Shown piece after piece: positions 1 to 64,000 of a stretch of DNA of 64,000 nucleotides. The stretch is from a virus. Both the position numbers and the translations under genes were made by a program. Location of the stretch: positions 1 through 64,000 of IMG/VR virus record IMGVR_UViG_3300017758_000003; one strand, given 5' to 3'. Below the pieces are notes generated by a model. It did no database searches, was not told where the DNA came from, and was given only the letters and a program-made list of their open reading frames with translations. How positions within the stretch are numbered: the stretch's first letter is position 1; the number at the start of each line of letters is the position of its first letter.

Positions 1-1
1 A

Positions 2-187
2 CATCCTCATTCATTTCACGGGGGGACAACAGTTAGTAAAGGTGAAAAGATTGTTATAGTACTTAGAAGTTATAAGAACAATATTCTAACTTACCTATTA
101 CAAATACCATGGGCACTAATACGTTTACTTTATGTTGTAGTGTTCTTTAATAAGGGTATAAGGAAGAATCCTAAAAGCGGGGGATAA
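2..187 (+). CDS. C-terminal fragment of a probable 2OG-Fe(II) oxygenase (prolyl-4-hydroxylase-like), 5' end outside window
   Basis: Frame 2 is open from the window edge: HPHSFHGGTTVSKGEKIVIVLRSY...KSGG*, resembling the distal H..G..V.KGEK motif of P4H-like enzymes. Confidence 0.5.
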   Translation, partial: HPHSFHGGTTVSKGEKIVIVLRSYKNNILTYLLQIPWALIRLLYVVVFFNKGIRKNPKSGG

Positions 188-205
188 ACCAATATCAATA
201 TAGAT
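173..205 (+). repeat. 33-bp direct repeat, copy 1 (AAAAGCGGGGGATAAACCAATATCAATATAGAT)
   Basis: Identical to 1153-1185. Confidence 0.95.
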
Positions 206-222
206 GAAAAAAAAATAACATA

Positions 223-921
223 ATGAATAGGGAGAAAATAGTCAATATTTTAAAAAGGGTACCCAAAAGACAGGGTAAACGAAATGATGGTATTCCATAT
301 AATAGATATGGTTTAATAAAAAAATTATTAATGGAGGAAACCAACCTCACATTAACATCAAACACTTCAATTAGGTACTTGGATCGGTTGTTTTTAAGTG
401 AGGGGTTGGAACATGATATTCTAATAAAAGGATTTTTAAATTATAGGTGGAACTTACAAAGTTGCGTAAGAGTTTTAAAGAGGGGGTTTCTTAAGAAAGA
501 GTGTGAGAAAAACTCTGATTTGGTAAGGGATATACTTGATGATAAGTACAAAAGCATAGATTCTATTAATGAGGAGTTATCTTCTTTATATAAAAATCAC
601 TCACATTATTCCATTTACTTTATTGGGTTTGAGGATGTTCGTACCAATAATTTTATTGATTATTATAAGTTTGGTCAAACCACGAACATTGAAAAAAGGT
701 TGTCGAGTTATGATACAAATAATCCCCATAAACCTGTGGTATTAAGAATGTGGGGGGTCACAAAGAATAATTGTTTCCGAATAGAGAGATCGATAAAATC
801 GTGGGCGGACTCTAAAGGTTTAAGACATAAAAATGAATTCATTTATTACAGTGGTGATCATCAATACTTAAGTGATTCTATTAATAAAATTATTCACAAC
901 AAACACAATGAAGCGGCGTAG
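223..921 (+). CDS. GIY-YIG superfamily (T5orf172/MUG113-like) endonuclease
   Basis: C-terminal YSIYFIG...YYKFGQTTNIEKRLSSYDTNNP...IERSIK...KNEFI pattern. Confidence 0.7.
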   Translation: MNREKIVNILKRVPKRQGKRNDGIPYNRYGLIKKLLMEETNLTLTSNTSIRYLDRLFLSEGLEHDILIKGFLNYRWNLQSCVRVLKRGFLKKECEKNSDLVRDILDDKYKSIDSINEELSSLYKNHSHYSIYFIGFEDVRTNNFIDYYKFGQTTNIEKRLSSYDTNNPHKPVVLRMWGVTKNNCFRIERSIKSWADSKGLRHKNEFIYYSGDHQYLSDSINKIIHNKHNEAA

Positions 922-946
922 TGAGATATAATCAATAGATGGACAT

Positions 947-1183
947 ATGAGAAAAGGTAAGATGTCATCAATAAGGTTAACTTCCAATAGTACGTATGGT
1001 ATGTACAATAATGATGGTACGTTAAAGGTTGAGGGGAAGAAAGAACTAAAGAAGTATCTGAAGATTAAAGAACAGGAACAAAAGTCTATAGATGATTCCA
1101 ATAGACCCAAAAGGATCAGGAGGAAGATAGACGGAGTATGGACCGAAATCTCAAAAGCGGGGGATAAACCAATATCAATATAG
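947..1183 (+). CDS. hypothetical basic protein
   Basis: 78-aa ORF; its C-terminus is encoded by repeat copy 2. Confidence 0.5.
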   Translation: MRKGKMSSIRLTSNSTYGMYNNDGTLKVEGKKELKKYLKIKEQEQKSIDDSNRPKRIRRKIDGVWTEISKAGDKPISI

Positions 1184-1185
1184 AT
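1153..1185 (+). repeat. 33-bp direct repeat, copy 2
   Basis: Identical to 173-205. Confidence 0.95.
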
Positions 1186-1380
1186 AATACTATAGATGAA
1201 ATAGATATAGTTATAGTATATGTTATTCTTAAAACTCATAGGTACTCTAATACTATTCTATATCATAATGAATAGATTCTTCAAATGGTTAGATAAGTAG
1301 AAATACTCAAATACCATACGTACAAATTAAAAAGTATTATACGTACATACATATAGAATATAGATAAAGAACTATAGTAT

Positions 1381-1851
1381 ATGTATAAGAATATAATCCC
1401 AACTCTCATAGTAATAATCTCTCTATTAGGTAATAGTCTATATAGTCAAATAGATTGTAGTCCCTATCATAAGATAAAGAACTACACTATAGAAGAAGGA
1501 GTAAAATATAAATTCTCTATAGGGTTATGTCATCATTACAATAGTGGTTCTATAGACATAGGTTATAAGAATCATTATGTAAGTCTTATCTCTATGACAA
1601 GAAAAATATATAGTAGTATGGTCCCCTTGAATGATGAATTCTATATAGGGTATACGTATGATTATACTATAGGGAAAAAAGGAAATCATCACGTAGGTTC
1701 CACACTCTCATATCAGATCCATAATCATGAACCAGTAGTCAGATTCTATATAGATAAAAGAATCTATAAAGGGTTCTTCTTACATGGATCTTCTATACAG
1801 GTTTCTAATAGAATAAATCATTTGATAGGTGGTCTAAAAGTAGTGATATAG
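1381..1851 (+). CDS. hypothetical exported protein
   Basis: Signal-peptide-like N-terminus (..LGNSLYSQ) and alternating aromatic beta-strand-like segments. Confidence 0.5.
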   Translation: MYKNIIPTLIVIISLLGNSLYSQIDCSPYHKIKNYTIEEGVKYKFSIGLCHHYNSGSIDIGYKNHYVSLISMTRKIYSSMVPLNDEFYIGYTYDYTIGKKGNHHVGSTLSYQIHNHEPVVRFYIDKRIYKGFFLHGSSIQVSNRINHLIGGLKVVI

Positions 1852-2381
1852 TCATACAAATTTATCACTTATCAGTCATACAATTCTACCCCCGAATAAT
1901 CATTTCCAGACCCCCTAAGAACGTCATACATACATAGTACCCATTCGTGTCCATAAGTCATACAATAGTGTCTTAGAATGTACCTATTAGAGTATCTTTT
2001 TGTCGTAGTAAATTAATTAGGTCTACGACACCCGCAATCGATGGTTTTTTACCCTGACATATATATAAACCCTAATTCTACCACTTTTTACCACTTTACT
2101 ACACCACGTAGGGTATTGTGTCCTGTGTGAATGAAAGACACTTTTTCTAAAAATTTATAAAAATGATACTGTTATATGATGTCATACTTAGGATTTTGTA
2201 TAATGAAACGGGTATTATACGGGGTTCAGATCACCCACAGTGTCATACATATAATCATTATAATTTTATACATGATTGTGTTCTATAAATTGTATAATGA
2301 AAATGAAGTAATACACTCATCTATCCCCACCAATATATAAGAATATAAAGTGTATGACATTATACCCTACGGGTGTCATAC
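1851..2381. repeat. cluster of GTCATAC heptamers in intergenic gap
   Basis: Copies at 1851, 1875, 1923, 1957, 2181, 2242, 2352 (reverse), 2375. Confidence 0.8.
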
Positions 2382-2473
2382 ATGTTGTGCCAATTAAAAT
2401 CTTGTCTAGTGTTCCACGGTGAAGGTTCTACAAACCGTGCCAATTAGAATCGGGATGGGCCCCTTCAGGATCT

Positions 2474-3148
2474 CTATGGGTTTTTTTGGTCGAGTCCGAT
2501 AATAGGACCACCATTTATCTGTGGACGAATCTTATATGATTTAAGTTTCTTTCCAAGATCGAAACCAATCTTAGATTCGTTGTCCTCAGAACTAAGGTCC
2601 AACTCTATTTGTGCAATAGATGTCATACGTGGAAGTAAGTTAAGTTCTATATTAATATCTTTTACGGTGTAACCTCTAAGGTACGCTTTCACTATAGTAT
2701 GATCTCTCTTAAGTCTTGTCATACATTCATCTTTCGGGGGGAGATTATCAATACCATATATAGAACGTTTCAGTAATACAATATCGTTTTGTGAATCTCT
2801 AATGTCTACAACAAGTTCTCTACCTTGTGATCTCATGATATTCTTTTTCGTGCCAATTAGAATTACGGACCCTCCTCCTTCGAGTCTGTCTTTGATGGTA
2901 ATCTGTCCAATGAAGATTACACCATCTTCTACTTTAAATTCTTGTTTGATTTGTTCAACTGTATAAGTAAGAATTTGGGATACTGTATCTTGTAGTTGTT
3001 TAGTGTTTGGAACAATATCATTATACTCTATATCTATATACACAGTAAACATATCATCAGATGAACCTTTAACTATTTGAATCTTCCCCGCAAAGTCCTC
3101 ATCGTTTAGTTGTACCGTTTTTCCCTCAAATAAATCAAGTAGTTTCAT
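2474..3148 (-). CDS. hypothetical protein, probably late/virion (start MKLLDLFEG)
   Basis: ORF track 2474..3169; the ATG at 3148 follows a TATTTAT motif at 3155-3161 (minus). Confidence 0.65.
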   Translation of the reverse strand: MKLLDLFEGKTVQLNDEDFAGKIQIVKGSSDDMFTVYIDIEYNDIVPNTKQLQDTVSQILTYTVEQIKQEFKVEDGVIFIGQITIKDRLEGGGSVILIGTKKNIMRSQGRELVVDIRDSQNDIVLLKRSIYGIDNLPPKDECMTRLKRDHTIVKAYLRGYTVKDINIELNLLPRMTSIAQIELDLSSEDNESKIGFDLGKKLKSYKIRPQINGGPIIGLDQKNP

Positions 3149-3352
3149 ATTCTTATAAATATATGCCAATTAGAATCTGAGATGGATCTTCTTCTTGAGT
3201 CAGACTAACTAACATTTGCTAGTTTACCGTGCCAATTAAAATCGTCCCTGATCCGTCGGGAATCTTGATGGAATAAAAAAAGGAGCCCATTTATAATGAA
3301 CTCCTTAATTCCAGCGTTTGTCGTAATCGATTACTTAAACTATGATAGATGC

Positions 3353-3547
3353 TTATGCAACTGCCTTTTGTTTCAGTAACTGATTTCGGAACTTGACCGC
3401 CTTCGCTTTGTTAGTGAAGTACTCGTCATACTGTGTTCCTTTGATCGACACTCTTACTCTGTACTTGTTACCATTGCCATTAGTGACTTGGTACATGTTG
3501 TTACCGAGATTAGTGTAGCTGTAAGTAGATGTGGTTGTTCTTCCCAT
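3353..3547 (-). CDS. stand-alone AP2-like DNA-binding domain protein
   Basis: NMYQV..NKYRVRVSIKGTQYDEYFTNKAKAVKFRNQL matches the 3-strand + helix AP2 pattern; upstream TTGACT-N17-TATACT; downstream terminator. Confidence 0.6.
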   Translation of the reverse strand: MGRTTTSTYSYTNLGNNMYQVTNGNGNKYRVRVSIKGTQYDEYFTNKAKAVKFRNQLLKQKAVA

Positions 3548-3734
3548 AATTTCTAATTACTAATTTTTGAACATTTATACAACCTATTTGACCAGGTTAT
3601 ACTAAAGTATACGTAATTAAAGCAAGAAAGTCAACCCCCCCGCTTGGGAGTTCATTATATTTCAACATGTCAAAGAACTAAATAGTGTGTGTGTGTGCCG
3701 ATTAGAATTGATCCTGTCTTCAGGATCCTGATCC

Positions 3735-3911
3735 TTATAGGATTCCTATACGATGCATCACGTAAAGTAGAATCATAAGACCCGCTCCGTACGTAACTGT
3801 GTAAAATTGAAACCTCTGCATATTTTCCCACTTCTCTTTAGTTCTTCCTTGTCTGTACATGTTATCCTCTTCTACAGTAGATAACATTTTTTCTTTTAAA
3901 TTTTCTCTCAT
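3735..3911 (-). CDS. small hypothetical membrane protein (58 aa, below ORF-track cutoff)
   Basis: MRENLKEK...YGAGLMILLYVMHRIGIL*. Confidence 0.5.
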   Translation of the reverse strand: MRENLKEKMLSTVEEDNMYRQGRTKEKWENMQRFQFYTVTYGAGLMILLYVMHRIGIL

Positions 3912-3936
3912 ATGTGAAACGTTTTAATATTAATAA

Positions 3937-4071
3937 CTAGTCTATTTTGTGTCTGACTCTGTCAGCCCACGAGGAGATGTAGTTATTTTCCTCCTCAAGG
4001 GATTTATCAAATTCTTCTTGAGTCATCCCCATGCTCTTTAACTCTTCAGGTGTTAGTACTATCTTTTCCAT
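3937..4071 (-). CDS. small acidic hypothetical protein (44 aa)
   Basis: MEKIVLTPEELKSMGMTQEEFDKSLEEENNYISSWADRVRHKID*. Confidence 0.5.
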   Translation of the reverse strand: MEKIVLTPEELKSMGMTQEEFDKSLEEENNYISSWADRVRHKID

Positions 4072-4194
4072 AATTTAACTTATCTAGTCTTTGCTGTAGT
4101 TTTTGAATAAACATTTTAATCTCGGGTGTCTGTTCTACCTTTTGTTTATATAGTCTCATTGTTTCTAAGATCATTCTATGGTCTTCACTTCTAC

Positions 4195-4413
4195 TCATCT
4201 CCTGTGCCGATTAAATTGTGCATCACCATCCTGATCCTTGTTGTTTAAATCAAGCTGTCTACCAAAGAAGTACATTAACTTCTTTTCTGCAGTTTTCATA
4301 GATTCTTCATCTCTTACTTCTGCAGCCTCTTCCCATTTACCCATCCAATAGGATATCTTGGGAAGGAATCCGTGTGGGTATTTCCCATCATAAGTTTTAC
4401 CATTCTTCTCCAT
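4195..4413 (-). CDS. hypothetical early protein
   Basis: ORF in co-oriented early cluster. Confidence 0.6.
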   Translation of the reverse strand: MEKNGKTYDGKYPHGFLPKISYWMGKWEEAAEVRDEESMKTAEKKLMYFFGRQLDLNNKDQDGDAQFNRHRR

Positions 4414-4888
4414 ACAAATTGTTTTTTATGTCTTTTTCTAATTGAACTTCCTTTATCTCTACTAGATCCACGTTTAGAAATTCTTCTACTTGAACCTTTT
4501 TAACATATAAGGTTTTATCCTCAATGTAAATGTCACCTTCGAACCCGTCCAAATCACTATAGGGTATATCGTTACACACCCAATGTGGTTTGACTTTCGG
4601 ATTATAAGAAATCTTAACACATTCCTGCCGATTAAAATCCGACAGGTCCTGAGATCCTGATGGAAATGATATCCACGAACACACTGTTTTGTTGGAACCT
4701 CCATGAATTTGATTGGCAACATTCTTTCTATTATTTAATTTACCATTCGTTATAGTATAAACGAATTCACTCGGACTATAGTACTCAAGTATACCATCTA
4801 CTTTATTTCTTAATTGCCACTTCATGAAGTTTACTCCTTTACCTAAGTGGAATCTTAACCTGTTATCTCTTTTAAATTTCATATTCAA
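4397..4888 (-). CDS. hypothetical early protein
   Basis: ORF in co-oriented early cluster. Confidence 0.65.
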   Translation of the reverse strand: MNMKFKRDNRLRFHLGKGVNFMKWQLRNKVDGILEYYSPSEFVYTITNGKLNNRKNVANQIHGGSNKTVCSWISFPSGSQDLSDFNRQECVKISYNPKVKPHWVCNDIPYSDLDGFEGDIYIEDKTLYVKKVQVEEFLNVDLVEIKEVQLEKDIKNNLYGEEW

Positions 4889-5019
4889 CCTCCATTTCTT
4901 CTATTAATAAATTCTCGTTTGTTTTACAGTCGGGACACACCTGTTGAAATGTGCCAAGTACTTTATGTGGAAGGAGTTCTTCAGTGGTCCCATCCCACAT
5001 ACAGTAGTTACATTCTACA

Positions 5020-5598
5020 TTAATCATAATACCCCTCCTCTAAAAGTTCTTCTTCTCTTTCTTCTTCACTCTGAAGAAAAGTTACCTTAATCCCGTGAAC
5101 CATATCGTCCATCTTACAGATTTCTAACTTGTACATACCATCACCATAACCTGTTGATGATACAACTCCCGATTCATAGGTACCCCACTGTTCCTCCCTT
5201 AAGGTACGATCACACATTTTGACGTACCACTTTTCACCTTTTTCTTTAGTTGGTCTGAAGGGGTGATCACCAAACGGATCTCCCTTATCAGTTAACCATG
5301 GTAATTTCTTTGATAGTTTATCATTACGGTAGGATGTCATACAGCAGATACTCATCTGTCCACTGTCAACAGCGACATTACCCAAATCCTCCCATACAGG
5401 AGTTTGAATATTTTCGTGAAGTACACTGAGTGATGCGATTCTATCACCCCAATCACCCTCATCGGATTTTACCACCTCTGTGTCATACACACCAGGTCGC
5501 ATATTATTAATTTGAGTGTTGAACCACCCATCTACATCGTCATAACATGGGTCGGATACTATAACTTTTCCACCCAAACGGATTTGATTTTTTTTCAT
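5020..5598 (-). CDS. DUF4241-like protein
   Basis: VIVSDPCY, VAVDSGQMSIC and STGYGDGMY motifs. Confidence 0.65.
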   Translation of the reverse strand: MKKNQIRLGGKVIVSDPCYDDVDGWFNTQINNMRPGVYDTEVVKSDEGDWGDRIASLSVLHENIQTPVWEDLGNVAVDSGQMSICCMTSYRNDKLSKKLPWLTDKGDPFGDHPFRPTKEKGEKWYVKMCDRTLREEQWGTYESGVVSSTGYGDGMYKLEICKMDDMVHGIKVTFLQSEEEREEELLEEGYYD

Positions 5599-5735
5599 TG
5601 TAACACCTTTAAAATTATAACTCGAATATACTAGTTATTTTTGGAATATACTAACTTATGTCATACATTCCGTGCCGATTAGAATTCGCTCCCGTAGGGA
5701 CCGTGATCAGGATTCTTTCGGATATATTTATATTT

Positions 5736-6053
5736 CTACTGATGATCATCTACCAATAATTTATAATTAACTTCTAACAGTTGGTCAAGAATGTATGACA
5801 CTGTCTCTACATCTATTCCCTTTACTTCGAAATCGATATCATCACCTATTGAATCTCTACCCGTAAGTAGTCCTTCTTCAGTGATTCCCGTACAAACCCA
5901 TGTTTCAGGGTCAGTTAGACCCGTAACATCAACACTTATTTGGAACATCCTATCGAACTCGATTGGGTTTCCCTTAAGTTCATCCTTTATATAACGGACG
6001 ACTTTGGTTCGTACTTTGTGTTTATAATCTTCTAATAATTGAACGTATGACAT
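5736..6053 (-). CDS. hypothetical early protein
   Basis: 105-aa ORF. Confidence 0.6.
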   Translation of the reverse strand: MSYVQLLEDYKHKVRTKVVRYIKDELKGNPIEFDRMFQISVDVTGLTDPETWVCTGITEEGLLTGRDSIGDDIDFEVKGIDVETVSYILDQLLEVNYKLLVDDHQ

Positions 6054-6085
6054 ATACTAATTTTAATTAAACAAACGTGAAGTCA

Positions 6086-6562
6086 CTATTTCTTAGTGAG
6101 TTTCACATAAAGGTTTTTGTTCTCGGCAATTACCGAGTCCATGGCCACCGAGATTCTCTCATGTGCCTTTTTCATAAACGTTAGATCTTTCGATAACATA
6201 TCAATATCATCACCATCAATATCTGTTTTACCAACGATGACTCTGATATCTTTAGTACTTCCACCACGTCTAAAAAATGGGGAACGTGCATAAATGTACT
6301 CGTCCCTAATCACCGAGAGCTTGATCTCAGTAACATTTTCTTTGGCACGGAGTTGAAGAATGATTTCCTCAAGTAGTGCCACAGTATCGAATTGTGTCTT
6401 CCACTTAGTTACTACTGATTTGTAGTAATTCGTAAAGTCAGTAAGTTCCCCACTCATTTTATCGGGTGATTGATTTAAGAACAATTCGAATTGTGAAAGT
6501 TCCTTATCGGTACCAACAACTTGAGTGAAAACTCCATTTACATGTTTTATCTGTTTCGCCAT
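6086..6562 (-). CDS. hypothetical early protein (probable start MAKQIK)
   Basis: ORF track 6086..6604, whose upstream extension overlaps a TGCC box. Confidence 0.6.
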   Translation of the reverse strand: MAKQIKHVNGVFTQVVGTDKELSQFELFLNQSPDKMSGELTDFTNYYKSVVTKWKTQFDTVALLEEIILQLRAKENVTEIKLSVIRDEYIYARSPFFRRGGSTKDIRVIVGKTDIDGDDIDMLSKDLTFMKKAHERISVAMDSVIAENKNLYVKLTKK

Positions 6563-6790
6563 ATTATATTTAAATTTAAAGTTATACTTAATCTCTCTTG
6601 CCAATTAGAATCGGAACAGGTCCCTGATCCTCCTTGGTCTTTCTTTATTTTTTTTCTTTCGCTAATATAATCATTATATCATTTAGTTATTAGTAAATAA
6701 CTTAGAGTGCTTATCCATTATTGGCTGACACTATCTCAGAATAGTCAGTGGTATTGCTTGACTCATTGCTCTAAGTTAATTTCTATATAA

Positions 6791-7519
6791 TTAAAAAGGT
6801 AGGTCATCTACTTCTTCCACAGTATCCAACGAAGGTGTCCCATCACTTTGAATTTTGCCAGGTTCATCCATTTCAGGTTTTACCTTACTGAAATTTTCTT
6901 TTAATTCCTTCATAACCTCATCTACCAATTCTTCTTTCTCAGAATCATTAAGGAATTCATACCAGTTCTCCATTTCTTCAAGAACTTCCTTTCTTGATGG
7001 TATTTTCTCAACATCAAAGTTCTCTACGAAACTTTCTCTACCATAACCTTCCCATTCTCTATCATACCATTCGGCATATCCCTCGAATGCATAAATTCCT
7101 CCTTGGTATGAATAATCCTCCTCCTCCATTATTTGTCCATTGGAAATTTTACATTTACCACAGAAATCACCGCCAGGTTCTTCGTAATACATCTCAACAC
7201 TTAGAGAGTAAAGTTCAGAACATTGTCTCCAAAATTCCATTGGTGGACTCCAAGCTGTATCATCACTCCAACTCCCCTCATCATCATCAGTAAATTCAAA
7301 TCCTTTTGAATCTACATCCCACTTTGTTCCATAACGAGCGATGTTGTGGTTATACCACCCACCATCATTAAACTTCTCATCTGTAATAGATTCATCTCTA
7401 CCGATAAGTTTTTCAAACATATTTATTTTGTCATCACCATTTTCAATGATTGACTTCATTTTACGGATGTCTTTTGAATCACCTGTAAAGTTTACCGAAT
7501 TGTAACACCAGTTTGGCAT
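6791..7519 (-). CDS. YubB/DUF1281-like ferredoxin-fold protein
   Basis: MPNWCYN start, WYNHNIARYGTKWD, DTAWSPP, YYEEPGGDFCG. Confidence 0.7.
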   Translation of the reverse strand: MPNWCYNSVNFTGDSKDIRKMKSIIENGDDKINMFEKLIGRDESITDEKFNDGGWYNHNIARYGTKWDVDSKGFEFTDDDEGSWSDDTAWSPPMEFWRQCSELYSLSVEMYYEEPGGDFCGKCKISNGQIMEEEDYSYQGGIYAFEGYAEWYDREWEGYGRESFVENFDVEKIPSRKEVLEEMENWYEFLNDSEKEELVDEVMKELKENFSKVKPEMDEPGKIQSDGTPSLDTVEEVDDLPF

Positions 7520-7583
7520 AATTTATAGTTTTAAGTTATTACGATTATATTTTAATATGTAAAGATATAACATTTTTATCTTT

Positions 7584-7994
7584 TTACCACCAGGAACTAT
7601 AATAAACATCATATCCCTTTCTAATGGCTATTAGTGCCTCTTCAACAAATCCAAGGTCTTCTTCTTTATATTCTTCAGATGAATCATCCCCAAAAAAGAA
7701 ACCACAGGTATCAGGAAGTTTACCCGTTTTAATATCCTCCTCAAGAGTTTCTAAATCCTCCCAAGTTAATTGGACATTTACACAATTAAACTCAGATGAC
7801 TCACCACCCTTTTCATAGTAAAGGTCACTCATCCATCCTTGGAGATGCGGGTGTTTCCTCCAATAGTGGAGTTCTTTCTTATCTGTCAGAACTTCGTGTT
7901 CTTGTGTTTCTTCGTTGTATTTCTCTGTTTGGAAATCAACAGGTTTTTTAATGAACCCCTTTTTTACTCTATATGCGAATTGGTCTAATCCCAT
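7584..7994 (-). CDS. conserved phage protein (MGLD...YWRKH...YSSWW type)
   Basis: Pattern common in phage early regions; function unknown. Confidence 0.7.
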   Translation of the reverse strand: MGLDQFAYRVKKGFIKKPVDFQTEKYNEETQEHEVLTDKKELHYWRKHPHLQGWMSDLYYEKGGESSEFNCVNVQLTWEDLETLEEDIKTGKLPDTCGFFFGDDSSEEYKEEDLGFVEEALIAIRKGYDVYYSSWW

Positions 7995-8023
7995 TGTTTT
8001 ATTTTTTATTGATTACTATATAA

Positions 8024-8054
8024 CAAAGATAACCATTATATTGTAAACACCAAA
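8024..8054 (-). promoter_or_regulatory. Bacteroidota-type housekeeping promoter
   Basis: TTTG-N19-TATCTTTG. Confidence 0.85.
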
Positions 8055-8259
8055 CTATAATGGTTATATTTTTATGCCAATTACATTAAGGGAGGACTCA
8101 GGATCCTGATCTGATCACCTTGGGATTTACTATTTTATTCGGCATACTGTCGTACATGTGCCAATTAGATTTGAACAGGTGATCGGCATGCATAATAAAT
8201 TGAGCATAAAAAAAACCCCACTAACTAAAGTGAGGTCTTTATTTGTTAATGAAGTTTTA

Positions 8260-8787
8260 TTAGGTGTGCATATCGACATAAACAACATACTTCTTATTCG
8301 TAGGGTCATCATTTTCTAATTGAGATATATGCATTTGAGTAACACCACATTCTCCTAATTCCCATTCATAGAAGTAGTCTTGTAATACATCAAACTCTCG
8401 ACCTCGTTTATCTAAACCAATTTTTACTGTTTCGATTTGAAACATATCTTCACAATATTTCTTGGCACTATACCAATCGAAAGGACTTTTATGTTTACCC
8501 TCACTACATTTGATAAAGTTATCTTTATGGTAGTCCTCGACTTTCATCCACCCAACAACTTGCCGATTAATATCCTCAACAGTGGTCCCTTCATGTGGAC
8601 ACCACCTCGAATTACCCCATTCTTTATTTTTGTCATACGTGGAATACACTTCGTTATCCTCACTAATACAACCACCAATAGTTCTCCAATTATTTTCAGT
8701 TCCCCATCCTGATATTTCCGTTTCAACAGCATCGCAAGCCTCTTGTGGGGAAGAGGCGTTTACGACACAAAAATGTAGGTTATGCAT
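8260..8787 (-). CDS. hypothetical early protein (probable start MHNLHF)
   Basis: ORF track 8260..8835. Confidence 0.65.
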   Translation of the reverse strand: MHNLHFCVVNASSPQEACDAVETEISGWGTENNWRTIGGCISEDNEVYSTYDKNKEWGNSRWCPHEGTTVEDINRQVVGWMKVEDYHKDNFIKCSEGKHKSPFDWYSAKKYCEDMFQIETVKIGLDKRGREFDVLQDYFYEWELGECGVTQMHISQLENDDPTNKKYVVYVDMHT

Positions 8788-9262
8788 AATCTTTAGTTTT
8801 AGAGTATTCAATTCCTTCTTCTCCAAACAATTCAACTTTTAAAGCTTGTCGTTGTTCGTCGTAGTCCGAATGATTTTGTGATTTCCATTCTTCATAAAAA
8901 TTCTCTTTCCACCAACTATCCTCACACAATACCCGTATTACATCATAAGATATGTCTTTGTAATTTTCTTCGGCATATCCGTAAAGGTTTTGTTTGTGAT
9001 TTCTCTTTGGTACGAACTTACCCTCATCTGCATAATCCCCACTAACTACGATATTATCTCCTGCCCAAGAACCCACAAGTGGATTATCACTTCTCAAATC
9101 TCCACCCCCACGATTATTTCCATCGGCGAGTAGAATAGCAAGTCCTTGCATTATTGATTGTCTGTCTGATGAAAACTCCATCAACTTTGCACCACTACCA
9201 AATGCGTGTGGTGTCATTACTTCTCCTTTTGTGGTATTAACCACTTTATAATACTGTCCCAT
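8780..9262 (-). CDS. conserved phage protein (MGQYY...KLMEF...WAGD type)
   Basis: Recognisable motif pattern; function unknown. Confidence 0.7.
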   Translation of the reverse strand: MGQYYKVVNTTKGEVMTPHAFGSGAKLMEFSSDRQSIMQGLAILLADGNNRGGGDLRSDNPLVGSWAGDNIVVSGDYADEGKFVPKRNHKQNLYGYAEENYKDISYDVIRVLCEDSWWKENFYEEWKSQNHSDYDEQRQALKVELFGEEGIEYSKTKDYA

Positions 9263-9264
9263 AA

Positions 9265-9538
9265 TTAAAATGTTATTTTAGTTGATACTTCATTAACAAC
9301 AGAGTACGACGACTTATTAATAGTCTCCTTTATTCTGTTAGAAAATTCCTCTCTTGTTTCTTCTTCGTGAACTTTGTCGATAGGTAGACTAATACCTAAA
9401 TTAGATATTGCAAATGGTGTTCCACTCGAAGAGTGTCCCCCAAATAACGAATACCTAATTGAACCTTCACTTAACCTACAAACTAATGTTTTAGGATTTC
9501 CGTAGACATCTTTAAGATGTAAATGTGATAACTTCATG
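9265..9538 (-). CDS. hypothetical early protein (probable start MKLSHL, approximate)
   Basis: ORF track 9265..9603; promoter 9568-9599 lies within the annotated extension. Confidence 0.55.
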
Positions 9539-9567
9539 ATTATTATTTTTAAATGATTACTAATACC

Positions 9568-9599
9568 CAAATATAATACTTTTTTCTTTATACACCAAA
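9568..9599 (-). promoter_or_regulatory. Bacteroidota-type promoter
   Basis: TTTG-N20-TATATTTG. Confidence 0.85.
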
Positions 9600-9639
9600 A
9601 CAATCTATCTTTTTTCTCTGCCGAATAGATTAATGGCAG

Positions 9640-10026
9640 TTAAGATCCCCATGTAGAAACTAAAGGATGTTCTTTTACTTTCCAATCATTACCATTAATT
9701 GTTATGGTAAATTTGTATTGTTCACTATGACCACCGATATAACTATAATCAAACCAAACATTAATTTTATTATCCCCACAAGTTACCCCTAAGTTAGTTT
9801 GAACTTCATCATTGATGAAAGGTTTCATACTATCTATATCCCAAACGAAATCAGTAATCTCATCAATCATTTCTTCTTCTTCACTTGATACCTTTACACC
9901 ATTCCACCAAAAGAGTTCTAAATCTTCAATCTCTTCATTCATAACCATACAATTGAATTCAACTCTTTTCATATTAGTGGACATACTTTTATTCAATCCA
10001 CCTGACTTTGACTTATTATTTTTCAT
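9640..10026 (-). CDS. hypothetical early protein
   Basis: 128-aa acidic ORF. Confidence 0.6.
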   Translation of the reverse strand: MKNNKSKSGGLNKSMSTNMKRVEFNCMVMNEEIEDLELFWWNGVKVSSEEEEMIDEITDFVWDIDSMKPFINDEVQTNLGVTCGDNKINVWFDYSYIGGHSEQYKFTITINGNDWKVKEHPLVSTWGS

Positions 10027-10254
10027 ACATCTAATATAACACTATTTTCTTTATACCACAACTAGTTATCTGCCAACTATAATTCGTAACAGCGAAGAGT
10101 AAGAGCAACTGATCCAGCGCACTGAGCTCGCAGATATTAATTGGCACGTGCCAAATAGAATTCACAGTGCATGATGACTATAGTCATCATTTTAGAGCAT
10201 AAAAAAAGGGAATACTTTCGTACTCCCAAATTCATATCAGATATTAGTTTGAGT

Positions 10255-11034
10255 TTACACCCGAATGAATATCTTTTTGTCAGTTCTACGTTTGAAGTTA
10301 TAGATGTCTTCAATCATACGAGAATAACTTGCCTTATCTCCACATAACTTAAAGTAGTGTGGTACTATCTCGGCTTTCTTCATAAATTCACTCATTACAA
10401 ATGACCCCTCTTTATTTTTAAAGTTTGACTTGGAATCTTCAACAGTTGAATACTTGTTAAGAACACTTAACATAGTTCTTACAAAAACTGTTCTGTAATA
10501 AATCTTAGGAGCGAACGGTTCGAGGGATAAAATGAAGTCGGCATACATTCTTGCCTTATCCATAGACCCCGCTTTAAATCTTCCCTCACTAAAGACTTCT
10601 TTCTTCATACCACTAGCAAGACCTCCCTTTAAGAATATACAACTATCAGTCAAACTAAATATTGGATACTCTTTTCTGAACTCCATAAGTTTAACATAGT
10701 TTTTATTCCCTTTACTTACGTAATGTGAAAGGTAGTCATTCTTAGACCAATTTTTCATAGTCTTATTAATTGACATCATTTCATCTTCTCCGTACTTGTT
10801 CGCAGTTATAAAGTATAGACCTTTCCCTGCGATCTTAGCCGCCTCGAATCTATGTTGTCCGTCGATAATCTGTTTTTTACGATTAACAATAATAGGAACT
10901 TTTAATAATCCCTCGTCTTCCATAGATTTTGCAATCTCCTTAATTCGAGCTTTAGACTTAACTCGATTGTGGTCCATTGGTTTGAACATTTCTAGGTTTG
11001 TGGTGTAATACACCGTGTCATTTTGATATCTCAT
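10255..11034 (-). CDS. ParB/Srx N-terminal domain protein
   Basis: NR...IAKSM...VPIIVN...IIDGQHRFEA. Confidence 0.75.
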   Translation of the reverse strand: MRYQNDTVYYTTNLEMFKPMDHNRVKSKARIKEIAKSMEDEGLLKVPIIVNRKKQIIDGQHRFEAAKIAGKGLYFITANKYGEDEMMSINKTMKNWSKNDYLSHYVSKGNKNYVKLMEFRKEYPIFSLTDSCIFLKGGLASGMKKEVFSEGRFKAGSMDKARMYADFILSLEPFAPKIYYRTVFVRTMLSVLNKYSTVEDSKSNFKNKEGSFVMSEFMKKAEIVPHYFKLCGDKASYSRMIEDIYNFKRRTDKKIFIRV

Positions 11035-11078
11035 AAATCATTATCTTTTTTAGGTGAAACATTAACTAATATCATAGA

Positions 11079-11110
11079 CAAATATAACACTAATAATGTA
11101 ATACACCAAA
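11079..11110 (-). promoter_or_regulatory. Bacteroidota-type promoter
   Basis: TTTG-N20-TATATTTG. Confidence 0.85.
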
Positions 11111-11191
11111 TAAATTCGTATTACATTAGTTAAATGTGTGCCAATTAAATTTGACCAGTCCTGAACCCAGTTCCAGTCCAGCTTAGAAAGA

Positions 11192-11268
11192 GAAAACCCC
11201 CATCATTTCTGATGAGGGTATTTCATAGTAATCACTGTAAACATTTATTGTCATGAAGATTTACAGAC
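11192..11268 (-). ncRNA. putative early small RNA A
   Basis: Promoter TTAG-N20-TACATTTG (11271-11302), 5' hairpin CTGTAAA/TTTACAG, linker TGATTACTATG, intrinsic terminator 11192-11220; no convincing ORF. Confidence 0.55.
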
Positions 11269-11302
11269 TACAAATGTACTGTGTAATTTTTTCATATCCT
11301 AA

Positions 11303-11509
11303 TTATAGGGTAACATTAACTGACGCGGTAAAGTTGTGGCTTTGCATTATTTCGCGGGATACCACCGAATGAATGGTACTTGCGACTTTTTTATATTCAT
11401 CTATTGACCAAGACGTACTTGGTGTTTTTAAATGAATCTGACCATCTTTAACCGTAAACCGAACTCTTATACTTTTCTTACTCACTTTGCTTAATAACTG
11501 ACTGAACAT
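11303..11509 (-). CDS. hypothetical early protein
   Basis: 68-aa ORF. Confidence 0.5.
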   Translation of the reverse strand: MFSQLLSKVSKKSIRVRFTVKDGQIHLKTPSTSWSIDEYKKVASTIHSVVSREIMQSHNFTASVNVTL

Positions 11510-11678
11510 ATTCTAATTTATTTATGGTGTCTACATGTTGTGAACCACGAAAACGGTTTTGTTGGTGTATCACATTGACGTGTACACCTCCACTTGGTGT
11601 GAACCCTTCCTTGATTAACGTGTTTACTTTGGTTTGTAAACCTTCGGGTGATGATGAATATACTACTTTATATTCCAT
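11478..11678 (-). CDS. small DUF1737-like protein
   Basis: YKVV...LQTKVNTLIKEGFTPSGGV...YVQSVIK; own promoter CTTG-N20-TATATTTG at 11708-11739. Confidence 0.55.
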   Translation of the reverse strand: MEYKVVYSSSPEGLQTKVNTLIKEGFTPSGGVHVNVIHQQNRFRGSQHVDTINKLEYVQSVIKQSE

Positions 11679-12187
11679 TTTAAATGTTTTATTAATGATT
11701 ACTTCTTCAAATATATAAAAAATAATTGATTATATCAAGTCTTTCTGTAAAAAAATTTGTGATCTGGACCGTCCCAGGTCAATTTTATTTGGCAACAGTG
11801 CCAATTAGAATGTGAGATGGAGACTGAACCGTCGGGTGTGGACTAATAAAACCGAAAGAAAATGTGCCGATTACATTACTTGATACCAATTCACCTTCAG
11901 AAAAAAATCAAAAAAAGTTTGGAACATCAGAAAAAAGTTCGTGAATTGGATACCCATTCTAAAATCTAATTGGCAGACAATCGACTCTATACCTGGAGAA
12001 GAAGGATTCGTTTCGACGTGCACATCTATACATTTTAGTTGGCGGGATCATGCCAATTAGATTTAAGCCAGGCAGCTGTCATAAAAGTTGACCACCTATT
12101 TCTATAAAACAAGAAAACCCCCACAAAAAGTGGGGGTCTCACAGACTAACCAAAACAATGTGTCACTTAAGACACTCACACAACAAA

Positions 12188-12511
12188 CTAAATTTCTACC
12201 ATATTACTAAAGTCTCTATGGATATCAATTGGAACTTCATAGGTCTTACCATTCTTTGGATGTTTCCAAACTTCGGTTTCCCCACAATATTTTTCTTCTA
12301 AAAATTCTAAACCTAATGGGTTACTTTCTTCATACATCTTACGTATTACATTTTCAAAGTTTACCATCTTTTGTTTTATTTTCTTACCTGCAAAGTCTTT
12401 ATACTTAAATTCAACTTTGTATTTCTTCTCGAACTCTTGTACACAAGATGCATTATAGTTACTTGAATATACTTGAGTGAATACTTCCACCATTTCGTTA
12501 GTCCATTCCAT
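12188..12511 (-). CDS. hypothetical early protein
   Basis: 107-aa ORF. Confidence 0.6.
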   Translation of the reverse strand: MEWTNEMVEVFTQVYSSNYNASCVQEFEKKYKVEFKYKDFAGKKIKQKMVNFENVIRKMYEESNPLGLEFLEEKYCGETEVWKHPKNGKTYEVPIDIHRDFSNMVEI

Positions 12512-12513
12512 AA

Positions 12514-12747
12514 TTAATCAGTTACATATATTACATCCGATGTCTTTTCATCTTGGTAGTACATCGACCCACCATCATTTCCTTCATCATCTGATTGAGG
12601 AATTAAAATTGTTCCATCAGTAAATTCTATTACTACGGGTCTCTTATACCACATAAGGTTTTCCATATCCTTATCTCCCAACCACTTTACTGATTTAATC
12701 GTTTTACCTTTTAGGTACTTGTTGAATTGTTTTAAATGTTTGTCCAT
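12514..12747 (-). CDS. hypothetical early protein
   Basis: LKGKTIKSV...PQSDDEGNDGG; promoter CTTG-N19-TATCTTTG at 12775-12805. Confidence 0.65.
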   Translation of the reverse strand: MDKHLKQFNKYLKGKTIKSVKWLGDKDMENLMWYKRPVVIEFTDGTILIPQSDDEGNDGGSMYYQDEKTSDVIYVTD

Positions 12748-12805
12748 TACAATATTTTTAAATGATTACTTATTCAAAGATATAAAACTTTTTCTATTAT
12801 ACAAG

Positions 12806-13000
12806 TTAATATTCATCTTTTTTCCTGCCGTTTAAAATCGAGGATACCTTCTTGAGTTTCTCTTTGAATTCTTCTACCATACATTCTTCATCAACAACTA
12901 CCTTATCCTCATCATCATAGAAGTAGTACACTGGAATACTTATAAAATTCTTATCACTGGTTGACCTACTGGTCAAATAATTATCTTCGTTGTTTATCAT
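12806..13000 (-). CDS. hypothetical early protein
   Basis: 64-aa ORF. Confidence 0.55.
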   Translation of the reverse strand: MINNEDNYLTSRSTSDKNFISIPVYYFYDDEDKVVVDEECMVEEFKEKLKKVSSILNGRKKDEY

Positions 13001-13386
13001 AATTCTTTTATTGCTTGCCCATTAAAATATCCACATGTCACGGGGATCTTTCGTGGGTTGGATATGAAGTATGTAATACACCACCAAAACTTTTCTAATT
13101 GTGTATTACATTCAAAGGGCTTTACTCCCTCTGCAGTTGATAACGTAATATGTGGGAATTTATTAGACGAATCTCCACCTTTAACTAATAGACAATCTAC
13201 TTTCTCATCAGTATATCTTCCGATAACTTCAAGCTTAAGTTTCTTACCAATCTTTAAATCGTCTATGTCTTTGGGACGGAAGTCGATCGTTTGGTGATGG
13301 TAAAAGTGATTGGCATGTTTCGGTGGGAAGAGTTTTTTCAAACTCTCAACCTCATCTACAAAATATCCACTATAAATTACATTCAT
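12997..13386 (-). CDS. 2H phosphoesterase family protein
   Basis: Two HxT motifs (HHQTIDF, PHITLS) followed by AEGVKP. Confidence 0.65.
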   Translation of the reverse strand: MNVIYSGYFVDEVESLKKLFPPKHANHFYHHQTIDFRPKDIDDLKIGKKLKLEVIGRYTDEKVDCLLVKGGDSSNKFPHITLSTAEGVKPFECNTQLEKFWWCITYFISNPRKIPVTCGYFNGQAIKEL

Positions 13387-13397
13387 TGTATTACATT

Positions 13398-13628
13398 TTA
13401 TCTAAGGAGTGTAACAACACTTCCAAATTCAAATTCAAACTCACTAACTAAATGTTCGTAGTCTCCTGATGTCATACGTTTAATCATCTTATCGATGTTA
13501 CTTGGTGACATTCCGATTTCTCTACCTAAACGTTTTGCGGTGCCCATTAAAAAGTAGGCATTCCCGTCAGGTCCTGTTAAATCGATTTCAATTCCCCTTG
13601 TGGGCATTTCTGATTTTAACTTTATCAT
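13398..13628 (-). CDS. conserved small phage protein
   Basis: IDLTGPDGNAYFLMG...MTSGDYEHL. Confidence 0.65.
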   Translation of the reverse strand: MIKLKSEMPTRGIEIDLTGPDGNAYFLMGTAKRLGREIGMSPSNIDKMIKRMTSGDYEHLVSEFEFEFGSVVTLLR

Positions 13629-13942
13629 TATTTTTTATTTAAGTCGGTTAATTTAATCCATCCTTCCTTGATTCCTTTCCTGCATTGTTCAGTTCCCATT
13701 CCTAAGAATTCACCTCTATATTTAGAAGTAGTCCTTGAATAGTTCCAATAGTGCTCATCGAATACATACTTAGGTCTTCGTTCATTACCATTACCATATC
13801 TATCAAAAGACCTATAACAAATCTTCGTTCCATAAGATACGAACGTTTCCCCGTGGGGGTCCGACATAATACATTGATTGGCAGAAGGGTTACCACCTCG
13901 TGTGGTCATTGGTTTTACATTTACAAATTGAGATAATCTCAT
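13628..13942 (-). CDS. conserved small phage protein
   Basis: FVSYGTKIC...WNYSRTTSKY; promoter TTTG-N20-TATATTTG at 13972-14003. Confidence 0.65.
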   Translation of the reverse strand: MRLSQFVNVKPMTTRGGNPSANQCIMSDPHGETFVSYGTKICYRSFDRYGNGNERRPKYVFDEHYWNYSRTTSKYRGEFLGMGTEQCRKGIKEGWIKLTDLNKK

Positions 13943-14048
13943 AATTACTTTTTTTATTGATTACTAATATTCAAATATAACACTTTTTTCTTTATATACC
14001 AAATAAAAGTGTGCCGATCAAAATCCTTGATGGGCCCTGATTCCTATC

Positions 14049-14276
14049 CTATGATAACATCTCGACATTTAATTCTTTTACGAGTTCCCTAACTTGTTCT
14101 TGGGTTAATTGAATATGTGCATGTGGTAATCCGTATTTGTCTACGTCGGGTTGAATATTAATTTGCACCATAACACCATTCTCTCCACCACTAAAGCGAG
14201 TTAATTTAATTTCTGATTCGTTGTAACCAAAATCCGTTTCCTTACGACCTTTGATTGTTTTTAGTTCTGTTGACAT
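14049..14276 (-). CDS. hypothetical early protein
   Basis: 75-aa ORF with own promoter-like element. Confidence 0.6.
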   Translation of the reverse strand: MSTELKTIKGRKETDFGYNESEIKLTRFSGGENGVMVQINIQPDVDKYGLPHAHIQLTQEQVRELVKELNVEMLS

Positions 14277-14599
14277 AATTTATATTTTGTATAAAGATAT
14301 GAAACTTTTTCTATTATACCAAATTTAAGTTATCTATGTTTGCCAATTACATTACTTGATACCCATTCCCGCGGAGGGTTCTTTACCAGGTGCAGCTGCA
14401 GTTTTTTAACTGGTGAAGTTGCATGGTCCTAGCAATGATTTTAATTGGCAAAAGATTTACTCTGATAATCAACAAGTTACGTTCCCTAATAGTATGGCAT
14501 GTTGTGCTAGGTGATCACAGCGCTGGTCCAGTATGGATTATAATTGGCACAAGATCGTACAGAAGACTGGCGAACATGTCTTCAAGAAACTTATCGGCA

Positions 14600-14680
14600 T
14601 AAAAAAACCCCCACCATTTCTGATAGGGGTTAATTTTCGTTTCACATAAATAGACCGATTAAACCTTTGGTTTAACCTAT
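14600..14680 (-). ncRNA. putative early small RNA B
   Basis: Promoter TTTG-N20-TATATTTG (14684-14715), 5' hairpin GTTAAACC/GGTTTAAT, linker, terminator 14600-14631; no ORF. Confidence 0.6.
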
Positions 14681-14853
14681 GAACAAATATATAACACTAT
14701 TATATAATAAACAAACTCTTTATAGTGTTATTTTATGTGCCGATTAATATCTGACCTGAGACACGGGTGATGAAACGAACGAGAAGTTCGTATAATAAAA
14801 AAACCCACTCTGTGAGAAGTGAGTTTTATTTGGTCTACTTATGTTCGATATTA

Positions 14854-15093
14854 TCAACTTGCAATTAACGAATATCTATTCATACTTTCTAATTCGACAT
14901 CATATCCAAAACCAATTCGGTTTGTAATACGTTGTCCAAGTCCTCGAGTACATTGAATTTCTTCTAATGGTGTACCAAGATGTTTTTTAACGAATTTATT
15001 TAAATTGTTTACGTTGAAGTGATGTTTACATCTACTATTATCAACGATAGTAAGGGTGTACCCCCTACGAGTTTTTGTTAGGTAACCTTTCAT
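14854..15093 (-). CDS. hypothetical early protein
   Basis: 79-aa ORF between promoter and terminator. Confidence 0.65.
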   Translation of the reverse strand: MKGYLTKTRRGYTLTIVDNSRCKHHFNVNNLNKFVKKHLGTPLEEIQCTRGLGQRITNRIGFGYDVELESMNRYSLIAS

Positions 15094-15360
15094 GACATTT
15101 TATTTTAGTGATTAACATACCACCAATGTAATACATTCTTTTTATATAACCAAATTAATGTGATACTTTTTTATTAACAAAGTTATTAGAGTCTAATTTA
15201 TCTTCCCCTGCAGGTCCTAGATATTCTATTCGGCAGATCCTGCCAATTAGTTTGAAGTTATTTTTATTTAAGTTTATTTTATTTTTTATTTTTCGAGTAT
15301 AAAAAAACCCCTCTCTTTCGAGGGGGGTAATTAACAAGTAACAGAAAAGTTTGAAAACTA

Positions 15361-15837
15361 TTACTCTATTTCATACTTAACACCTTTGTAAGTTATACTT
15401 TTTATGTTGTCAAGTTTGATAGTCATAACATTGACATCACGACTTTGGTAAGTCGGTAAGTAGGTTTCAAAATCATCTTTAAAAATTTCGTTCCCATTAA
15501 ATTCGTAGTCATTAGAAGTATGGACATTTTCAAACCCCTCAATCATTAGGTATTTGTTATCGTTGTTTCTATGTTTAACTACACAATCTGAAATGTGTTC
15601 AAACCAATTTTCTTTTACCTCAAAAGTAGGGTTGGTTTTTTGTTTCCTTTTTTCATAATCGGGTAACAAACGAACATTCTTTTTTGATGTTTTAAAAACC
15701 TTATCAAAATAAGGGTTGTTTTTTTTGTTCATCTTTACTTTGGTTAAAGTAACCAAGTTAATGAAATCTCCTTTTTCAAAAGAAGTTGTCAATCTCTCAA
15801 GTTCATTTTGATTGATTGTTGATACTGATTTTTTCAT
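15361..15837 (-). CDS. hypothetical early protein
   Basis: 158-aa ORF; promoter 15870-15901; terminator ~15300-15328. Confidence 0.7.
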   Translation of the reverse strand: MKKSVSTINQNELERLTTSFEKGDFINLVTLTKVKMNKKNNPYFDKVFKTSKKNVRLLPDYEKRKQKTNPTFEVKENWFEHISDCVVKHRNNDNKYLMIEGFENVHTSNDYEFNGNEIFKDDFETYLPTYQSRDVNVMTIKLDNIKSITYKGVKYEIE

Positions 15838-16285
15838 AATTTGTTTTGTTTTATGTGATTAACTATACTCAAATATAACACTTTTTATCTGTTACAACAA
15901 AATATAATGAAGTTTTTTTTATATTTCTCTGCCGACTAATTTGTCAAGAGACCCACTGTCCGTCGTCTACTTGAAGTAGATGAGATGTACGGGTAACATT
16001 TCATTGGGCAGTGCCGATTACATTAGGGAAGGATGCATGGTGAAGGTTTCATTGGGCAGTGCCAATTAGATTAAGACAGGGACGGTGAACCTTCAGTCGT
16101 ATTAGGGAATAAAAAAACCCCCACAATTTCTGCGGGGGAATCAAAACAAATTAACTAAACTAACTACTAAACATTCCAAACAATACTAACGATTGTTCTT
16201 ATCACAAAGTAAGAGAACGACAAACCAATTATCCACCAACATAAGTTGTCAAATTTATCACTCTCTAACCAAGTGGTTATTTTTT

Positions 16286-16477
16286 CTAATTTCTCTTCCA
16301 TGATAATCTATACTTTTGAATTTGAAATTTAACGTATGAATACAAACAATATACTAAGGTTGAATAGAACATTACCAAACAAGTTGCCCAAAAACCAAAC
16401 AACAATAACATTCCAATTCCATTTTCATTCGTTTCTAAAACGAATATGTCTACTAACGATTTAATACTTTCTAACAT
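16286..16477 (-). CDS. small membrane protein, first gene of the early module
   Basis: Hydrophobic segment; promoter TTTG-N19-TATATTTG at 16514-16544. Confidence 0.55.
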   Translation of the reverse strand: MLESIKSLVDIFVLETNENGIGMLLLFGFWATCLVMFYSTLVYCLYSYVKFQIQKYRLSWKRN

Positions 16478-16786
16478 AACTTTTTTTTTAAGTGTTTATA
16501 AATGATTACATAACAAATATAATAATAATACTTGTATACCCAAAACAAATCAATATAAAGTTTGAACATAATCTGCCGAATACATTAGGGAAGGATGCAT
16601 GGTGTGCCTCGGTCACACAGCAACTTCTTCTTCTGATCGCACAGTGAGTCTGCTGTTGTATTCTATTTGGCACTTGCCAATTACATTAAGGGAGGATGCA
16701 TGGTGATTCGTGATCAAGAAGAATATGGTATGAGTTATATGGTGGAGTCGAAGTTACCATCTCAGGATCTGCTATTGTAATTGGCA

Positions 16787-17010
16787 CCCCTCCCCACTAT
16801 ATAGGGGTATAGGGGGACCCCCCTGCAGGTACCCCCTCCCGTATCCCCCCTTAATATAGGGTATTTTCGTACTCTGTACAGGGGGGTCAATGCCCTGAGT
16901 GAAATTTTTGGCAATTTTTTAGGGAAAATCGACTTTTTTTTTTCTCGGGGGGTAAAAAACCTCTATAGGGTAAAAGGGGTCATTTATGAAAATAAAAATT
17001 TTGCCAATTT
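16787..17010. other. G/C-run-rich boundary region, candidate genome terminus or packaging site
   Basis: GGGGGACCCCCC, G6/C6 runs and phased A/T tracts exactly where the TGCC boxes and early genes stop. Confidence 0.4.
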
Positions 17011-17020
17011 TTCGGGGAAT

Positions 17021-17356
17021 TTGACTATCAACAATAAATTATGTATGTTATCTAATGTAAAAAAGAATGATATGGTAAAATGGATGAGTAAAGAAGAGGA
17101 AGAATTAAATGAGATAATTTGTACATCAACAAGAGAAGGATTCTTATCGTTTTTAGAAGATACTACTCAAAGATATGTGGATTCTATAGATACATTAGAC
17201 GAACTTAGTGTTGTTGCCTTGTTATTGGCGGTAAGAATGGGTCAGTATGAGGAAGATGAAGATTATGAGATTTGTTCAATTGTAAAGGAGAAGATGGATA
17301 TGATAGATAAACACGGGATGAAACTATTAAAACAAAAGGAAGATGAAAAAAATTAA
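17021..17356 (+). CDS. hypothetical protein with UVR-like motif
   Basis: EEDEDYEICSIVKEKM. Confidence 0.5.
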   Translation: MTINNKLCMLSNVKKNDMVKWMSKEEEELNEIICTSTREGFLSFLEDTTQRYVDSIDTLDELSVVALLLAVRMGQYEEDEDYEICSIVKEKMDMIDKHGMKLLKQKEDEKN

Positions 17357-17473
17357 GTGGGACGTATTGTTTACGTGGATAGTTATATTCGGAATTACTT
17401 ATTTCATATGGAGTTCTTTATTCTCAATAATGTTCGGGCTTGTAAATTTCCCAACTATAAACATTCCTTTAAG

Positions 17474-17902
17474 TTAAGAGAATATCTCTTTTAGATCTGA
17501 AATAAATTCAAACTCCAATCCCATAAGGTTCAATAGGTAGTTTAATAGTATCAGTATTATTACTCCTATGATTAATTGTACTATTATGGTTTGTCTATTT
17601 AACCATTTTATCCATAGGGTGTTTTGTGTCCATACTACATATCGTTTCCACCATTTGGTTTTCTCCATCTTCTCAATTGACTTTTCCTGTAAGTAAGATG
17701 ATGGGTTTAATATATTACCTATGGTTTCCATTACATACTTGAAATGTTTTGTGAATACTATAGGGATGTAGATAAATGGGATCATCATTATTATTAGTCC
17801 TAAGAAGAATAACCCTATTGTATCTTGGTATTCTATTAGTATTAGGTTACCCACCGCAAAGGGTACCACTGTCCATAATGTATGTTTTATCCATTTTTTC
17901 AT
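17474..17902 (-). CDS. membrane protein
   Basis: Three hydrophobic segments. Confidence 0.6.
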   Translation of the reverse strand: MKKWIKHTLWTVVPFAVGNLILIEYQDTIGLFFLGLIIMMIPFIYIPIVFTKHFKYVMETIGNILNPSSYLQEKSIEKMEKTKWWKRYVVWTQNTLWIKWLNRQTIIVQLIIGVIILILLNYLLNLMGLEFEFISDLKEIFS

Positions 17903-18831
17903 ATTAATCCATTCCCTTTTAATTTAACCCACTTCCAAGTTACTCCCCATTTCTTATACTCCCTTAATTTCCTATCACAATATTTGTACATAAGTTCAGA
18001 GGTATGACTCCAAGGTTGTGGTAATACCTTCGTGAAATGTCTATTCACTTGGGATGTTGTACTATAAATAAAGTCAGGATGTGTTTTATCATCTTGTGAG
18101 AATCCTGAATCCCATGTAGTTCCTTCAGTATCTAACATATGAGCTTGTTGAGATATGTAAGAGAAGTATGGGGAATATACATAAGGGAAGACCCCTCTCA
18201 TTCTTGGTCCTAAGGTATCTAAGTATAAATCAACTGGCATGTTGATCTTATAGTCCTCCCTAATCTTCCATAGAACTGAACGGTCCAAGATGTATGCGTG
18301 TGCACCAATACCATCAAATGGATTGGGTTTTTGTAATGAATCTGTATATTTCTCTCCCTGTATCTGTTGTGTCGTTCTTCCAACCCACATAATATCAGAA
18401 TAATATTTCTCTGAGTCGTCTATAAACTTCTTATAGTCTCCACTGAATATATGTTCACATAACTCAGGAGATGGTCTTGCATCATCCTCTAAGAATAATA
18501 CTTTCCTACCTTCAACATTCTCCCATGCAAATTCCCATGCTTTCCTATGGGCAAGTGCAATACCTATCATATTCTCTGTAAGTCCAAAGTGTTCATAGTC
18601 GTGCCATTCCCCATTTAAGGTTCCATCACTTAAAAGTTCCTCAACATCAAAGTCCTTTGGAAATACCGAATCTGAGAATACATAATCAAACCCCTCAAAG
18701 GAACTCCATGCCTTTATGAAGTCCTCTTTTCTCTTTTTGTTGTTTGGGTCAGTAATAACCACCGCTGATGATGCACCAAAGTTTCTTAAATGTACCTTGT
18801 GATACTTTACTTTACTTTTTTTCTTCGACAT
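17899..18831 (-). CDS. glycosyltransferase family 25-like protein
   Basis: IGIALAHRKAW, VLFLEDDA, GAHAYIL, PVDLYL. Confidence 0.75.
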   Translation of the reverse strand: MSKKKSKVKYHKVHLRNFGASSAVVITDPNNKKRKEDFIKAWSSFEGFDYVFSDSVFPKDFDVEELLSDGTLNGEWHDYEHFGLTENMIGIALAHRKAWEFAWENVEGRKVLFLEDDARPSPELCEHIFSGDYKKFIDDSEKYYSDIMWVGRTTQQIQGEKYTDSLQKPNPFDGIGAHAYILDRSVLWKIREDYKINMPVDLYLDTLGPRMRGVFPYVYSPYFSYISQQAHMLDTEGTTWDSGFSQDDKTHPDFIYSTTSQVNRHFTKVLPQPWSHTSELMYKYCDRKLREYKKWGVTWKWVKLKGNGLI

Positions 18832-19063
18832 CTAACATATCCTGTGTGAATTCATCAACCATGTTCTCCACTTCTTTCTTACCCCCCTTAGTTCTCATAT
18901 CTACACTCTTACCTCTTCTCGATGCAAGTTCTACAAGTATAATGAGTAAAAAAACCTCGGGTATTATAATCTCCCATTCCATTCCTGTTTTCTTCATCGA
19001 AATGGTGATCACCACATAAGAGAAGAAACGGATCTTTTTAATAAAATTGATTAAACGTTTCAT
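18812..19063 (-). CDS. small membrane protein
   Basis: 83-aa ORF overlapping the GT25 start. Confidence 0.45.
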   Translation of the reverse strand: MKRLINFIKKIRFFSYVVITISMKKTGMEWEIIIPEVFLLIILVELASRRGKSVDMRTKGGKKEVENMVDEFTQDMLDVEEKK

Positions 19064-19106
19064 ATACTTAAATTATACAGATAAATACTTATAAAATAAA
19101 GTCGTT

Positions 19107-19796
19107 ATGTATAAACATGTTTGTTCTTTTGGTACCATTTGTCACACCGCAAGGTTTATGCAACGTATCCACCTAAAAAAGGAGTCCTATCCCTTTGATT
19201 GGACATTTTCTGATGAAACTATTATAAGTGACTGTCTTGAGGATCGTTTTGAAAAGTTTTTGGACAAATCATACTATACTGATGTTAAAAACGACTTCCA
19301 TGAGTTTAATTGTGGACATACTCACTATCACGAAGATTTCTTCTTCCATAAAGATCCACGTAGAGATGATCACTATCAGTACTATAAAAGATGTGTTGAT
19401 CGTTTTAATACTATGTGTGAATCACATAATAGAAAGTTATTCGTTGTTTTGTTTTCCCCCGAAATTACAAAACACCCCTTAAGTCTCTCTAAGATAGTTG
19501 AGAGTGGTTCAGATAAACAAACTATTATTGAGGACATGAAACGTAGGGGACGTATCATTAATAACTCCTTATCTAACTATACAACTAACTATAAGTTATG
19601 TGTTGTTATGAACTTTGGTGATAATGAAGTTCAGACTTATGATCTTCAGGTTGATGGTTGTGTAGACTTTCTTACTCTTAATACCATTTCCCCCTCGCAA
19701 GGTGTAACATTTTCAGGAGGTTGGAGTACGAACCAACATCCAGACAATTATTATATGTCAGGTTTATTTACAGAACTATACAGACTAACTCTCTAA
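19107..19796 (+). CDS. DUF1796 putative papain-like peptidase
   Basis: SFGTICHTA...KKESYPFDW...YKRCVDRF. Confidence 0.7.
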   Translation: MYKHVCSFGTICHTARFMQRIHLKKESYPFDWTFSDETIISDCLEDRFEKFLDKSYYTDVKNDFHEFNCGHTHYHEDFFFHKDPRRDDHYQYYKRCVDRFNTMCESHNRKLFVVLFSPEITKHPLSLSKIVESGSDKQTIIEDMKRRGRIINNSLSNYTTNYKLCVVMNFGDNEVQTYDLQVDGCVDFLTLNTISPSQGVTFSGGWSTNQHPDNYYMSGLFTELYRLTL

Positions 19797-19859
19797 CCTC
19801 TTCTGACCCTTCGGGGTACCGTCGGATGACCACTTCGTGGGATTGAAATATTTATTTGT

Positions 19860-20588
19860 GTGAGATTAGTATGGACATATAGTAGAGATTTTAAAAGAGG
19901 TAGTCTTAATAATAAATCTGAAGAAGAGTACATACAATGGTTATTTAAGAAATCCATCACATCCTCCCCCGACATTTATGAAAAGATAATCTATACTGAT
20001 AAGGAGAACGTAGGACTGTTTAAGGATATAGTAGACAAAATTATAATACGAGAGAAGAAAGACTTCATTTTTCTTGCCGATCTAAAGTTTGATGTTTCAG
20101 AGTTACTACAAGGTGAGTTCTTGATATTGGATGGTGATTTAGTTATAAATAAACCCCTTATTATCCCCCCGTGTGATTTTGCATTTGAATACCAAGGTAA
20201 AATAAAACCAAAAGTAAAAGAATTACATAACATACTTCTTAGTGAGGGAGTGTCAGATAAAGTTCCTGTATGGGGAACTAACAATGATTACTACTATAAC
20301 TTAGGTTTAATGTACTTTAATAATGATTTGTTAAAGGAAAAACTTTTGTATGAGTATAGATCCACTCAAAACTACTTTATCGAACATATAGAACCTAAGT
20401 ACGGGTTTAATAAAAGAAATATACAGTTTTCCGCGTGTGGGTCACAAATCTTAGTAAAACAATTTGAACTAAACAACGAGTGTAATATAGAAGAACTCAA
20501 ACATGACAATGTAGATAGTTTTACACACTACGGACACCTAAAGAAATTCGATTTAATGAATGAGTTTAGACCTAATAAATTAATTTAA
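19860..20588 (+). CDS. GT-A fold nucleotide-sugar transferase-like protein
   Basis: FLILDGDL (DxD motif), YNLGLM. Confidence 0.55.
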   Translation: MRLVWTYSRDFKRGSLNNKSEEEYIQWLFKKSITSSPDIYEKIIYTDKENVGLFKDIVDKIIIREKKDFIFLADLKFDVSELLQGEFLILDGDLVINKPLIIPPCDFAFEYQGKIKPKVKELHNILLSEGVSDKVPVWGTNNDYYYNLGLMYFNNDLLKEKLLYEYRSTQNYFIEHIEPKYGFNKRNIQFSACGSQILVKQFELNNECNIEELKHDNVDSFTHYGHLKKFDLMNEFRPNKLI

Positions 20589-20611
20589 GTAACGTTATTC
20601 TATTTTCCTGA

Positions 20612-20618
20612 TATTTAT
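20612..20618 (+). promoter_or_regulatory. putative phage late promoter TATTTAT (representative copy)
   Basis: Same heptamer 4-45 nt upstream of about 20 genes on both strands. Confidence 0.65.
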
Positions 20619-20636
20619 ATAGAAAACCACATTAAA

Positions 20637-21767
20637 ATGAAGAAAATTAAACTAACAGAATCACAATATAATAAACTTATGTTGAATGAAGGTTCATACG
20701 ATCAGATCGTAGGACTTATGGGTTCTAAACTTAAATCAGGTGCAAAAACTTTAAGTAGTACCGACCTATCAAGTATTGCTGATAGTATATATGATGCAAT
20801 CAAAGGTGTGGGTACTGATGAAGACGCAATTAAAGCGGGGTTTTCAAAATGTGTCAACCTACATGATGTACAAGCATTAGCAAGAACTTTTCAAAAAAAT
20901 ACAGGAGAATCAATAGTCAGTTGGTTAGATGGTGACATTGATAGTGAAAATGATTGGAACGTTTATGTCTTAAGACCTATTAGAAACGCATACAACACGT
21001 CCAAACAACAAGGACACTTTGAAGCGGTGAAGGTAAGTAAGGTTGAAGAATCAATCATTGCAAAATTTCCTTGTCTAAAAGATACACCTGGTTATAAATT
21101 TTATAAGGAAGATGCTGGTAGAGGTATTCTTTACTTTACTGCAGATGGTGGAAACTATTATGGTATTAAACCTGATGGAACATTATACCTGTATAGTAGA
21201 GACGAAAACAAGTATGTTGCCTTCCCTGAAAAAACTAAATGTGTCGGTGCACAATATACCTCAATAGATGAATTAAACTTACATAATATTGCAGAGTACG
21301 GAGATACTCATGAATATGGTAGTGAAATCGAAGAAGCGGGACTTAACTTAAACCCAGGTGGTGTTACACCTGAGAAGAAGGAAGATCCTGTTAAAAAAGA
21401 TGATGAAGTTAAAAAAGATGATGAGGTTAAAACAGACGCAAGTGCTGGTCAAGAAAAACAACCTGTACAATCAACAACAAGATTAATGACAGGGACTGAT
21501 GTTTCTGAAATCCAAAAAATGTTACACGACGCAGGTCTTGGTGACGTTGTTGGGTCTATTGATGGTAAGTTAGGTAAGAATACTTTAGCAGGAATTAAAG
21601 AATTTTTGTTAGGTGCTAATAGAAAGAAGATTGAAGCAATTGCAAAACTTGAACCTAAAGGAATAGAAAAGATTAAGACTAATGTTACCTCCCCTGAATT
21701 AAGAGTGGCGGAATATGGTTCAACACTAAACGAAAGTCAGAAAAGATTTAAAAGATTAATTCGATAA
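20637..21767 (+). CDS. putative virion protein with annexin-like repeat and peptidoglycan-binding domain
   Basis: IYDAIKGVGTDEDAI; GTDVSEIQKML...IDGKLGKNT; N-terminal MKKIKLTESQ. Confidence 0.65.
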   Translation: MKKIKLTESQYNKLMLNEGSYDQIVGLMGSKLKSGAKTLSSTDLSSIADSIYDAIKGVGTDEDAIKAGFSKCVNLHDVQALARTFQKNTGESIVSWLDGDIDSENDWNVYVLRPIRNAYNTSKQQGHFEAVKVSKVEESIIAKFPCLKDTPGYKFYKEDAGRGILYFTADGGNYYGIKPDGTLYLYSRDENKYVAFPEKTKCVGAQYTSIDELNLHNIAEYGDTHEYGSEIEEAGLNLNPGGVTPEKKEDPVKKDDEVKKDDEVKTDASAGQEKQPVQSTTRLMTGTDVSEIQKMLHDAGLGDVVGSIDGKLGKNTLAGIKEFLLGANRKKIEAIAKLEPKGIEKIKTNVTSPELRVAEYGSTLNESQKRFKRLIR

Positions 21768-22105
21768 TGAAAATAGTTCTTACTGAAACACAATTAAACT
21801 CTCTTGTTGAGACTGATTATGAAGCATACGTCAAAACAGTATTTAAAGACGAAGAGAAATTAAAAGACGAAGTAGATACACACATTTCAGAAGACTCTGA
21901 AAAATGTAAGTGTGAATGTAACGAGGATGGGGAAGATTGTAAGTGTCCACCTGAGTGTGAAGAATGTGACTGTAATGAAAAAGAGTTAGGAGAATGGAAT
22001 CCGAACGAATCTGTACCAACACAACCTGGTGGTTTAATGCAGGGAGCAATGTTTCCTAAATGGATACAAGAAAATAAAAACAACTTTAAAAGATTAATTA
22101 AATAA
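21767..22105 (+). CDS. putative virion protein with Cys-rich segment
   Basis: MKIVLTETQL; CKCECNEDGEDCKCPPECEECDC. Confidence 0.6.
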   Translation: MKIVLTETQLNSLVETDYEAYVKTVFKDEEKLKDEVDTHISEDSEKCKCECNEDGEDCKCPPECEECDCNEKELGEWNPNESVPTQPGGLMQGAMFPKWIQENKNNFKRLIK

Positions 22106-22107
22106 TT

Positions 22108-22338
22108 ATGGCAGACCAAGCATCATCAAGACAAACAACTAATGATATTAGAAGTAACCTAACCTATATCAACTCACTAATAGATGCTGAAGCGGCTAAA
22201 GGTGGAGAATGTATTGTGGTATCACCACAATATATAACAGACCCAATGATTAATACACTAGTAAATGCTAAAGGTTACAATGTAACTACAAAATCAGATT
22301 CATTGGGATCCTATAAAGAATATAAAATATCGTGGTAA
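22108..22338 (+). CDS. hypothetical protein
   Basis: Operonic 76-aa ORF. Confidence 0.65.
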   Translation: MADQASSRQTTNDIRSNLTYINSLIDAEAAKGGECIVVSPQYITDPMINTLVNAKGYNVTTKSDSLGSYKEYKISW

Positions 22339-22667
22339 TGAAAAATATTAAACTAACAGAAGAACAATATAACAGACTATTTGAAAAGAAACAAATAGAA
22401 GAACAATCGTCGCAACAAGTTACATGGCCACAAATGGATGATGATGAAAAAAGGGAATACCTACAAAACTTTACATCTGATTCTGAAAAAATAGAACAAA
22501 TGTTACGTAGTCCTGAAGATCCTACGAAGGAGTTTGAAGGTATGAGTGACGATGGTAGTGTCGGTGACATTTCCGTTGAAAGATCAACACAAGAGATACT
22601 CGATGATATAGAGGGGGATGCCGATGAAATTCGACGTTCCATAGAAATTATAAAATCGAGAATGTAG
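22338..22667 (+). CDS. putative virion protein
   Basis: MKNIKLTEEQY start, coupled to the previous stop. Confidence 0.6.
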   Translation: MKNIKLTEEQYNRLFEKKQIEEQSSQQVTWPQMDDDEKREYLQNFTSDSEKIEQMLRSPEDPTKEFEGMSDDGSVGDISVERSTQEILDDIEGDADEIRRSIEIIKSRM

Positions 22668-22678
22668 GTAGGTGGTTA

Positions 22679-22705
22679 AGAGGGACGTTTGTCCCTCTTT
22701 TTTTT
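22679..22705 (+). terminator. intrinsic terminator
   Basis: AGAGGGAC-GTTT-GTCCCTCT followed by T-run. Confidence 0.8.
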
Positions 22706-22896
22706 GCCCCCTTGACTTCCAAGATAAAATTCCTTACTTTTAGTATAGAATGAAACAACAATACAAAATCAAAATAACTCCATTATCAGAAGAAAAGTTC
22801 TGTTCAGTTAAACCTCATGTAATTGAAATAGAAACAGATAATTTAGAGTGGAGTATGGACCAATACCAAAGGAATAGAAATCCACTCAAGTGGGAA

Positions 22897-23268
22897 TTAG
22901 TAAAGTAGTTGTTTGTGTTTATCTAATACTTTGTATCCATAATCAATTCTTGTCTCAATCAAAGGAGCGGAAAAACCAACAATCTCCTTTATCTCTAAAA
23001 CCAATTCATTATCCTCACCAATTAATTTGGGGTTATCAAAGTAAACATACCTGTTTTTTTCAAAACCATTTAACATCTTATAATACGTAGACTCAAAGGT
23101 ATTGAGTTCGTCAAGTAATTTTTCTAAATGTAGTAGATAAGGTGATACTTTCTTTTCGACGATAAAAGAGTAATCGACCGATTGTAAATAACCAAGTACC
23201 ATATAAGACTTATGTTCAAAATCAATCGGATCATTAATATACCAACCTATAGGTAGAGTTGTAATCAT
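22897..23268 (-). CDS. hypothetical protein
   Basis: 123-aa ORF with TATTTAT upstream. Confidence 0.6.
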   Translation of the reverse strand: MITTLPIGWYINDPIDFEHKSYMVLGYLQSVDYSFIVEKKVSPYLLHLEKLLDELNTFESTYYKMLNGFEKNRYVYFDNPKLIGEDNELVLEIKEIVGFSAPLIETRIDYGYKVLDKHKQLLY

Positions 23269-23283
23269 ACCTATAAATAGTTT

Positions 23284-23937
23284 TTAAATTAATCTTTTTT
23301 CTTTGAATTCATTTAATATTAAACCTGCAAAATCTCTGTGACCCTTTGGGGACCAATGACTATCTTGGGATAGACCTTTAGTGTAATTTTTGAATCCTTG
23401 ATATTGTGACCACTTTGTGTGATCCCAAACAACACATGTAACTCCTCTCATATTAAGTTCTTGTTTAAGTGAGTAACCTAACATCATATAGTACGTGTCT
23501 AATGAAGGTCCCACATCTCTAAAATCAACGAGAAATGAATTCCATGTATTTTCTTTGTTCTTATCTTCACACTCTATCGGTCCACTTGAAATTATTGGGT
23601 CTCCTCTTTTCCCCCCGTTCCATATTCCTAAGTCATCAGCAGTACTTTTTTTCATGTAGTTTCTTGCGGGATAAGATAAACCAATACTAACATAATCTCC
23701 CTCCTCAATCTTACTTAGTTTTTCAATAACCTTAAATAAGATATGTGGTGAAGAGTTACCACCCACACCATAATCTTGTCTTAATAGGTTTAATTCTTTT
23801 GATACAATTTTTTGCCAAACGATCATTTTATCACCTCGATCTTCTAAGATATCATCCCACTGATTTTGTGTCATATCCAAAGGTCGTCCGAATTTATCTG
23901 AAAAACTATCACCAAAGACCCACAGTTTACTTTTCAT
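23284..23937 (-). CDS. SGNH/GDSL hydrolase-like protein
   Basis: WVFGDSFS ... DSHWSPKGH. Confidence 0.7.
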   Translation of the reverse strand: MKSKLWVFGDSFSDKFGRPLDMTQNQWDDILEDRGDKMIVWQKIVSKELNLLRQDYGVGGNSSPHILFKVIEKLSKIEEGDYVSIGLSYPARNYMKKSTADDLGIWNGGKRGDPIISSGPIECEDKNKENTWNSFLVDFRDVGPSLDTYYMMLGYSLKQELNMRGVTCVVWDHTKWSQYQGFKNYTKGLSQDSHWSPKGHRDFAGLILNEFKEKRLI

Positions 23938-24770
23938 CAGTTTACTGCCCTACCTTTCATCAGTTCCCAATCTCTAAGTGCCCTCACGTCATCGTTTGTT
24001 GATTCTGTAGCACATAACACATTATTGGTTGTGTGTAACTTGAAAGATAAATCAATCATTGCCGCCAAGTCTTTTGGGAAACAGTGACCACCAAAACCAA
24101 AGTCACCATCAGGTCCTGGTACCGACCAATGTGAATCACCAAGTCTTGGATCTAATGTTGCATATTCCACAACCTTATCATAGTCAATTTCAAGTTTATT
24201 ACACAGTTGATATATTTCATTTGCAAAACTAACTTTTACAGATAGAAACGTGTTAGTTAGGTACTTTACCATTTCAGCGTGTGTCGAGTCAGTTTTAATA
24301 ATCTTAGCATTAGGAAATACTTTTGCAAATATTTGTTTAAGATTTGTTGTGTGAGGTCTTGGACCTCCTAATATAATCCTATCTTGATTGTTATAATCCT
24401 CTACTGCATTTCTTTCTGTAAGAAATTCGGGATTAAAAATTATATTAAGGAACTCATAACTTGAATTTAATCTTTCTGTTGTACCACATACAACAGTAGA
24501 TTTTAAAATAATTGTTTTCTTTTCGTTGTTATTTGAACAAATTAAATCAACGGCATCAAGTGTACTTTCAATGATGGAAGTATCACAACTTCTATCACTA
24601 TTCATCGGTGTGGGTAGACACACGAATATATAAAGTGAACTCGTAACAACCTCTTCTAATGTTGAGTTACTTAAATGTTCTTTTTTATCATACGTATTAA
24701 CCTTAAAATATTTACTAAATTTTTGAGTCACTGCGTTTCCTACAAATCCTTGTCCTATTACTCCAATCAT
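23937..24770 (-). CDS. ugd: UDP-glucose/GDP-mannose dehydrogenase family protein (short form)
   Basis: GQGFVG, VCLPTP, KSTV, FNPEFL, AEMVKY, GFGGHCFPKD. Confidence 0.85.
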   Translation of the reverse strand: MIGVIGQGFVGNAVTQKFSKYFKVNTYDKKEHLSNSTLEEVVTSSLYIFVCLPTPMNSDRSCDTSIIESTLDAVDLICSNNNEKKTIILKSTVVCGTTERLNSSYEFLNIIFNPEFLTERNAVEDYNNQDRIILGGPRPHTTNLKQIFAKVFPNAKIIKTDSTHAEMVKYLTNTFLSVKVSFANEIYQLCNKLEIDYDKVVEYATLDPRLGDSHWSVPGPDGDFGFGGHCFPKDLAAMIDLSFKLHTTNNVLCATESTNDDVRALRDWELMKGRAVN

Positions 24771-25681
24771 AATAATTCTGTTCTTAAATACTCCATTAGG
24801 TTTATGGTCGGGTCGAAATCAAACCTATCTCTTAGTTTGGTACAATCCAATCCATACCTTCTGTCGTGTCCCATCCTGTCTTGTATAAATTCAAATTTAA
24901 CAGGGTAGTTTATTATACCTCCGATATTACGGAGGATTTCTTTATTTGTATAACGGTCACCAGTACCGATATTCCATATTCCAATATCCGATAACATCAA
25001 ATCAAAAATGATATTAACATTATCCTCAACCCAAATCCATTCTCTTATTTGACTACCATCACCATATACGGGGACAACTTGATTATTACTAATACAATCC
25101 ATGACCTTTGGTAAGAACTTTTCTTTGTGTTGAAACTTACCATAATTGTTACACGATCTTGTTATCACATAAGGAAGTTCAAATGTTCTACCCGCTGAGA
25201 TAACAATTTGATCTGCAGAAGATTTGGATGCGGAATAGTAAGATGATGGTTTACAAACATCACCTTCTAATGACATTTTTTTATGGGATCCCGTATCGTT
25301 TAAATCACCATAAACTTCATCTGTAGATATTTGTACAAACTTGTAAAAGGTTTTCATTTTACGTGCTAATTCAACTAAATTGTATGTACCATTTATGTTT
25401 GTTTGTATAAATGGGTTACCGTCATCAATAGAATTATCAACGTGTGATTCGGCAGCGAAGTTTACGATGTACTGTACATCACCTATATCTTCTTTAGTTA
25501 AATCACAAATATCTTTTTCAATAAACTCAACGTTAGGTGGTATTCTTTCTAAATTAGAGGCGTATGTTAGTTTATCCACCACAATTATCTCAAAACCTTT
25601 ATGTCCCGAATTATGTTTATTCAATAGATGTACAAAGGATGATCCTATAAACCCTGCACCACCTGTGATTAAAACTTTCAT
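24767..25681 (-). CDS. rfbB: dTDP-glucose 4,6-dehydratase
   Basis: TGGAGFIGS, DKLTYA, FAAESHVD, ISTDEVYG, YSASK, NNYG, DRMGHDRRY. Confidence 0.9.
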   Translation of the reverse strand: MKVLITGGAGFIGSSFVHLLNKHNSGHKGFEIIVVDKLTYASNLERIPPNVEFIEKDICDLTKEDIGDVQYIVNFAAESHVDNSIDDGNPFIQTNINGTYNLVELARKMKTFYKFVQISTDEVYGDLNDTGSHKKMSLEGDVCKPSSYYSASKSSADQIVISAGRTFELPYVITRSCNNYGKFQHKEKFLPKVMDCISNNQVVPVYGDGSQIREWIWVEDNVNIIFDLMLSDIGIWNIGTGDRYTNKEILRNIGGIINYPVKFEFIQDRMGHDRRYGLDCTKLRDRFDFDPTINLMEYLRTELL

Positions 25682-25768
25682 TGTGTAAAATACCTATATG
25701 TATTTATGAACAAGAATGTTCCATAAAATAGAAGCGCTGTTATTAAGAACACATCTATAGTTTCAATT

Positions 25769-26488
25769 TTATTCAAAAAATTCTTCATATCTCCTTGTGT
25801 TTAAGGAAAAGTCTTTAGTCTGATGTAGACTTGACTTTTTTATATCTGTATTCCTTGTGGTTGCGTAGTCATAAATTGACTTTCTTTTAGTACCAACATT
25901 TATCACACCTTTAAAATCCTTGTTTTTACAGATATTAATAATCATCGGACTAATAACATCAACATAATCTTTGGATGTGTACAGATTATCGTACGCATTT
26001 TCGTAGGGAAATTTACCATTTCCAAAACTTGTTCGTACTATTACGTGGTTAGGTACGAATTTGACAGATGATTCACCCCCTAATTTTGACCAAGCATATA
26101 AATTATATGGGTTAATTGGATCAACTTCAGAATAATTACCTGACATACCATCATAAACATAGTCAGTTGAAATGTATATTAACCTTTTATTGGTTTTAAT
26201 ACAAAATCTTGACAAGTTTGCAGTCCCAACAATATTTGTCTGTATAAATTGGTCTTTTTCTGACAAAGTTTCACTAACGTCTATCATGGCAGCAGTGTGT
26301 ATTATGGTATTAAAGGGTAATAACTCCTCAAAATGGTGTTTCGAACCTATTGTACACATTTCTCTACTGAAATTTGTCATAATAAGTCCGTTAGAATCCT
26401 TTTTTAGTTGTTTCCCTAATAGACCATTACCGCCAGTGACAGCAATTCTATCGATATCATTAACGGGATATGTATTTTGTACCTCCAC
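25769..26488 (-). CDS. rfbD: dTDP-4-dehydrorhamnose reductase-like protein
   Basis: TGGNGLLG, YISTDYVYDG, PYNLYAWSKLGGE. Confidence 0.8.
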   Translation of the reverse strand: MEVQNTYPVNDIDRIAVTGGNGLLGKQLKKDSNGLIMTNFSREMCTIGSKHHFEELLPFNTIIHTAAMIDVSETLSEKDQFIQTNIVGTANLSRFCIKTNKRLIYISTDYVYDGMSGNYSEVDPINPYNLYAWSKLGGESSVKFVPNHVIVRTSFGNGKFPYENAYDNLYTSKDYVDVISPMIINICKNKDFKGVINVGTKRKSIYDYATTRNTDIKKSSLHQTKDFSLNTRRYEEFFE

Positions 26489-26558
26489 CCTATAATCTAA
26501 GAAAAATATTCCTAAAAGTCCACCCCCACCAAACTAATAAAACCACATATTTATAGAT

Positions 26559-27449
26559 ATGGATAAAAAGACACTATTAGAAGATATTAAAAGAATACAC
26601 ACACTAACTTATGGTGGTCAGAAGACAAATATGATTGTTGAGGGGTTATTTGATAGTGATGATACGAAAGCGGACGAAGTTTCTGACGATGTTAGTGAAT
26701 TCATAGATAGTTTAAAACAGACTTCTATTAGTGGTTTATCTCAAGAGGAAAAGGGTAGTATGGAATACAAGAAAAGTGTAGAATCCATGCAAATTTCATT
26801 AGTTTTATTGGGTTATGAGTTACCTGTACACGGTATAGATGGTTTATTTGGTCCTGAAACTGCAAGTGCAGTGAAACAATTCATGAGTGATAACCAAATG
26901 GAGATTGGTAGTGAGGAAATGTTAATGGTTACTCCTGAAGTAATGAGTTTATTAACTAAAAAAGTACAAGAAAAGGGTGTTAGTAGTGAAGATCTTAAAA
27001 AACACATAAATAAACCGTTAAAACACGATGGTTCTTTAGGTGAAAAAACTGATGGTATAACAATTGCCACTTATTTAATGAAGAAAAACTATTCCAAAGC
27101 ACAATCGGCAGGAATTGCAGGTAATTTGTATGTGGAGTCGGGTTATAGGACTGGTGTTATAGGCGATAATGGTACTTCCTATGGGTTAGCACAATGGCAC
27201 AAGACAAGATGGGAACGTTTGAATAAGTTCTGTGAATCTGAAGGATTAGATCCATCAGAAGCAGAAGCCCAACTAATATATTTAGATTGGGAACTACGTA
27301 CACGTGAGAAAAGGGCATATAAAGAGTTAATGAAAACCGATACACCCTATGATTCAGCATATGCGTTTGCAAAGTACTTCGAAAGACCACGCAAAATAAA
27401 CCCCAAAAGAATGTCTAAGGCTGAGGAGATATATAAACGTTTAGGATAG
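26559..27449 (+). CDS. peptidoglycan-binding + phage tail lysozyme domain protein
   Basis: IDGLFGPETASAVKQF; AGIAGNLYVESG...SYGLAQW...YFERP. Confidence 0.8.
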   Translation: MDKKTLLEDIKRIHTLTYGGQKTNMIVEGLFDSDDTKADEVSDDVSEFIDSLKQTSISGLSQEEKGSMEYKKSVESMQISLVLLGYELPVHGIDGLFGPETASAVKQFMSDNQMEIGSEEMLMVTPEVMSLLTKKVQEKGVSSEDLKKHINKPLKHDGSLGEKTDGITIATYLMKKNYSKAQSAGIAGNLYVESGYRTGVIGDNGTSYGLAQWHKTRWERLNKFCESEGLDPSEAEAQLIYLDWELRTREKRAYKELMKTDTPYDSAYAFAKYFERPRKINPKRMSKAEEIYKRLG

Positions 27450-27450
27450 T

Positions 27451-27666
27451 ATGAAAGTATCAATAACCGAAAGTCAACTTAAATTAATAGTAGAGGACAG
27501 TAAAAAGTCCAAAAAAGACAAAAAAACACCCAAAAAAGACCAAAACAAGGGTGATTTTGACCGTTTGGCCTATTATTTAGAGTATTATAGTAATCTCACA
27601 CCATCAGGATTTGATATCTGTAAAAAAGGTGATGATATCATCATTTCCATCCCTGAACGTAACTAA
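27451..27666 (+). CDS. putative virion protein
   Basis: MKVSITESQL. Confidence 0.55.
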   Translation: MKVSITESQLKLIVEDSKKSKKDKKTPKKDQNKGDFDRLAYYLEYYSNLTPSGFDICKKGDDIIISIPERN

Positions 27667-27773
27667 ACTTGTTTTTTTCGTTTTTTTCATGTAACATTGT
27701 ATTAACAATTACTTAACATTGGATATTTATTAAGTAACGAATCACAATAAACAGACTTAAAAAAACAAGTAAC

Positions 27774-28145
27774 ATGAAAAATTTATTTTTAGTAATGTCT
27801 ATACTTCTGTCGACCACAATTTACGGTCAAGAGTTCAACACAGATGTAAAGAAGTCTACAAAAGAGTTTGAACTTATGTATGATGATTACTATAAAGTTA
27901 CCATGAGTGAAATTGATGGTACGATAACACAAGAAGGTTTTTACTCTGTCGGTGAGGACGGTAAATTAGACAGAGAAGGTAAGTGGGTGTTATATAGTGA
28001 TGGAGAAATCCTTAGTGTTGGTCAATTTAGTAACGATCAACTTGTTTGGATTAAAAGTGGTGGTGAGAAATTCACAAGACAACAAATCATAGATGAAAGA
28101 AAAAGATTAAGGTCAACGTCAGTTGCACTTAACACAATTAAGTAA
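27774..28145 (+). CDS. exported protein with MORN-like beta repeats
   Basis: Signal peptide; QEGFY..GKLDREGKWVLY. Confidence 0.55.
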   Translation: MKNLFLVMSILLSTTIYGQEFNTDVKKSTKEFELMYDDYYKVTMSEIDGTITQEGFYSVGEDGKLDREGKWVLYSDGEILSVGQFSNDQLVWIKSGGEKFTRQQIIDERKRLRSTSVALNTIK

Positions 28146-28203
28146 TAACTTAAACACATCACAAAAAAAGGGGACTATATGTCCCCTTTCTTATTTCCTT
28201 AAT

Positions 28204-28521
28204 CTAACGATTATTTTTTCCTTTAGGTTTCCTACCTTTTCTTTTCGTCCCTTTGACGGCTCCAACCACATCACTTGTTTGATCAACAAGATCTTTAGCT
28301 GCGTTCTTAACGTCACCAAGTTCTTCTTTGACTCTCTTAGCTCTACGTTTTACTTCTTTTGTTGTTTTCTTTACAGTGTCTTTTACATCTTCAACTGCGT
28401 CTTCCACAACATCGGGGATATAATCTTGATCTTCGTCTTTGATCTTACCTTTTTTAATAAGGTAAACAACTACTCCCGCTGCGATTGCTGTAAGCAATAA
28501 AATAATTAAAATTGTTTTCAT
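28204..28521 (-). CDS. membrane-anchored coiled-coil protein
   Basis: N-terminal TM segment, charged helical tail. Confidence 0.65.
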   Translation of the reverse strand: MKTILIILLLTAIAAGVVVYLIKKGKIKDEDQDYIPDVVEDAVEDVKDTVKKTTKEVKRRAKRVKEELGDVKNAAKDLVDQTSDVVGAVKGTKRKGRKPKGKNNR

Positions 28522-28694
28522 ACGAATTGTTTTTTGAATAAATACGAAATTATACGGGGAAAGTAAATGGTTGGGTGAAAATTTACCCAGTATACTAGTT
28601 TATATTATACTAGTTATAAAAGCTAGGCCTAGTATAAATATATAATACTGGGCAAAAATCTTTTCTTTAATAATATATTTTGATATTTATTAGT

Positions 28695-29621
28695 ATGAGG
28701 AACCTAACAATACTATTATTCGTAATTACCATAACAAGTTGTTCACCCCTACAATTTAAATATTCAACTCTAAATCACGCAGGTCAGATTGATGGAATTT
28801 ATAATAATAAGACGGTAAAAATAGACACCATTGAAAATGAGTTTCAGTTAGCGAGAAAATTTAGAACCGACGATAGATTCAGATGGGATTTTGCCCAATA
28901 TGCGATGAGACAAGATATGAGATGGAGTTATGATTTCTATTGGAATAATAGAATGTATAGACGTGGAGTTGGTTCTCCATTCAATTTCTACTGGAACTCT
29001 CAACAATATTGGTGGAGTTGGGCTAGTAATTCCCCTTTCAATATGGGATTCAATCAATGGGACCCATTTGGATTTAACAACTATGGTTGGGGTAGTACAT
29101 ACTATGGATATAACTATGGTTGGAATTTATACAATAACTATGGTTGGGGTTTTAATAATTGGGGATCGAGAGATACATGGAATACATACGCTTGGAATAA
29201 TAGAGACGATTTAAGGGACGTTGTAAGAGTAAGAGGTAGAAGAGGGTCAAATAGTGTTGTTAACACAAATAATGATGTCTCAAATACTCCTAACAAAAGA
29301 ATTGTGATTAATAATGAAGATGGTATTGTTATAAGAAATAATAACGGAGAAATCATAAGAATTAATAATGGGAGGAACAATAATAATATTAGAGTTTACA
29401 ACAACCCAAATAGGGTACCCAATAATCTGAGACCTAACAATAACAATAGAGTTATTAATAACAATAATGTTAGGGGTTCGTGGAGACCAAACAACAATAA
29501 TAACAACGTCAACTCAAGAAGTTCTTCATCACCGAGATCTTATGTTCCACCACCAAATGGAGGAAACACAAGTGGTGGAAAAGTGATAAGTAGAGGTTCA
29601 AGAGGAAATAACAAACAATAA
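28695..29621 (+). CDS. lipoprotein with Trp/Tyr/Gly- and Asn-rich low-complexity regions
   Basis: MRNLTILLFVITITSC lipobox. Confidence 0.7.
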   Translation: MRNLTILLFVITITSCSPLQFKYSTLNHAGQIDGIYNNKTVKIDTIENEFQLARKFRTDDRFRWDFAQYAMRQDMRWSYDFYWNNRMYRRGVGSPFNFYWNSQQYWWSWASNSPFNMGFNQWDPFGFNNYGWGSTYYGYNYGWNLYNNYGWGFNNWGSRDTWNTYAWNNRDDLRDVVRVRGRRGSNSVVNTNNDVSNTPNKRIVINNEDGIVIRNNNGEIIRINNGRNNNNIRVYNNPNRVPNNLRPNNNNRVINNNNVRGSWRPNNNNNNVNSRSSSSPRSYVPPPNGGNTSGGKVISRGSRGNNKQ

Positions 29622-29890
29622 TGAAAAAAGTAATCATTACAGAAACACAAGTAAAAAAACTAATTGATAATGTCGTTGAAGATTTAGATTATCACAGGGT
29701 TGATGATGCGTCTCCTGAAAAAGACAAATACGTCATGTCTCAAGAAAATGAAGAGGATGAAGTAGGTGAGGGGAGAAGGTCTCTTTCAAGAACAAGAAAG
29801 AAAAGATTATTCTCCAAGGCGGAAGTAATGGCAAACCCCGCAAGATTTAAACACCACGATAGAAAATTAAAAGGGGTAAAACTTAAATAG
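29621..29890 (+). CDS. putative virion protein
   Basis: MKKVIITETQV. Confidence 0.6.
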   Translation: MKKVIITETQVKKLIDNVVEDLDYHRVDDASPEKDKYVMSQENEEDEVGEGRRSLSRTRKKRLFSKAEVMANPARFKHHDRKLKGVKLK

Positions 29891-30374
29891 AATAAGTAAT
29901 AACATTGATTGACGAAGCAACAATATTTCCGTCAGAATCATTCTCTAATTCAATTTCAATATTTTCATCAATACCAATAATACCTCTTGGTTCTTGTTGA
30001 TCAATATCCGCAGAATCCCAATCAATTTTTACTTTGATTGTTGCATCCGTTGGATCTTCTGAACCTTCAGGATAATATTGAATATACAAATCTAATTCTT
30101 CAGGACCTTGAACGTCATATACTGAAATTGTTTTGATTCCCCAACTACGGTGTTCTGATTCGATCAGGTAGTTTACGGTGAACTCTAAATTTTCAATATC
30201 TTCTATCTCTTGACCTTTGAATGTTAAACTCGAACTATAGTTAAAATCAAGTTCACATTTCATTTCATATCTGTTATCACCCATACCTTCATTTAGTTCA
30301 TTCGTTTCACCCTCAGATGAAACATATTCGTTTATTTTATTCATTTGTTCAGTAGTCAAAACAATTTTTTTCAT
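29883..30374 (-). CDS. putative virion protein
   Basis: Start MKKIVLTTEQM after TATTTAT at 30390-30396. Confidence 0.6.
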   Translation of the reverse strand: MKKIVLTTEQMNKINEYVSSEGETNELNEGMGDNRYEMKCELDFNYSSSLTFKGQEIEDIENLEFTVNYLIESEHRSWGIKTISVYDVQGPEELDLYIQYYPEGSEDPTDATIKVKIDWDSADIDQQEPRGIIGIDENIEIELENDSDGNIVASSINVITYSI

Positions 30375-30553
30375 AATATTCTTTTTATAATAAATACACC
30401 CAAAGTGATTAATATATATGAGAAATACCAAGATTTCAATATTTATTTGATACTGTAGTTTGTCTTAGTTGTACAAATATATAACATATTTTTTGTAATA
30501 TCAAAAAAATATACTATATTTGTTGGGTCAACATAAAATAGAAAAAAGACTAT

Positions 30554-30868
30554 ATGAGTTATATTATTGGTTCTTCATGTGTTGGAGTATGTGACACAGT
30601 CTGTGTTGAGGTTTGTCCCGTAGACTGTATTCATGGACCCATAGATCCTAACGGAAGTGGTGGCGAAGTGAACACATTTTCATCAGAAGAACTAAAAGAC
30701 AAACAACTTTTCATAAATCCTGACGAATGTATTGATTGTGGTGCTTGTTTACCCGAGTGTCCCGTTGATGCTATTTACCCCGACGAAGAAACAACAATAT
30801 CAGTTGAGGGTAATGATGTATCTGTAATTAAAAATTACACATTCTTTGGACAACAATATACTCGTTAG
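30554..30868 (+). CDS. 4Fe-4S dicluster ferredoxin
   Basis: CVGVCDTVCVEVCPVDCI and CIDCGACLPECPVDAI. Confidence 0.9.
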   Translation: MSYIIGSSCVGVCDTVCVEVCPVDCIHGPIDPNGSGGEVNTFSSEELKDKQLFINPDECIDCGACLPECPVDAIYPDEETTISVEGNDVSVIKNYTFFGQQYTR

Positions 30869-30893
30869 CGGTAATCCACTAAAAACAATAATC

Positions 30894-31472
30894 ATGAAAA
30901 ATCATTTTACAATTAAATCGTTATGTCTTTTCGCAATACTATTAGTTTCCGCGAAAGTACACAAAACAGGTGAGATCAATGCCATGGTAAGACCACAAAT
31001 CGAACCAATAGTGTTTATTGAACCACTACCAATTGAACCTGTCATTATTAAAGATGAATTAGATCCTTTTTTAAATTCGATAGGGCAAAAAGAAAGTGGT
31101 AACAATTATAAAATAGTTAACACTTACGGTTATATGGGTAAGTACCAGTTTGGTAAAGGTACCCTGAAAGGATTAGGTTACGATCTAACAAGGGAGGAGT
31201 TTTTAAATCACCCTGAAATCCAAGAGAAGGCAATGTTAGATCTTCTAAGACATAATAAAAAGAAACTACAGAAATACATCAACAAATACGAAGGTAAAGT
31301 AGTACATGGTGTTCATATTACTGAATCAGGTATTTTAGCGGCAGCACATCTTGCTGGTCAAGGTAATGTTAGAAAATTCTTTAGGAAAGGATACCAATTC
31401 AAAGATGGTTATGGTACGACCTTAACTTCATATATGACAAAATTTGCAGGGTACGATCTGAGATTAGATTGA
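30894..31472 (+). CDS. lysozyme-like / lytic transglycosylase protein with signal anchor
   Basis: IGQKESGNNY..NTYGYMGKYQFG, LAAAHLAG. Confidence 0.75.
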   Translation: MKNHFTIKSLCLFAILLVSAKVHKTGEINAMVRPQIEPIVFIEPLPIEPVIIKDELDPFLNSIGQKESGNNYKIVNTYGYMGKYQFGKGTLKGLGYDLTREEFLNHPEIQEKAMLDLLRHNKKKLQKYINKYEGKVVHGVHITESGILAAAHLAGQGNVRKFFRKGYQFKDGYGTTLTSYMTKFAGYDLRLD

Positions 31473-31497
31473 TAGAATAAAGAGGGGGGGGTTTTAA

Positions 31498-33288
31498 TTA
31501 ACCCCTTTTTTCGTTTACTCCCTTTTGTGTGTAATCATCTACATTATCGTAAGGTTTGTCGAAATCATAGTTTACATCTGTAATATCCATAAACGATGGT
31601 TCTCCTAAGTCTTTCCAAGTTCTTTGGGACATGATACTAACAGTTGCGTCATTATCTAAAACATTACTAATAACGTAAAAATTAGAGTTATCATCTTTGT
31701 TCCCTGAACGACTATAAGTAGTTACCAAATATGTGATTTGACCATCCATTTGTTCTTGTAGTTGGTCTTCAGTATCTGTATCGTCATTCTGTGTTGTATC
31801 AGGTACATCTTGGGTAGGTTCTTCAGGTTTTTCTTGGTCATCACCTTTTTTCTTTATACCTAATTTACCTTCAATATCGAAAACACCATAAGTCGGATCT
31901 AACATTTCTTTATAATCAGGAGTATACTGTACACCACCATGTTCTAACCACTCACCTCTACCTGCGTTATAGATACCAACCAATTCATTTTCTTTGTTTT
32001 CCATGATCTTAATATCTGCGTCTTGTTTAGATACAAATATCGGTTTGAATGAAGATTCAAGTAATTTTGTAAAGATTTTACCAATTCCAAAGTCTTTAGG
32101 TTGTAATCCTGCTTCAGATGCTACTCTAAATAACCTATCGGATAAAGCTCTACGAATACCACTTTTCTTAATTATAAATTTAAAAGTTTCATAAGATTGG
32201 AACATATCATCTACATTCCCTTGATTTATTTGTTCAAAATAACTTCTGACCAAGTTTTCGTCCATGGCCTCAAAAGATCTTATCTTACTCAGAACACCAC
32301 CATTTTGTATAAATCTTAATTTAAGTGGTCTACGAACCCTTCTAAACTCAAATTCGTGTCCCTCTCTTTCGTTTACTCTTGATGCCTCATCTCTTGATAC
32401 ATTTAACTCTTTCGATTCGTCATAATCAACAGATGCAATTAATTCTTGTACATCTCTTTTATTTAATTCAGGATAAATACAACTAATACATGTGTTATAA
32501 TCATCATCTTGCATCCTCATATCTCTATCACCACCCGTGTTGTACATGTTAGTGAGTTTATATGGGTATGTTTGGTTAGGATCTTTCTTTGGTTGAAGTA
32601 CACTGATAAAATACTTATCACTCTCTTCTTTAGATTCATCGATGATCATATAATAAGTCCTACCTTCCGATCTATATGTTGCCCACATATTACCTGGTCT
32701 ATCCCATGTGATACACCATTGATTACTTGCATTAGGGTTATGTTTGGATCTTACCATATCCTGCCAATAACCAAATTTTATACTTTCTTTTTGGTTTTTG
32801 GGTCTATATATTCTGAACCCCTCCCCATTATCATAAACCAAGTATTTGTTCCCAAACCACAAATCTCTTGATGCTTCGATTTTATCGGTTTTAGAGACAC
32901 CAGCCTTTTCGAAGAACGGATCTTCTTCATCAACTTCTTCTTCTAAGTTAATACCGAAATCTAAAAATAGACTTTTGATTTGGGGGTACGTATAACTTAT
33001 GATGTTCTTTAATTCCTTTTCTTCGAATTTAGACGTACCATACTCACCATCATACCTTGATAGAAATGAAATGATTTCAGGTCTTTTGGTACTTAATTTT
33101 CCTTGTAGTGCGGGTATATTATTGCCGTCGACATCTCTGCCACCTTTGAATTTGGTTAGGATGTACTCAACATCCTCCATTGTAATAGAGTCGTTGTCTA
33201 CACTCCACTTTTTAAAGAGATTCTCAAGAAGTTTCTTGTTTTGAACTTCCTCGAGTAACATCTCATAGATTATATCCTTAATTTCCAT
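31498..33288 (-). CDS. large hypothetical (probable virion) protein
   Basis: 596 aa, TATTTAT upstream, NQWCIT...YRS motif. Confidence 0.7.
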   Translation of the reverse strand: MEIKDIIYEMLLEEVQNKKLLENLFKKWSVDNDSITMEDVEYILTKFKGGRDVDGNNIPALQGKLSTKRPEIISFLSRYDGEYGTSKFEEKELKNIISYTYPQIKSLFLDFGINLEEEVDEEDPFFEKAGVSKTDKIEASRDLWFGNKYLVYDNGEGFRIYRPKNQKESIKFGYWQDMVRSKHNPNASNQWCITWDRPGNMWATYRSEGRTYYMIIDESKEESDKYFISVLQPKKDPNQTYPYKLTNMYNTGGDRDMRMQDDDYNTCISCIYPELNKRDVQELIASVDYDESKELNVSRDEASRVNEREGHEFEFRRVRRPLKLRFIQNGGVLSKIRSFEAMDENLVRSYFEQINQGNVDDMFQSYETFKFIIKKSGIRRALSDRLFRVASEAGLQPKDFGIGKIFTKLLESSFKPIFVSKQDADIKIMENKENELVGIYNAGRGEWLEHGGVQYTPDYKEMLDPTYGVFDIEGKLGIKKKGDDQEKPEEPTQDVPDTTQNDDTDTEDQLQEQMDGQITYLVTTYSRSGNKDDNSNFYVISNVLDNDATVSIMSQRTWKDLGEPSFMDITDVNYDFDKPYDNVDDYTQKGVNEKRG

Positions 33289-33330
33289 ATTATATAAGAA
33301 GTGTTTGTTTCTTATATAAATATAGGGGTT

Positions 33331-33750
33331 TTAACTAATCGTTGGAACTTGTGATGAAAGTGAAAGTTTTATAGTTTGAATCTCTTCTAACGCATTTTGA
33401 AGTAGTCTTTCAGTCATAATTAATTTCACTATAACCTCGGCGTTAGGATTCATGTGGTCACTCACAAGATTGTTAAGTATCATATTTTTTACAATATCCT
33501 CACTTTGATTAATCTTCAACTTATTCTTCTTTCTTTGATGATATTTCTGTGAGTTTTCACGAGTACAAGAAACACAGTAGATACTATGACCATCGTGCAT
33601 ACGCTTATTTTTGTAAAATTGTGAAATGGGCAATTCTTCTTTACAACCACTACATTTTTTCTTATTAATCATAATATATTTCTTATTATTTATACAAAAG
33701 TAAGTATTATTTAGAATATCACCAAAATATATGGAAAAATTTTTATTCAA
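33331..33750 (-). CDS. zinc-finger protein (CxxC...CxxC)
   Basis: KKCSGCKEELPISQFYK...YCVSC; true start probably MINKKKC. Confidence 0.6.
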   Translation of the reverse strand: MNKNFSIYFGDILNNTYFCINNKKYIMINKKKCSGCKEELPISQFYKNKRMHDGHSIYCVSCTRENSQKYHQRKKNKLKINQSEDIVKNMILNNLVSDHMNPNAEVIVKLIMTERLLQNALEEIQTIKLSLSSQVPTIS

Positions 33751-34297
33751 GAAAGGTTACTACAGTATCTATGAAATCAAAACCAAAGGTAAGGTAAAGT
33801 ATATGGTTGATAACGGTAAAACCTTGTTTGTTGCGAGGTTCAATAAATGGATAACAAACCCATACAGAGACAAAAAAACATTCACAACTTTAAAGAAAGC
33901 TCAAGAATATGTTTCTAAAAAACTTATGATATCAAAACAAAAAAAGAAAAAGAAACTTGATAAATTACCTAAATCACTTTATTTGGTACTTCTCAAAGAA
34001 GAGAAATCAGGTAATCTTTTTGTTAAGGTTGGTATAACATCCAAAAAATATATAATGAGAAGATTTTCTAAAAAGTATGGGTACGAGGGGTATACACTTG
34101 AAAAGATACTTCGTAGGATTAATACTCCACGTGCGGAGAGATTAGAAGAGAGTATAAAACTTACATTAAAAAAGAAAAGGTCCGTAAAAAGTTACAGACC
34201 CTTGTTGGAAAACTTCGGTGGTTATACCGAATGTTATAATATTGATTCTCTTGATTCTATAGTTCAGGTATTTGACTCTGCAACGAAGAATGATTAA
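33731..34297 (+). CDS. GIY-YIG-like endonuclease with N-terminal DNA-binding domain
   Basis: LYLVLL..FVKVGITSK..RRFS; GGYTECY. Confidence 0.6.
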   Translation: MEKFLFKKGYYSIYEIKTKGKVKYMVDNGKTLFVARFNKWITNPYRDKKTFTTLKKAQEYVSKKLMISKQKKKKKLDKLPKSLYLVLLKEEKSGNLFVKVGITSKKYIMRRFSKKYGYEGYTLEKILRRINTPRAERLEESIKLTLKKKRSVKSYRPLLENFGGYTECYNIDSLDSIVQVFDSATKND

Positions 34298-34644
34298 CCG
34301 ATCCCAATAAAAGATAAAAACTTATCTATAAGGTCACCGTGTTTACTTTTACAATCTCTCATAATATCTTTCTCTTTTTCAGTAAGAGAAGAACCTGTGG
34401 AGTAACCCCAAACACCGTCCATATCTAAACCTCTTTTAGTTCTTTGGAACTTTGCGATTGCTGATGAAGTTCCATCACCATGTAATCCATCAATTTCTAA
34501 TTTAGATCCGACTACTTTATTCAAAAAACATTGAATTGCTTTCTTCGCATTTAATTCTGCGGTCTGTTCGGTCAATACTTGTTCCTCGACAACATTGTCC
34601 AATATACTCTTGATTTGAGATTCAGTAAAAATGTATTTCTTCAT
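34294..34644 (-). CDS. peptidoglycan-binding domain protein, putative virion
   Basis: MKKYIFTESQI; IDGLHGDGT..AIAKFQ..LDMDGVWG. Confidence 0.7.
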   Translation of the reverse strand: MKKYIFTESQIKSILDNVVEEQVLTEQTAELNAKKAIQCFLNKVVGSKLEIDGLHGDGTSSAIAKFQRTKRGLDMDGVWGYSTGSSLTEKEKDIMRDCKSKHGDLIDKFLSFIGIG

Positions 34645-34675
34645 AATATTATAAATATATCAAAATAAGGAACTG

Positions 34676-35077
34676 TTAGAATTTACTCATCTGACGTAAA
34701 TCGTCAATTTCTTCTTGAATTTCCACCAAATCTTTAGGTAGTATTAAATCTAAACCAGATTTAATTGATTTCTCTAAAACCCCATCAACGAAAATAAGAA
34801 GAGTTGGAGCCATTCGGATCCTATATTTCTTTTTAGATACTGGTGCAGATTCTACATCACATCTAAAATAAGTAACACCTCTTAAAGATTCCCATTCTTT
34901 AAATTCATTTGATTTATTAAACTCAACCCAAAACTCAACAACCGTTATGGTTACATCATCATCCCCAAAAGGATGACTTTCATGTACCTCATCTTCAAAA
35001 TCAGAATCCGTAATCCATTGTTGTGAATATAATTGTGTAGATATTAATAGGGATAATAATATAAATATACCTTTCAT
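34676..35077 (-). CDS. exported thioredoxin-fold protein lacking CxxC
   Basis: Signal peptide, VVEFW, YRIRMAPTLLIF. Confidence 0.55.
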   Translation of the reverse strand: MKGIFILLSLLISTQLYSQQWITDSDFEDEVHESHPFGDDDVTITVVEFWVEFNKSNEFKEWESLRGVTYFRCDVESAPVSKKKYRIRMAPTLLIFVDGVLEKSIKSGLDLILPKDLVEIQEEIDDLRQMSKF

Positions 35078-35078
35078 T

Positions 35079-35363
35079 TTAGTTCTGTTTTTGTAACTCG
35101 TACAATCTTCCATCAATCTTCTCTAACTCCCTTAATATGGACTCCACGTCTTCTTGAGTATCCATAATGGTTTGTCTAATCAATTCATCTTTAAGATCGT
35201 ATTCTGTTCTGGTTATGTTCGGTTTAGGTAATTCCTTAGCTTCTTGTATGTCACCTTGAATTGTAAACCACATACCAACCACAGTAGCTATAAAAAATAT
35301 GACTATTCCTATTGTTTTTAAATCTAATGTGATTTTAGTTCCTTCTCCTATTTCTTTTGCCAT
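35079..35363 (-). CDS. single-TM coiled-coil protein
   Basis: TM at residues ~18-35. Confidence 0.6.
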   Translation of the reverse strand: MAKEIGEGTKITLDLKTIGIVIFFIATVVGMWFTIQGDIQEAKELPKPNITRTEYDLKDELIRQTIMDTQEDVESILRELEKIDGRLYELQKQN

Positions 35364-35367
35364 GTCT

Positions 35368-35934
35368 TTAATCTATTAAATAACTGTAAGGTGTGTCATT
35401 AGTGTTTGAACCTATTGGAAAGTTTTCTAATCTCATTGATACAGTCATGTTAGATTGTATATAAGGGTTATAAAACTCACCTTCAGCGGTTAAACATATT
35501 AATCCACTATGTTGACCACCTAATTGACCCGCATCTTGAACTATTACTTCATTCCAAACTACATACTCTTGGTCACCTGGTATTTCAACACCTGCGTACT
35601 TATCATCGGGATTTTCCCAAGTGTAAGTACCAATATCTAATAACTCACCATCATCTGTTGCGTCTGAATCTAAACAATATAATGCAAAGTGTTGTCTGTC
35701 TAATCTTATTTCCCCATCATCTACTTGGAGATAAAGGATAAATATTTTTCTTAATTTACCATCTACCACTTTTGAACCACCATATGACTTTACTTGAGCG
35801 TATCTCTCATAAGGATCAAATGTGTCACCATTTAAAGTAATTTCGAAAACAGGAACTAATGGTTCTTGAACTTCTTCCTTTTCACAAGACCACATTAGTG
35901 AAAGAAGTAAAAATATTAATGATAATTTTTTCAT
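35368..35934 (-). CDS. lipoprotein
   Basis: LMWSC lipobox followed by EKEE. Confidence 0.7.
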   Translation of the reverse strand: MKKLSLIFLLLSLMWSCEKEEVQEPLVPVFEITLNGDTFDPYERYAQVKSYGGSKVVDGKLRKIFILYLQVDDGEIRLDRQHFALYCLDSDATDDGELLDIGTYTWENPDDKYAGVEIPGDQEYVVWNEVIVQDAGQLGGQHSGLICLTAEGEFYNPYIQSNMTVSMRLENFPIGSNTNDTPYSYLID

Positions 35935-35945
35935 GATTATTGATT

Positions 35946-37172
35946 TTATCTAAATGTATAGTTTAATCCGAATGTACTGTAGAAAAATTCTGTATCCCAC
36001 ATTTTTGTATATTCTCCTTCTACAAAGATTCCTAACTTTCTTCCTACTTTCCAACCAATGTTAGCTCCAAATTGGAAGTCCTCCCATTGTTCAAATTCAG
36101 AATCCTGTCTTAGTCCACCTTTGCCCCAATTATCTCTATTACCATAATTGAAGATATCGTCACCCCTTAGATAGGTGTGATATGGTAGTAGATAATTACC
36201 GTAAACGTGTGCCCAAAATTTTGGGGAGTAGTGGTAAAAATCAAAACCAACTACAGGTGATATAAGTCCAAACTGACCTATCTCATCCCATATTCCATTG
36301 TTAAAATCATTGATTAAATCTCTAAAGATACCATCTCTAAATTCTAAATCAGAATCTGCCACTCTTTCACCATCTTCATTTTGCCAAAACCAACCCTGTC
36401 TTACTTGTTCGTTACCAAACTCATCTATATATGTTTCAGTATAGAACTGATCCGTATAACCACTATCGTATCCTAAAGTGTACCAAGGATTCATTGGGTT
36501 ACCAAATTCATCTTCTTCATTTACCCACACTTCAAATGGATTGTATCCATACGCTCTGTCATGTGTTCTGTACATTGCTCCTGCTGATAATGAGAATTTC
36601 TTACCGATTGGTAATCTTGCTCTTACTTCGGCCGATTGATATTTGAAATCAAACGCTCCTTGTTCTCTTGATTCTAATTTAACTATATGGTATTTACCTG
36701 TATGTCTAAGGAAGTATCTTGAGTTAGTCCAAATATCACCTCTGTTACGTTCTTTCTCCCAATGGAATAAATATTCGAATCCCTTTACGGCTGATGTTGG
36801 TGCGGATAATGCAATTTGTCTTTCTCTGTCTGCGTTACCTGTCCAAAAGTTACCTGGTTTTCTTTCATAATCAAATCTAGCTAACTTTCTAATACCAAAC
36901 CCTATTCTATAATCAAATGGATTATATTCTGTACCATCCACAACCTGTGGGATGCTATAGACACTACCATTATCGTTAGTTCTCACAAAATATTCTTTCC
37001 TTGATGGTTCATATGAGTTGCGGATGTCTCCCGCCCCATAAATTGTTCCATATTTTAAAAAGTCATTGTAGAATTCTTTAAGAAAAGAGTCTTTTTTCTC
37101 TTTTACTTCCTTTTGTGCAAGTGCTGGTGTGGCACAAAGAATGCACATTAATAATACTATTACGTTTCTCAT
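35946..37172 (-). CDS. probable outer-membrane beta-barrel protein
   Basis: Signal peptide, amphipathic aromatic strands, C-terminal FGLNYTFR. Confidence 0.6.
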   Translation of the reverse strand: MRNVIVLLMCILCATPALAQKEVKEKKDSFLKEFYNDFLKYGTIYGAGDIRNSYEPSRKEYFVRTNDNGSVYSIPQVVDGTEYNPFDYRIGFGIRKLARFDYERKPGNFWTGNADRERQIALSAPTSAVKGFEYLFHWEKERNRGDIWTNSRYFLRHTGKYHIVKLESREQGAFDFKYQSAEVRARLPIGKKFSLSAGAMYRTHDRAYGYNPFEVWVNEEDEFGNPMNPWYTLGYDSGYTDQFYTETYIDEFGNEQVRQGWFWQNEDGERVADSDLEFRDGIFRDLINDFNNGIWDEIGQFGLISPVVGFDFYHYSPKFWAHVYGNYLLPYHTYLRGDDIFNYGNRDNWGKGGLRQDSEFEQWEDFQFGANIGWKVGRKLGIFVEGEYTKMWDTEFFYSTFGLNYTFR

Positions 37173-37262
37173 CTTTTAATTAAAGTGTTTTTTAATCATT
37201 ATTTTTACTTTAACTATAAATATCTTTTAAACACAATAACGATACCCAAGAAGTAAAAAAAT

Positions 37263-37868
37263 TTACTGATTTTCTAAATACGAAGATAAGTAACCTGAAA
37301 TCCTACCAGCCTGAATTTGAACGTGCTCCCAGTCATCTTTAGTTAATTTCTTCTTTTTAGATACATAATCCATACCTATGTTTCCTATGTATTTGTCATC
37401 TAATGTGAATAAAGGAATTACATAAGATGATTTAGTACCTACAGAGTCTGCAGCACCTTTGAGTCCAAAAGTTGCAGTTTTAGGGTCTGCAAAATTTGGA
37501 ATGAAAATACCATTACCTTCCATCAAGAAATGCATTGCTTTTGGATATAAAGAACATGGTATATTATTAAAAATGTGACTTACTGATGAGACCCCCGCTT
37601 TAGATACTTCGTAAAAGATTGAGAATTTCTGAATTGACTTACCTGTTGGGTAGAAATTACCTCCGTTATGAAATTGTGCAATCCACACTCTATCAGCACC
37701 GTACTCAGTCCTTATTTGTTCAATTTCGTTATCAATAATCGATGTATTGATAATATTCTCTTTGATTTTGTCTCTTTTTTTGTCGTGATGTCTTTTCATC
37801 CTTTGATTGATGAATAGGTAGAGGACAGGTCCTACAACACCAGTTAAAAACGCTCCTAATAACTCCAT
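37263..37868 (-). CDS. TM + GAF-like domain protein (T4 holin T-like architecture)
   Basis: N-terminal TM; ADRVWIAQFHNGG...SSYVIPLF..YIGNIGMDY. Confidence 0.55.
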   Translation of the reverse strand: MELLGAFLTGVVGPVLYLFINQRMKRHHDKKRDKIKENIINTSIIDNEIEQIRTEYGADRVWIAQFHNGGNFYPTGKSIQKFSIFYEVSKAGVSSVSHIFNNIPCSLYPKAMHFLMEGNGIFIPNFADPKTATFGLKGAADSVGTKSSYVIPLFTLDDKYIGNIGMDYVSKKKKLTKDDWEHVQIQAGRISGYLSSYLENQ

Positions 37869-38045
37869 TTAGTTGGTATATTTTTTAATATAAATTAATA
37901 TATCAATAAATACATGAATACTTGGTCTTATTGACCTATTTTTGAATTTTAGGTGCGAAAAAAACAATTATTATTGTAAAAGTCTCGATACCATTGATTG
38001 TATGGGGAATTTTATGTATTATAAATTAAATGATAGTTATATATA

Positions 38046-38597
38046 ATGACCAAAATTATAAATCTTTTTGGTGGTCCAGGTATTGGGAAATCATCCATTT
38101 CTGCTGGACTAACCTATAATTTGAAGAAAAGACACATAACTTGTGACAATCCTTATGAGTTTCCTAAACTATTAGCGTGGGATGAAAACCATTCTGCAAT
38201 TGCGGACCAACTATTCGTACTTGCAAACCAACATAGAGGGATCGTTAAGTCGTACGGTAAGGTAGAATTTATAATATTAGACTCACCAATATTATTATCA
38301 TTAACATATAAAACTTACTATGATAAGAATGGTGGAGACGTGTATCCCTCCAATTTATATGGTGAGACATTTGATAAGTTATTAATTGAAATAAATAACA
38401 AATACGATAATATTAATATTTTATTAGATCGTACAAAAGGTATACATAACGACATAGAGAGATACCAAAACTTAGAGGAATCGATTGAATTGGATAGGGA
38501 AATCGAAAACACTCTTATACAACATAGTCTTCCCTATCACAAAATAAAAGTTGATGATCAAACAGTAAATAATATCGTAGATCTCCTTTTACAATAA
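38046..38597 (+). CDS. P-loop NadR/AAA_28-like kinase/ATPase
   Basis: INLFGGPGIGKS, IILDSP. Confidence 0.75.
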   Translation: MTKIINLFGGPGIGKSSISAGLTYNLKKRHITCDNPYEFPKLLAWDENHSAIADQLFVLANQHRGIVKSYGKVEFIILDSPILLSLTYKTYYDKNGGDVYPSNLYGETFDKLLIEINNKYDNINILLDRTKGIHNDIERYQNLEESIELDREIENTLIQHSLPYHKIKVDDQTVNNIVDLLLQ

Positions 38598-38606
38598 TTT
38601 AATTAT

Positions 38607-39227
38607 ATGAAAATAATGTACAAAAAAATAATCAATCTAATAATAATATGTTTTGTTATTGGCACATCATCTCTTTATGGTCAAGTTAAAACCTACAAGG
38701 GAGAATTATATACGGTAATCTATTCTGAGGATTACCAACAACCGTTACAAGTCACTTATAAGGTTTTATGTCCTACGGGAGTAGTAAGTAGAAGTGGAAT
38801 GGATTTTTGGAAGCCCGATGGTTGGAAAACTTCAGATAATGGTGACTACAAGGCAAATGTTTATGACAAAGGTCATATGGCTCCCGCAGCGAATTTTAAT
38901 TGTTATGATAAGAAAACATTAAAGAAAACTTTTAATTATCTAAATTGTGCATTACAACATGAATCTTTAAATAGGGGACCATGGAAGGAACTTGAAAGAT
39001 TCGAAAGAGATTTGGCAAAGGTATTTGAAACTGTAAAGGTGAGTATAACAATACACTTCAATAATGAACCAAAGTACGTAGAAGGTGGAGCATTAATACC
39101 AAGTGGTTTTACTAAAGTTATATGGGCAGGAAAACATGAGTGGACGTTTTATTTTGATAATATAAATTTAAAAGGTAGGGATTGGAGTGATTTCCAAATA
39201 CCTAATGAAAGACCCGCCGATTATTAA
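38607..39227 (+). CDS. exported DNA/RNA non-specific endonuclease
   Basis: YDKGHMAPAA, NCALQHESLNRGPW..LE. Confidence 0.85.
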   Translation: MKIMYKKIINLIIICFVIGTSSLYGQVKTYKGELYTVIYSEDYQQPLQVTYKVLCPTGVVSRSGMDFWKPDGWKTSDNGDYKANVYDKGHMAPAANFNCYDKKTLKKTFNYLNCALQHESLNRGPWKELERFERDLAKVFETVKVSITIHFNNEPKYVEGGALIPSGFTKVIWAGKHEWTFYFDNINLKGRDWSDFQIPNERPADY

Positions 39228-39436
39228 TGTCCCGTTACCCCCCGTATAAAAGACCTATTCAAAAAATAAACGGTTATTTGTATATAATACATGCGGAATA
39301 CGACATGGATCGTGTTAAAGATACAAGTTCAGTAAAAGAATGGTTAGGGGTTGATCACGTATTTAAGGTACACAGTAAAGGTACCTTAATTTTTTGTGAA
39401 CAAATACATGATGTTGAGTGGGAAGAAGTTACCTAA
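39227..39436 (+). CDS. hypothetical protein
   Basis: Coupled 69-aa ORF. Confidence 0.55.
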   Translation: MSRYPPYKRPIQKINGYLYIIHAEYDMDRVKDTSSVKEWLGVDHVFKVHSKGTLIFCEQIHDVEWEEVT

Positions 39437-39776
39437 CTTTTATTTGTCTGACCTTTTTAACGGGTTTTACCGACTTATAAATTAACTTAAAGTTTTCCAT
39501 AATATCCTTGTATACCGCAGCTAACTCGTAATTTTCTATTTCTTCATTTCTCTTCCATAAAATTGTAATAAAACTTAGTAATTCATTTTCTGAAAGTTTC
39601 ATTTTATTACCTAAGGAGGTGTTAACCAACTTCAAAGTAAGATATGATATACCTTTTCTTTTACCGTCAGCTAATGAAAAATATTGATCAACCTTAATAC
39701 CCGATAACACTTTTGTGTTAACCTTATCTAGGAGTTTTAAGAATGATGGATGGTTAATGTCTACATTTATTGCCAT
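39429..39776 (-). CDS. hypothetical protein with UVR-like motif
   Basis: NEEIENYELAAVYKD. Confidence 0.55.
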   Translation of the reverse strand: MAINVDINHPSFLKLLDKVNTKVLSGIKVDQYFSLADGKRKGISYLTLKLVNTSLGNKMKLSENELLSFITILWKRNEEIENYELAAVYKDIMENFKLIYKSVKPVKKVRQIKVR

Positions 39777-39822
39777 AGTTCTCGTTTTACTATAAATATG
39801 TTGATAGTTAGGTTATGTTTGG

Positions 39823-40206
39823 TTATTTACCCCATTTTCCTTCTTTAACTATCTGACATATTACACCGTAAACCGATAAGTCTTGGTATGTGTCAACAAC
39901 AGATTCCCCTACATTGTCTTTGTTTCCAAGGACTATCAACTGTTTCAGTCTTTGAATCTTATCATTCATTCTAAACCATAAACCTGTTTGAGACATTTTT
40001 CTATCTTCCTTACGAGTTAAGTCAGTTCCCAATGAAATATTGTCAGGACCGTAGTTTGATTGTTTTAAACAAAATAATTCGTATTGTTCCTTTTGAATTT
40101 TCTTAAATAATTCAGTAGTTTCAGGATATAATGATTCTACATGGTCAACAACTGTGGTTGTTTTAGTGTTAATGGTTTCTACTTCTAAAGTTTCTGTGTC
40201 TATCAT
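39823..40206 (-). CDS. DUF1599 / nucleotide-modification-associated domain protein
   Basis: KQSNYG..RMNDKIQRL..ESVVDTYQDLSVYGVI. Confidence 0.7.
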   Translation of the reverse strand: MIDTETLEVETINTKTTTVVDHVESLYPETTELFKKIQKEQYELFCLKQSNYGPDNISLGTDLTRKEDRKMSQTGLWFRMNDKIQRLKQLIVLGNKDNVGESVVDTYQDLSVYGVICQIVKEGKWGK

Positions 40207-40310
40207 CTTTAATGTTTTTTTAAATAATACAGAAAAAAAAGTGTAAAGTCAAATCTTACTATGATAGATTATTTCAAATAATATAGTATTTATTAGATAA
40301 AGACATAACA

Positions 40311-40550
40311 ATGGCATCAAAGGCATCAAAAAGAAAAAGTAACCAAAATTCAAATTCACAGAAACCTAAGAATCAACAGTTGATTCAAATGTTGTCATTT
40401 AGAATCGTTCCTGCATACTTTAAAGAAATTGAAAAGGTTGCCGACAAAAAGGAAATGACTGTTTCTAAATTAATTAGATCCTATATCAAAGATGGTATGC
40501 ATAGAGATAAGGATTTCACAGCAGACGACAAAGGTTTTAATATCGGTTAA
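40311..40550 (+). CDS. ribbon-helix-helix DNA-binding protein
   Basis: MLSFRI...IEKVADKKEMTVSKLIRSYI. Confidence 0.65.
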   Translation: MASKASKRKSNQNSNSQKPKNQQLIQMLSFRIVPAYFKEIEKVADKKEMTVSKLIRSYIKDGMHRDKDFTADDKGFNIG

Positions 40551-41588
40551 TTACTTATTAAATCTCTCAAACGAATTTTTTGTTATCAGATTATAATTAA
40601 CTCCACCAATAAAATTGGGGAGTTTTTTATTATTAGTATAACTCATCGCGGATTTAAGGTACGATGTGAAGTTATCAACCCATCCCTTTAGAGTGTATTC
40701 AACTTTGTGTGTTCTTACAACACCCTCAGAGGTTTTCAATTCGTCATTACCCCATGATTTCTGAACCTCTTTAGTACTCATACCTCTAAAATTTTTAAAT
40801 AGGGGTATATCTACATTAAACATCTCAAGGGAGGTCTTACTATATTGATCGATAACCTCACCCTTTGAGTCGGTTGTGAGACCACAACTCTCAAGGGACT
40901 TGTTGAATATCGAACCTAACATTACATAATCAGCACCAAGAGCCAACGCCTTAATTACATCGGCGTATTTTTTGAATCCACCGTCAGCGACAATTTTAGT
41001 TTTAATGAAAGGATTTCTTTTTTTAATGTCATTACACTCACTAATCAAACTCGCCATAGGATATCCAACACCTGTTTGTACGGTTGTTAAACAACCACCA
41101 CCATTACCAATTCCGATCCTCACATAGTCGACTCCCGCCAAACCATAATCGTAAAATGTCGTTGGATTTGCGACATTACCGACCATTAGAACAATTTGAT
41201 CACCATATTTTTGTTTGGCAGTTTTACTACTTTGGATTAGGTCTTTCATATGACCGTTCGCAATGTCAATTAATACTCTGTATTGTTTTCCATCAGGTAT
41301 TTCCACGTCATTTTCTAAAAAATACATATCAAAATCAGTTAGACTAAATGATGTGAAATGTTCATCATTAAGAAAATCCTCCATCCATGGTTGGGGTGTA
41401 TTGCGGGGAAAAACCACCGTTATACCCAAATCACTAAAGTAATGATGGTTATTCCCATCAACAACGGTATCCATTGGTGCGGTCATCAAAGGTAGTTTAT
41501 CTCCATAATATGGATTTGTCTCAGAACGAGAACGAATTGCACTAATTTTTGCAGGTTGGATCAAAAGATCATCGAAATCGAATAACAT
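40551..41588 (-). CDS. IMP dehydrogenase / GMP reductase family protein
   Basis: TAPMDTV, IDIANGH, RIGIGNGGGCLT, VADGG, FRGMST, SEG. Confidence 0.85.
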   Translation of the reverse strand: MLFDFDDLLIQPAKISAIRSRSETNPYYGDKLPLMTAPMDTVVDGNNHHYFSDLGITVVFPRNTPQPWMEDFLNDEHFTSFSLTDFDMYFLENDVEIPDGKQYRVLIDIANGHMKDLIQSSKTAKQKYGDQIVLMVGNVANPTTFYDYGLAGVDYVRIGIGNGGGCLTTVQTGVGYPMASLISECNDIKKRNPFIKTKIVADGGFKKYADVIKALALGADYVMLGSIFNKSLESCGLTTDSKGEVIDQYSKTSLEMFNVDIPLFKNFRGMSTKEVQKSWGNDELKTSEGVVRTHKVEYTLKGWVDNFTSYLKSAMSYTNNKKLPNFIGGVNYNLITKNSFERFNK

Positions 41589-41607
41589 GTGTTTTGGTTT
41601 TTTAAAA

Positions 41608-42015
41608 TTAATTTTCCTCCGACGGATAGAACAGACTTGCGATATCCTCTAATAATAATTGACTAAATTTTTTGTTTGAGTCGGGAAATCCCTTTTTACC
41701 CTTTTCAGTTAGGAAGAAGACCTCTTCGGTATTTTCGTCTTCATATGAATTTACAATACCTTCTTTTTTTAATTCGTAAAGAACAGAACCTGTGAATATT
41801 CTTCTTAGTATTTTATCTAATTGACCGTTAGACCATTCAACTGTGAAATCAGGAGTTAGTTGTTTGACGTACTCTTCAGTGACTACATGTGTTAACTCTT
41901 TTCTCGCATAATTCTCACCAATCTCAAAGATATCGAAAAATCCCGATTCCCTAATAATATCAAGTATACCGTCCACTTTACGATCCACAATCTTCGGTGA
42001 GTTAATCTGTTCCAT
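41608..42015 (-). CDS. hypothetical protein, possible winged helix
   Basis: LYELKKEGIV...FFLTEKGK. Confidence 0.55.
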   Translation of the reverse strand: MEQINSPKIVDRKVDGILDIIRESGFFDIFEIGENYARKELTHVVTEEYVKQLTPDFTVEWSNGQLDKILRRIFTGSVLYELKKEGIVNSYEDENTEEVFFLTEKGKKGFPDSNKKFSQLLLEDIASLFYPSEEN

Positions 42016-42108
42016 ACTTAAATTATAAGGAAAAAAAACAAATAAGTCAAGTACGTCATAGGCTTTACGATTACACTTATTTTATTTATATTCTAAAAAA
42101 AAGAATAG

Positions 42109-43362
42109 ATGAAAAACAACGGTAAAATTTTTATACAAATTGCGTCGTACAGAGATCCCGAATTATTACCTACTTTGAGGGACTGTATTGAAAAGGCGCA
42201 CAAACCCAAAAATTTGGTTTTCAGTATCTGTTGGCAACATTCAAAAGAAGATGAATGGGACAACCTTGACGAATTTAAAAATGATAAACGTTTTAAAATT
42301 GTAGATGTTGATTACACCAAATCAAAAGGGGCTTGTTGGGCGAGAAACTCTCTACAACAACAATATGATGGTGAACAATATACACTTCAATTAGATTCAC
42401 ATCATAGATTTATCCAAGATTGGGATAAGGAACTTATTGATATGTTAAAAGGGTTACAGAAAAAGGGACACAAAAAACCACTATTAACCAGTTACATATC
42501 GTCTTATAATCCTGAAACTGACCCTGATGGTCGTATTCAGGTACCATGGAAGATGAACTTCGATAGATTTATTCCTGAAGGTGCAATTTTCTTCTTACCC
42601 GCATCGATTGAGAATCATAAAGAATTATCAGAACCAATTACTTCAAGGTTTTATTCCGCACACTTCGCATTTAGTGTTGGATCTTTTGTTGAGGAAGTTC
42701 CTCACGACCCCGAATATTATTTCCACGGAGAAGAAATATCAATTGCTGTAAGGGCATTTACTTGGGGATATGATTTATTCCATCCACATAAAGTGATTGC
42801 TTGGCACGAATACACAAGAAAGGGTAGAACTAAACAATGGGATGACGATAAAACATGGGGAAACAGGAACAGTAGTTCACACCTTAGAAATAGAAAATTG
42901 TTTGGGATGGATGGTCACGAAAAAGATATTGATTTTGGTATTTATGACTTTGGTACTGTGAGAACACTTGAGGATTATGAAAAATATGCTGGAATATCTT
43001 TTGGTAAGAGGGCAGTTCAAAAGTATACTATGGATAGGGGATTACCTCCAAACCCACAATTAAGTGACGAGGAGTATGAAAACTCATTTATGAGAATATT
43101 TAAACATTGTATTGACATACATAAATCAAGTTTAAAATTAGAGGACTACAATTTCATTGCTGTTATTTTCGAAAATGAAAAGGGTGAATCTTTAGATAGG
43201 AAAGATTTACAACCAAGTGAAATTAGAGGATTACAGACAACTCCTGATGAATGGGTGAAAATATGGAGAGAATTTAACGTGGAGGAGAAACCACATAAAT
43301 GGATTGTTTGGCCACACTCAGAAAAAGAGGGTTGGTGTGAAAAATTAGAAGGAATACTATAA
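42109..43362 (+). CDS. GlcNAc-transferase (GT60 / Skp1-hydroxyproline GlcNAc transferase-like)
   Basis: IFIQIASYRDPEL, GACWAR, LQLDSHHRF, FHGEEI..RAFTWGYD. Confidence 0.8.
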   Translation: MKNNGKIFIQIASYRDPELLPTLRDCIEKAHKPKNLVFSICWQHSKEDEWDNLDEFKNDKRFKIVDVDYTKSKGACWARNSLQQQYDGEQYTLQLDSHHRFIQDWDKELIDMLKGLQKKGHKKPLLTSYISSYNPETDPDGRIQVPWKMNFDRFIPEGAIFFLPASIENHKELSEPITSRFYSAHFAFSVGSFVEEVPHDPEYYFHGEEISIAVRAFTWGYDLFHPHKVIAWHEYTRKGRTKQWDDDKTWGNRNSSSHLRNRKLFGMDGHEKDIDFGIYDFGTVRTLEDYEKYAGISFGKRAVQKYTMDRGLPPNPQLSDEEYENSFMRIFKHCIDIHKSSLKLEDYNFIAVIFENEKGESLDRKDLQPSEIRGLQTTPDEWVKIWREFNVEEKPHKWIVWPHSEKEGWCEKLEGIL

Positions 43363-43365
43363 AAT

Positions 43366-44205
43366 ATGAAAAAAGCGTTATTAGGTGTGGCAAATAACTT
43401 GGGGAGTAATATCCAAAAAGTTAGTTTATGGTCACAAAGTTTTAAAGATGTCACTAACGGTGAGGTCATTTTGTTATTGGCGAACGGAACAGAAGATGAT
43501 TTGAAAGTCTGTGAAGAATTAGGGATTGAATCTCATTTAGTTACAGTAGAAAATGAGTGGTTTTTTAATCATAAAAGATTAGGACATACACTAGACTTCT
43601 TGAGATCAACTGACATTGATTTATTTATGATTACTGACGTATTCGATGTAGTCTTTCAAGGGGACCCATTTGAACTTATGGATACATCAACCTACTCTGT
43701 ATTTGCGGGTGGTGAGGGTGTAGATATAAATCAGGAACCATGGAATATGGATAACATTAAAAAGATCTTCCCTGAATATATTGATGGATGTATTGGAAAA
43801 GAAATAGTAAACTCGGGTGTTATTGGTGGTACCAAAGAGGGTTTAATTCCTGTTTATGAAAGAATGTATCAATTATGTGAAGATGGTTCAGATGACCATA
43901 ACATTAAAGATCAAGCGGCATTTAATGTGATGATATCAAGAAACGAGATTGAAGGTTTTAAAATGTTCAATTTAGATGAAGGTTGGGTACAACACAGTGC
44001 GGTATCAGGACCAACACAATTTTTTAAATCATGGGGATTCATTAACAATCTTAAGTATGGGATTCCTCAAATGATAGATAAAACTGTTTGTACATCTGAA
44101 GGTACACCATTTAGAATTGCACACCAATTCAACAGAGTACCTGAATGGCACAATTTAATAAACGAAAAGTATAATATAAAATTTGAAAAGGATGTCCATA
44201 GATAA
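43366..44205 (+). CDS. GT-A glycosyltransferase-like protein
   Basis: ITDVFDVVFQGDPF, NSGVIGG, DQAAFN, HQFNR. Confidence 0.7.
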   Translation: MKKALLGVANNLGSNIQKVSLWSQSFKDVTNGEVILLLANGTEDDLKVCEELGIESHLVTVENEWFFNHKRLGHTLDFLRSTDIDLFMITDVFDVVFQGDPFELMDTSTYSVFAGGEGVDINQEPWNMDNIKKIFPEYIDGCIGKEIVNSGVIGGTKEGLIPVYERMYQLCEDGSDDHNIKDQAAFNVMISRNEIEGFKMFNLDEGWVQHSAVSGPTQFFKSWGFINNLKYGIPQMIDKTVCTSEGTPFRIAHQFNRVPEWHNLINEKYNIKFEKDVHR

Positions 44206-45001
44206 ACTCGATAATACATCTGTAGTCGTATGTTCATATCATAGAACTTTAGACCCTACAGTAAATTATGATGGGCACCATATTGTAAGATCTTTCCACG
44301 AAGAAAAATTCCCAAACTTTCATGTATTGTTTGATGATCATCACGGATATAGTGAGGAATATGTTTCAGAAAAATATGGTGGACCAAACATTTGTATTTA
44401 CAACGACGAAGACTTCGCAAAATATGGTTTTGATAAACCAATAAGTAGTTATCATTTTTGGGGTTCACATCAGAATCCTAAGTACTTCTTTGCACACTTT
44501 AGAATGTTAACTTTCTTTTTAAAGAACCCAAACTATGAATATTATTGGTTCTTTGATGACGATGTAAAATTTGAAGGATCAGTAAAAAGTCTATTAGAAA
44601 ATTATTCGGACGTAGATGATGATTTTATAGTTGTTCAAGCTTTCAAAAAAGAAGACTATCCTGAACACCCAAATGTTTCAGTGATCAATAGTAGAATGGA
44701 AGGATCAAGAGGTCATTGGTTAGGACATTGTCCTGGTCCTGGTGACAACTTCAAATCTACTGAAAAACATATTGGTTCTTTCTATCCTGTAGTTAGATAT
44801 TCTAAGAGATCGATGGAACACTTAATGAAATTACATGAAGAAGGTTATTATGGTTATTCGGAAGGTTTTGTACCAACATCGTTGGCATCTGATGGCTTTA
44901 AAGTTTCATCAATGATGGATGAACATAATAATTTCTTTATTAAAAACGAAGTGTGTACATTACTTCATAAAGGACAAGAATTTACTTGGGAATGGCTGTA
45001 A
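44183..45001 (+). CDS. GT-A glycosyltransferase-like protein
   Basis: YEYYWFFDDDVKF, FYPVVRYS, SEGFVPT. Confidence 0.6.
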   Translation: MKRMSIDKLDNTSVVVCSYHRTLDPTVNYDGHHIVRSFHEEKFPNFHVLFDDHHGYSEEYVSEKYGGPNICIYNDEDFAKYGFDKPISSYHFWGSHQNPKYFFAHFRMLTFFLKNPNYEYYWFFDDDVKFEGSVKSLLENYSDVDDDFIVVQAFKKEDYPEHPNVSVINSRMEGSRGHWLGHCPGPGDNFKSTEKHIGSFYPVVRYSKRSMEHLMKLHEEGYYGYSEGFVPTSLASDGFKVSSMMDEHNNFFIKNEVCTLLHKGQEFTWEWL

Positions 45002-46383
45002 TTAACAAACCTGTAATTGTCATGGCTTTATATGACATAGGACGAGACAATTGGAAGAATTTTAATCTTTCTTATAACACATATCTATGGTGGATGAAAA
45101 ACACACTTTCATTAGACGCAGATTTTGTTATCTATACGGAAGAAAAATTTTCTGATGAGATTAGGAAGATGAGAGAGGAGTTTGATCCTACCTTTCAAAG
45201 AACTAAACTTATTGTAAAACCCATAGAGGAATTAGAATATTATATTGAGTATAATGATAGACTAACACAATTAATGTTTTCGGATCAGTTTAAAGAGAAG
45301 GCACATCATAACGTACCTGAAATGACCCAACCATTATATAACATCATAATGTTTAATAAGTTAAGTTTCCTAAAAGATTCTAAAGACAATGGATATTTTG
45401 ATGGTGACTTATTTATTTGGGCTGATGCGGGTGGTCTTAGAGAAAACATAGATACCTATCAAGGTATTAAATGGCCCGATTTGGATAAATTGAGAGGTCT
45501 CGATACAAAGAAAGTAACATTCTTTTCTCACTCACCCGAATTTGATATAGACAACAATGAGTTTCACTCTCTTTCACAAGTAAGACATATACAAGGGACT
45601 TGTTTCTTTGTACCAAAAGACTGTTTAGATAAATTTGTTACTACATTCAAAGAAACAGTAAATGAATCTTTGGATTCGGGTTATATAGGAAGTGATGAAA
45701 AGGTTTTAGATATTACATACTGTAAATCAAAACAAGATTACAATCTTATTCATTGTACGTGGAGAGAATACTTTGACATTTTTCATGGAAACCCTGTTGT
45801 GGATATTCCTGAAGAGGTGGTCGTTGAAAAAACCAATGTATTTCTTGATTTAGGAACACATGGATGTCAAGGTTTACATGGATTTGCAACATCAGTCCTG
45901 AGTTTCGACGAAACTTGGGATATACACACTTTTGAACCAAATAAGTTATTACACCCAATAAACTGTATTGAACAATTTGATTTTAAAGTTACTTCACATA
46001 AGAAAGCGGTATGGATTAAGGAAGGTACTAGTGTTTTTAAACAATACGGTGGTGACGGTAAGAGTCAGGGAAGTCTATTAGAAGAAACATATGGTGATAA
46101 ACACTATAACGATTATCACGATTCAATAGAGGTAGAAACGATTGATTTCTTGAACTTCATTCACACCTTTGACCCAAATCAAAATATCTATATAAAAATG
46201 GACATCGAATGGGCTGAATGGGCGGTATTAGAAGACTTACTTAGTAGGGGTTGGCCAAAAAACATTAAACATATATGGATTGAATTCCATGGGGTAATAG
46301 GTAATCAGTTCTATAAAAATAAATCAATATGGTTAATGGATCAAATCAGAGAAAAGGGTTGTGAAGTTACTGAATGGCACTAA
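44986..46383 (+). CDS. HtrL/WlaTC-like glycosyltransferase fused to FkbM methyltransferase
   Basis: ALYDIGR, YNIIMFNK, FIWADAG; FLDLGTH, FEPN, IKMDIEWAE. Confidence 0.7.
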   Translation: MGMAVINKPVIVMALYDIGRDNWKNFNLSYNTYLWWMKNTLSLDADFVIYTEEKFSDEIRKMREEFDPTFQRTKLIVKPIEELEYYIEYNDRLTQLMFSDQFKEKAHHNVPEMTQPLYNIIMFNKLSFLKDSKDNGYFDGDLFIWADAGGLRENIDTYQGIKWPDLDKLRGLDTKKVTFFSHSPEFDIDNNEFHSLSQVRHIQGTCFFVPKDCLDKFVTTFKETVNESLDSGYIGSDEKVLDITYCKSKQDYNLIHCTWREYFDIFHGNPVVDIPEEVVVEKTNVFLDLGTHGCQGLHGFATSVLSFDETWDIHTFEPNKLLHPINCIEQFDFKVTSHKKAVWIKEGTSVFKQYGGDGKSQGSLLEETYGDKHYNDYHDSIEVETIDFLNFIHTFDPNQNIYIKMDIEWAEWAVLEDLLSRGWPKNIKHIWIEFHGVIGNQFYKNKSIWLMDQIREKGCEVTEWH

Positions 46384-46393
46384 AACATAGAAA

Positions 46394-47851
46394 ATGAATA
46401 TAAAATTAATAACAGTAACGTGGTCACATGAAAATACATATGACATAGAAAATACCACATTATATAAATCTTTTAAACGATATAATCCTCATAAAGAAAT
46501 TGTACACCATCATTTTAACAGAGGTCACTTCCATAAAGAAGAAAATGAATTTAGAAATAGGTTTGGTAACGAGAGTGAATACCTTCTTTATAAAATACAT
46601 TTATGGAGAGACATAGTCAGAAATATTGAGTGTGATTACATAGTATTTTGTGATGCAAACGATGTTGTATGTTTAGGTAATGTGGGTGACTTAATAGGTC
46701 AGTTTGATTTGGAGAATAATATCATATGTGGACACGAAAAAAATCAGTGGCCAACACCTGAAGCAAAACAATCTTGGCCAGAGTACAAAGATTATAATCA
46801 ATACGACACAAGTGAGCGTAAGTACTTAAACTCAGGAATGATTTTATCAAAAAAAGATAAGTATGTTGAAATGTTAGATGTTATGGTTGAAAAATTAATG
46901 TTTGGAAAAGACATTAAAACTTTCAATAATGACCAAGGTGTTTTTACGTATTATTATAATACGGGGGTTGAACCGAGAATTAAATTAGATTACTCCAATG
47001 TCTTCACAGTAAACACATTCTCAAGATCACACGACGAATATGAGATGGTGGGTCACAGAATACAATCTAAAAAAAATGAGACTCAACCTTTATTTGTACA
47101 CGATAATGGTTGGAATCACGGAAGTCCAAGATTTTTAAATCATTTTGAGTTAAAAAGACATTTTATTAACTCATATCCGAGACTTAAAGACATATCTAGA
47201 GAAAGACCGATTAATGCGACTCATCAAGAGTACTTAATCAGAATGAGAGATGAGTTTGGTTTTAATCCAAATATTATATATGATGTTGGTGCTTGTGTAA
47301 ATCATTGGAATACAATTGCGAAAGAGGTTTGGCCAAATGCTAAGTATTATTTATTCGAAGCGATGGAAGAATCAGAAGATTTATTTTTAGAGGGAAATGA
47401 CCCATATGAAATTGGTGTATTTAGTGATGTCGATGATAAAGAGGTTACATTTTATAAAAATGTTACATTCCCTGGTGGTAATTCCTATTACATGGAAAAC
47501 CCACAACATAGTAGTATGGCATCCGCTTTATTTGAGAATCCATCCAACCAATTTGCGAGAAAAACAAAGACTTTAGATACGGTTATGAAGAGAAGAGGAT
47601 TTCCACTACCACAACTTTTGAAAATAGACGTACAAGGTTGTGAAATTGACATCCTAAAAGGTTGTCCTGAAATACTTAATAATGTAGAACATCTGATTGT
47701 TGAGTTACAACATGTTGAATATAACATTGGAGCTCAATTACAAGACGAATCAATACCAATTATAGAGTCGTTAGGTTTTGAATTAATAACACCTTCCTTC
47801 TCACTGTCAAGTCACGCAGATAGTGACTATCATTTTAAAAAAATAAAATAA
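46394..47851 (+). CDS. PLOD-GT-like glycosyltransferase fused to FkbM methyltransferase
   Basis: IVFCDANDV, EKNQWP, YLNSG, NDQ; IYDVGA, LKIDVQGCE. Confidence 0.7.
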   Translation: MNIKLITVTWSHENTYDIENTTLYKSFKRYNPHKEIVHHHFNRGHFHKEENEFRNRFGNESEYLLYKIHLWRDIVRNIECDYIVFCDANDVVCLGNVGDLIGQFDLENNIICGHEKNQWPTPEAKQSWPEYKDYNQYDTSERKYLNSGMILSKKDKYVEMLDVMVEKLMFGKDIKTFNNDQGVFTYYYNTGVEPRIKLDYSNVFTVNTFSRSHDEYEMVGHRIQSKKNETQPLFVHDNGWNHGSPRFLNHFELKRHFINSYPRLKDISRERPINATHQEYLIRMRDEFGFNPNIIYDVGACVNHWNTIAKEVWPNAKYYLFEAMEESEDLFLEGNDPYEIGVFSDVDDKEVTFYKNVTFPGGNSYYMENPQHSSMASALFENPSNQFARKTKTLDTVMKRRGFPLPQLLKIDVQGCEIDILKGCPEILNNVEHLIVELQHVEYNIGAQLQDESIPIIESLGFELITPSFSLSSHADSDYHFKKIK

Positions 47852-47861
47852 ATTAATAACT

Positions 47862-48074
47862 ATGAAACAACATGTATATAACTTTTTAAAGTCTCAAGCC
47901 GAGGCAGATAAAAACAAGGCACTTGCAAGTATTGAACTACTAACTAATAATCCTGCAGGTATTGGGGATCACTCAACAAAGGATTATTGGGACAATTGTA
48001 CTGAAACACTTAAATTACTTTCATCTGCTGATGAGAGATTAGAAATATTAGAGAAATACTTCAAACAGTCATAG
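47862..48074 (+). CDS. conserved small phage protein
   Basis: LTNNPAGIGDHS. Confidence 0.65.
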   Translation: MKQHVYNFLKSQAEADKNKALASIELLTNNPAGIGDHSTKDYWDNCTETLKLLSSADERLEILEKYFKQS

Positions 48075-49634
48075 ATGGGTTTACCAAACATTGCATTACA
48101 CAGTCATCATAATGCTGCATTTGCCGTTGAATTAGACGGTGATATTGTGACGGTCATTGAGTTAGAAAGATTTGTAAATCAGAAAAACGCAAGTCATTGT
48201 TTTTTTCAACCAATCCATGTTCATGAACCTATCATAGGTGAAGTATATCAGTATTTGAAACTGAACTATGGTTTTACAAAATACGAAAACTTTATTATGG
48301 GTCATGGTCATCAAGAATTTCCTGAATCATGGAAAAAAATGATCCCCGCAAATAATTACATAAAAAATGAAGATCACCATATTTCACATGCATCTTCAAG
48401 TTTTTATCAGTCACCACATGATGAAGCAGTTATCATTTCTTTTGATGGTGGTGCAAATGATGGTTTCTTTAGAATCCTACACGGAATAAAAGGACAGGAC
48501 CTAAAAGATATAAAACACTACTCGATTGATTTAGGTAGTCATTACCACCTTATAGGTTTGTTTTGTGAAGATATAAAACATTATAACCAACTAACTGCCG
48601 CAGGTAAGGTCTTAGGTTTACAATCATACGGTAAAATTAGAGACGAATGGGTACAACCATTGAAAGATTTCTTTAATTCAAGGATACCCTATTTCGTGGA
48701 TTTAGAACAAAAGAAGAAAACACTATCAGACAGAATCGGTATACCATTTTCTGAAGAAAATAAATTAAAGGGACAAGATCAATACGACTTTGCCCGTACT
48801 GCACAACATGCATTTGAATTAATATTTTTCGAGTTGGTAGATGAGAGTATCAAACAGTACCAACTACCTATAATACTTACAGGTGGTTGTGCATTGAATA
48901 TAACTCTTAACAGTAGAGTTAAAGACACTTACCCTCATTTAGATGTGTTTATTGCACCTAATTCGAGTGATTGTGGTATTCCCGTAGGTTTACTTTGTAC
49001 ACTCGTTAAACCAAAGAAAATTATAGACGTAACGTATAAAGGTGTTGCTGCGTTAGACCGAACTTTACTTATGGAGTATGTCAATACACATAACGCTAAA
49101 AAGGTTAATGTAGATGCAATCGTTGAGGATCTGAGTATTCAAAGGATATTAGGGTTAGTACAAGGTAATTCCGAACATGGTCCAAGGGCATTAGGTAACA
49201 GAAGTATTATATGTTCCCCAATTCCATTAGATATGAAAGACACTTTAAACCACAAAGTAAAACACAGAGAATGGTTTAGACCATTTGCACCAATAGTTCG
49301 TTTAGAAGATGTTTCTGAATATTTTGAATGGGAAGGTGAAAGTAGATGGATGAACTTCTGTCCAATGGTAAAAGAAGAGTGGAGGGATAGATTACCCGCA
49401 ATAACCCACATTGATGGTACTGCGAGAGTACAAACAGTAACTAAAGAACAAAATCCTTTAGTTTATGAAATACTAACTAAATTTAAAGAGAAAACAGGTG
49501 TGGGGGTTTTGGTAAATACATCTTTTAACGTAGATAGGAAACCAATATTATCATCATATAAAGATGCATTTAAAGTATTCAACGAAACTGAATTAGATAG
49601 ATTATACTTAGACGGATATTACTTTACTAAATAA
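48075..49634 (+). CDS. carbamoyltransferase (NodU/CmcH family)
   Basis: ELERF, HHISHA, FDGG, GGCALN, EHGPRALGNRS, KHREWFRPFAP, NTSFN. Confidence 0.9.
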   Translation: MGLPNIALHSHHNAAFAVELDGDIVTVIELERFVNQKNASHCFFQPIHVHEPIIGEVYQYLKLNYGFTKYENFIMGHGHQEFPESWKKMIPANNYIKNEDHHISHASSSFYQSPHDEAVIISFDGGANDGFFRILHGIKGQDLKDIKHYSIDLGSHYHLIGLFCEDIKHYNQLTAAGKVLGLQSYGKIRDEWVQPLKDFFNSRIPYFVDLEQKKKTLSDRIGIPFSEENKLKGQDQYDFARTAQHAFELIFFELVDESIKQYQLPIILTGGCALNITLNSRVKDTYPHLDVFIAPNSSDCGIPVGLLCTLVKPKKIIDVTYKGVAALDRTLLMEYVNTHNAKKVNVDAIVEDLSIQRILGLVQGNSEHGPRALGNRSIICSPIPLDMKDTLNHKVKHREWFRPFAPIVRLEDVSEYFEWEGESRWMNFCPMVKEEWRDRLPAITHIDGTARVQTVTKEQNPLVYEILTKFKEKTGVGVLVNTSFNVDRKPILSSYKDAFKVFNETELDRLYLDGYYFTK

Positions 49635-49797
49635 AAAAACCCTCTTATTTTGAGGGTTTTTCTTCTTGTTTCTTTTCAGGTATTTGAACACCTTTCTTAA
49701 GAGTTTCTTGTTTTACATAATGGTTTTTAGTTGCCGTCTTATGTTTTTCTAAAATCTTTTTTTTGTCCTCGTCGGACATTCCTAATACACTCATATT

Positions 49798-50103
49798 TTA
49801 ATTTTTTAAAATGTTTATTGCTTGTTCTTTCTTGGACTTTAATTCATCACACTTTTCATATTCTTCAGTATCTTCATATATCTCTATAAGTCGATCAACA
49901 ATCTCAAGAAACAATTCTAAATCCGAAGAATAAACAATGATCGACGATGTTATATTATAATGATTTAATATCTCATTGTCAACACTTACAATGAAATTAT
50001 ATATCATTTCAAGTTCTTCCTCTTCATAATTACCAACGTGAAGAACTCTTGTGGCTTGTAGTAGAAAATTTATAGACATTCTCATTTGTAATGAACTAAT
50101 CAT
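49798..50103 (-). CDS. hypothetical protein with UVR-like motif
   Basis: YEDTEEYEKCDELK. Confidence 0.55.
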   Translation of the reverse strand: MISSLQMRMSINFLLQATRVLHVGNYEEEELEMIYNFIVSVDNEILNHYNITSSIIVYSSDLELFLEIVDRLIEIYEDTEEYEKCDELKSKKEQAINILKN

Positions 50104-50422
50104 AACTCAATTGTTTATTCAAGACATTAAAACACTTAATAAACCCGTCGACTTCAATTTCATCTCTTGTTTTACGAGATTCTTGTCTAGGACAAAGGAC
50201 AGTTCCGTCCCCTAATGAGATGGTATATAACCATTGGTGATTACCAAACCTTTCTATTGTTAAGTACACTTTTTGTTTGTCAAAAAAGTAATATAACTTT
50301 TTAGTTTCAAAAAGGTATAGGGTAGAGAGGCCCAATACACCTACATACGGGAACATTACTCCAACGAACCTATCATAGGATTTTGGATATTGTGTCTTTA
50401 TTTTCTTCCAGTTCAACATCAC
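50096..50422 (-). CDS. hypothetical protein
   Basis: 108-aa ORF. Confidence 0.55.
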   Translation of the reverse strand: MMLNWKKIKTQYPKSYDRFVGVMFPYVGVLGLSTLYLFETKKLYYFFDKQKVYLTIERFGNHQWLYTISLGDGTVLCPRQESRKTRDEIEVDGFIKCFNVLNKQLSYD

Positions 50423-50463
50423 TATAAATTACAGATTTTCTTTTTAATTGTATATTTATTAGT

Positions 50464-51060
50464 ATGAATATTAAACTGACAGAGTCTCAACTTATAAATA
50501 TCATCGAAAATGTGGATAAACTGACAGGTGCAGAGAAATTCGCAGATACCGTTGATAAATTAGCCAGTTTATATAAAGATGAATTACCTGATAGTGTCAT
50601 TAATAAAATGATTGATGACGTTGATGGTGCTCACTTCACTGAGGAGGAATTTCAAGTACCACTCAAACAATATAAATTAACAAGTCCCTATGGTCCGAGA
50701 AATATTGGCGGTAATGCAAGTAGAAATCATAAGGGGGTTGATTTGGGAGTACCTTCGGGAACTCCAATTTATTGTCCTGCCGATGGTAAGGTTATAAGAT
50801 CTAAAAATGCTGGTGGTAAATGTGGTGGTTTTTTAAAAATTAAACACACCAACGGTTTTGAAACAAAATATTGTCATTTGACTAATTTTAATATAGTCAA
50901 AAAAGGTCAACAGGTGATAAAGGGACAACTTGTAGGTAAAACAGGTGGTGGACCAAATGACCCGTACAGAGGTAACTCAATGGGACCACACTTACATTAT
51001 GAGGTTTTAAAGGGTGGCACACATGTTGACCCACAAACCATTCACACTACACTTTCTTAA
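50464..51060 (+). CDS. M23 peptidase, putative virion-associated
   Basis: HKGVDL, YCHL, GPHLHYEV; MNIKLTESQL. Confidence 0.85.
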   Translation: MNIKLTESQLINIIENVDKLTGAEKFADTVDKLASLYKDELPDSVINKMIDDVDGAHFTEEEFQVPLKQYKLTSPYGPRNIGGNASRNHKGVDLGVPSGTPIYCPADGKVIRSKNAGGKCGGFLKIKHTNGFETKYCHLTNFNIVKKGQQVIKGQLVGKTGGGPNDPYRGNSMGPHLHYEVLKGGTHVDPQTIHTTLS

Positions 51061-51106
51061 CTTTTTTAATTTTTTACGATAGTTATATGTAATTTTTATT
51101 ACGTAT

Positions 51107-51346
51107 ATGGAAATTATAGAATTTTATTACGAAGAATCTGACCAAACACTCGAAGTTAGATTTTCTACAGAGACAGATGGTGAATATTATAGGTTACTAA
51201 CTCTTAGGTTAGATGAAATACAATACTACGCTCCTACGGTCGTAGATGAACACGATTTAATTGACGGAATAGAATCCGATTTCGTATTGGAAATACTTGA
51301 GACTTATTACTCTGAAAATTCTTTAGGTTCTGAGGAACTTTTGTAA
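51107..51346 (+). CDS. acidic hypothetical protein
   Basis: 79-aa ORF. Confidence 0.6.
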   Translation: MEIIEFYYEESDQTLEVRFSTETDGEYYRLLTLRLDEIQYYAPTVVDEHDLIDGIESDFVLEILETYYSENSLGSEELL

Positions 51347-51491
51347 GACTCAGGTCCGAAATCCCATTATAGTATATTTATCATTTGATCATGGAAAACA
51401 TAATTCTATTGTGTAAATTAATCGGGATATTAGTACTTTTTTGGTTTATTATGAATAGATGGTTTAAGTGGTTAGATAAATAATTAATATA

Positions 51492-51695
51492 ATGGGAATA
51501 AAATTAAAACCAAGTAGTAAAGAATACGTAAGAGATTCAAAAGGGAAAATGACCAATAAATGGACATGGAAACACTATACACCTAGTAATACCTCCACTG
51601 AAGAATTAAAAAAACTTTATGAAAGCCCGAGTCAAAGTAGAAACAAAACCAAAATCAAAAAAGAGTTAATCAAACGAGGAGTTATCAAAGATTAA
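51492..51695 (+). CDS. basic hypothetical protein
   Basis: 67-aa ORF. Confidence 0.6.
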   Translation: MGIKLKPSSKEYVRDSKGKMTNKWTWKHYTPSNTSTEELKKLYESPSQSRNKTKIKKELIKRGVIKD

Positions 51696-51708
51696 CATAT
51701 TTATTGGT

Positions 51709-52080
51709 ATGAGTTTCTTAGAACAAAGGGATAAAGACAGAATTGTTGCATTTATAAGATTCGTTAAAGACGAGTTAGGCATTAAAACCATGCCCTCAAT
51801 CAAACTATTGAATGGTAGAGGAGTCTTGAAGACAACGGCACATTACAATTATTCTCAACCCACGAAAGTTATTAAAGTAAATTCAAAAAATAGACATATT
51901 GTTGATATTATGAGGAGTTGTGCACATGAATTAGTTCATCACTCACAATACGAACAAGGTCTTTTAGACGGTCCCAAACCACCCGACATTGGTGGAAATA
52001 TAGAAGATGAAGCAAACTCAAGGGCGGGACAGTTTATCAAGTTGTACTCGAAGATGGATAGTACAATTTATGATGAATAA
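51709..52080 (+). CDS. zincin-like metallopeptidase
   Basis: AHELVHHSQ ... IEDEAN. Confidence 0.7.
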   Translation: MSFLEQRDKDRIVAFIRFVKDELGIKTMPSIKLLNGRGVLKTTAHYNYSQPTKVIKVNSKNRHIVDIMRSCAHELVHHSQYEQGLLDGPKPPDIGGNIEDEANSRAGQFIKLYSKMDSTIYDE

Positions 52081-52120
52081 AACACCATTCATCATATAAA
52101 CCAATATAATATTTCATAGT

Positions 52121-52327
52121 ATGAAGAAGAAGATGATGGTAATAGCGTTAAGTTCAATATTATTAGTAGGATGTGGGTCCACTAAGGAACTAGACAAATG
52201 TTGCAAAGAAACAACTCAAGAGGAAAACAAAGTAGAGAAAATTGTAAGTAAAGACCCATTGATGAAATTATTAGCGTCTGCCTTAATTATATTCGCAATT
52301 AATACAATTGTGACTGGTGGTCGATAA
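52121..52327 (+). CDS. small lipoprotein
   Basis: LLVGC lipobox. Confidence 0.6.
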   Translation: MKKKMMVIALSSILLVGCGSTKELDKCCKETTQEENKVEKIVSKDPLMKLLASALIIFAINTIVTGGR

Positions 52328-52332
52328 GTGAA

Positions 52333-52707
52333 CTAATTTTCATGTTCAAAGAGTTTATTTACCCTCTTTAATACTCGGTCACATAAAGACCTATAGTTTT
52401 TGTCGTATTGGTAATTACTTTGGTGTACTTTGTTCCCATATAGAATAGTTGCGTGGTTCCTACGAAGTAAACTACCTATTTTTGCGTATGGATAACCGAA
52501 ACGTTCTCTTAGAATGTATGAAAATAGTTGTCTACCTTCAACAATATCTCTTAATCTCGATCTTGAAGTTAATTCTTCAATACTAATCGATCGTTCTTCT
52601 GATATTATTTTTAAAACCATATCGGTGTTAACAATCATTTTTTTGTTCGAAATAATTCTTGCTTTAGTGTTGGGATTTAATCCAACATACAAATACGGAT
52701 GTACCAT
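52333..52707 (-). CDS. DnaA C-terminal (domain IV)-like HTH protein
   Basis: SIEELTSRSRLRDIVEGRQLFSYILRE..YAKIGSLLRRNHATILYG. Confidence 0.75.
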   Translation of the reverse strand: MVHPYLYVGLNPNTKARIISNKKMIVNTDMVLKIISEERSISIEELTSRSRLRDIVEGRQLFSYILRERFGYPYAKIGSLLRRNHATILYGNKVHQSNYQYDKNYRSLCDRVLKRVNKLFEHEN

Positions 52708-52709
52708 TA

Positions 52710-53291
52710 TTAAAATTTATGTAAAGTGATTTCTAAATGTGATTCGATGGCCTTGTCGTATTGGTTACCATCAATTAAAATATTAGTATAGAAAACTTGG
52801 GACGTTAGTTTTAAAACATTTGAAGGCATTGCTCCATAGGTGTCAAGTGAGAATGTATATCTCGTTTTTTCACCCATATAATCAGTTTCAAGAATAGTTC
52901 GTTCTGTACAATATACACATGGAAAATCAATAGGTATCCATTCATCACCTAAACCATCGGTGATTCTTAAGTCATAATAATCGAATTCCCATTGAGTATC
53001 ATCAATATCAAATCTTCTATTAATAATCGTACTTTCAAAATCTTGAGTTAGTAATAGATTACCTTGACTATCGACACCCGTCACATAGAAAGAACCCACA
53101 GACGCTTGATCTTCAGAAGTTACTGTAACTTCACTATCATAGTTTACATTGTCAATAACAACATCAATATCTACAACATCCCACCTACCATTTAAGTTAA
53201 GTTGGGGGTTACTTTCAAGTTCGTATTTTTCACATGATGCGAACAGTAAAACTGTTACTATCCACAAAAATATTGTTCTAAATTTATTCAT
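52710..53291 (-). CDS. lipoprotein (lipocalin-like)
   Basis: LFASC lipobox, LNGRW. Confidence 0.65.
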   Translation of the reverse strand: MNKFRTIFLWIVTVLLFASCEKYELESNPQLNLNGRWDVVDIDVVIDNVNYDSEVTVTSEDQASVGSFYVTGVDSQGNLLLTQDFESTIINRRFDIDDTQWEFDYYDLRITDGLGDEWIPIDFPCVYCTERTILETDYMGEKTRYTFSLDTYGAMPSNVLKLTSQVFYTNILIDGNQYDKAIESHLEITLHKF

Positions 53292-53372
53292 CTCATCTAA
53301 TTTTAAACAAATATAAGTATTTTTTTTGATATCACAACAAATTTCAAAATATTTTTATGATATTTATGTATA

Positions 53373-53600
53373 ATGAGAATAGTAGTAAGTGAAAAACAGT
53401 TAGGTATGCTAGCGTCATACCAGTCTGATCTTGACGAACAAGAATCAGGTGATACAGGTGGTTCAGGAACTACGGCAGGATCTAAAGGACAGTGGGAAAC
53501 AGGGGTATCAAGAGGTCCTGATAACCAAATTGGTCTTACTAAATGGTCTGACATAGTTGGATCTAAAATAAGTAGAGGTAAAGCAAACCCACTATATTAA
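53373..53600 (+). CDS. putative virion protein
   Basis: MRIVVSEKQL; TATTTAT upstream. Confidence 0.6.
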   Translation: MRIVVSEKQLGMLASYQSDLDEQESGDTGGSGTTAGSKGQWETGVSRGPDNQIGLTKWSDIVGSKISRGKANPLY

Positions 53601-53601
53601 G

Positions 53602-54855
53602 ATGGTAGTACAAAGAGACGGTTTAATATTAGAAAGACATAATAGTATGATTAACTATAATGGTCATTCTTCAATTACCAAAGAAAAAAGAAATTATGTA
53701 TTTGAAGCACATCTAACGGTAGACGAGAGATATTTCGTTTTACATGATGAAGTGTTCGATATTCAAGAACAGACGAAATTGGGTAACTTATGGGAGTCTG
53801 TAGATATATTTAAAACGATATTTTCAAATGTACAGGTGGATAACCCCGAATATAAAGAAATTCAAGAAGGATGGGCAAACTTACCTGTATTAGAAAATAG
53901 TGATAATTTATATAAATTAAGAGACTTCCTATTAGAATGGGACTTTTTTGATGATACATGGGTTGGTAGAAAAGTATCTGACGCAGGTACCGCAATAAAA
54001 GACACCGCAAGTGCTGCATGGGATAAAGTTAAGGAAATGGGTGTCGCCATAAGTAAGGGAGATTGGACAGAAATATTAAGTTTATTAGGAAAGGGTGTTT
54101 TATTTATATTAAGAAAATTAAAAGATGCCGCTTATAGTACTATAGGTATTATTGTGGATGCGATACTAGTAGCTACAGGTATTGGTAAAACAGCACAGGT
54201 TGTTGTTTGGGGATTAATCACGGCATTGGATGTATACCAAATTGCAAATAACGATTGGCCCGACGGTGATGATCGTGAACCACTATGGAAATACTTGGAC
54301 TTAGGTTTTGATATTTTAGGATTAACACTCGCAGGGGTTGCCGCTAAAGGTGCACGTGCAGTCTTTAAACCATTATCAGGATTAAGTTCAAAACAAATGG
54401 CGGTAAAGGTTGCAAAGAGTCCAAGAATGAAAAGTTTTATTCAAAAGATGTATAATGGTAGTAAGAAAACTGCAAGTAAATTAAAAAGTATACAATCGAG
54501 AATTGCGAAGAAGTGGCCATCAGGTGCTAAGTTCATCGGTAAGATAATTGGGGGGTTAGCATCAATAGTAAAAAAATTACAATCTTATTTAGGTAGGATA
54601 CTAAGTAAATCTAACTTAAAAGGAGTACAAAAGGGTGTAAAACCAGGAAAAGGTTTCGTACCTACAGTAAAAACAGGTAAAGAGTTTGCCAAGAGGGCGG
54701 CTGTTGCTGGTGGTGTCGCAGGAGGAATCTCCTACGGTGCAGAAAAAATAATCGGGGCTAAGGGTAATCAAGAAGACCCACTTGACTATATTAATAATAC
54801 AGGTAGGGGTCCTGCCTTTGGTGTGGAACTCGATCAGGACGCAATCGATTTATAA
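53602..54855 (+). CDS. putative virion protein with hydrophobic helices
   Basis: Gly/Ala-rich hydrophobic segments, basic C-terminal half. Confidence 0.65.
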   Translation: MVVQRDGLILERHNSMINYNGHSSITKEKRNYVFEAHLTVDERYFVLHDEVFDIQEQTKLGNLWESVDIFKTIFSNVQVDNPEYKEIQEGWANLPVLENSDNLYKLRDFLLEWDFFDDTWVGRKVSDAGTAIKDTASAAWDKVKEMGVAISKGDWTEILSLLGKGVLFILRKLKDAAYSTIGIIVDAILVATGIGKTAQVVVWGLITALDVYQIANNDWPDGDDREPLWKYLDLGFDILGLTLAGVAAKGARAVFKPLSGLSSKQMAVKVAKSPRMKSFIQKMYNGSKKTASKLKSIQSRIAKKWPSGAKFIGKIIGGLASIVKKLQSYLGRILSKSNLKGVQKGVKPGKGFVPTVKTGKEFAKRAAVAGGVAGGISYGAEKIIGAKGNQEDPLDYINNTGRGPAFGVELDQDAIDL

Positions 54856-54878
54856 CATATTTATATATAAAATTAAAA

Positions 54879-57086
54879 ATGAAATTATTAGACGTATTAA
54901 CCGAAAGTAATAAAGAAGTTGAAGAACAACTACAAGGTATTCTTAGAGGTGCCGCGAAAAACATATCTAAAGTAAAGGGAGCTATAGATGATGTTGTAAA
55001 ATTTGCACTTAATTCAGGTCAAGTTATTAAAAATGTAGATGGTGTTGCATTAGCAACATCTGATGACATTATAAAAGCGATGAAAGCGGGAACTTTAGGT
55101 TCTACGGGAGCATCTCAATTAGCATCTGGATTACTCAAATCAAACAGGTTACCTAAAGACATACAAAGAACATTAGTTAATGAAATTGCTGCGGGGTCTA
55201 AATTTCAGAAAGTCGTTGGTAGTGTTAAATCTGAGAAAGCATTAAAAACAAGACTCAGTAAAAAAGGTTATACTGCAGAGACTATCGAACTTATGATTGG
55301 TAGGGCTAAAGACCAAAAGATTGGTCCTTTTGCAGTAGTAAGTAAGGTTAAACCTAAAGTAAAGACAACCACAACAAAGAAAGCCACAACGACTACCAAA
55401 GCAACCACTACCAAGGCAGCAACAACAGGTACGAGTACAGTAAGTAAAAAATTAGATGATATTCTTGCCGCCCTAACGGGTACCGCTAAGAAGTCGGGTC
55501 AGGGTCAAAGAATATTAAAGTCTGCAAATAGATGGAAAAATTCTAAACTTGGAAAAGGTTTAGTTGGTGTTGTTACGAGAGTTGGATCTTTTGCACTCAT
55601 CAAGAATTTACTATGGTTATTACTAATTGCGGGTGTTGGAGGATACATTATTTCAAAAATGTGGAAAAACTTTTGGTCTGAGGGAGATCCAATCCCATCT
55701 GATGACGATTTGATACCAGTAAACGATTGGCTTGAATGTATTGTAACACCTTTAGGTGATGACGCAAATGCAGAGATCATCGAACAAAATGGTGTAGCAG
55801 TAAAATATAAAATTGATAAGTTTGGTGGTAAAGAAACAGGTGGTCATGTAATTTTCACACCTGACTATAGAGTGAAGGCGGCGAACGGTATTGAAGGTAC
55901 TTGGTCTTGTAACCAAACAGGTTTAGAGGAATCAATCAATGAACAAGGATTAAGTGGAATTGGTGATTCAAACTCATCTAATTCAAACTCATCTAATTCA
56001 GATTCATCTAAAATTGAGATATCAGCGAAAGATATGAGTAGAGCCATAGACAGTATTGAAGACAACTTAAGTGGTGATTATTTAGAATCAGATTCTACAG
56101 ACCTTAAAGACGCTTATAATATCGTAAAAGGTTTACAAAACAGATCATATAAAGGTAGAGATGCCATACGTGTACTTATTAAGAATTACCCAAAAATTAA
56201 GGGTAAAGAATTAGGTACTCACATATTAGAACTTGAAAACTTAGATTTTGAAGCAACTGAAATAAGAGACGAACTTTTAAGTTTACTTGGATATTCAGTA
56301 GAAAAAAGTGGTGGTAACGATGATTCATCTAATAAGAAAGGTGATTCTGATGGTGGTGATGGAAACCCTAAAACAGGTTTATCACATATTACAGTTGTAT
56401 GGGATGGTAAAGATGGTGGAGGAAAAGGAAAAGGTATTAAGTATGTACCATGTGATAGTTTCCCATTCAAGATCGGATGTATCAGTGATAAAATTAAAGA
56501 CGTTCAAAAATGTGCTGGTGATTTAAAGGTGGATGGTTATTATGGACCAAAGACTGATGCAAGACTTGCCAAAGTTATAATTGGTTATTCTAAAACAATT
56601 ACAAAAAAGAGTTATGATAAAATAACAAAAGAATGTAAAGGTAAAAAGTCTGACGGTGTTACTAAATTGAAGGCAGTTGATCCTGTAAAAAAGAGAGAGA
56701 AACTTACTAAGATCACACCATTAGAAATACAACCTATTGTATTACCAAAATTAGACATAGAAAAAATGATCAAGGTTCATGGACCTGAGAAGTTAGAGAA
56801 TTACATTCAAAAAACTATTGACGGTAAACGAATAAAAGATATCATTGATAATGAGGTAAAATTCAGAGGTGGAAGGTTCATATTGAAATTGAAAGAAGAA
56901 CTTACTGAGAAACAGTTAAAGGCAATAAATTACTATTTTGCATCAAAAGGTTTCAGTTTAGATAAAAAGAAAGAAACCCTTAAACAAGGAAAGTATGTTT
57001 GGAAGGCGGAGACATCAACCGCAAGAAGAATTGCAAGAAAGGAATTATCAATTGAGAAACTAAAAGACAAGCAAAATGAAAATTAA
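54879..57086 (+). CDS. large putative virion protein (TM, low-complexity, PG-binding-like motif)
   Basis: MKLLDVLTE; TM LLWLLLIAGVGGYII; LKVDGYYGPKT. Confidence 0.7.
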   Translation: MKLLDVLTESNKEVEEQLQGILRGAAKNISKVKGAIDDVVKFALNSGQVIKNVDGVALATSDDIIKAMKAGTLGSTGASQLASGLLKSNRLPKDIQRTLVNEIAAGSKFQKVVGSVKSEKALKTRLSKKGYTAETIELMIGRAKDQKIGPFAVVSKVKPKVKTTTTKKATTTTKATTTKAATTGTSTVSKKLDDILAALTGTAKKSGQGQRILKSANRWKNSKLGKGLVGVVTRVGSFALIKNLLWLLLIAGVGGYIISKMWKNFWSEGDPIPSDDDLIPVNDWLECIVTPLGDDANAEIIEQNGVAVKYKIDKFGGKETGGHVIFTPDYRVKAANGIEGTWSCNQTGLEESINEQGLSGIGDSNSSNSNSSNSDSSKIEISAKDMSRAIDSIEDNLSGDYLESDSTDLKDAYNIVKGLQNRSYKGRDAIRVLIKNYPKIKGKELGTHILELENLDFEATEIRDELLSLLGYSVEKSGGNDDSSNKKGDSDGGDGNPKTGLSHITVVWDGKDGGGKGKGIKYVPCDSFPFKIGCISDKIKDVQKCAGDLKVDGYYGPKTDARLAKVIIGYSKTITKKSYDKITKECKGKKSDGVTKLKAVDPVKKREKLTKITPLEIQPIVLPKLDIEKMIKVHGPEKLENYIQKTIDGKRIKDIIDNEVKFRGGRFILKLKEELTEKQLKAINYYFASKGFSLDKKKETLKQGKYVWKAETSTARRIARKELSIEKLKDKQNEN

Positions 57087-57726
57087 TATAGATAACTTAG
57101 TTAAACAGACCTTAAATGAGAGGTACGAATTAAATAATAAATTCAAACTCATTTTAGAGAATGAAGAAACTAACGACGATGGTAAGTTTGATGATGTTGT
57201 GGATGCACTTGCCGATTTAGAAGGAATGGGTAAGAGTGATGATGAAATCGAAGGTTCTTTAGATGAAGGTATTACTGATTTCTTATCTCAGTATATTTCA
57301 CCAGGTGGTGACAACGCATCTGATTCCGAAGGTAATTCTTTATCAAAGGGGGATCTGAAAAATAAAGTTAGTAGTGGTTTAATGTCACAAATACGTGAGT
57401 ATATTATTAGAAAACTATTAGGTATGGTTGGATTCACTGGTGATTTACGTGATGCTGTAGCAGCTGCACTTGCAGATTTAAATTTGGGTGATGTATTAAT
57501 TGTGTTCAAAGGACAAGAAAGTTGTAAAAAACATGGAGATAAATTAGCCGATGCATTTATGGAAGGATTATTTGTATATGTTTCGGGTGGTGCAGAAAAA
57601 AATTCAGCAGCAGCCAACTTCCTAAGACAGGTTGGTGGTGAGTATTTGAAAGGTACTAACTTTGGGGAGATGTTGGCAGATTCTATCTGTGGTATGAACC
57701 TTAGAAGTAAGTTGAAAGTTAATTAA
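57076..57726 (+). CDS. putative virion protein
   Basis: TLNE, ILE, LDE motifs; operonic. Confidence 0.65.
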   Translation: MKINIDNLVKQTLNERYELNNKFKLILENEETNDDGKFDDVVDALADLEGMGKSDDEIEGSLDEGITDFLSQYISPGGDNASDSEGNSLSKGDLKNKVSSGLMSQIREYIIRKLLGMVGFTGDLRDAVAAALADLNLGDVLIVFKGQESCKKHGDKLADAFMEGLFVYVSGGAEKNSAAANFLRQVGGEYLKGTNFGEMLADSICGMNLRSKLKVN

Positions 57727-57807
57727 CATTCACAAAAAAATCTGTTCAAAAAAATGTTAAATACCCTGTTGATTCGGGGTATTTTTTTTATCTAAAAGAT
57801 ATTTATA

Positions 57808-57917
57808 GTAAGAGATTGGGATTTTGGTCGATCCACAATTGATAAACGAGAACAAAACAAAAGGAGGTGTAATCTAATATCTCGGCAAAGGGGTCATATG
57901 ACCTCTTTGTTCGTTTT
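57808..57917 (+). ncRNA. putative late small RNA 1 (contains AAAGGAGGTGT)
   Basis: TATTTAT at 57800-57806, 5' hairpin, G-U-containing terminator hairpin 57883-57911, no ORF. Confidence 0.55.
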
Positions 57918-57970
57918 ACACTTCAGAGTTTAGCATAAAAAAAATGAACCATTTTCACAGTTCATTTTAG

Positions 57971-58353
57971 TGGAGGTGGAGGGTTTCGAACCCTCGTCTT
58001 GCTAGTCCCAACTATAGAGGACTACACGTTTAGGATAGTATTTTCTAATACTCCAAAATTTGATGACCATTTTTTAACTATTGTGATCAACACCCAATAG
58101 ACCATTCGATTTTGGGTTCAATGGTAATCCACCTTTTTAGGAGTTTCTGTTTCTAGGTATTTCACTCTCTAACCCATTGTAGTAATAACCTTAGGATACT
58201 GCTACTTTAGAATCAACAGATACTAGACCCATTAATTCCATTTGTGAATAAACGTCTCCGTTTAAAAATATTCTCCATAGATTTAAGTGATAGGAAACAT
58301 CTCACTACGTGCCCTGTTATAATTGATTACTCCAATCAATTCCAGTCACCCCC
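57971..58353 (-). ncRNA. ssrA: tmRNA
   Basis: 5' GGGGGTGACTGGAATTGA; 3' GACGAGGGTTCGAAACCCTCCACCTCCA; G3-U acceptor wobble; 383 nt; tag frame 58259-58191. Confidence 0.9.
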
Positions 58354-58355
58354 AA

Positions 58356-58535
58356 TTATTTTACCTCTTTTATAAGATCTTTTGTTGGTTTCTTAGGTGA
58401 TTTTGGTTTAGAACCACCACCTGATGTCTTTTTTCTTGGTTTTCTGTTTGGTTTTGGTTTAGAAACCACTACAGGTTTCACCTCTTCCTTTTTGATACCA
58501 AAGAGTTTTTTAAAAAAGTCGATAATTTTTTTCAT
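58356..58535 (-). CDS. small Lys/Pro-rich protein (59 aa)
   Basis: MKKIIDFFKKLFGIKKEEVKP...; TATTTAT upstream. Confidence 0.6.
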   Translation of the reverse strand: MKKIIDFFKKLFGIKKEEVKPVVVSKPKPNRKPRKKTSGGGSKPKSPKKPTKDLIKEVK

Positions 58536-58589
58536 AATTTTAGTTTGTTTTTAGATAAATATACTGTTATATGTGTTAATTGTAAATCT

Positions 58590-59315
58590 TTATTTTGTTG
58601 GTACATACTCGACTATTGAGGGAGACTCAGTGTTAATAGGGTTTTCACCTTGACAATTTAGTGGAAAATGTTTCTCATATAACGCCTCAAAAAATAGTTT
58701 GTTTTTTAACCATTTTTTATCAGTTTCACCAATAGACTTATGATAGAGTTTAATTTTAGTTGTTACACCAATCTTTATACCTTCAATATAATTTAAAAGA
58801 CATATTGGTAGATCATAAAAGTGAAACCCTTCAAATTGAGGGTCAAAGTTATGTTTAATTCTTTTTTTATGTACCATCATAAATAACCCGTCAATTACTA
58901 CGACATCTTTGATTGTGTCCCCAAACGATTTAGAATAATTAGACATGTATTTTTTTGGTCCATTGATATGACCCACCTGACCTTGCATTGATTCTCTATC
59001 TTTCCACCATTGTCCTGAAATAAGTTTATCTGTTCCCGCAATTCCTAAAATACCATATTCGGGATTTTTGTTAAACAACTTTAAGATTTTAGGTGTAATG
59101 TTTTTGGTTTCAAACTCTAAATCATCATGAATGAATACAACAACATCGTTTGATGATTTTTCTAATCCTTCGTTATATATGTCTGATAAAGATCTTTCAC
59201 CATTATTTTCATAAACCAAATATTCATTTTTTGGGTGTGAGAAAAACTTCTTTACATGACTTAAATAATCTTGATCTATTTTTCTTGTTGAGTAAACTAC
59301 GGTAATTGTATTCAT
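58590..59315 (-). CDS. GT2-like glycosyltransferase
   Basis: YNEGL, VFIHDDL, GILGIAG, IDGLFM, FHFYD. Confidence 0.75.
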   Translation of the reverse strand: MNTITVVYSTRKIDQDYLSHVKKFFSHPKNEYLVYENNGERSLSDIYNEGLEKSSNDVVVFIHDDLEFETKNITPKILKLFNKNPEYGILGIAGTDKLISGQWWKDRESMQGQVGHINGPKKYMSNYSKSFGDTIKDVVVIDGLFMMVHKKRIKHNFDPQFEGFHFYDLPICLLNYIEGIKIGVTTKIKLYHKSIGETDKKWLKNKLFFEALYEKHFPLNCQGENPINTESPSIVEYVPTK

Positions 59316-59342
59316 GTAGTAATAATAAATAAAAAACTACAA

Positions 59343-59531
59343 TTAATCAACTTCTTTTTTCTCCTCGATAAGTTTATTAAGTTCTTCTTGTGTGAAAGTT
59401 ACTGCAAGATTCATATCCCAATCCTTATCAGACTCTGAAAATCTTTTTTCTACTCTCTTTCTTAATATGGACAAAACTCCGAGGTCATGTGCTCGATGGT
59501 ACAATTCTTCATAAAAATCACTATTTGTCAT
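59343..59531 (-). CDS. hypothetical protein
   Basis: 62-aa ORF. Confidence 0.5.
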   Translation of the reverse strand: MTNSDFYEELYHRAHDLGVLSILRKRVEKRFSESDKDWDMNLAVTFTQEELNKLIEEKKEVD

Positions 59532-59569
59532 TGAACTAGTTTTTAAGTGTTTTATAAATACATCAAAAA

Positions 59570-59947
59570 TTAAACTCTATCATAGTCATCCTCTACTCTT
59601 ATAATATCATCTTCACCGAAGTAATCACCTGTTTGAACTTCTATAAATTCAATAATCTCATCAGTTTCATTTATCGCTCTGTGTCTACCCCCTAAAGGTA
59701 TTCTTATACTTTCACCGTAAGATCTAAATATCTTTTGGTCGTCTAATATTATCGATAGTTCACCTTTAATTACTGTCCATGATTCCCTTCTTCTTAAGTG
59801 GTATTGATATGAGAGTTTAGAATTGGGGTTTATTCTTATATGTTTTACTTTAACATTTTCGTTTTCAAATAATATTGTATAGTCACCCCACGGGCAATCA
59901 ACTTTTGATTTGTCTACACCTTTCCACTTTATATCTATCATATTCAT
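59570..59947 (-). CDS. cupin, mannose-6-phosphate isomerase type II C-terminal-like
   Basis: PWG.Y, LSYQYH..RRESW, IEVQTGDYFGEDDIIR; start at 59947 or 59941. Confidence 0.85.
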   Translation of the reverse strand: MNMIDIKWKGVDKSKVDCPWGDYTILFENENVKVKHIRINPNSKLSYQYHLRRRESWTVIKGELSIILDDQKIFRSYGESIRIPLGGRHRAINETDEIIEFIEVQTGDYFGEDDIIRVEDDYDRV

Positions 59948-59961
59948 AAATATACCTTGGG

Positions 59962-60038
59962 TTGGGAAGATGGGGATTGAACCCATATGTAACCAATTAC
60001 TCTTTCTACTGCGTATAAGACAGAGGAGATACTTCCCA
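59962..60038 (-). tRNA. atypical D-armless tRNA-like RNA, anticodon UAU (Ile?)
   Basis: Acceptor TGGGAAG/CTTCCCA, T arm ATGGG-TTCAATC-CCCAT, anticodon loop CTTATAC, no D arm. Confidence 0.55.
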
Positions 60039-60044
60039 ATATAG

Positions 60045-60123
<79 letters not shown>

Positions 60124-60209
60124 TACCGAAGGACGGACTCGAACCGTCACGGACATTACTGTCCAAGGGATTTTAAGTCCCTCGTGTCTACCAATTCCAC
60201 CACTTCGGC
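60124..60209 (-). tRNA. tRNA-Leu(UAA)
   Basis: AGGGA-CTTAAAA-TCCCT, long variable arm. Confidence 0.95.
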
Positions 60210-60321
60210 ATGGTGTAAATGTATGAACCAAATTATTTAGAATCAACCCCCCACCCCATATAAACAAAAAAACCCCACATTTCTGTGGGGTTTACTATCA
60301 TTCTTTAACGTTTATTTTTGA

Positions 60322-60645
60322 CTATTCAGTCAACAACTGTTTAGATGTTTTTACGGGTTCACACCCATCTTTATCGATCTTAGTTAACCTATTCTCGAAC
60401 TTATCAAATCTACTGTCAATGTGACGATATAGATTATCAATTTGATTGTTGAGGTCTTTCACCTCACCATCCACCCTAAGGTGGATCTCTCTTTGATTAT
60501 TGTCTAAATCTAATTGTGTTCCATTTATGACTTCCTCGAAATCATTGGAACGTTGTTTAACCTTAAATATACCTACTATAGCATACCCTAAACCGAGCAC
60601 ACCAATTGATGTAAACATACCTAAAACGAATTCTAAATTTTCCAT
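60322..60645 (-). CDS. single-TM coiled-coil protein
   Basis: N-terminal TM, heptad tail. Confidence 0.65.
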   Translation of the reverse strand: MENLEFVLGMFTSIGVLGLGYAIVGIFKVKQRSNDFEEVINGTQLDLDNNQREIHLRVDGEVKDLNNQIDNLYRHIDSRFDKFENRLTKIDKDGCEPVKTSKQLLTE

Positions 60646-60688
60646 AATTTATAATTTTAATTTAATTTATGTCAAAGAACGATAGTTG

Positions 60689-60760
60689 TACTCCGTAGGA
60701 GAATCGAACTCCTATTACCAGGATGAAAACCTGGCGTCCTAACCGTTAGACGAACGGAGC
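60689..60760 (-). tRNA. tRNA-Glu(UUC)
   Basis: CCAGG-TTTTCAT-CCTGG. Confidence 0.95.
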
Positions 60761-60869
60761 ATCTGTCTAAAATAAATAATAAGAAATATAATTTAGATAA
60801 TCAATCCCATAGTTCCGACTATTTATATATTAGGGTGAATGACCCATTAAAAAAGTAAAAATAAAAATT

Positions 60870-61112
60870 ATGGCATTTAAAGACTTATTTAAAGACGAAA
60901 ACGACATTAATGAAAAATCTGTCGTTGGATTTGCATCATTTGCAATTATGACTTTGTTCGCACTTGCAGATTTACTTACAGGGTATTTTGGTACAGACCT
61001 TGTAATCAATGAGTTTATCTATAACTCATTCGTAGTTATTACATTAGGTTCTTTTGGTATTGCTGAAGTTGGTAAAATCTTTGGTAAAAAAGGACAAGAA
61101 GGACAAGAATAA
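60870..61112 (+). CDS. holin-like two-TM protein
   Basis: Two TM segments, directly upstream of the endolysin. Confidence 0.55.
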   Translation: MAFKDLFKDENDINEKSVVGFASFAIMTLFALADLLTGYFGTDLVINEFIYNSFVVITLGSFGIAEVGKIFGKKGQEGQE

Positions 61113-61122
61113 AAAACAAAGA

Positions 61123-62004
61123 ATGATTTTAAAAATTGGATCAAGAGGAAAAGAAGTCAAAGAACTTCAAGAATTTCTTGAAATCGGAGCGGATGGTGTC
61201 TTCGGTTCAGGAACTGAATCTGCAGTTAAGAAATGGCAGTCCGAAAATGGTTTGGGGAGTGACGGTATTGTCGGTCCTGCCACTTGGGATGCTATGGGTA
61301 TTGCTACTACTGATAATTCAGAAAAAATATATGAAACGGAAAATGGATTGATTGTTAATAGACATCTTTTACCTGTGGGGGAATATAAACAAGGTCCCAC
61401 AAATAAAGAATATGTTTTCATACACCACACAGCGGGGTGGCATAATCCATATAATTGTATTGACCAATGGGCCAGAGATACTAGAGGTGCGGTAGCCACT
61501 GAATTTGTATTAGGTGGTCCGTCCGTAAAAGGTAACGACACTAAATATGATGGAGAAATGGTACAATGTATACCCGAGGGTGGATACGGTTGGCATTTAG
61601 GAAAAAATGGTTCACGACACATGCACACACACTCAGTTGGTATCGAGGTTTGTAACTTCGGTTGGGTTAAGAATGGTAAAACATACGCAGGTACAAGAGT
61701 ACACGAAAGTCAATTAGTTACACTTGACCAAGAGTTTAGAGGACACAAAACATGGCATCGTTATTCTGATACACAAATAGAATCACTAAGAAAGTGGATT
61801 TTATGGGTTGGTGAGAGAGATTCAATAGATGTTCGTAAAGGTTTACCTGAATCAATTAAAAAAATTGGTGTCTCCGCATTTGAATTTAATGAAGATGCAT
61901 ACTACGGTAGAATCAAAGGGTTATGGACCCATACTAACACTCGTAAAGATAAGGTTGACATGTTCCCACAAAAAGAGTTGGTAGACATGTTAGTTAGTTT
62001 ATAG
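61123..62004 (+). CDS. endolysin: PG-binding domain + N-acetylmuramoyl-L-alanine amidase
   Basis: LKIGSRG..ADGVFG..DGIVGPATW; IHHTAG, WHLG, SVGIEVCN, HTN..KVD. Confidence 0.85.
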   Translation: MILKIGSRGKEVKELQEFLEIGADGVFGSGTESAVKKWQSENGLGSDGIVGPATWDAMGIATTDNSEKIYETENGLIVNRHLLPVGEYKQGPTNKEYVFIHHTAGWHNPYNCIDQWARDTRGAVATEFVLGGPSVKGNDTKYDGEMVQCIPEGGYGWHLGKNGSRHMHTHSVGIEVCNFGWVKNGKTYAGTRVHESQLVTLDQEFRGHKTWHRYSDTQIESLRKWILWVGERDSIDVRKGLPESIKKIGVSAFEFNEDAYYGRIKGLWTHTNTRKDKVDMFPQKELVDMLVSL

Positions 62005-62006
62005 GG

Positions 62007-62114
62007 CAAAAATAAACCCCAACAAGGATTGCTGGGGTTTTAGGTCTTCAACGGTTTCAACACCATTGATTAACGAGAAAAACGAGAAGGTTATCGGCAA
62101 AGAGAACCTCTGAT
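62007..62114 (-). ncRNA. putative late small RNA 2, partly antisense to RNA 1
   Basis: TATTTAT (minus) at 62117-62123; three hairpins whose G-U pairs work only on the minus strand; terminator 62007-62040. Confidence 0.55.
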
Positions 62115-62154
62115 GTATAAATATATATAAAAATCAAAAAAGTTACGATATCTC

Positions 62155-63999
62155 CTAAATTAGGGGTAAATTTCCTAAAAAAGTTAAAGAATCATTTTCG
62201 TACTTGATCTCCACTGTCGTGTTTTCTACAATTTGACCTAATAAAATTTGATCACTTATAAAGTCTTCACACATATTTTGTATAATTCTCCTAATAGGTC
62301 TTGCACCATATTCCTCTTCAGAATTTCTTGAAAGAATTTCCTTATACACTGTTGGATGAAATTTTATATTGTAATTCTTATCTCTCAATCTACTCTTCAA
62401 TTTGTTCATTTCGATAGTGACAATCTTCTTCAAAGACTTATTATCTAATTTATTGAATACGATTATATCATCAACCCTATTGAGAAACTCAGGACTAAAT
62501 TGTTGTTTCAAAGATTTTCTAATTATAGAGTCTTTAACCTTTTCTCTATTAGTTCCATCGTCAAAACCTACACCACTACCAAAATCAGCAACTTTTTTAG
62601 CACCGATATTAGATGTCATGATTATTAAAGTATTTGTAAAGTTTACTTTTCTACCGAAAGAATCAGTTAAATGTCCTTCGTCCAAAATTTGAAGTAATAA
62701 ATTAAAAACGTCTTTATGTGCCTTTTCAATCTCATCAAATAGTATAACAGAGAAAGGATTGTTTTTAATTTTTTCTGTTAATTGACCACCTTCATCATAA
62801 CCAACATACCCTGGTGGAGAACCAATTAGTTTTGATAAATTATGTTTCTCCATAAACTCACTCATATCAACCCTGATTATTTTTTCGGGATCATTGAATA
62901 GTGTTTCGGCTAAAGTTTTTGCGAGGTAAGTTTTTCCCACCCCCGTTGAACCTAAGAACATGAATGACCCAATCGGTCTATTAGAACCTCTAACACCAAC
63001 TCTATTTCTTCTTATCGCTTTAGAGATTGTTGCGATGGCATCGTGTTGTCCGATAACCTTTTTCGTTATGTGGTTCTCTAAATTGAGTAAGTTTTTAGAT
63101 TCTTTAGTATCGAGTTTATTGATGGGTACACCAACAGTATCACTTATCATTTCGTAAACATCATCAATATCGATAGGTTTCTTATTTTGTTTTTGTTCTT
63201 CATTCCATTTCCTTTTCTCAGTTTCCAATTTTTTGAGGACGTTCTTTTCTTGATCTCTTAGATTTGCCGCCAGTTCATAGTTTTGGTCTTTAACTACTTC
63301 AAGTTTCTGAAGTTTAATGTCTTCCGCATTTTTTTTCAATTTTTCTATTGAGTCAGGAACTTTCACAGTAATTTTCTTTTCAGAACCCAACTCGTCTAAT
63401 ATGTCAATTGCCTTATCGGGAAATTGTTTGTCTGTTATATATCTCTTTGATAATTTGACTATGGTTTCAATAACACCTTTAGTATATAAGACCCTATGAT
63501 AATCCTCGTAAGATAATTTTAAGTTCTTTAATATTTCAGTAGTCTCATCAGATGTTGGTTCTCTAAGGATAATTTTTTGGAATCTTCTAACCAACGCACC
63601 ATCTTTCTCAATGTTCTTTTTAAATTCATCGAAAGTGGTTGCCCCAATACATTGTATTTCACCTCGGGCTAATGCGGGTTTAAGTATGTTTGCTGCATCC
63701 ATAGAACCTGAAGCATTACCTGCACCCACCATCGTGTGTAATTCATCAATGAATACAATTACGTTTGGTGCATCTTCTAATTCATTTAGTATTGCCTTGA
63801 TTCTCTCCTCGAATTGTCCACGGTATTTTGTTCCCGCAACCAATGCCGTTAGATCAAGTGCCATAATCCTCTTATCTAACAAGTTAGTTGGACAGGTACC
63901 TTCTGTTATCATAATTGCCAATTTTTCAACAAGTGCGGACTTACCGACACCCGCTTCACCGACAATAACAACATTATTTTTCTTTTTCCTTGATAGGAT
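62155..63999 (-). CDS. clpC: ClpC-type AAA+ chaperone (5' end outside window)
   Basis: GEAGVGKS and GSTGVGKT Walker A motifs, GTKYRGQFEER, UVR middle domain (QNYELAANLRD), GVGF ClpP-docking loop, GARPIRR. Confidence 0.9.
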   Translation of the reverse strand: MLSRKKKNNVVIVGEAGVGKSALVEKLAIMITEGTCPTNLLDKRIMALDLTALVAGTKYRGQFEERIKAILNELEDAPNVIVFIDELHTMVGAGNASGSMDAANILKPALARGEIQCIGATTFDEFKKNIEKDGALVRRFQKIILREPTSDETTEILKNLKLSYEDYHRVLYTKGVIETIVKLSKRYITDKQFPDKAIDILDELGSEKKITVKVPDSIEKLKKNAEDIKLQKLEVVKDQNYELAANLRDQEKNVLKKLETEKRKWNEEQKQNKKPIDIDDVYEMISDTVGVPINKLDTKESKNLLNLENHITKKVIGQHDAIATISKAIRRNRVGVRGSNRPIGSFMFLGSTGVGKTYLAKTLAETLFNDPEKIIRVDMSEFMEKHNLSKLIGSPPGYVGYDEGGQLTEKIKNNPFSVILFDEIEKAHKDVFNLLLQILDEGHLTDSFGRKVNFTNTLIIMTSNIGAKKVADFGSGVGFDDGTNREKVKDSIIRKSLKQQFSPEFLNRVDDIIVFNKLDNKSLKKIVTIEMNKLKSRLRDKNYNIKFHPTVYKEILSRNSEEEYGARPIRRIIQNMCEDFISDQILLGQIVENTTVEIKYENDSLTFLGNLPLI

Positions 64000-64000
64000 C

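Follow-up and report, generated by a model that had tools for sequence, protein, structure and literature searches.

Analysis of the window, the first 64 kb of one 78,043-bp contig, revealed on the minus strand a small unit, here called sRNA A, that is very probably a selected, structured RNA gene. Pairing in trans with early-mRNA 5' ends would be the best reading of its function, and we are modestly inclined to believe that most early mRNAs are paired by sRNA A at their 5'-terminal word, which in this way sets the fate of the class.

The unit lies in a lytic-looking marine Bacteroidota phage; no sign of lysogeny was seen in the window, and about 15 public metagenome runs, marine or viral, contain the stretch in near-identical form. 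Phage record databases, from which close records are probably withheld, gave no match by DNA or by protein. Small minus-strand genes are clustered at ~2.4-18.8 kb, and this early block consists of short cassettes, each with a Bacteroidota-type promoter (TTTG-N19/20-TAnnTTTG) and an intrinsic terminator; terminator-like sites are enriched between 7 and 18 kb (19 against 5.1 +/- 2.7 expected). The tRNAs and the tmRNA were the sole Rfam matches in the window. To our knowledge, the timing of gene expression in Bacteroidota phages is little understood and the sRNA biology of the phylum has barely been explored.

The earlier note on this DNA had described a promoter-hairpin-linker-terminator unit at 11192-11302 on the minus strand, and we found it there, with a predicted transcript of 74 nt (11266->11193). 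Its own promoter comprises a weak, non-consensus -33-like TTAG (11302-11299), followed after N20 by the -7 box TACATTTG (11271-11278), which fits TAnnTTTG. The 5' hairpin (nt 1-32, 11235-11266), with an 8-bp stem and a loop containing the conserved UUCAUGAYA, begins 4 nt past this box. Between the hairpin and the terminator stands the single-stranded stretch UGAUUACUAUG; the unpaired linker measures 15 nt, opens with UGAUUACU (11234-11227) and contains the seed GUGAUUACUA (11226-11235), whose predicted mean unpaired probability is 0.96. The intrinsic terminator (11192-11219), which is common to the upstream operon, has a 10-bp stem (11219-11196) followed by a T-run. The predicted fold has an energy of -24.4 kcal/mol (z = -4.4 against shuffles), and sRNA A matches no Rfam family, the best local score being 21 bits against a threshold of 50. 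Contigs from RNA libraries, considered over 2000-20000 (three RNA libraries and one labelled cDNA that is probably DNA), gave sparse cover of the region, at a depth of 1-5 with unreadable starts and ends; that sRNA A is expressed as a discrete species is what we infer.

To compare the unit among phages, the ParB-like homologues were aligned and the related metagenome loci were then retrieved; ParB-like protein identity over the compared loci is 48-53%, the near relatives P0002-P0007 (82-84% ParB identity) being outside this set. The sRNA A unit was present in three clades of related phages found in marine metagenomes, the window's and two others at about 50% ParB identity to it. Close homologues that share its architecture were found in L005, L008, L009, L014, L017 and L018, and the covariance model R1 retrieved 7 loci at 73-91 bits (E ~1e-12 to 1e-15). 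The homologues in L019-L022 are more diverged: their 5' stem is a different one, and a further hairpin is present. Pattern scans of viral contigs with the exact sRNA word, with promoter plus motif and with the seed word returned chance or coding matches only.

In the model-fitted alignment 99.1% of the cells are paired, and 6 of the 18 pairs of sRNA A show changes on both sides, three per helix, a level not reached in any of 500 shuffles or in any slid control; since the alignment was fitted to the model, the structure is somewhat favoured in these figures. In the 8-pair stem of the 5' hairpin, the L005 clade differs from the window on both sides of 3 pairs, and L019-L021 carry a third, distinct 5' stem; the terminator stem shows compensatory changes in 3 of its 10 pairs. 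The linker GUGAUUACUA is invariant in alignment A6, in which variation is seen in the loops, the distal linker and the terminator, and its core UGAUUAC is unchanged in 10/10 homologues; over the same loci, identity between the neighbouring proteins is no more than 36-67%. The predicted probability that the seed is exposed is 0.89-0.97 in six of the seven window/L005-type homologues (L018 being the exception, at 0.59), and 0.62-0.63 in L019-L021.

These data bear directly on the possibility that there is no functional RNA here, the unit being a terminator plus spacer or a small peptide gene. An ATG-initiated 23-codon frame (11183-11254) does exist and a terminator would be required at this place in any case. 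The frame, whose translation the earlier note had named as a possible refutation, is not conserved, however: it is down to 5 codons in the L005 clade and to 4 codons in that of L019; a plus-strand frame of 39 codons (11253-11372) is likewise lost between clades. Both losses follow from 1-nt indels between the clades. Because covarying stems together with an invariant linker need selection on RNA, we regard the absence of a functional RNA as highly improbable, and a real sRNA gene as well supported. A further candidate, an attenuator for the downstream gene, was rejected because that gene differs between clades: it is ParB-like in the window (10255-11034) and in the L019 clade, and a different one in the L005 clade.

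Within the hairpin loop UUCAUGAYA (window 11249-11257, minus strand), found in 9/10 homologues, we also observed the palindrome UCAUGA. The sequence of this loop shows complementarity to the surroundings of start codons, for example to UGUCAUGAA in gene 14854-15093 (target 15089-15097). The loop might form a second contact, correctly placed for a two-part interaction with a leader; the complementarity fits only 2 of the 10 window start codons.

The unit had been called an orphan, a description that did not survive the comparison, since it is syntenic and co-terminated with a two-gene operon upstream (11303-11678, minus strand; promoter box 11708-11715). This operon encodes a 66-aa protein with a weak match to DUF1737 (11478-11678) and a 68-aa protein (11303-11509), and has its own leader with AGTAATCA. 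No terminator was found between 11303, the end of the 68-aa gene, and sRNA A, so that the unit doubles as the operon's 3' UTR; the predicted layout is that of a 3'-UTR sRNA with an internal promoter. The pair of genes for 66 aa and ~56-68 aa directly precedes sRNA A in all three clades, with 67% identity of the 66-aa protein between the window and L020, and 53% (L005) and 36% (L020) identity of the second protein to that of the window. The 66-aa protein gave a confident beta-alpha-beta-beta model (pLDDT 91). A role as an RNA chaperone was considered for it and set aside, its uS10-like and Alba-like structural neighbours (Z <=5.9, Foldseek E >0.1) being within noise.

The complement of the seed is over-represented in the window. 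The word TGATTACT or its complement occurs 13 times against 5.0 +/- 2.3 expected, a number reached by 0 of 100 shuffles. The earlier note had placed the complement of the seed between promoter and ATG in the early leaders, and this was borne out by six copies of GTAATCA and by the variants at 15107 and 15855. Each of the six copies belongs to an early gene on the minus strand, lying 4-7 nt past its TAnnTTTG box and 15-25 nt upstream of its ATG. On the minus strand, with the length of complementarity and the energy of the predicted duplex, they are ATAGTAATCA at 8010-8019 before gene 7584-7994 (10 nt, -10.9 kcal/mol); TAGTAATCA at 9554-9562 before gene 9265-9537 (9 nt, -11.7 kcal/mol) and at 13958-13966 before gene 13628-13942 (9 nt, -9.9 kcal/mol); AGTAATCA at 11696-11703 before the 66/68-aa operon (8 nt, -10.5 kcal/mol) and at 12763-12770 before gene 12514-12747 (8 nt, -10.3 kcal/mol); and GTAATCA at 16503-16509 before gene 16286-16477 (7 nt, -9.2 kcal/mol). 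Within the early region the inverted orientation of the motif is found in the sRNA A unit only, as had been claimed, and GTAATCA is the dominant leader word in both relative clades as well as in the window.

The two variant leaders on the same strand are TAATCAC at 15855-15861 before gene 15361-15837 (7 nt in shifted register, -10.5 kcal/mol) and TAATCACT at 15107-15114 before gene 14854-15093 (-8.7 kcal/mol). Both keep 7-8 contiguous nucleotides complementary to the linker with the register shifted; in leaders of the TAATCACT type the G of the motif is lost and the complementarity is kept through the conserved AGUG flank. Such retained complementarity would be easier to reconcile with pairing of RNA than with a fixed box in the DNA.

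Other occurrences of the word were noted. In many leaders of the relatives (L005 8227-8262, L008 8131-8165, L014 5580-5612) a second (G)TAATCA abuts the start codon (GTAATCATG), which would place a second seed match on the AUG; the window counterpart is AATCATG only, at 9537. The tmRNA gene (57968-58353, minus strand) contains near its 5' end AGUAAUCA (58324-58331), which is complementary to the seed and may be there by chance.

The position of sRNA A behind an operon whose leader carries the target word raises a reading in cis, in which the seed in the 3' UTR of the 66/68-aa operon pairs with the 5' end of its own mRNA (AGUAAUCAU) and closes it end to end, the internal promoter and the trans targets being secondary; the ParB-like mRNA appears to do likewise. 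The missing terminator after the 68-aa gene, the synteny of the gene pair in all three clades, the complementarity of the operon leader over 8 nt and the 10-14 nt of complementarity between the 5' and 3' UTRs of the ParB-like gene, whose sequence is lineage-specific, all agree with it. It is opposed by the non-coding TAnnTTTG box that stands 4 nt before the hairpin in 10/10 homologues (the -33 element being non-consensus in all of them) and by the presence of the complement in 7 other window leaders, and it leaves unexplained a leader word common to many unrelated genes. We consider closure in cis quite improbable, and pairing in trans is the reading followed below.

The place of the motif within the mRNA was estimated from 52 distinct GTAATCA promoters drawn from the window and its relatives. 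The gap between the -7 box and GTAATCA is 4 nt in 35 of them, 5 nt in 6, 7 nt in 10 and 10 nt in 1, and GTAATCA ends 12-17 nt before the ATG in 38/52. The sigma-A box of Flavobacterium psychrophilum spans -12 to -5 (PMC9723704). With this box position and the 4-nt spacing, GTAATCA would correspond to about +1 to +7 of the mRNA, and we infer that the early mRNAs begin with this word, its G being +1 in most cases. The earlier note had the sRNA occlude the A-rich initiation region, a proposal that has to be given up in this form: with the motif at the extreme 5' end, the A-rich stretch beside the AUG falls outside the duplex, which would span roughly -24 to -15 relative to the AUG, and in 38/52 promoters the predicted pairing site is at the edge of the ribosome footprint.

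The same position supports a rival explanation, according to which the sRNA is real, GTAATCA is mainly a DNA-level element of early promoters, and the seed serves another target, for example a host mRNA. The element could be an initial-transcribed or start-site context for the host RNA polymerase, or a site for a phage or host repressor. This reading gains from the 35 of 52 promoters in which the word stands 4 nt past the -7 box, that is at +1, and from the distant relatives L001, L026, L029 and L031, which carry other conserved, lineage-specific words at the same position (e.g. CTAAAATTAAA and CTAATCAAAAA), so that a conserved +1 word may be partly a general property of these promoters. GTAATC also has a second context, since some boxes of the TAATGTAATYGGCA type contain it, as does a palindrome at 3323-3334; in the L019 clade an inverted pair ATTACA...TGTAAT surrounds the -7 box; and the flanks of seed and leader do not covary. 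The strong peak of the spacing at 4 nt, short of a strictly fixed position, keeps a DNA-level role alive. GTAATCA is, however, asymmetric and present in one copy per promoter, its spacing is 5 or 7 nt in 16/52 promoters (7 nt in 3 of the 6 window promoters), the ParB and sRNA promoters work without it, and the variant leaders stay complementary in a shifted register. There are 9 copies of GTAATCA on that strand in 78 kb, which gives a chance of about 0.002 for the 7-mer in a given 20-nt stretch, and an exposed, invariant 10-mer that is the exact complement would be a coincidence of that order. In view of both sides, we judge a promoter element with an unrelated seed to be unlikely.

Prediction of the duplexes is in agreement with pairing in trans. 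Eight of the 10 window early leaders form duplexes of -8.7 to -11.7 kcal/mol with the linker (9-11 bp including G-U), all predicted to start at leader nucleotide 1, against -3 to -4 kcal/mol for shuffled linkers; for the ParB-like leader and the leader at 14276 no linker pairing was found. Promoter-like sites followed by at least 7 contiguous complementary nucleotides make up 8/15 of those in the early region and 5/84 elsewhere in the genome, an enrichment that is effectively a single test because the leaders share ancestry. Genome-wide, linker duplexes at or below -8 kcal/mol were not enriched, numbering 42 against 33 +/- 9 for shuffles. Antisense matches of 10-12 nt to leaders across loci were likewise no more numerous than in the controls, complement or reverse.

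The earlier note had proposed, as a check, to look in related phages for covariation of the seed with the leaders, and none was found. Seed core and motif are invariant on both sides, so that nothing covaries between them, and no correspondence was seen between the seed flank and the base just 5' of GTAATCA (A in 18/34 against 4/14; T in 15/34 against 6/14). The short, AU-rich core duplex and the lack of Hfq in Bacteroidota also count against pairing. The missing covariation would leave the pairing open rather than contradict it.

In the mechanism that we propose, sRNA A would be transcribed from its own sigma-A-type promoter just past the stop codon of the 66-aa/68-aa operon, and probably be produced also as the 3' end of that operon. 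The unpaired GUGAUUACUA would pair in trans with the first 7-11 nt of most early mRNAs, (UA)GUAAUCA, giving one post-transcriptional handle on the whole early class. We lean towards repression of translation or stability, which might proceed through lower 30S loading on the short leaders lacking a Shine-Dalgarno sequence, or through induced decay. The silencing and the 'timer' of the earlier note are thus hypothetical. A duplex at the 5' terminus can also protect an mRNA, and stabilisation would be a serious, equally possible alternative. We put forward tentatively, with slightly more doubt than belief, that in a group of widespread marine Bacteroidota phages a dedicated 'anti-leader' sRNA in the 3' end of an early operon reads a common 5' tag and forms an RNA-only switch, by which the early class would be turned down, or shielded, as infection proceeds.

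Several known systems show partial similarity to sRNA A, the phage RNAs C4 and CI being the closest. The C4 RNA of phages P1 and P7 (immI) and the CI RNA of P4 are phage RNAs of about 75-80 nt that act in trans through short segments complementary to phage leaders; they serve the immunity of temperate phages, act on one operon by blocking the RBS or by premature termination, and are processed rather than separately promoted. Like them, sRNA A (~74 nt) is phage-encoded, operon-embedded and complementary to leaders of its own phage. It differs in that one seed is predicted to match the 5' ends of about 8 separate early units, in that it is separately promoted, and in its hosts, which lack Hfq and initiation led by Shine-Dalgarno sequences; there is no sequence or Rfam similarity between them. 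The RegB protein of T4 is an endoribonuclease that cuts GGAG in the Shine-Dalgarno sites of early leaders, and there too a short word common to early leaders permits class-wide post-transcriptional control. With sRNA A, unlike RegB, specificity would come from an RNA, directed to a word at the mRNA 5' terminus.

Sites at the mRNA 5' end and in 3' UTRs also have precedents. In Bacillus the sRNA RoxS pairs at the very 5' end of the yflS mRNA and stabilises it against RNase J1; sRNA A would similarly pair at the extreme 5' end, a comparable 5'-end-dependent decay in its host being hypothetical. The 3'-UTR sRNAs of the DapZ/MicL type, which are enterobacterial and Hfq-dependent, have an internal promoter and use the terminator of the mRNA. 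sRNA A resembles these in standing directly after a stop codon, with its own promoter and a terminator in common with the mRNA, and differs from them in that its parent mRNA itself bears the target word. In Bacteroides thetaiotaomicron, whose phylum has neither Hfq nor ProQ, GibS acts with a conserved single-stranded seed on the translation initiation regions of several mRNAs (PMC7366714). Both RNAs have a conserved single-stranded seed matching the 5' regions of several mRNAs; GibS is chromosomal and pairs across start codons with a long 5' seed, whereas sRNA A is phage-borne and is predicted to pair with the extreme 5' end through a short seed in an internal linker. We know of no description of one seed directed at the 5' terminus of many leaders, nor did we find one in the literature searched.

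If it is true, this design, together with the 5'/3' complementarity of the ParB-like gene and a second unit (B) described below, would point to a dense layer of RNA-RNA regulation in a phylum without Hfq or Shine-Dalgarno-led initiation. A conserved phage sRNA that reads a shared early tag would offer a compact and testable model of class-wide riboregulation. sRNA A would also be a new RNA family for the annotation of abundant marine phages, and the leader/sRNA A pair could serve for portable gene control in Flavobacteriia.

Other elements were observed in the window and its relatives. The ParB-like leader just past its start site (11064-11073) is complementary to the bases after the stop codon (10240-10249, minus strand), and complementarity of 10-14 nt between the same two places was found in L017 (7908-leader/8719), L019 (3456-leader/4268), L021 (1795-leader/2614), L007 (5483-leader/6307) and L026 (7948-leader/8748). 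Since the sequence differs in each lineage, this feature covaries at the level of the whole system; it could reflect pairing between the 5' and 3' ends of the mRNA, control of the leader by an RNA from the gene's own 3' UTR, or inverted DNA repeats on either side of the gene. An element containing CCGGGGACGGGGAGAWAATTCCGAACAAC lies ~30-60 nt before the ParB-like start in nearly all of the relatives L005-L037 (L005 1455-1490), and the ParB-like leader of the window is without it.

A second promoter-hairpin-linker-terminator unit without an ORF, B, occupies 14600-14691 on the minus strand, with a terminator that resembles that of sRNA A. It is conserved in the L005 clade (L005 ~4611-4700), where the linker keeps AUGUGAAA, and its match to the ParB-like leader is 7 contiguous complementary nucleotides only. 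In L029 (5851-5930), where the leader word is AACAATTAAAC, a strong promoter precedes a unit of ~60 nt ending in a terminator, the unpaired part of which has 14 contiguous nucleotides complementary to one leader 5' end (~2894) and near-matches to three other leaders. Similar anti-leader stretches occur just before terminators in L031 (12386) and L026 (8741), such matches, like that of L029, being not rare in AT-rich DNA.

Boxes of the form TAATGTAATYGGCA or TTGGCA...TGCCAA recur between terminators and promoters (14020-16700 and 11130-11880, minus strand). A GC-rich, repeat-like non-coding stretch with GGGGG/CCCCC runs and CTGCAG was also detected at 16780-16960 (minus strand); the L005-L017 clade has conserved it at a place immediately before the ParB-like gene.

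Follow-up and report, generated by a model that had tools for sequence, protein, structure and literature searches.

Two small non-coding RNA genes, RNA1 and RNA2, lie on opposite strands of the window, the whole 64,000-nucleotide stretch analysed here. We consider it probable (roughly 0.6) that they are real, independently promoted genes of a Bacteroidota-infecting jumbo phage, and that their products interact through base pairing. They would form an sRNA/anti-sRNA pair, with a mimic of the rpsU leader as the likely payload of RNA1. Sequence comparison revealed gene-like anatomy and strand polarity, structure and complementarity that are conserved, and covariation of one locus with the other. 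From this we infer their transcription, their pairing in the cell and the identity of the regulator (RNA1 or RNA2). A Bacteroidota host is suggested solely by promoter and Shine-Dalgarno usage.

In this giant marine phage, two protein-less genes of about 100 bases seem to have changed in step, keeping their capacity to pair. One of them carries an unusually long ribosome-docking sequence with no gene behind it; such hosts use the same sequence for their own bS21, a protein which the phage encodes too. Neither RNA matched an Rfam family, and no description of the pair was found in the literature; covariation was found across related phages. The first-pass annotation, which had noticed two mutually complementary RNA loci, was confirmed in this by the shared blocks, oriented promoter motifs, terminators and polarity. 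Its interpretation held for the ORF-less complementary units of opposite polarity; the ribosome decoy that it proposed has become more plausible and is a candidate only.

Anatomy, polarity and setting of the two genes

Homologues were found on jumbo-phage contigs from the sea and from lakes, the longest of 335 kb (65 unique sequences for RNA1, about 90 for RNA2), and both RNAs were present in near-complete genomes of 269-316 kb. Their features are collected in Table 1.

Table 1 Features of the RNA1 and RNA2 loci and their surroundings in the window.
Feature	Position	Strand	Remarks
Terminator of upstream ORF	57759-57784	+	ORF 57076-57726; compensatory changes in relatives
Promoter-like motif TATTTATA, RNA1	57800-57807	+	Kept in all RNA1 homologues
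RNA1	57813-57917	+	~105 nt, no ORF; ends inferred from motif and terminator
Hairpin P1	57815-57839	+	Loop UUUGGUCG at 57823-57830
Block A	57838-57852	+	Pairs 14/15 with RNA2 62079-62065; strong in the window's sub-clade only
M2	57854-57864	+	A-rich, ends AAAAGG; complementary to RNA2 CCUU(C/U)UCGUU
Shine-Dalgarno-like tract AAAGGAGGTGT/AAAGGAGGUGU	57860-57870	+	Complementary to ACACCUCCUUU, Bacteroidota 16S 3' tail
Hairpin P3	57864-57883	+	GAGGUGU with AUAUCUC; sequesters the Shine-Dalgarno-like core in the lowest-energy fold
M3 UCGGCAAAGGGG	57882-57893	+	Complementary to RNA2 hairpin loop; overlaps 5' arm of RNA1 terminator
RNA1 terminator	57886-57917	+	Hairpin 57886-57909 and U-rich tail; predicted fold, relatives' changes
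Phage tmRNA gene	57968-58353	-	RF00023, 68.6 bits, full length; convergent with RNA1
Endolysin gene	61054-62004	+	PG_binding_1 and Amidase_2; convergent with RNA2 in the window's sub-clade
RNA2	62007-62111	-	~100 nt, no conserved ORF; ends inferred
RNA2 terminator	62014-62040	-	G.U/A-U alternation fits - strand
Hairpin H2	62049-62068	-	Conserved loop GUUGAA; both-sided changes
5' hairpin H1	62084-62111	-	Loop CUCUUUGCCGAU at 62104-62093
Promoter-like motif TATTTATA, RNA2	62116-62123	-	Upstream of 95/96 unique RNA2 homologues
clpB/clpC-like AAA+ gene	62155-64000 (runs off window)	-	Pfam AAA_2, AAA_lid_9, ClpB_D2-small

The promoter-like motif has a preferred orientation: of the 28 copies on the contig, 17 lie at most 60 nt upstream of an ATG on the same strand, against 3 of 28 when it is read in reverse. 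No ORF lies behind the copies at RNA1 and RNA2. Each RNA folds better on its proposed strand, RNA1 on the plus strand at -33.0 kcal/mol (z -4.4, opposite strand -2.7) and RNA2 on the minus strand at -33.3 kcal/mol (z -4.9, opposite strand -1.5). Motif orientation and fold z-scores thus bear out the earlier placement of RNA1 on plus and RNA2 on minus, each with its promoter and terminator. The claim that G-U pairs confirm these polarities also held, since in relatives G.U alternates with A-U within terminators and hairpins in a way that, like the wobble and compensatory changes in both RNAs, is compatible with the proposed strands only.

Individual hairpins differ in their support. P1 kept eight of its ten pairs through both-sided changes in a 21-sequence alignment, and the invariance of its loop is partly ascertainment, because the loop belonged to the search patterns. 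Support for P3 is weak because its changes are one-sided only (GAGG, GAGA and GGGG each pair with UCUC). In the RNA1 terminator, every change in the 5' arm is between A and G and faces a U, in keeping with the plus strand; its U-rich tail can also pair with AAACGA at 57844-57849. All five pairs of H2 were kept through both-sided changes, with G.U wobbles on the minus strand only.

A strict motif placed a tmRNA gene convergent with RNA1 in 31 of the 62 loci; of the remainder, ten were tested and nine had this arrangement. An RNA library contained a 370-nt contig identical to 57976-58345, within the tmRNA gene; the library contigs across the region do not cover RNA1 or RNA2 and are uninformative for RNAs of 100 nt. 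Upstream of RNA1, the U-tract of the preceding ORF's terminator is the T-run immediately 5' of the promoter motif. At the other locus, the endolysin gene ends right next to the RNA2 terminator, which would also stop read-through from the clpB-like gene.

In 136 of 139 RNA2 loci, a clpB-like gene of the same orientation lies directly 5' of RNA2, which follows the gene's stop codon. The RNA2 terminator is the first downstream of that gene, none being scored between the two in the window. The real partner of RNA1 could hence be the clpB-like mRNA, with RNA2 as its conserved 3' untranslated end with an internal promoter (DapZ type), and RNA1 would govern how stable this chaperone/protease message is or how its 3' end is processed. 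We regard this as rather unlikely: the retention of TATTTATA in nearly all RNA2 homologues points to an additional short transcript of its own, and read-through from the clpB-like gene is hypothetical.

Complementarity and covariation between RNA1 and RNA2

The similarity of the two loci on the plus strand, already noted in the first pass, was substantiated. They have two blocks in common, arranged alike: ATTGATWAACGAGAA (57838-57852 and 62065-62079, with 14 of 15 bases matching) and TCGGCAAAG (57882-57890 and 62094-62102, 9 of 9). The latter has only these two copies in the window (0.07 expected). Local alignment of the loci scored 48 (shuffles 29.5 +/- 4.9, maximum 46), and they are homologous along ~110 nt. 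The 14/15 block is thus present in the window, as described earlier, but its conservation is confined to the window's sub-clade; the complementarity of this block is weaker in G001-type relatives. In most relatives, the M2 pairing is instead a perfect 10-mer, AACGAAAAGG against CCUUUUCGUU, which is imperfect in the window.

Intermolecular covariation was found where M3 faces the H1 loop. At the variable position, at which the loop has C, U or rarely A, 30 genome pairs had G-C in 8, G.U in 8, A-U in 14 and A.C in none (Fisher's exact p = 0.0027, uncorrected for relatedness). Each of the other ten positions was paired in 26 or more of these genome pairs. With the M3/loop positions masked in tree building, the three pair states need at least six changes on the tree, with A-U and G-C occurring within one well-supported clade and A-U/G.U switches recurring in the other. 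In G.U genomes the DNA of the two loci differs at the covarying base, so copying of one from the other does not account for this pattern. The covariation amounts to one position with few independent events. The M3 changes are also neutral for the RNA1 terminator stem, so the RNA2 loop change alone is specific to the intermolecular model. Two earlier propositions are supported by these data: that ORF-less transcripts of opposite polarity are complementary, by conservation in many phages and the lack of A.C pairs, and that the RNA2 loop matches the 5' arm of the RNA1 terminator, by conservation and covariation.

Cofolding, a check put forward in the first pass, gave a gain of -6 to -13 kcal/mol for seven cognate pairs, but shuffled partners had means of -4 to -10, and one cognate pair was beaten by its best shuffled partner. 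The gain is only modestly above shuffles because both monomers are stably folded.

Homology of the loci and the modest cofold gain would also fit diverged copies of one segment, for example terminator-rich intergenic DNA, whose complementarity is inherited similarity with no interaction. This is extremely unlikely, as both loci are conserved with compensatory changes in very divergent genomes, and the variable M3 position avoids A.C despite differing DNA copies in G.U genomes.

Under the preferred reading of two RNAs acting by base pairing, the 5'-hairpin loop of RNA2 (CUCUUUGYCGA) would first contact UCGRCAAAGGG of RNA1. Pairing would then extend between RNA2 CCUUUUCGUU and RNA1 AACGAAAAGG to ~23 bp, near-continuous on the RNA2 side, with the Shine-Dalgarno-like hairpin of RNA1 bulging out. 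Because both the Shine-Dalgarno-like tract of RNA1 (its 5' half, overlapped by M2) and the RNA1 terminator (its 5' arm) would be covered by this duplex, RNA2 (or a clpB-like mRNA carrying it as 3' end) may mask or titrate RNA1, or the reverse. The other reading of the first-pass annotation, a two-piece structured RNA, is an alternative.

M3 has 7-8 nt in common with the 5' arm of the terminator and the convergence of RNA1 with tmRNA is conserved, so RNA2 might act as a trans antiterminator, causing read-through of RNA1 into the tmRNA gene and hence antisense tmRNA. We rate this as very improbable: the gap between RNA1 and tmRNA ranges from ~40 to 1200 nt and contains a further hairpin, the terminator of the tmRNA gene itself, and trans antitermination at an intrinsic terminator would require pairing during transcription.

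The Shine-Dalgarno-like tract and the 16S rRNA tail

The sequence GCGGCTGGAACACCTCCTTTCT, which we take to be the Bacteroidota 16S 3' end in line with the oligo ACCUCCUUUCU of PMC7797042, had at least 120 matching stretches; among the matches listed, nearly all were in Bacteroidota genomes. For all 65 RNA1 homologues, the predicted pairing with the tail GGAACACCUCCUUUCU was no weaker than -13.6 kcal/mol (median -18.1), compared with means of -9.9 for shuffled RNA1 and -8.1 kcal/mol for stretches of the phage genome. Four Flavobacteriaceae host rpsU sites, one of which reads GAAAGGAGGTGT, gave -17.6 to -21.9 kcal/mol by the same method. As originally described, the tract has no start codon at Shine-Dalgarno distance: ATG, GTG or TTG 4-13 nt behind it was found in none of the 65. 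GGAG-type sequences are rare upstream of phage genes (2-5 of 121). The phage does encode bS21, which had been suggested as a point to check, at 73796-73936 of this contig; the gene was also found in four relatives, and no Shine-Dalgarno site lies upstream of it.

In F. johnsoniae, rpsU is the sole gene with an obvious Shine-Dalgarno sequence, and ribosomes lacking bS21 bind it (PMC7797042, PMC9976891). Bacteroidetes phages encoding bS21 reach up to 331 kb (PMC9723584). RNA1 might then be a start-codon-less copy of the extended Shine-Dalgarno of host rpsU, capturing the freed 16S 3' tail of bS21-lacking 30S subunits and dampening host bS21 feedback while phage bS21 is made; RNA2 would cover the tract as an off switch. 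This elaborates the pairing model and is compatible with it. In favour are the uniform strength of the predicted pairing, its overlap with real rpsU sites, the missing start codon, the rarity of GGAG-type sequences and the phage bS21 gene. We hold it as a tentative possibility, because the conservation has other explanations: AAAAGG is needed for pairing with RNA2, and GAGG pairs with UCUC in P3. Given these constraints, ribosome binding is a putative role. Furthermore, the tract varies in some clades (GGAGAGUG, GGGGGU), its core is base-paired in the lowest-energy fold, and the host assignment is itself indirect. Of the decoy and antidote proposed earlier, the decoy thus gained a tract as strong as host rpsU sites, and the antidote an RNA2-complementary block overlapping the tract's 5' half, as would be expected of one, although RNA2 pairing and P3 explain part of the conservation.

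Alternatively, the tract could pair with an anti-Shine-Dalgarno-like stretch (RNA1's own ACCUCUUU or RNA2 ACCUUUUCG), and the helix would bind bS21 as a protein sponge. By inspection, AAGGAGGU can make 8 pairs with ACCUCUUU, in the 3' arm of the RNA1 terminator; an RNA mimic of this kind binds bS21 (PMC12054373), and the phage encodes the protein. This helix would compete with a 10-12-bp terminator stem, appeared in no predicted fold and lacks covariation support, which makes the sponge improbable.

Comparison with known RNA systems

Small RNAs and their sponges are known as pairs, such as SroC and GcvB, or the prophage-encoded AgvB and GcvB. RNA1 and RNA2 resemble these in being encoded in trans and in having long complementary regions that are conserved; one of the two is associated with a protein-coding gene at its 3' end, and the RNAs are presumed to titrate each other. 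They differ in that a phage encodes both, each behind a copy of one phage promoter motif, that they are homologous to each other in antisense, and that their pairing is deduced from covariation only. DapZ-type RNAs derive from 3' ends and have their own promoter. Similarly, RNA2 begins just past the clpB-like stop codon, would share the gene's terminator and has its own promoter motif, but its conserved partner is a small RNA and not a set of mRNAs.

With the rpsU initiation region of Flavobacteriia (PMC7797042, PMC9976891), RNA1 shares an A-rich AAAGGAGGUG(U) tract, 10-13 nt in length, that can pair with the 3' tail of 16S rRNA, and a predicted pairing energy within the range of real rpsU sites. 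In contrast, the RNA1 tract has no start codon or ORF behind it, belongs to a phage RNA of 100 nt that ends in a terminator, and overlaps the block complementary to RNA2. Stem P6 of OLE RNA mimics a Shine-Dalgarno/anti-Shine-Dalgarno duplex and binds bS21 (PMC12054373). OLE, a 600-nt RNA of Bacillota, has no sequence or structural homology to RNA1, and the mimic helix is not RNA1's predicted fold; common to both is a non-coding RNA with Shine-Dalgarno-like and anti-Shine-Dalgarno-like stretches in a system involving bS21.

Two structured RNAs of opposite polarity

The phage contig is a 78,043 bp IMG/VR virus, with the window as its initial 64 kb and a CheckV completeness of ~25%. It was present in marine metagenomes from at least 14 studies, and its relatives' contigs reached up to 269-335 kb. 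Shine-Dalgarno sites were nearly absent from the phage genes (GGAG-type motifs upstream of 2-5 of 121 genes), and TAnnTTTG, which we take to be the Bacteroidota host-type promoter element, was found upstream of genes in one block (window 7500-16300). From these two features, we infer a Bacteroidota host. Outside this block, TATTTAT was found upstream of genes across most of the contig, a division which suggests two transcription programmes.

The motif TATTTATA had 28 copies in the contig, 22 of them non-coding, and it was oriented: 17 copies had a same-strand ATG within the following 60 nt, compared with three in the reverse reading. Across the contig it often stood only 2-5 nt ahead of the ATG (e.g. 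window 26548, 34650 and 23272), which points to leaderless or near-leaderless mRNAs with a start site very near the motif. The copies at 57800 (+) and 62123 (-) had no ORF downstream. They precede the two small-RNA loci, RNA1 and RNA2 (see table below). Common to both loci, in the same plus-strand order, were ATTGATWAACGAGAA (14/15 bases) and then TCGGCAAAG (9/9), the latter absent from the rest of the window. Each unit ended in a terminator.

Synteny searches and pattern scans yielded 65 unique homologues of RNA1 and about 90 of RNA2. An initial scan for AACGAGAA...TCGGCAAAG had returned largely chance matches, with only L038 and L066 being real loci. Compared with shuffled sequences, RNA1 folded with a z-score of -4.4 on the plus strand and -2.7 on the opposite strand, and RNA2 with -4.9 on the minus strand and -1.5 on the opposite strand. 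The 5' hairpin of RNA1 had compensatory changes at most pairs. The 5' arm of its terminator varied only between A and G, facing an invariant, U-containing 3' arm, so that the variants form A-U or G.U pairs on the plus strand and mismatches on the minus strand. Hairpin H2 of RNA2 showed covariation at all five pairs, and two independent G.U wobbles plus a terminator wobble were possible on the minus strand only. Compensatory changes and strand-specific wobbles thus argue that RNA1 and RNA2 are selected, structured RNAs, and together with the fold z-scores they bear out the opposite polarities proposed in the first-pass annotation. Both are putative transcription units, with conserved oriented promoter motif and terminators.

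At the Rfam 15 gathering score, neither RNA was matched; with E-values up to 5, the single overlapping match was rnk_pseudo on RNA2, at chance level (20 bits, cut-off 55). Such RNAs were described in no paper of the literature searched. Contigs from four libraries recorded or guessed to be RNA covered the tmRNA, tRNAs and gene parts in 57700-62200 and reached neither RNA1 nor RNA2, contig data being uninformative for 100-nt RNAs. The small conserved toxin ORF of a type I toxin-antitoxin locus was not seen: the RNAs had only frames of 8-11 codons, which differed among the relatives compared by eye.

Complementarity between RNA1 and RNA2

Two blocks, M2 and M3, were complementary in essentially all genome pairs. 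In M2, AACGAAAAGG of RNA1 could pair with CCUUUUCGUU of RNA2, and in M3, UCGRCAAAGGG of RNA1 could pair with the hairpin loop CUCUUUGYCGA of RNA2. In RNA2, 2-3 nt lie between the two blocks; in RNA1, the intervening Shine-Dalgarno-like hairpin would bulge out. The 14/15 match highlighted in the first-pass annotation (57838-57852 with 62079-62065) is present in the window, but confined to its sub-clade.

One M3 position was variable: the RNA2 loop base, mostly U, was C in the clade of the window. After a wider RNA2 family had been gathered by a scan without the loop in its pattern, RNA1 was matched to RNA2 by contig in 30 genomes. The variable pair was G-C in eight, G.U in eight, A-U in 14 and A.C in none (Fisher's exact test, p = 0.0027, uncorrected for relatedness), and each of the other ten M3 positions kept its pairing in 26 or more of the 30. 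On a tree with the M3 positions masked, the states of the variable pair need at least six changes: A-U and G-C both occur inside a strongly supported clade, and A-U and G.U interchange repeatedly in the other. The eight G.U genomes have different DNA bases at the variable position of the two loci, so the pattern is not explained by copying from one locus to the other or by a common DNA-binding site. Complementarity is thus maintained by covariation, as in sRNA/anti-sRNA systems, with this support coming from a single position and few events; the terminator of RNA1 itself also accommodates the A/G change there. The cofold gain was -6 to -13 kcal/mol, modestly above shuffled partners (cofolding was used because RNAduplex on full-length RNAs gave inflated, whole-length duplexes). 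The rare RNA2 loop variants CUUUGACGA and CUUUGUCGU came from contig fragments lacking the tmRNA region, in which no RNA1 partner was found. A conserved sRNA/anti-sRNA pair is the best-supported reading of RNA1 and RNA2.

Two further contacts were discarded. Pairing of the RNA1 loop UUUGGUC with GACC(U)AAA of RNA2 spanned only 4-7 bp and was inconsistently complementary. Pairing of RNA1 GGAGGUG with the tmRNA acceptor CACCUCC showed no covariation; two relatives (G014, G016) have CAUCUCC and an unchanged RNA1. A blastn-short search for additional targets of either RNA in the contig gave chance-level matches only (9-13 nt). Downstream of the TATTTATA motif at window 39778-39799 (-) come GTAAAACGAGAACT and an ATG, in that order; the 10-mer AAACGAGAAC in this site also occurs in RNA1, which makes it complementary to UUCUCGUU of RNA2. 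This may mark an mRNA targeted by RNA2, or be chance.

Genomic neighbourhood

In 136 of 139 loci, RNA2 immediately followed a clpB/clpC-like AAA+ gene of the same orientation, and its promoter motif was kept in 95 of 96 unique sequences. Given this position and its own promoter motif, RNA2 could occur as a short RNA and could also form the 3' end of the clpB-like mRNA. That mRNA end might instead be the target of RNA1, a reading which the gene order allows and to which we give a rather low probability. A tblastn search of isolated phages with the clpB-like protein returned no informative relatives.

RNA1 and a full-length phage tmRNA gene were convergent in the window, in all near relatives checked and in three near-complete distant genomes; overall, a strict motif showed convergence in 31 of 62 loci, and nine of ten tested among the remaining loci had it too. 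Read-through from RNA1 into the tmRNA gene, induced by RNA2, would suit this arrangement, and we consider it very unlikely to hold. The distance between RNA1 and RNA2 was 4-10 kb in the window's clade and ~15-25 kb in distant genomes (few contig ranges).

The tmRNA was not called by ARAGORN. A 370-nt contig identical to 57976-58345 in a marine metatranscriptome fits its expression as a discrete RNA. Its acceptor stem is GGGGGUG/CACCUCC with G3.U70, and the usual tag ending ...ALAA was found in none of the frames. RNA-library contigs over the tRNA cluster carried a few mismatches and probably came from other organisms. In distant relatives, the RNA1/tmRNA locus had GOLLD RNA (194-327 bits) at a distance of a few kb; the window had no GOLLD match.

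Coordinates of RNA and bS21 features in the contig (G000) and at loci of its relatives (L numbers)
Feature	Location	Strand	Identification
RNA1	window ~57813-57917	+	ORF-less small-RNA locus
Shine-Dalgarno-like tract of RNA1	window 57860-57870	+	
tmRNA	window 57968-58353	-	RF00023, full length (model 1-374), 68.6 bits
tRNA cluster Arg-TCT, Leu-TAA, Glu-TTC	window 60044-60760	-	between the RNA1 and RNA2 genes
RNA2	window ~62111-62007	-	ORF-less locus
bS21 gene	G000 73796-73936 (outside the window)	-	locus L525; 65 aa, PF01165
GOLLD RNA	L421:5084-5493		RF02032
GOLLD RNA	L474:9798-10203		RF02032
GOLLD RNA	L435:4059-4461		RF02032
GOLLD RNA	L441:1-358		RF02032
GOLLD RNA	L452:6024-6360		RF02032
GOLLD RNA	L426:1-240		RF02032
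Group I intron	L426:1942-2158		

The Shine-Dalgarno-like tract and bS21

We take GCGGCTGGAACACCTCCTTTCT to be the 3' end of the 16S rRNA, as presumed from the oligonucleotide ACCUCCUUUCU used in PMC7797042. The string matched at least 120 stretches, and the matches listed were nearly all in Bacteroidota genomes. Predicted pairing of the tract with this tail was -13.6 kcal/mol or stronger in all 65 RNA1 homologues (median -18.1, best -23.3), compared with means of -9.9 for shuffled RNA1 and -8.1 kcal/mol for windows of this genome. Many distant homologues had a tail match of 13-14 nt (AAAGGAGGUGUUC). With the same scoring, four Flavobacteriaceae rpsU sites, one of them GAAAGGAGGTGT, gave -17.6 to -21.9 kcal/mol. 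No ATG, GTG or TTG was found 4-13 nt downstream of the tract in any of the 65 homologues. The first-pass annotation, whose observation of complementary small RNAs was confirmed as a whole, had proposed a ribosome decoy.

In Bacteroidia ribosomes, the anti-Shine-Dalgarno is hidden under bS21, bS18 and bS6 (PMC7797042). In F. johnsoniae, rpsU alone has a Shine-Dalgarno site that is obvious and extended, and ribosomes lacking bS21 are faster at initiation on it (PMC7797042, PMC9976891). Phages that infect Bacteroidetes, with sizes up to 331 kb, carry a bS21 gene with late expression (PMC9723584). The question of bS21 in this genome, raised along with the decoy, was answered positively: the contig encodes it, as do four relatives (G004, G014, G015, G016). 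The phage gene has a TATTTAT motif just upstream and no Shine-Dalgarno there.

In the full decoy reading, RNA1 would be a gene-less copy of the rpsU leader that grips the normally hidden 16S tail of 30S subunits without bS21. This grip would blunt the host's bS21 feedback loop, letting the phage's own Shine-Dalgarno-less bS21 take over the ribosomes, and RNA2, made behind the clpB-like gene, would be a co-evolving antisense off-switch. The strength of the tail pairing, the literature on bS21 and rpsU, and the phage bS21 make this coherent. However, it stays tentative (probability about 0.3), since AAAAGG is also needed for pairing with RNA2, GAGG of the tract forms a small hairpin with UCUC (a pairing kept in the variants GAGA and GGGG), and some clades have an altered tract. 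Alternatively, a helix formed by the RNAs might bind bS21 protein, which OLE RNA does (PMC12054373); we regard this as improbable.

The variant tracts did not fit the alternative anti-Shine-Dalgarno AUCUCAUU of Chryseobacteria. The rpsU Shine-Dalgarno of Polaribacter ponticola (L649), GAAGGGAGGUG, resembles the RNA1 variant AAAGGGAGGUAU of a relative (L449). Variation in RNA1 might follow that of the host's rpsU or 16S.

To our knowledge, the small RNAs that lytic and jumbo phages encode have hardly been surveyed. RNA1 and RNA2, apparently mutual regulators, are conserved over a large clade from the sea and fresh water. This clade also has bS21, tmRNA and a Clp-type ATPase, which places the pair among genes that act on translation and protein quality control in the host. 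Should the tract engage the 16S tail, it would be a new viral route to act on ribosome heterogeneity; why Bacteroidota phages carry bS21, and what role bS21-free ribosomes have, would then be testable in vitro with existing F. johnsoniae tools.

Among known systems, RNA1 shares with the rpsU initiation region an extended Shine-Dalgarno site with strong predicted tail pairing, whereas the start codon at Shine-Dalgarno spacing and the bS21 ORF are missing. Because it lacks the start codon and the bS21 gene lies elsewhere, RNA1 would be a mimic of this region and not a member. RNA2, judged from its sequence, resembles 3'-end-derived sRNAs with an internal promoter in its position at a gene 3' end, the common terminator and its own promoter.
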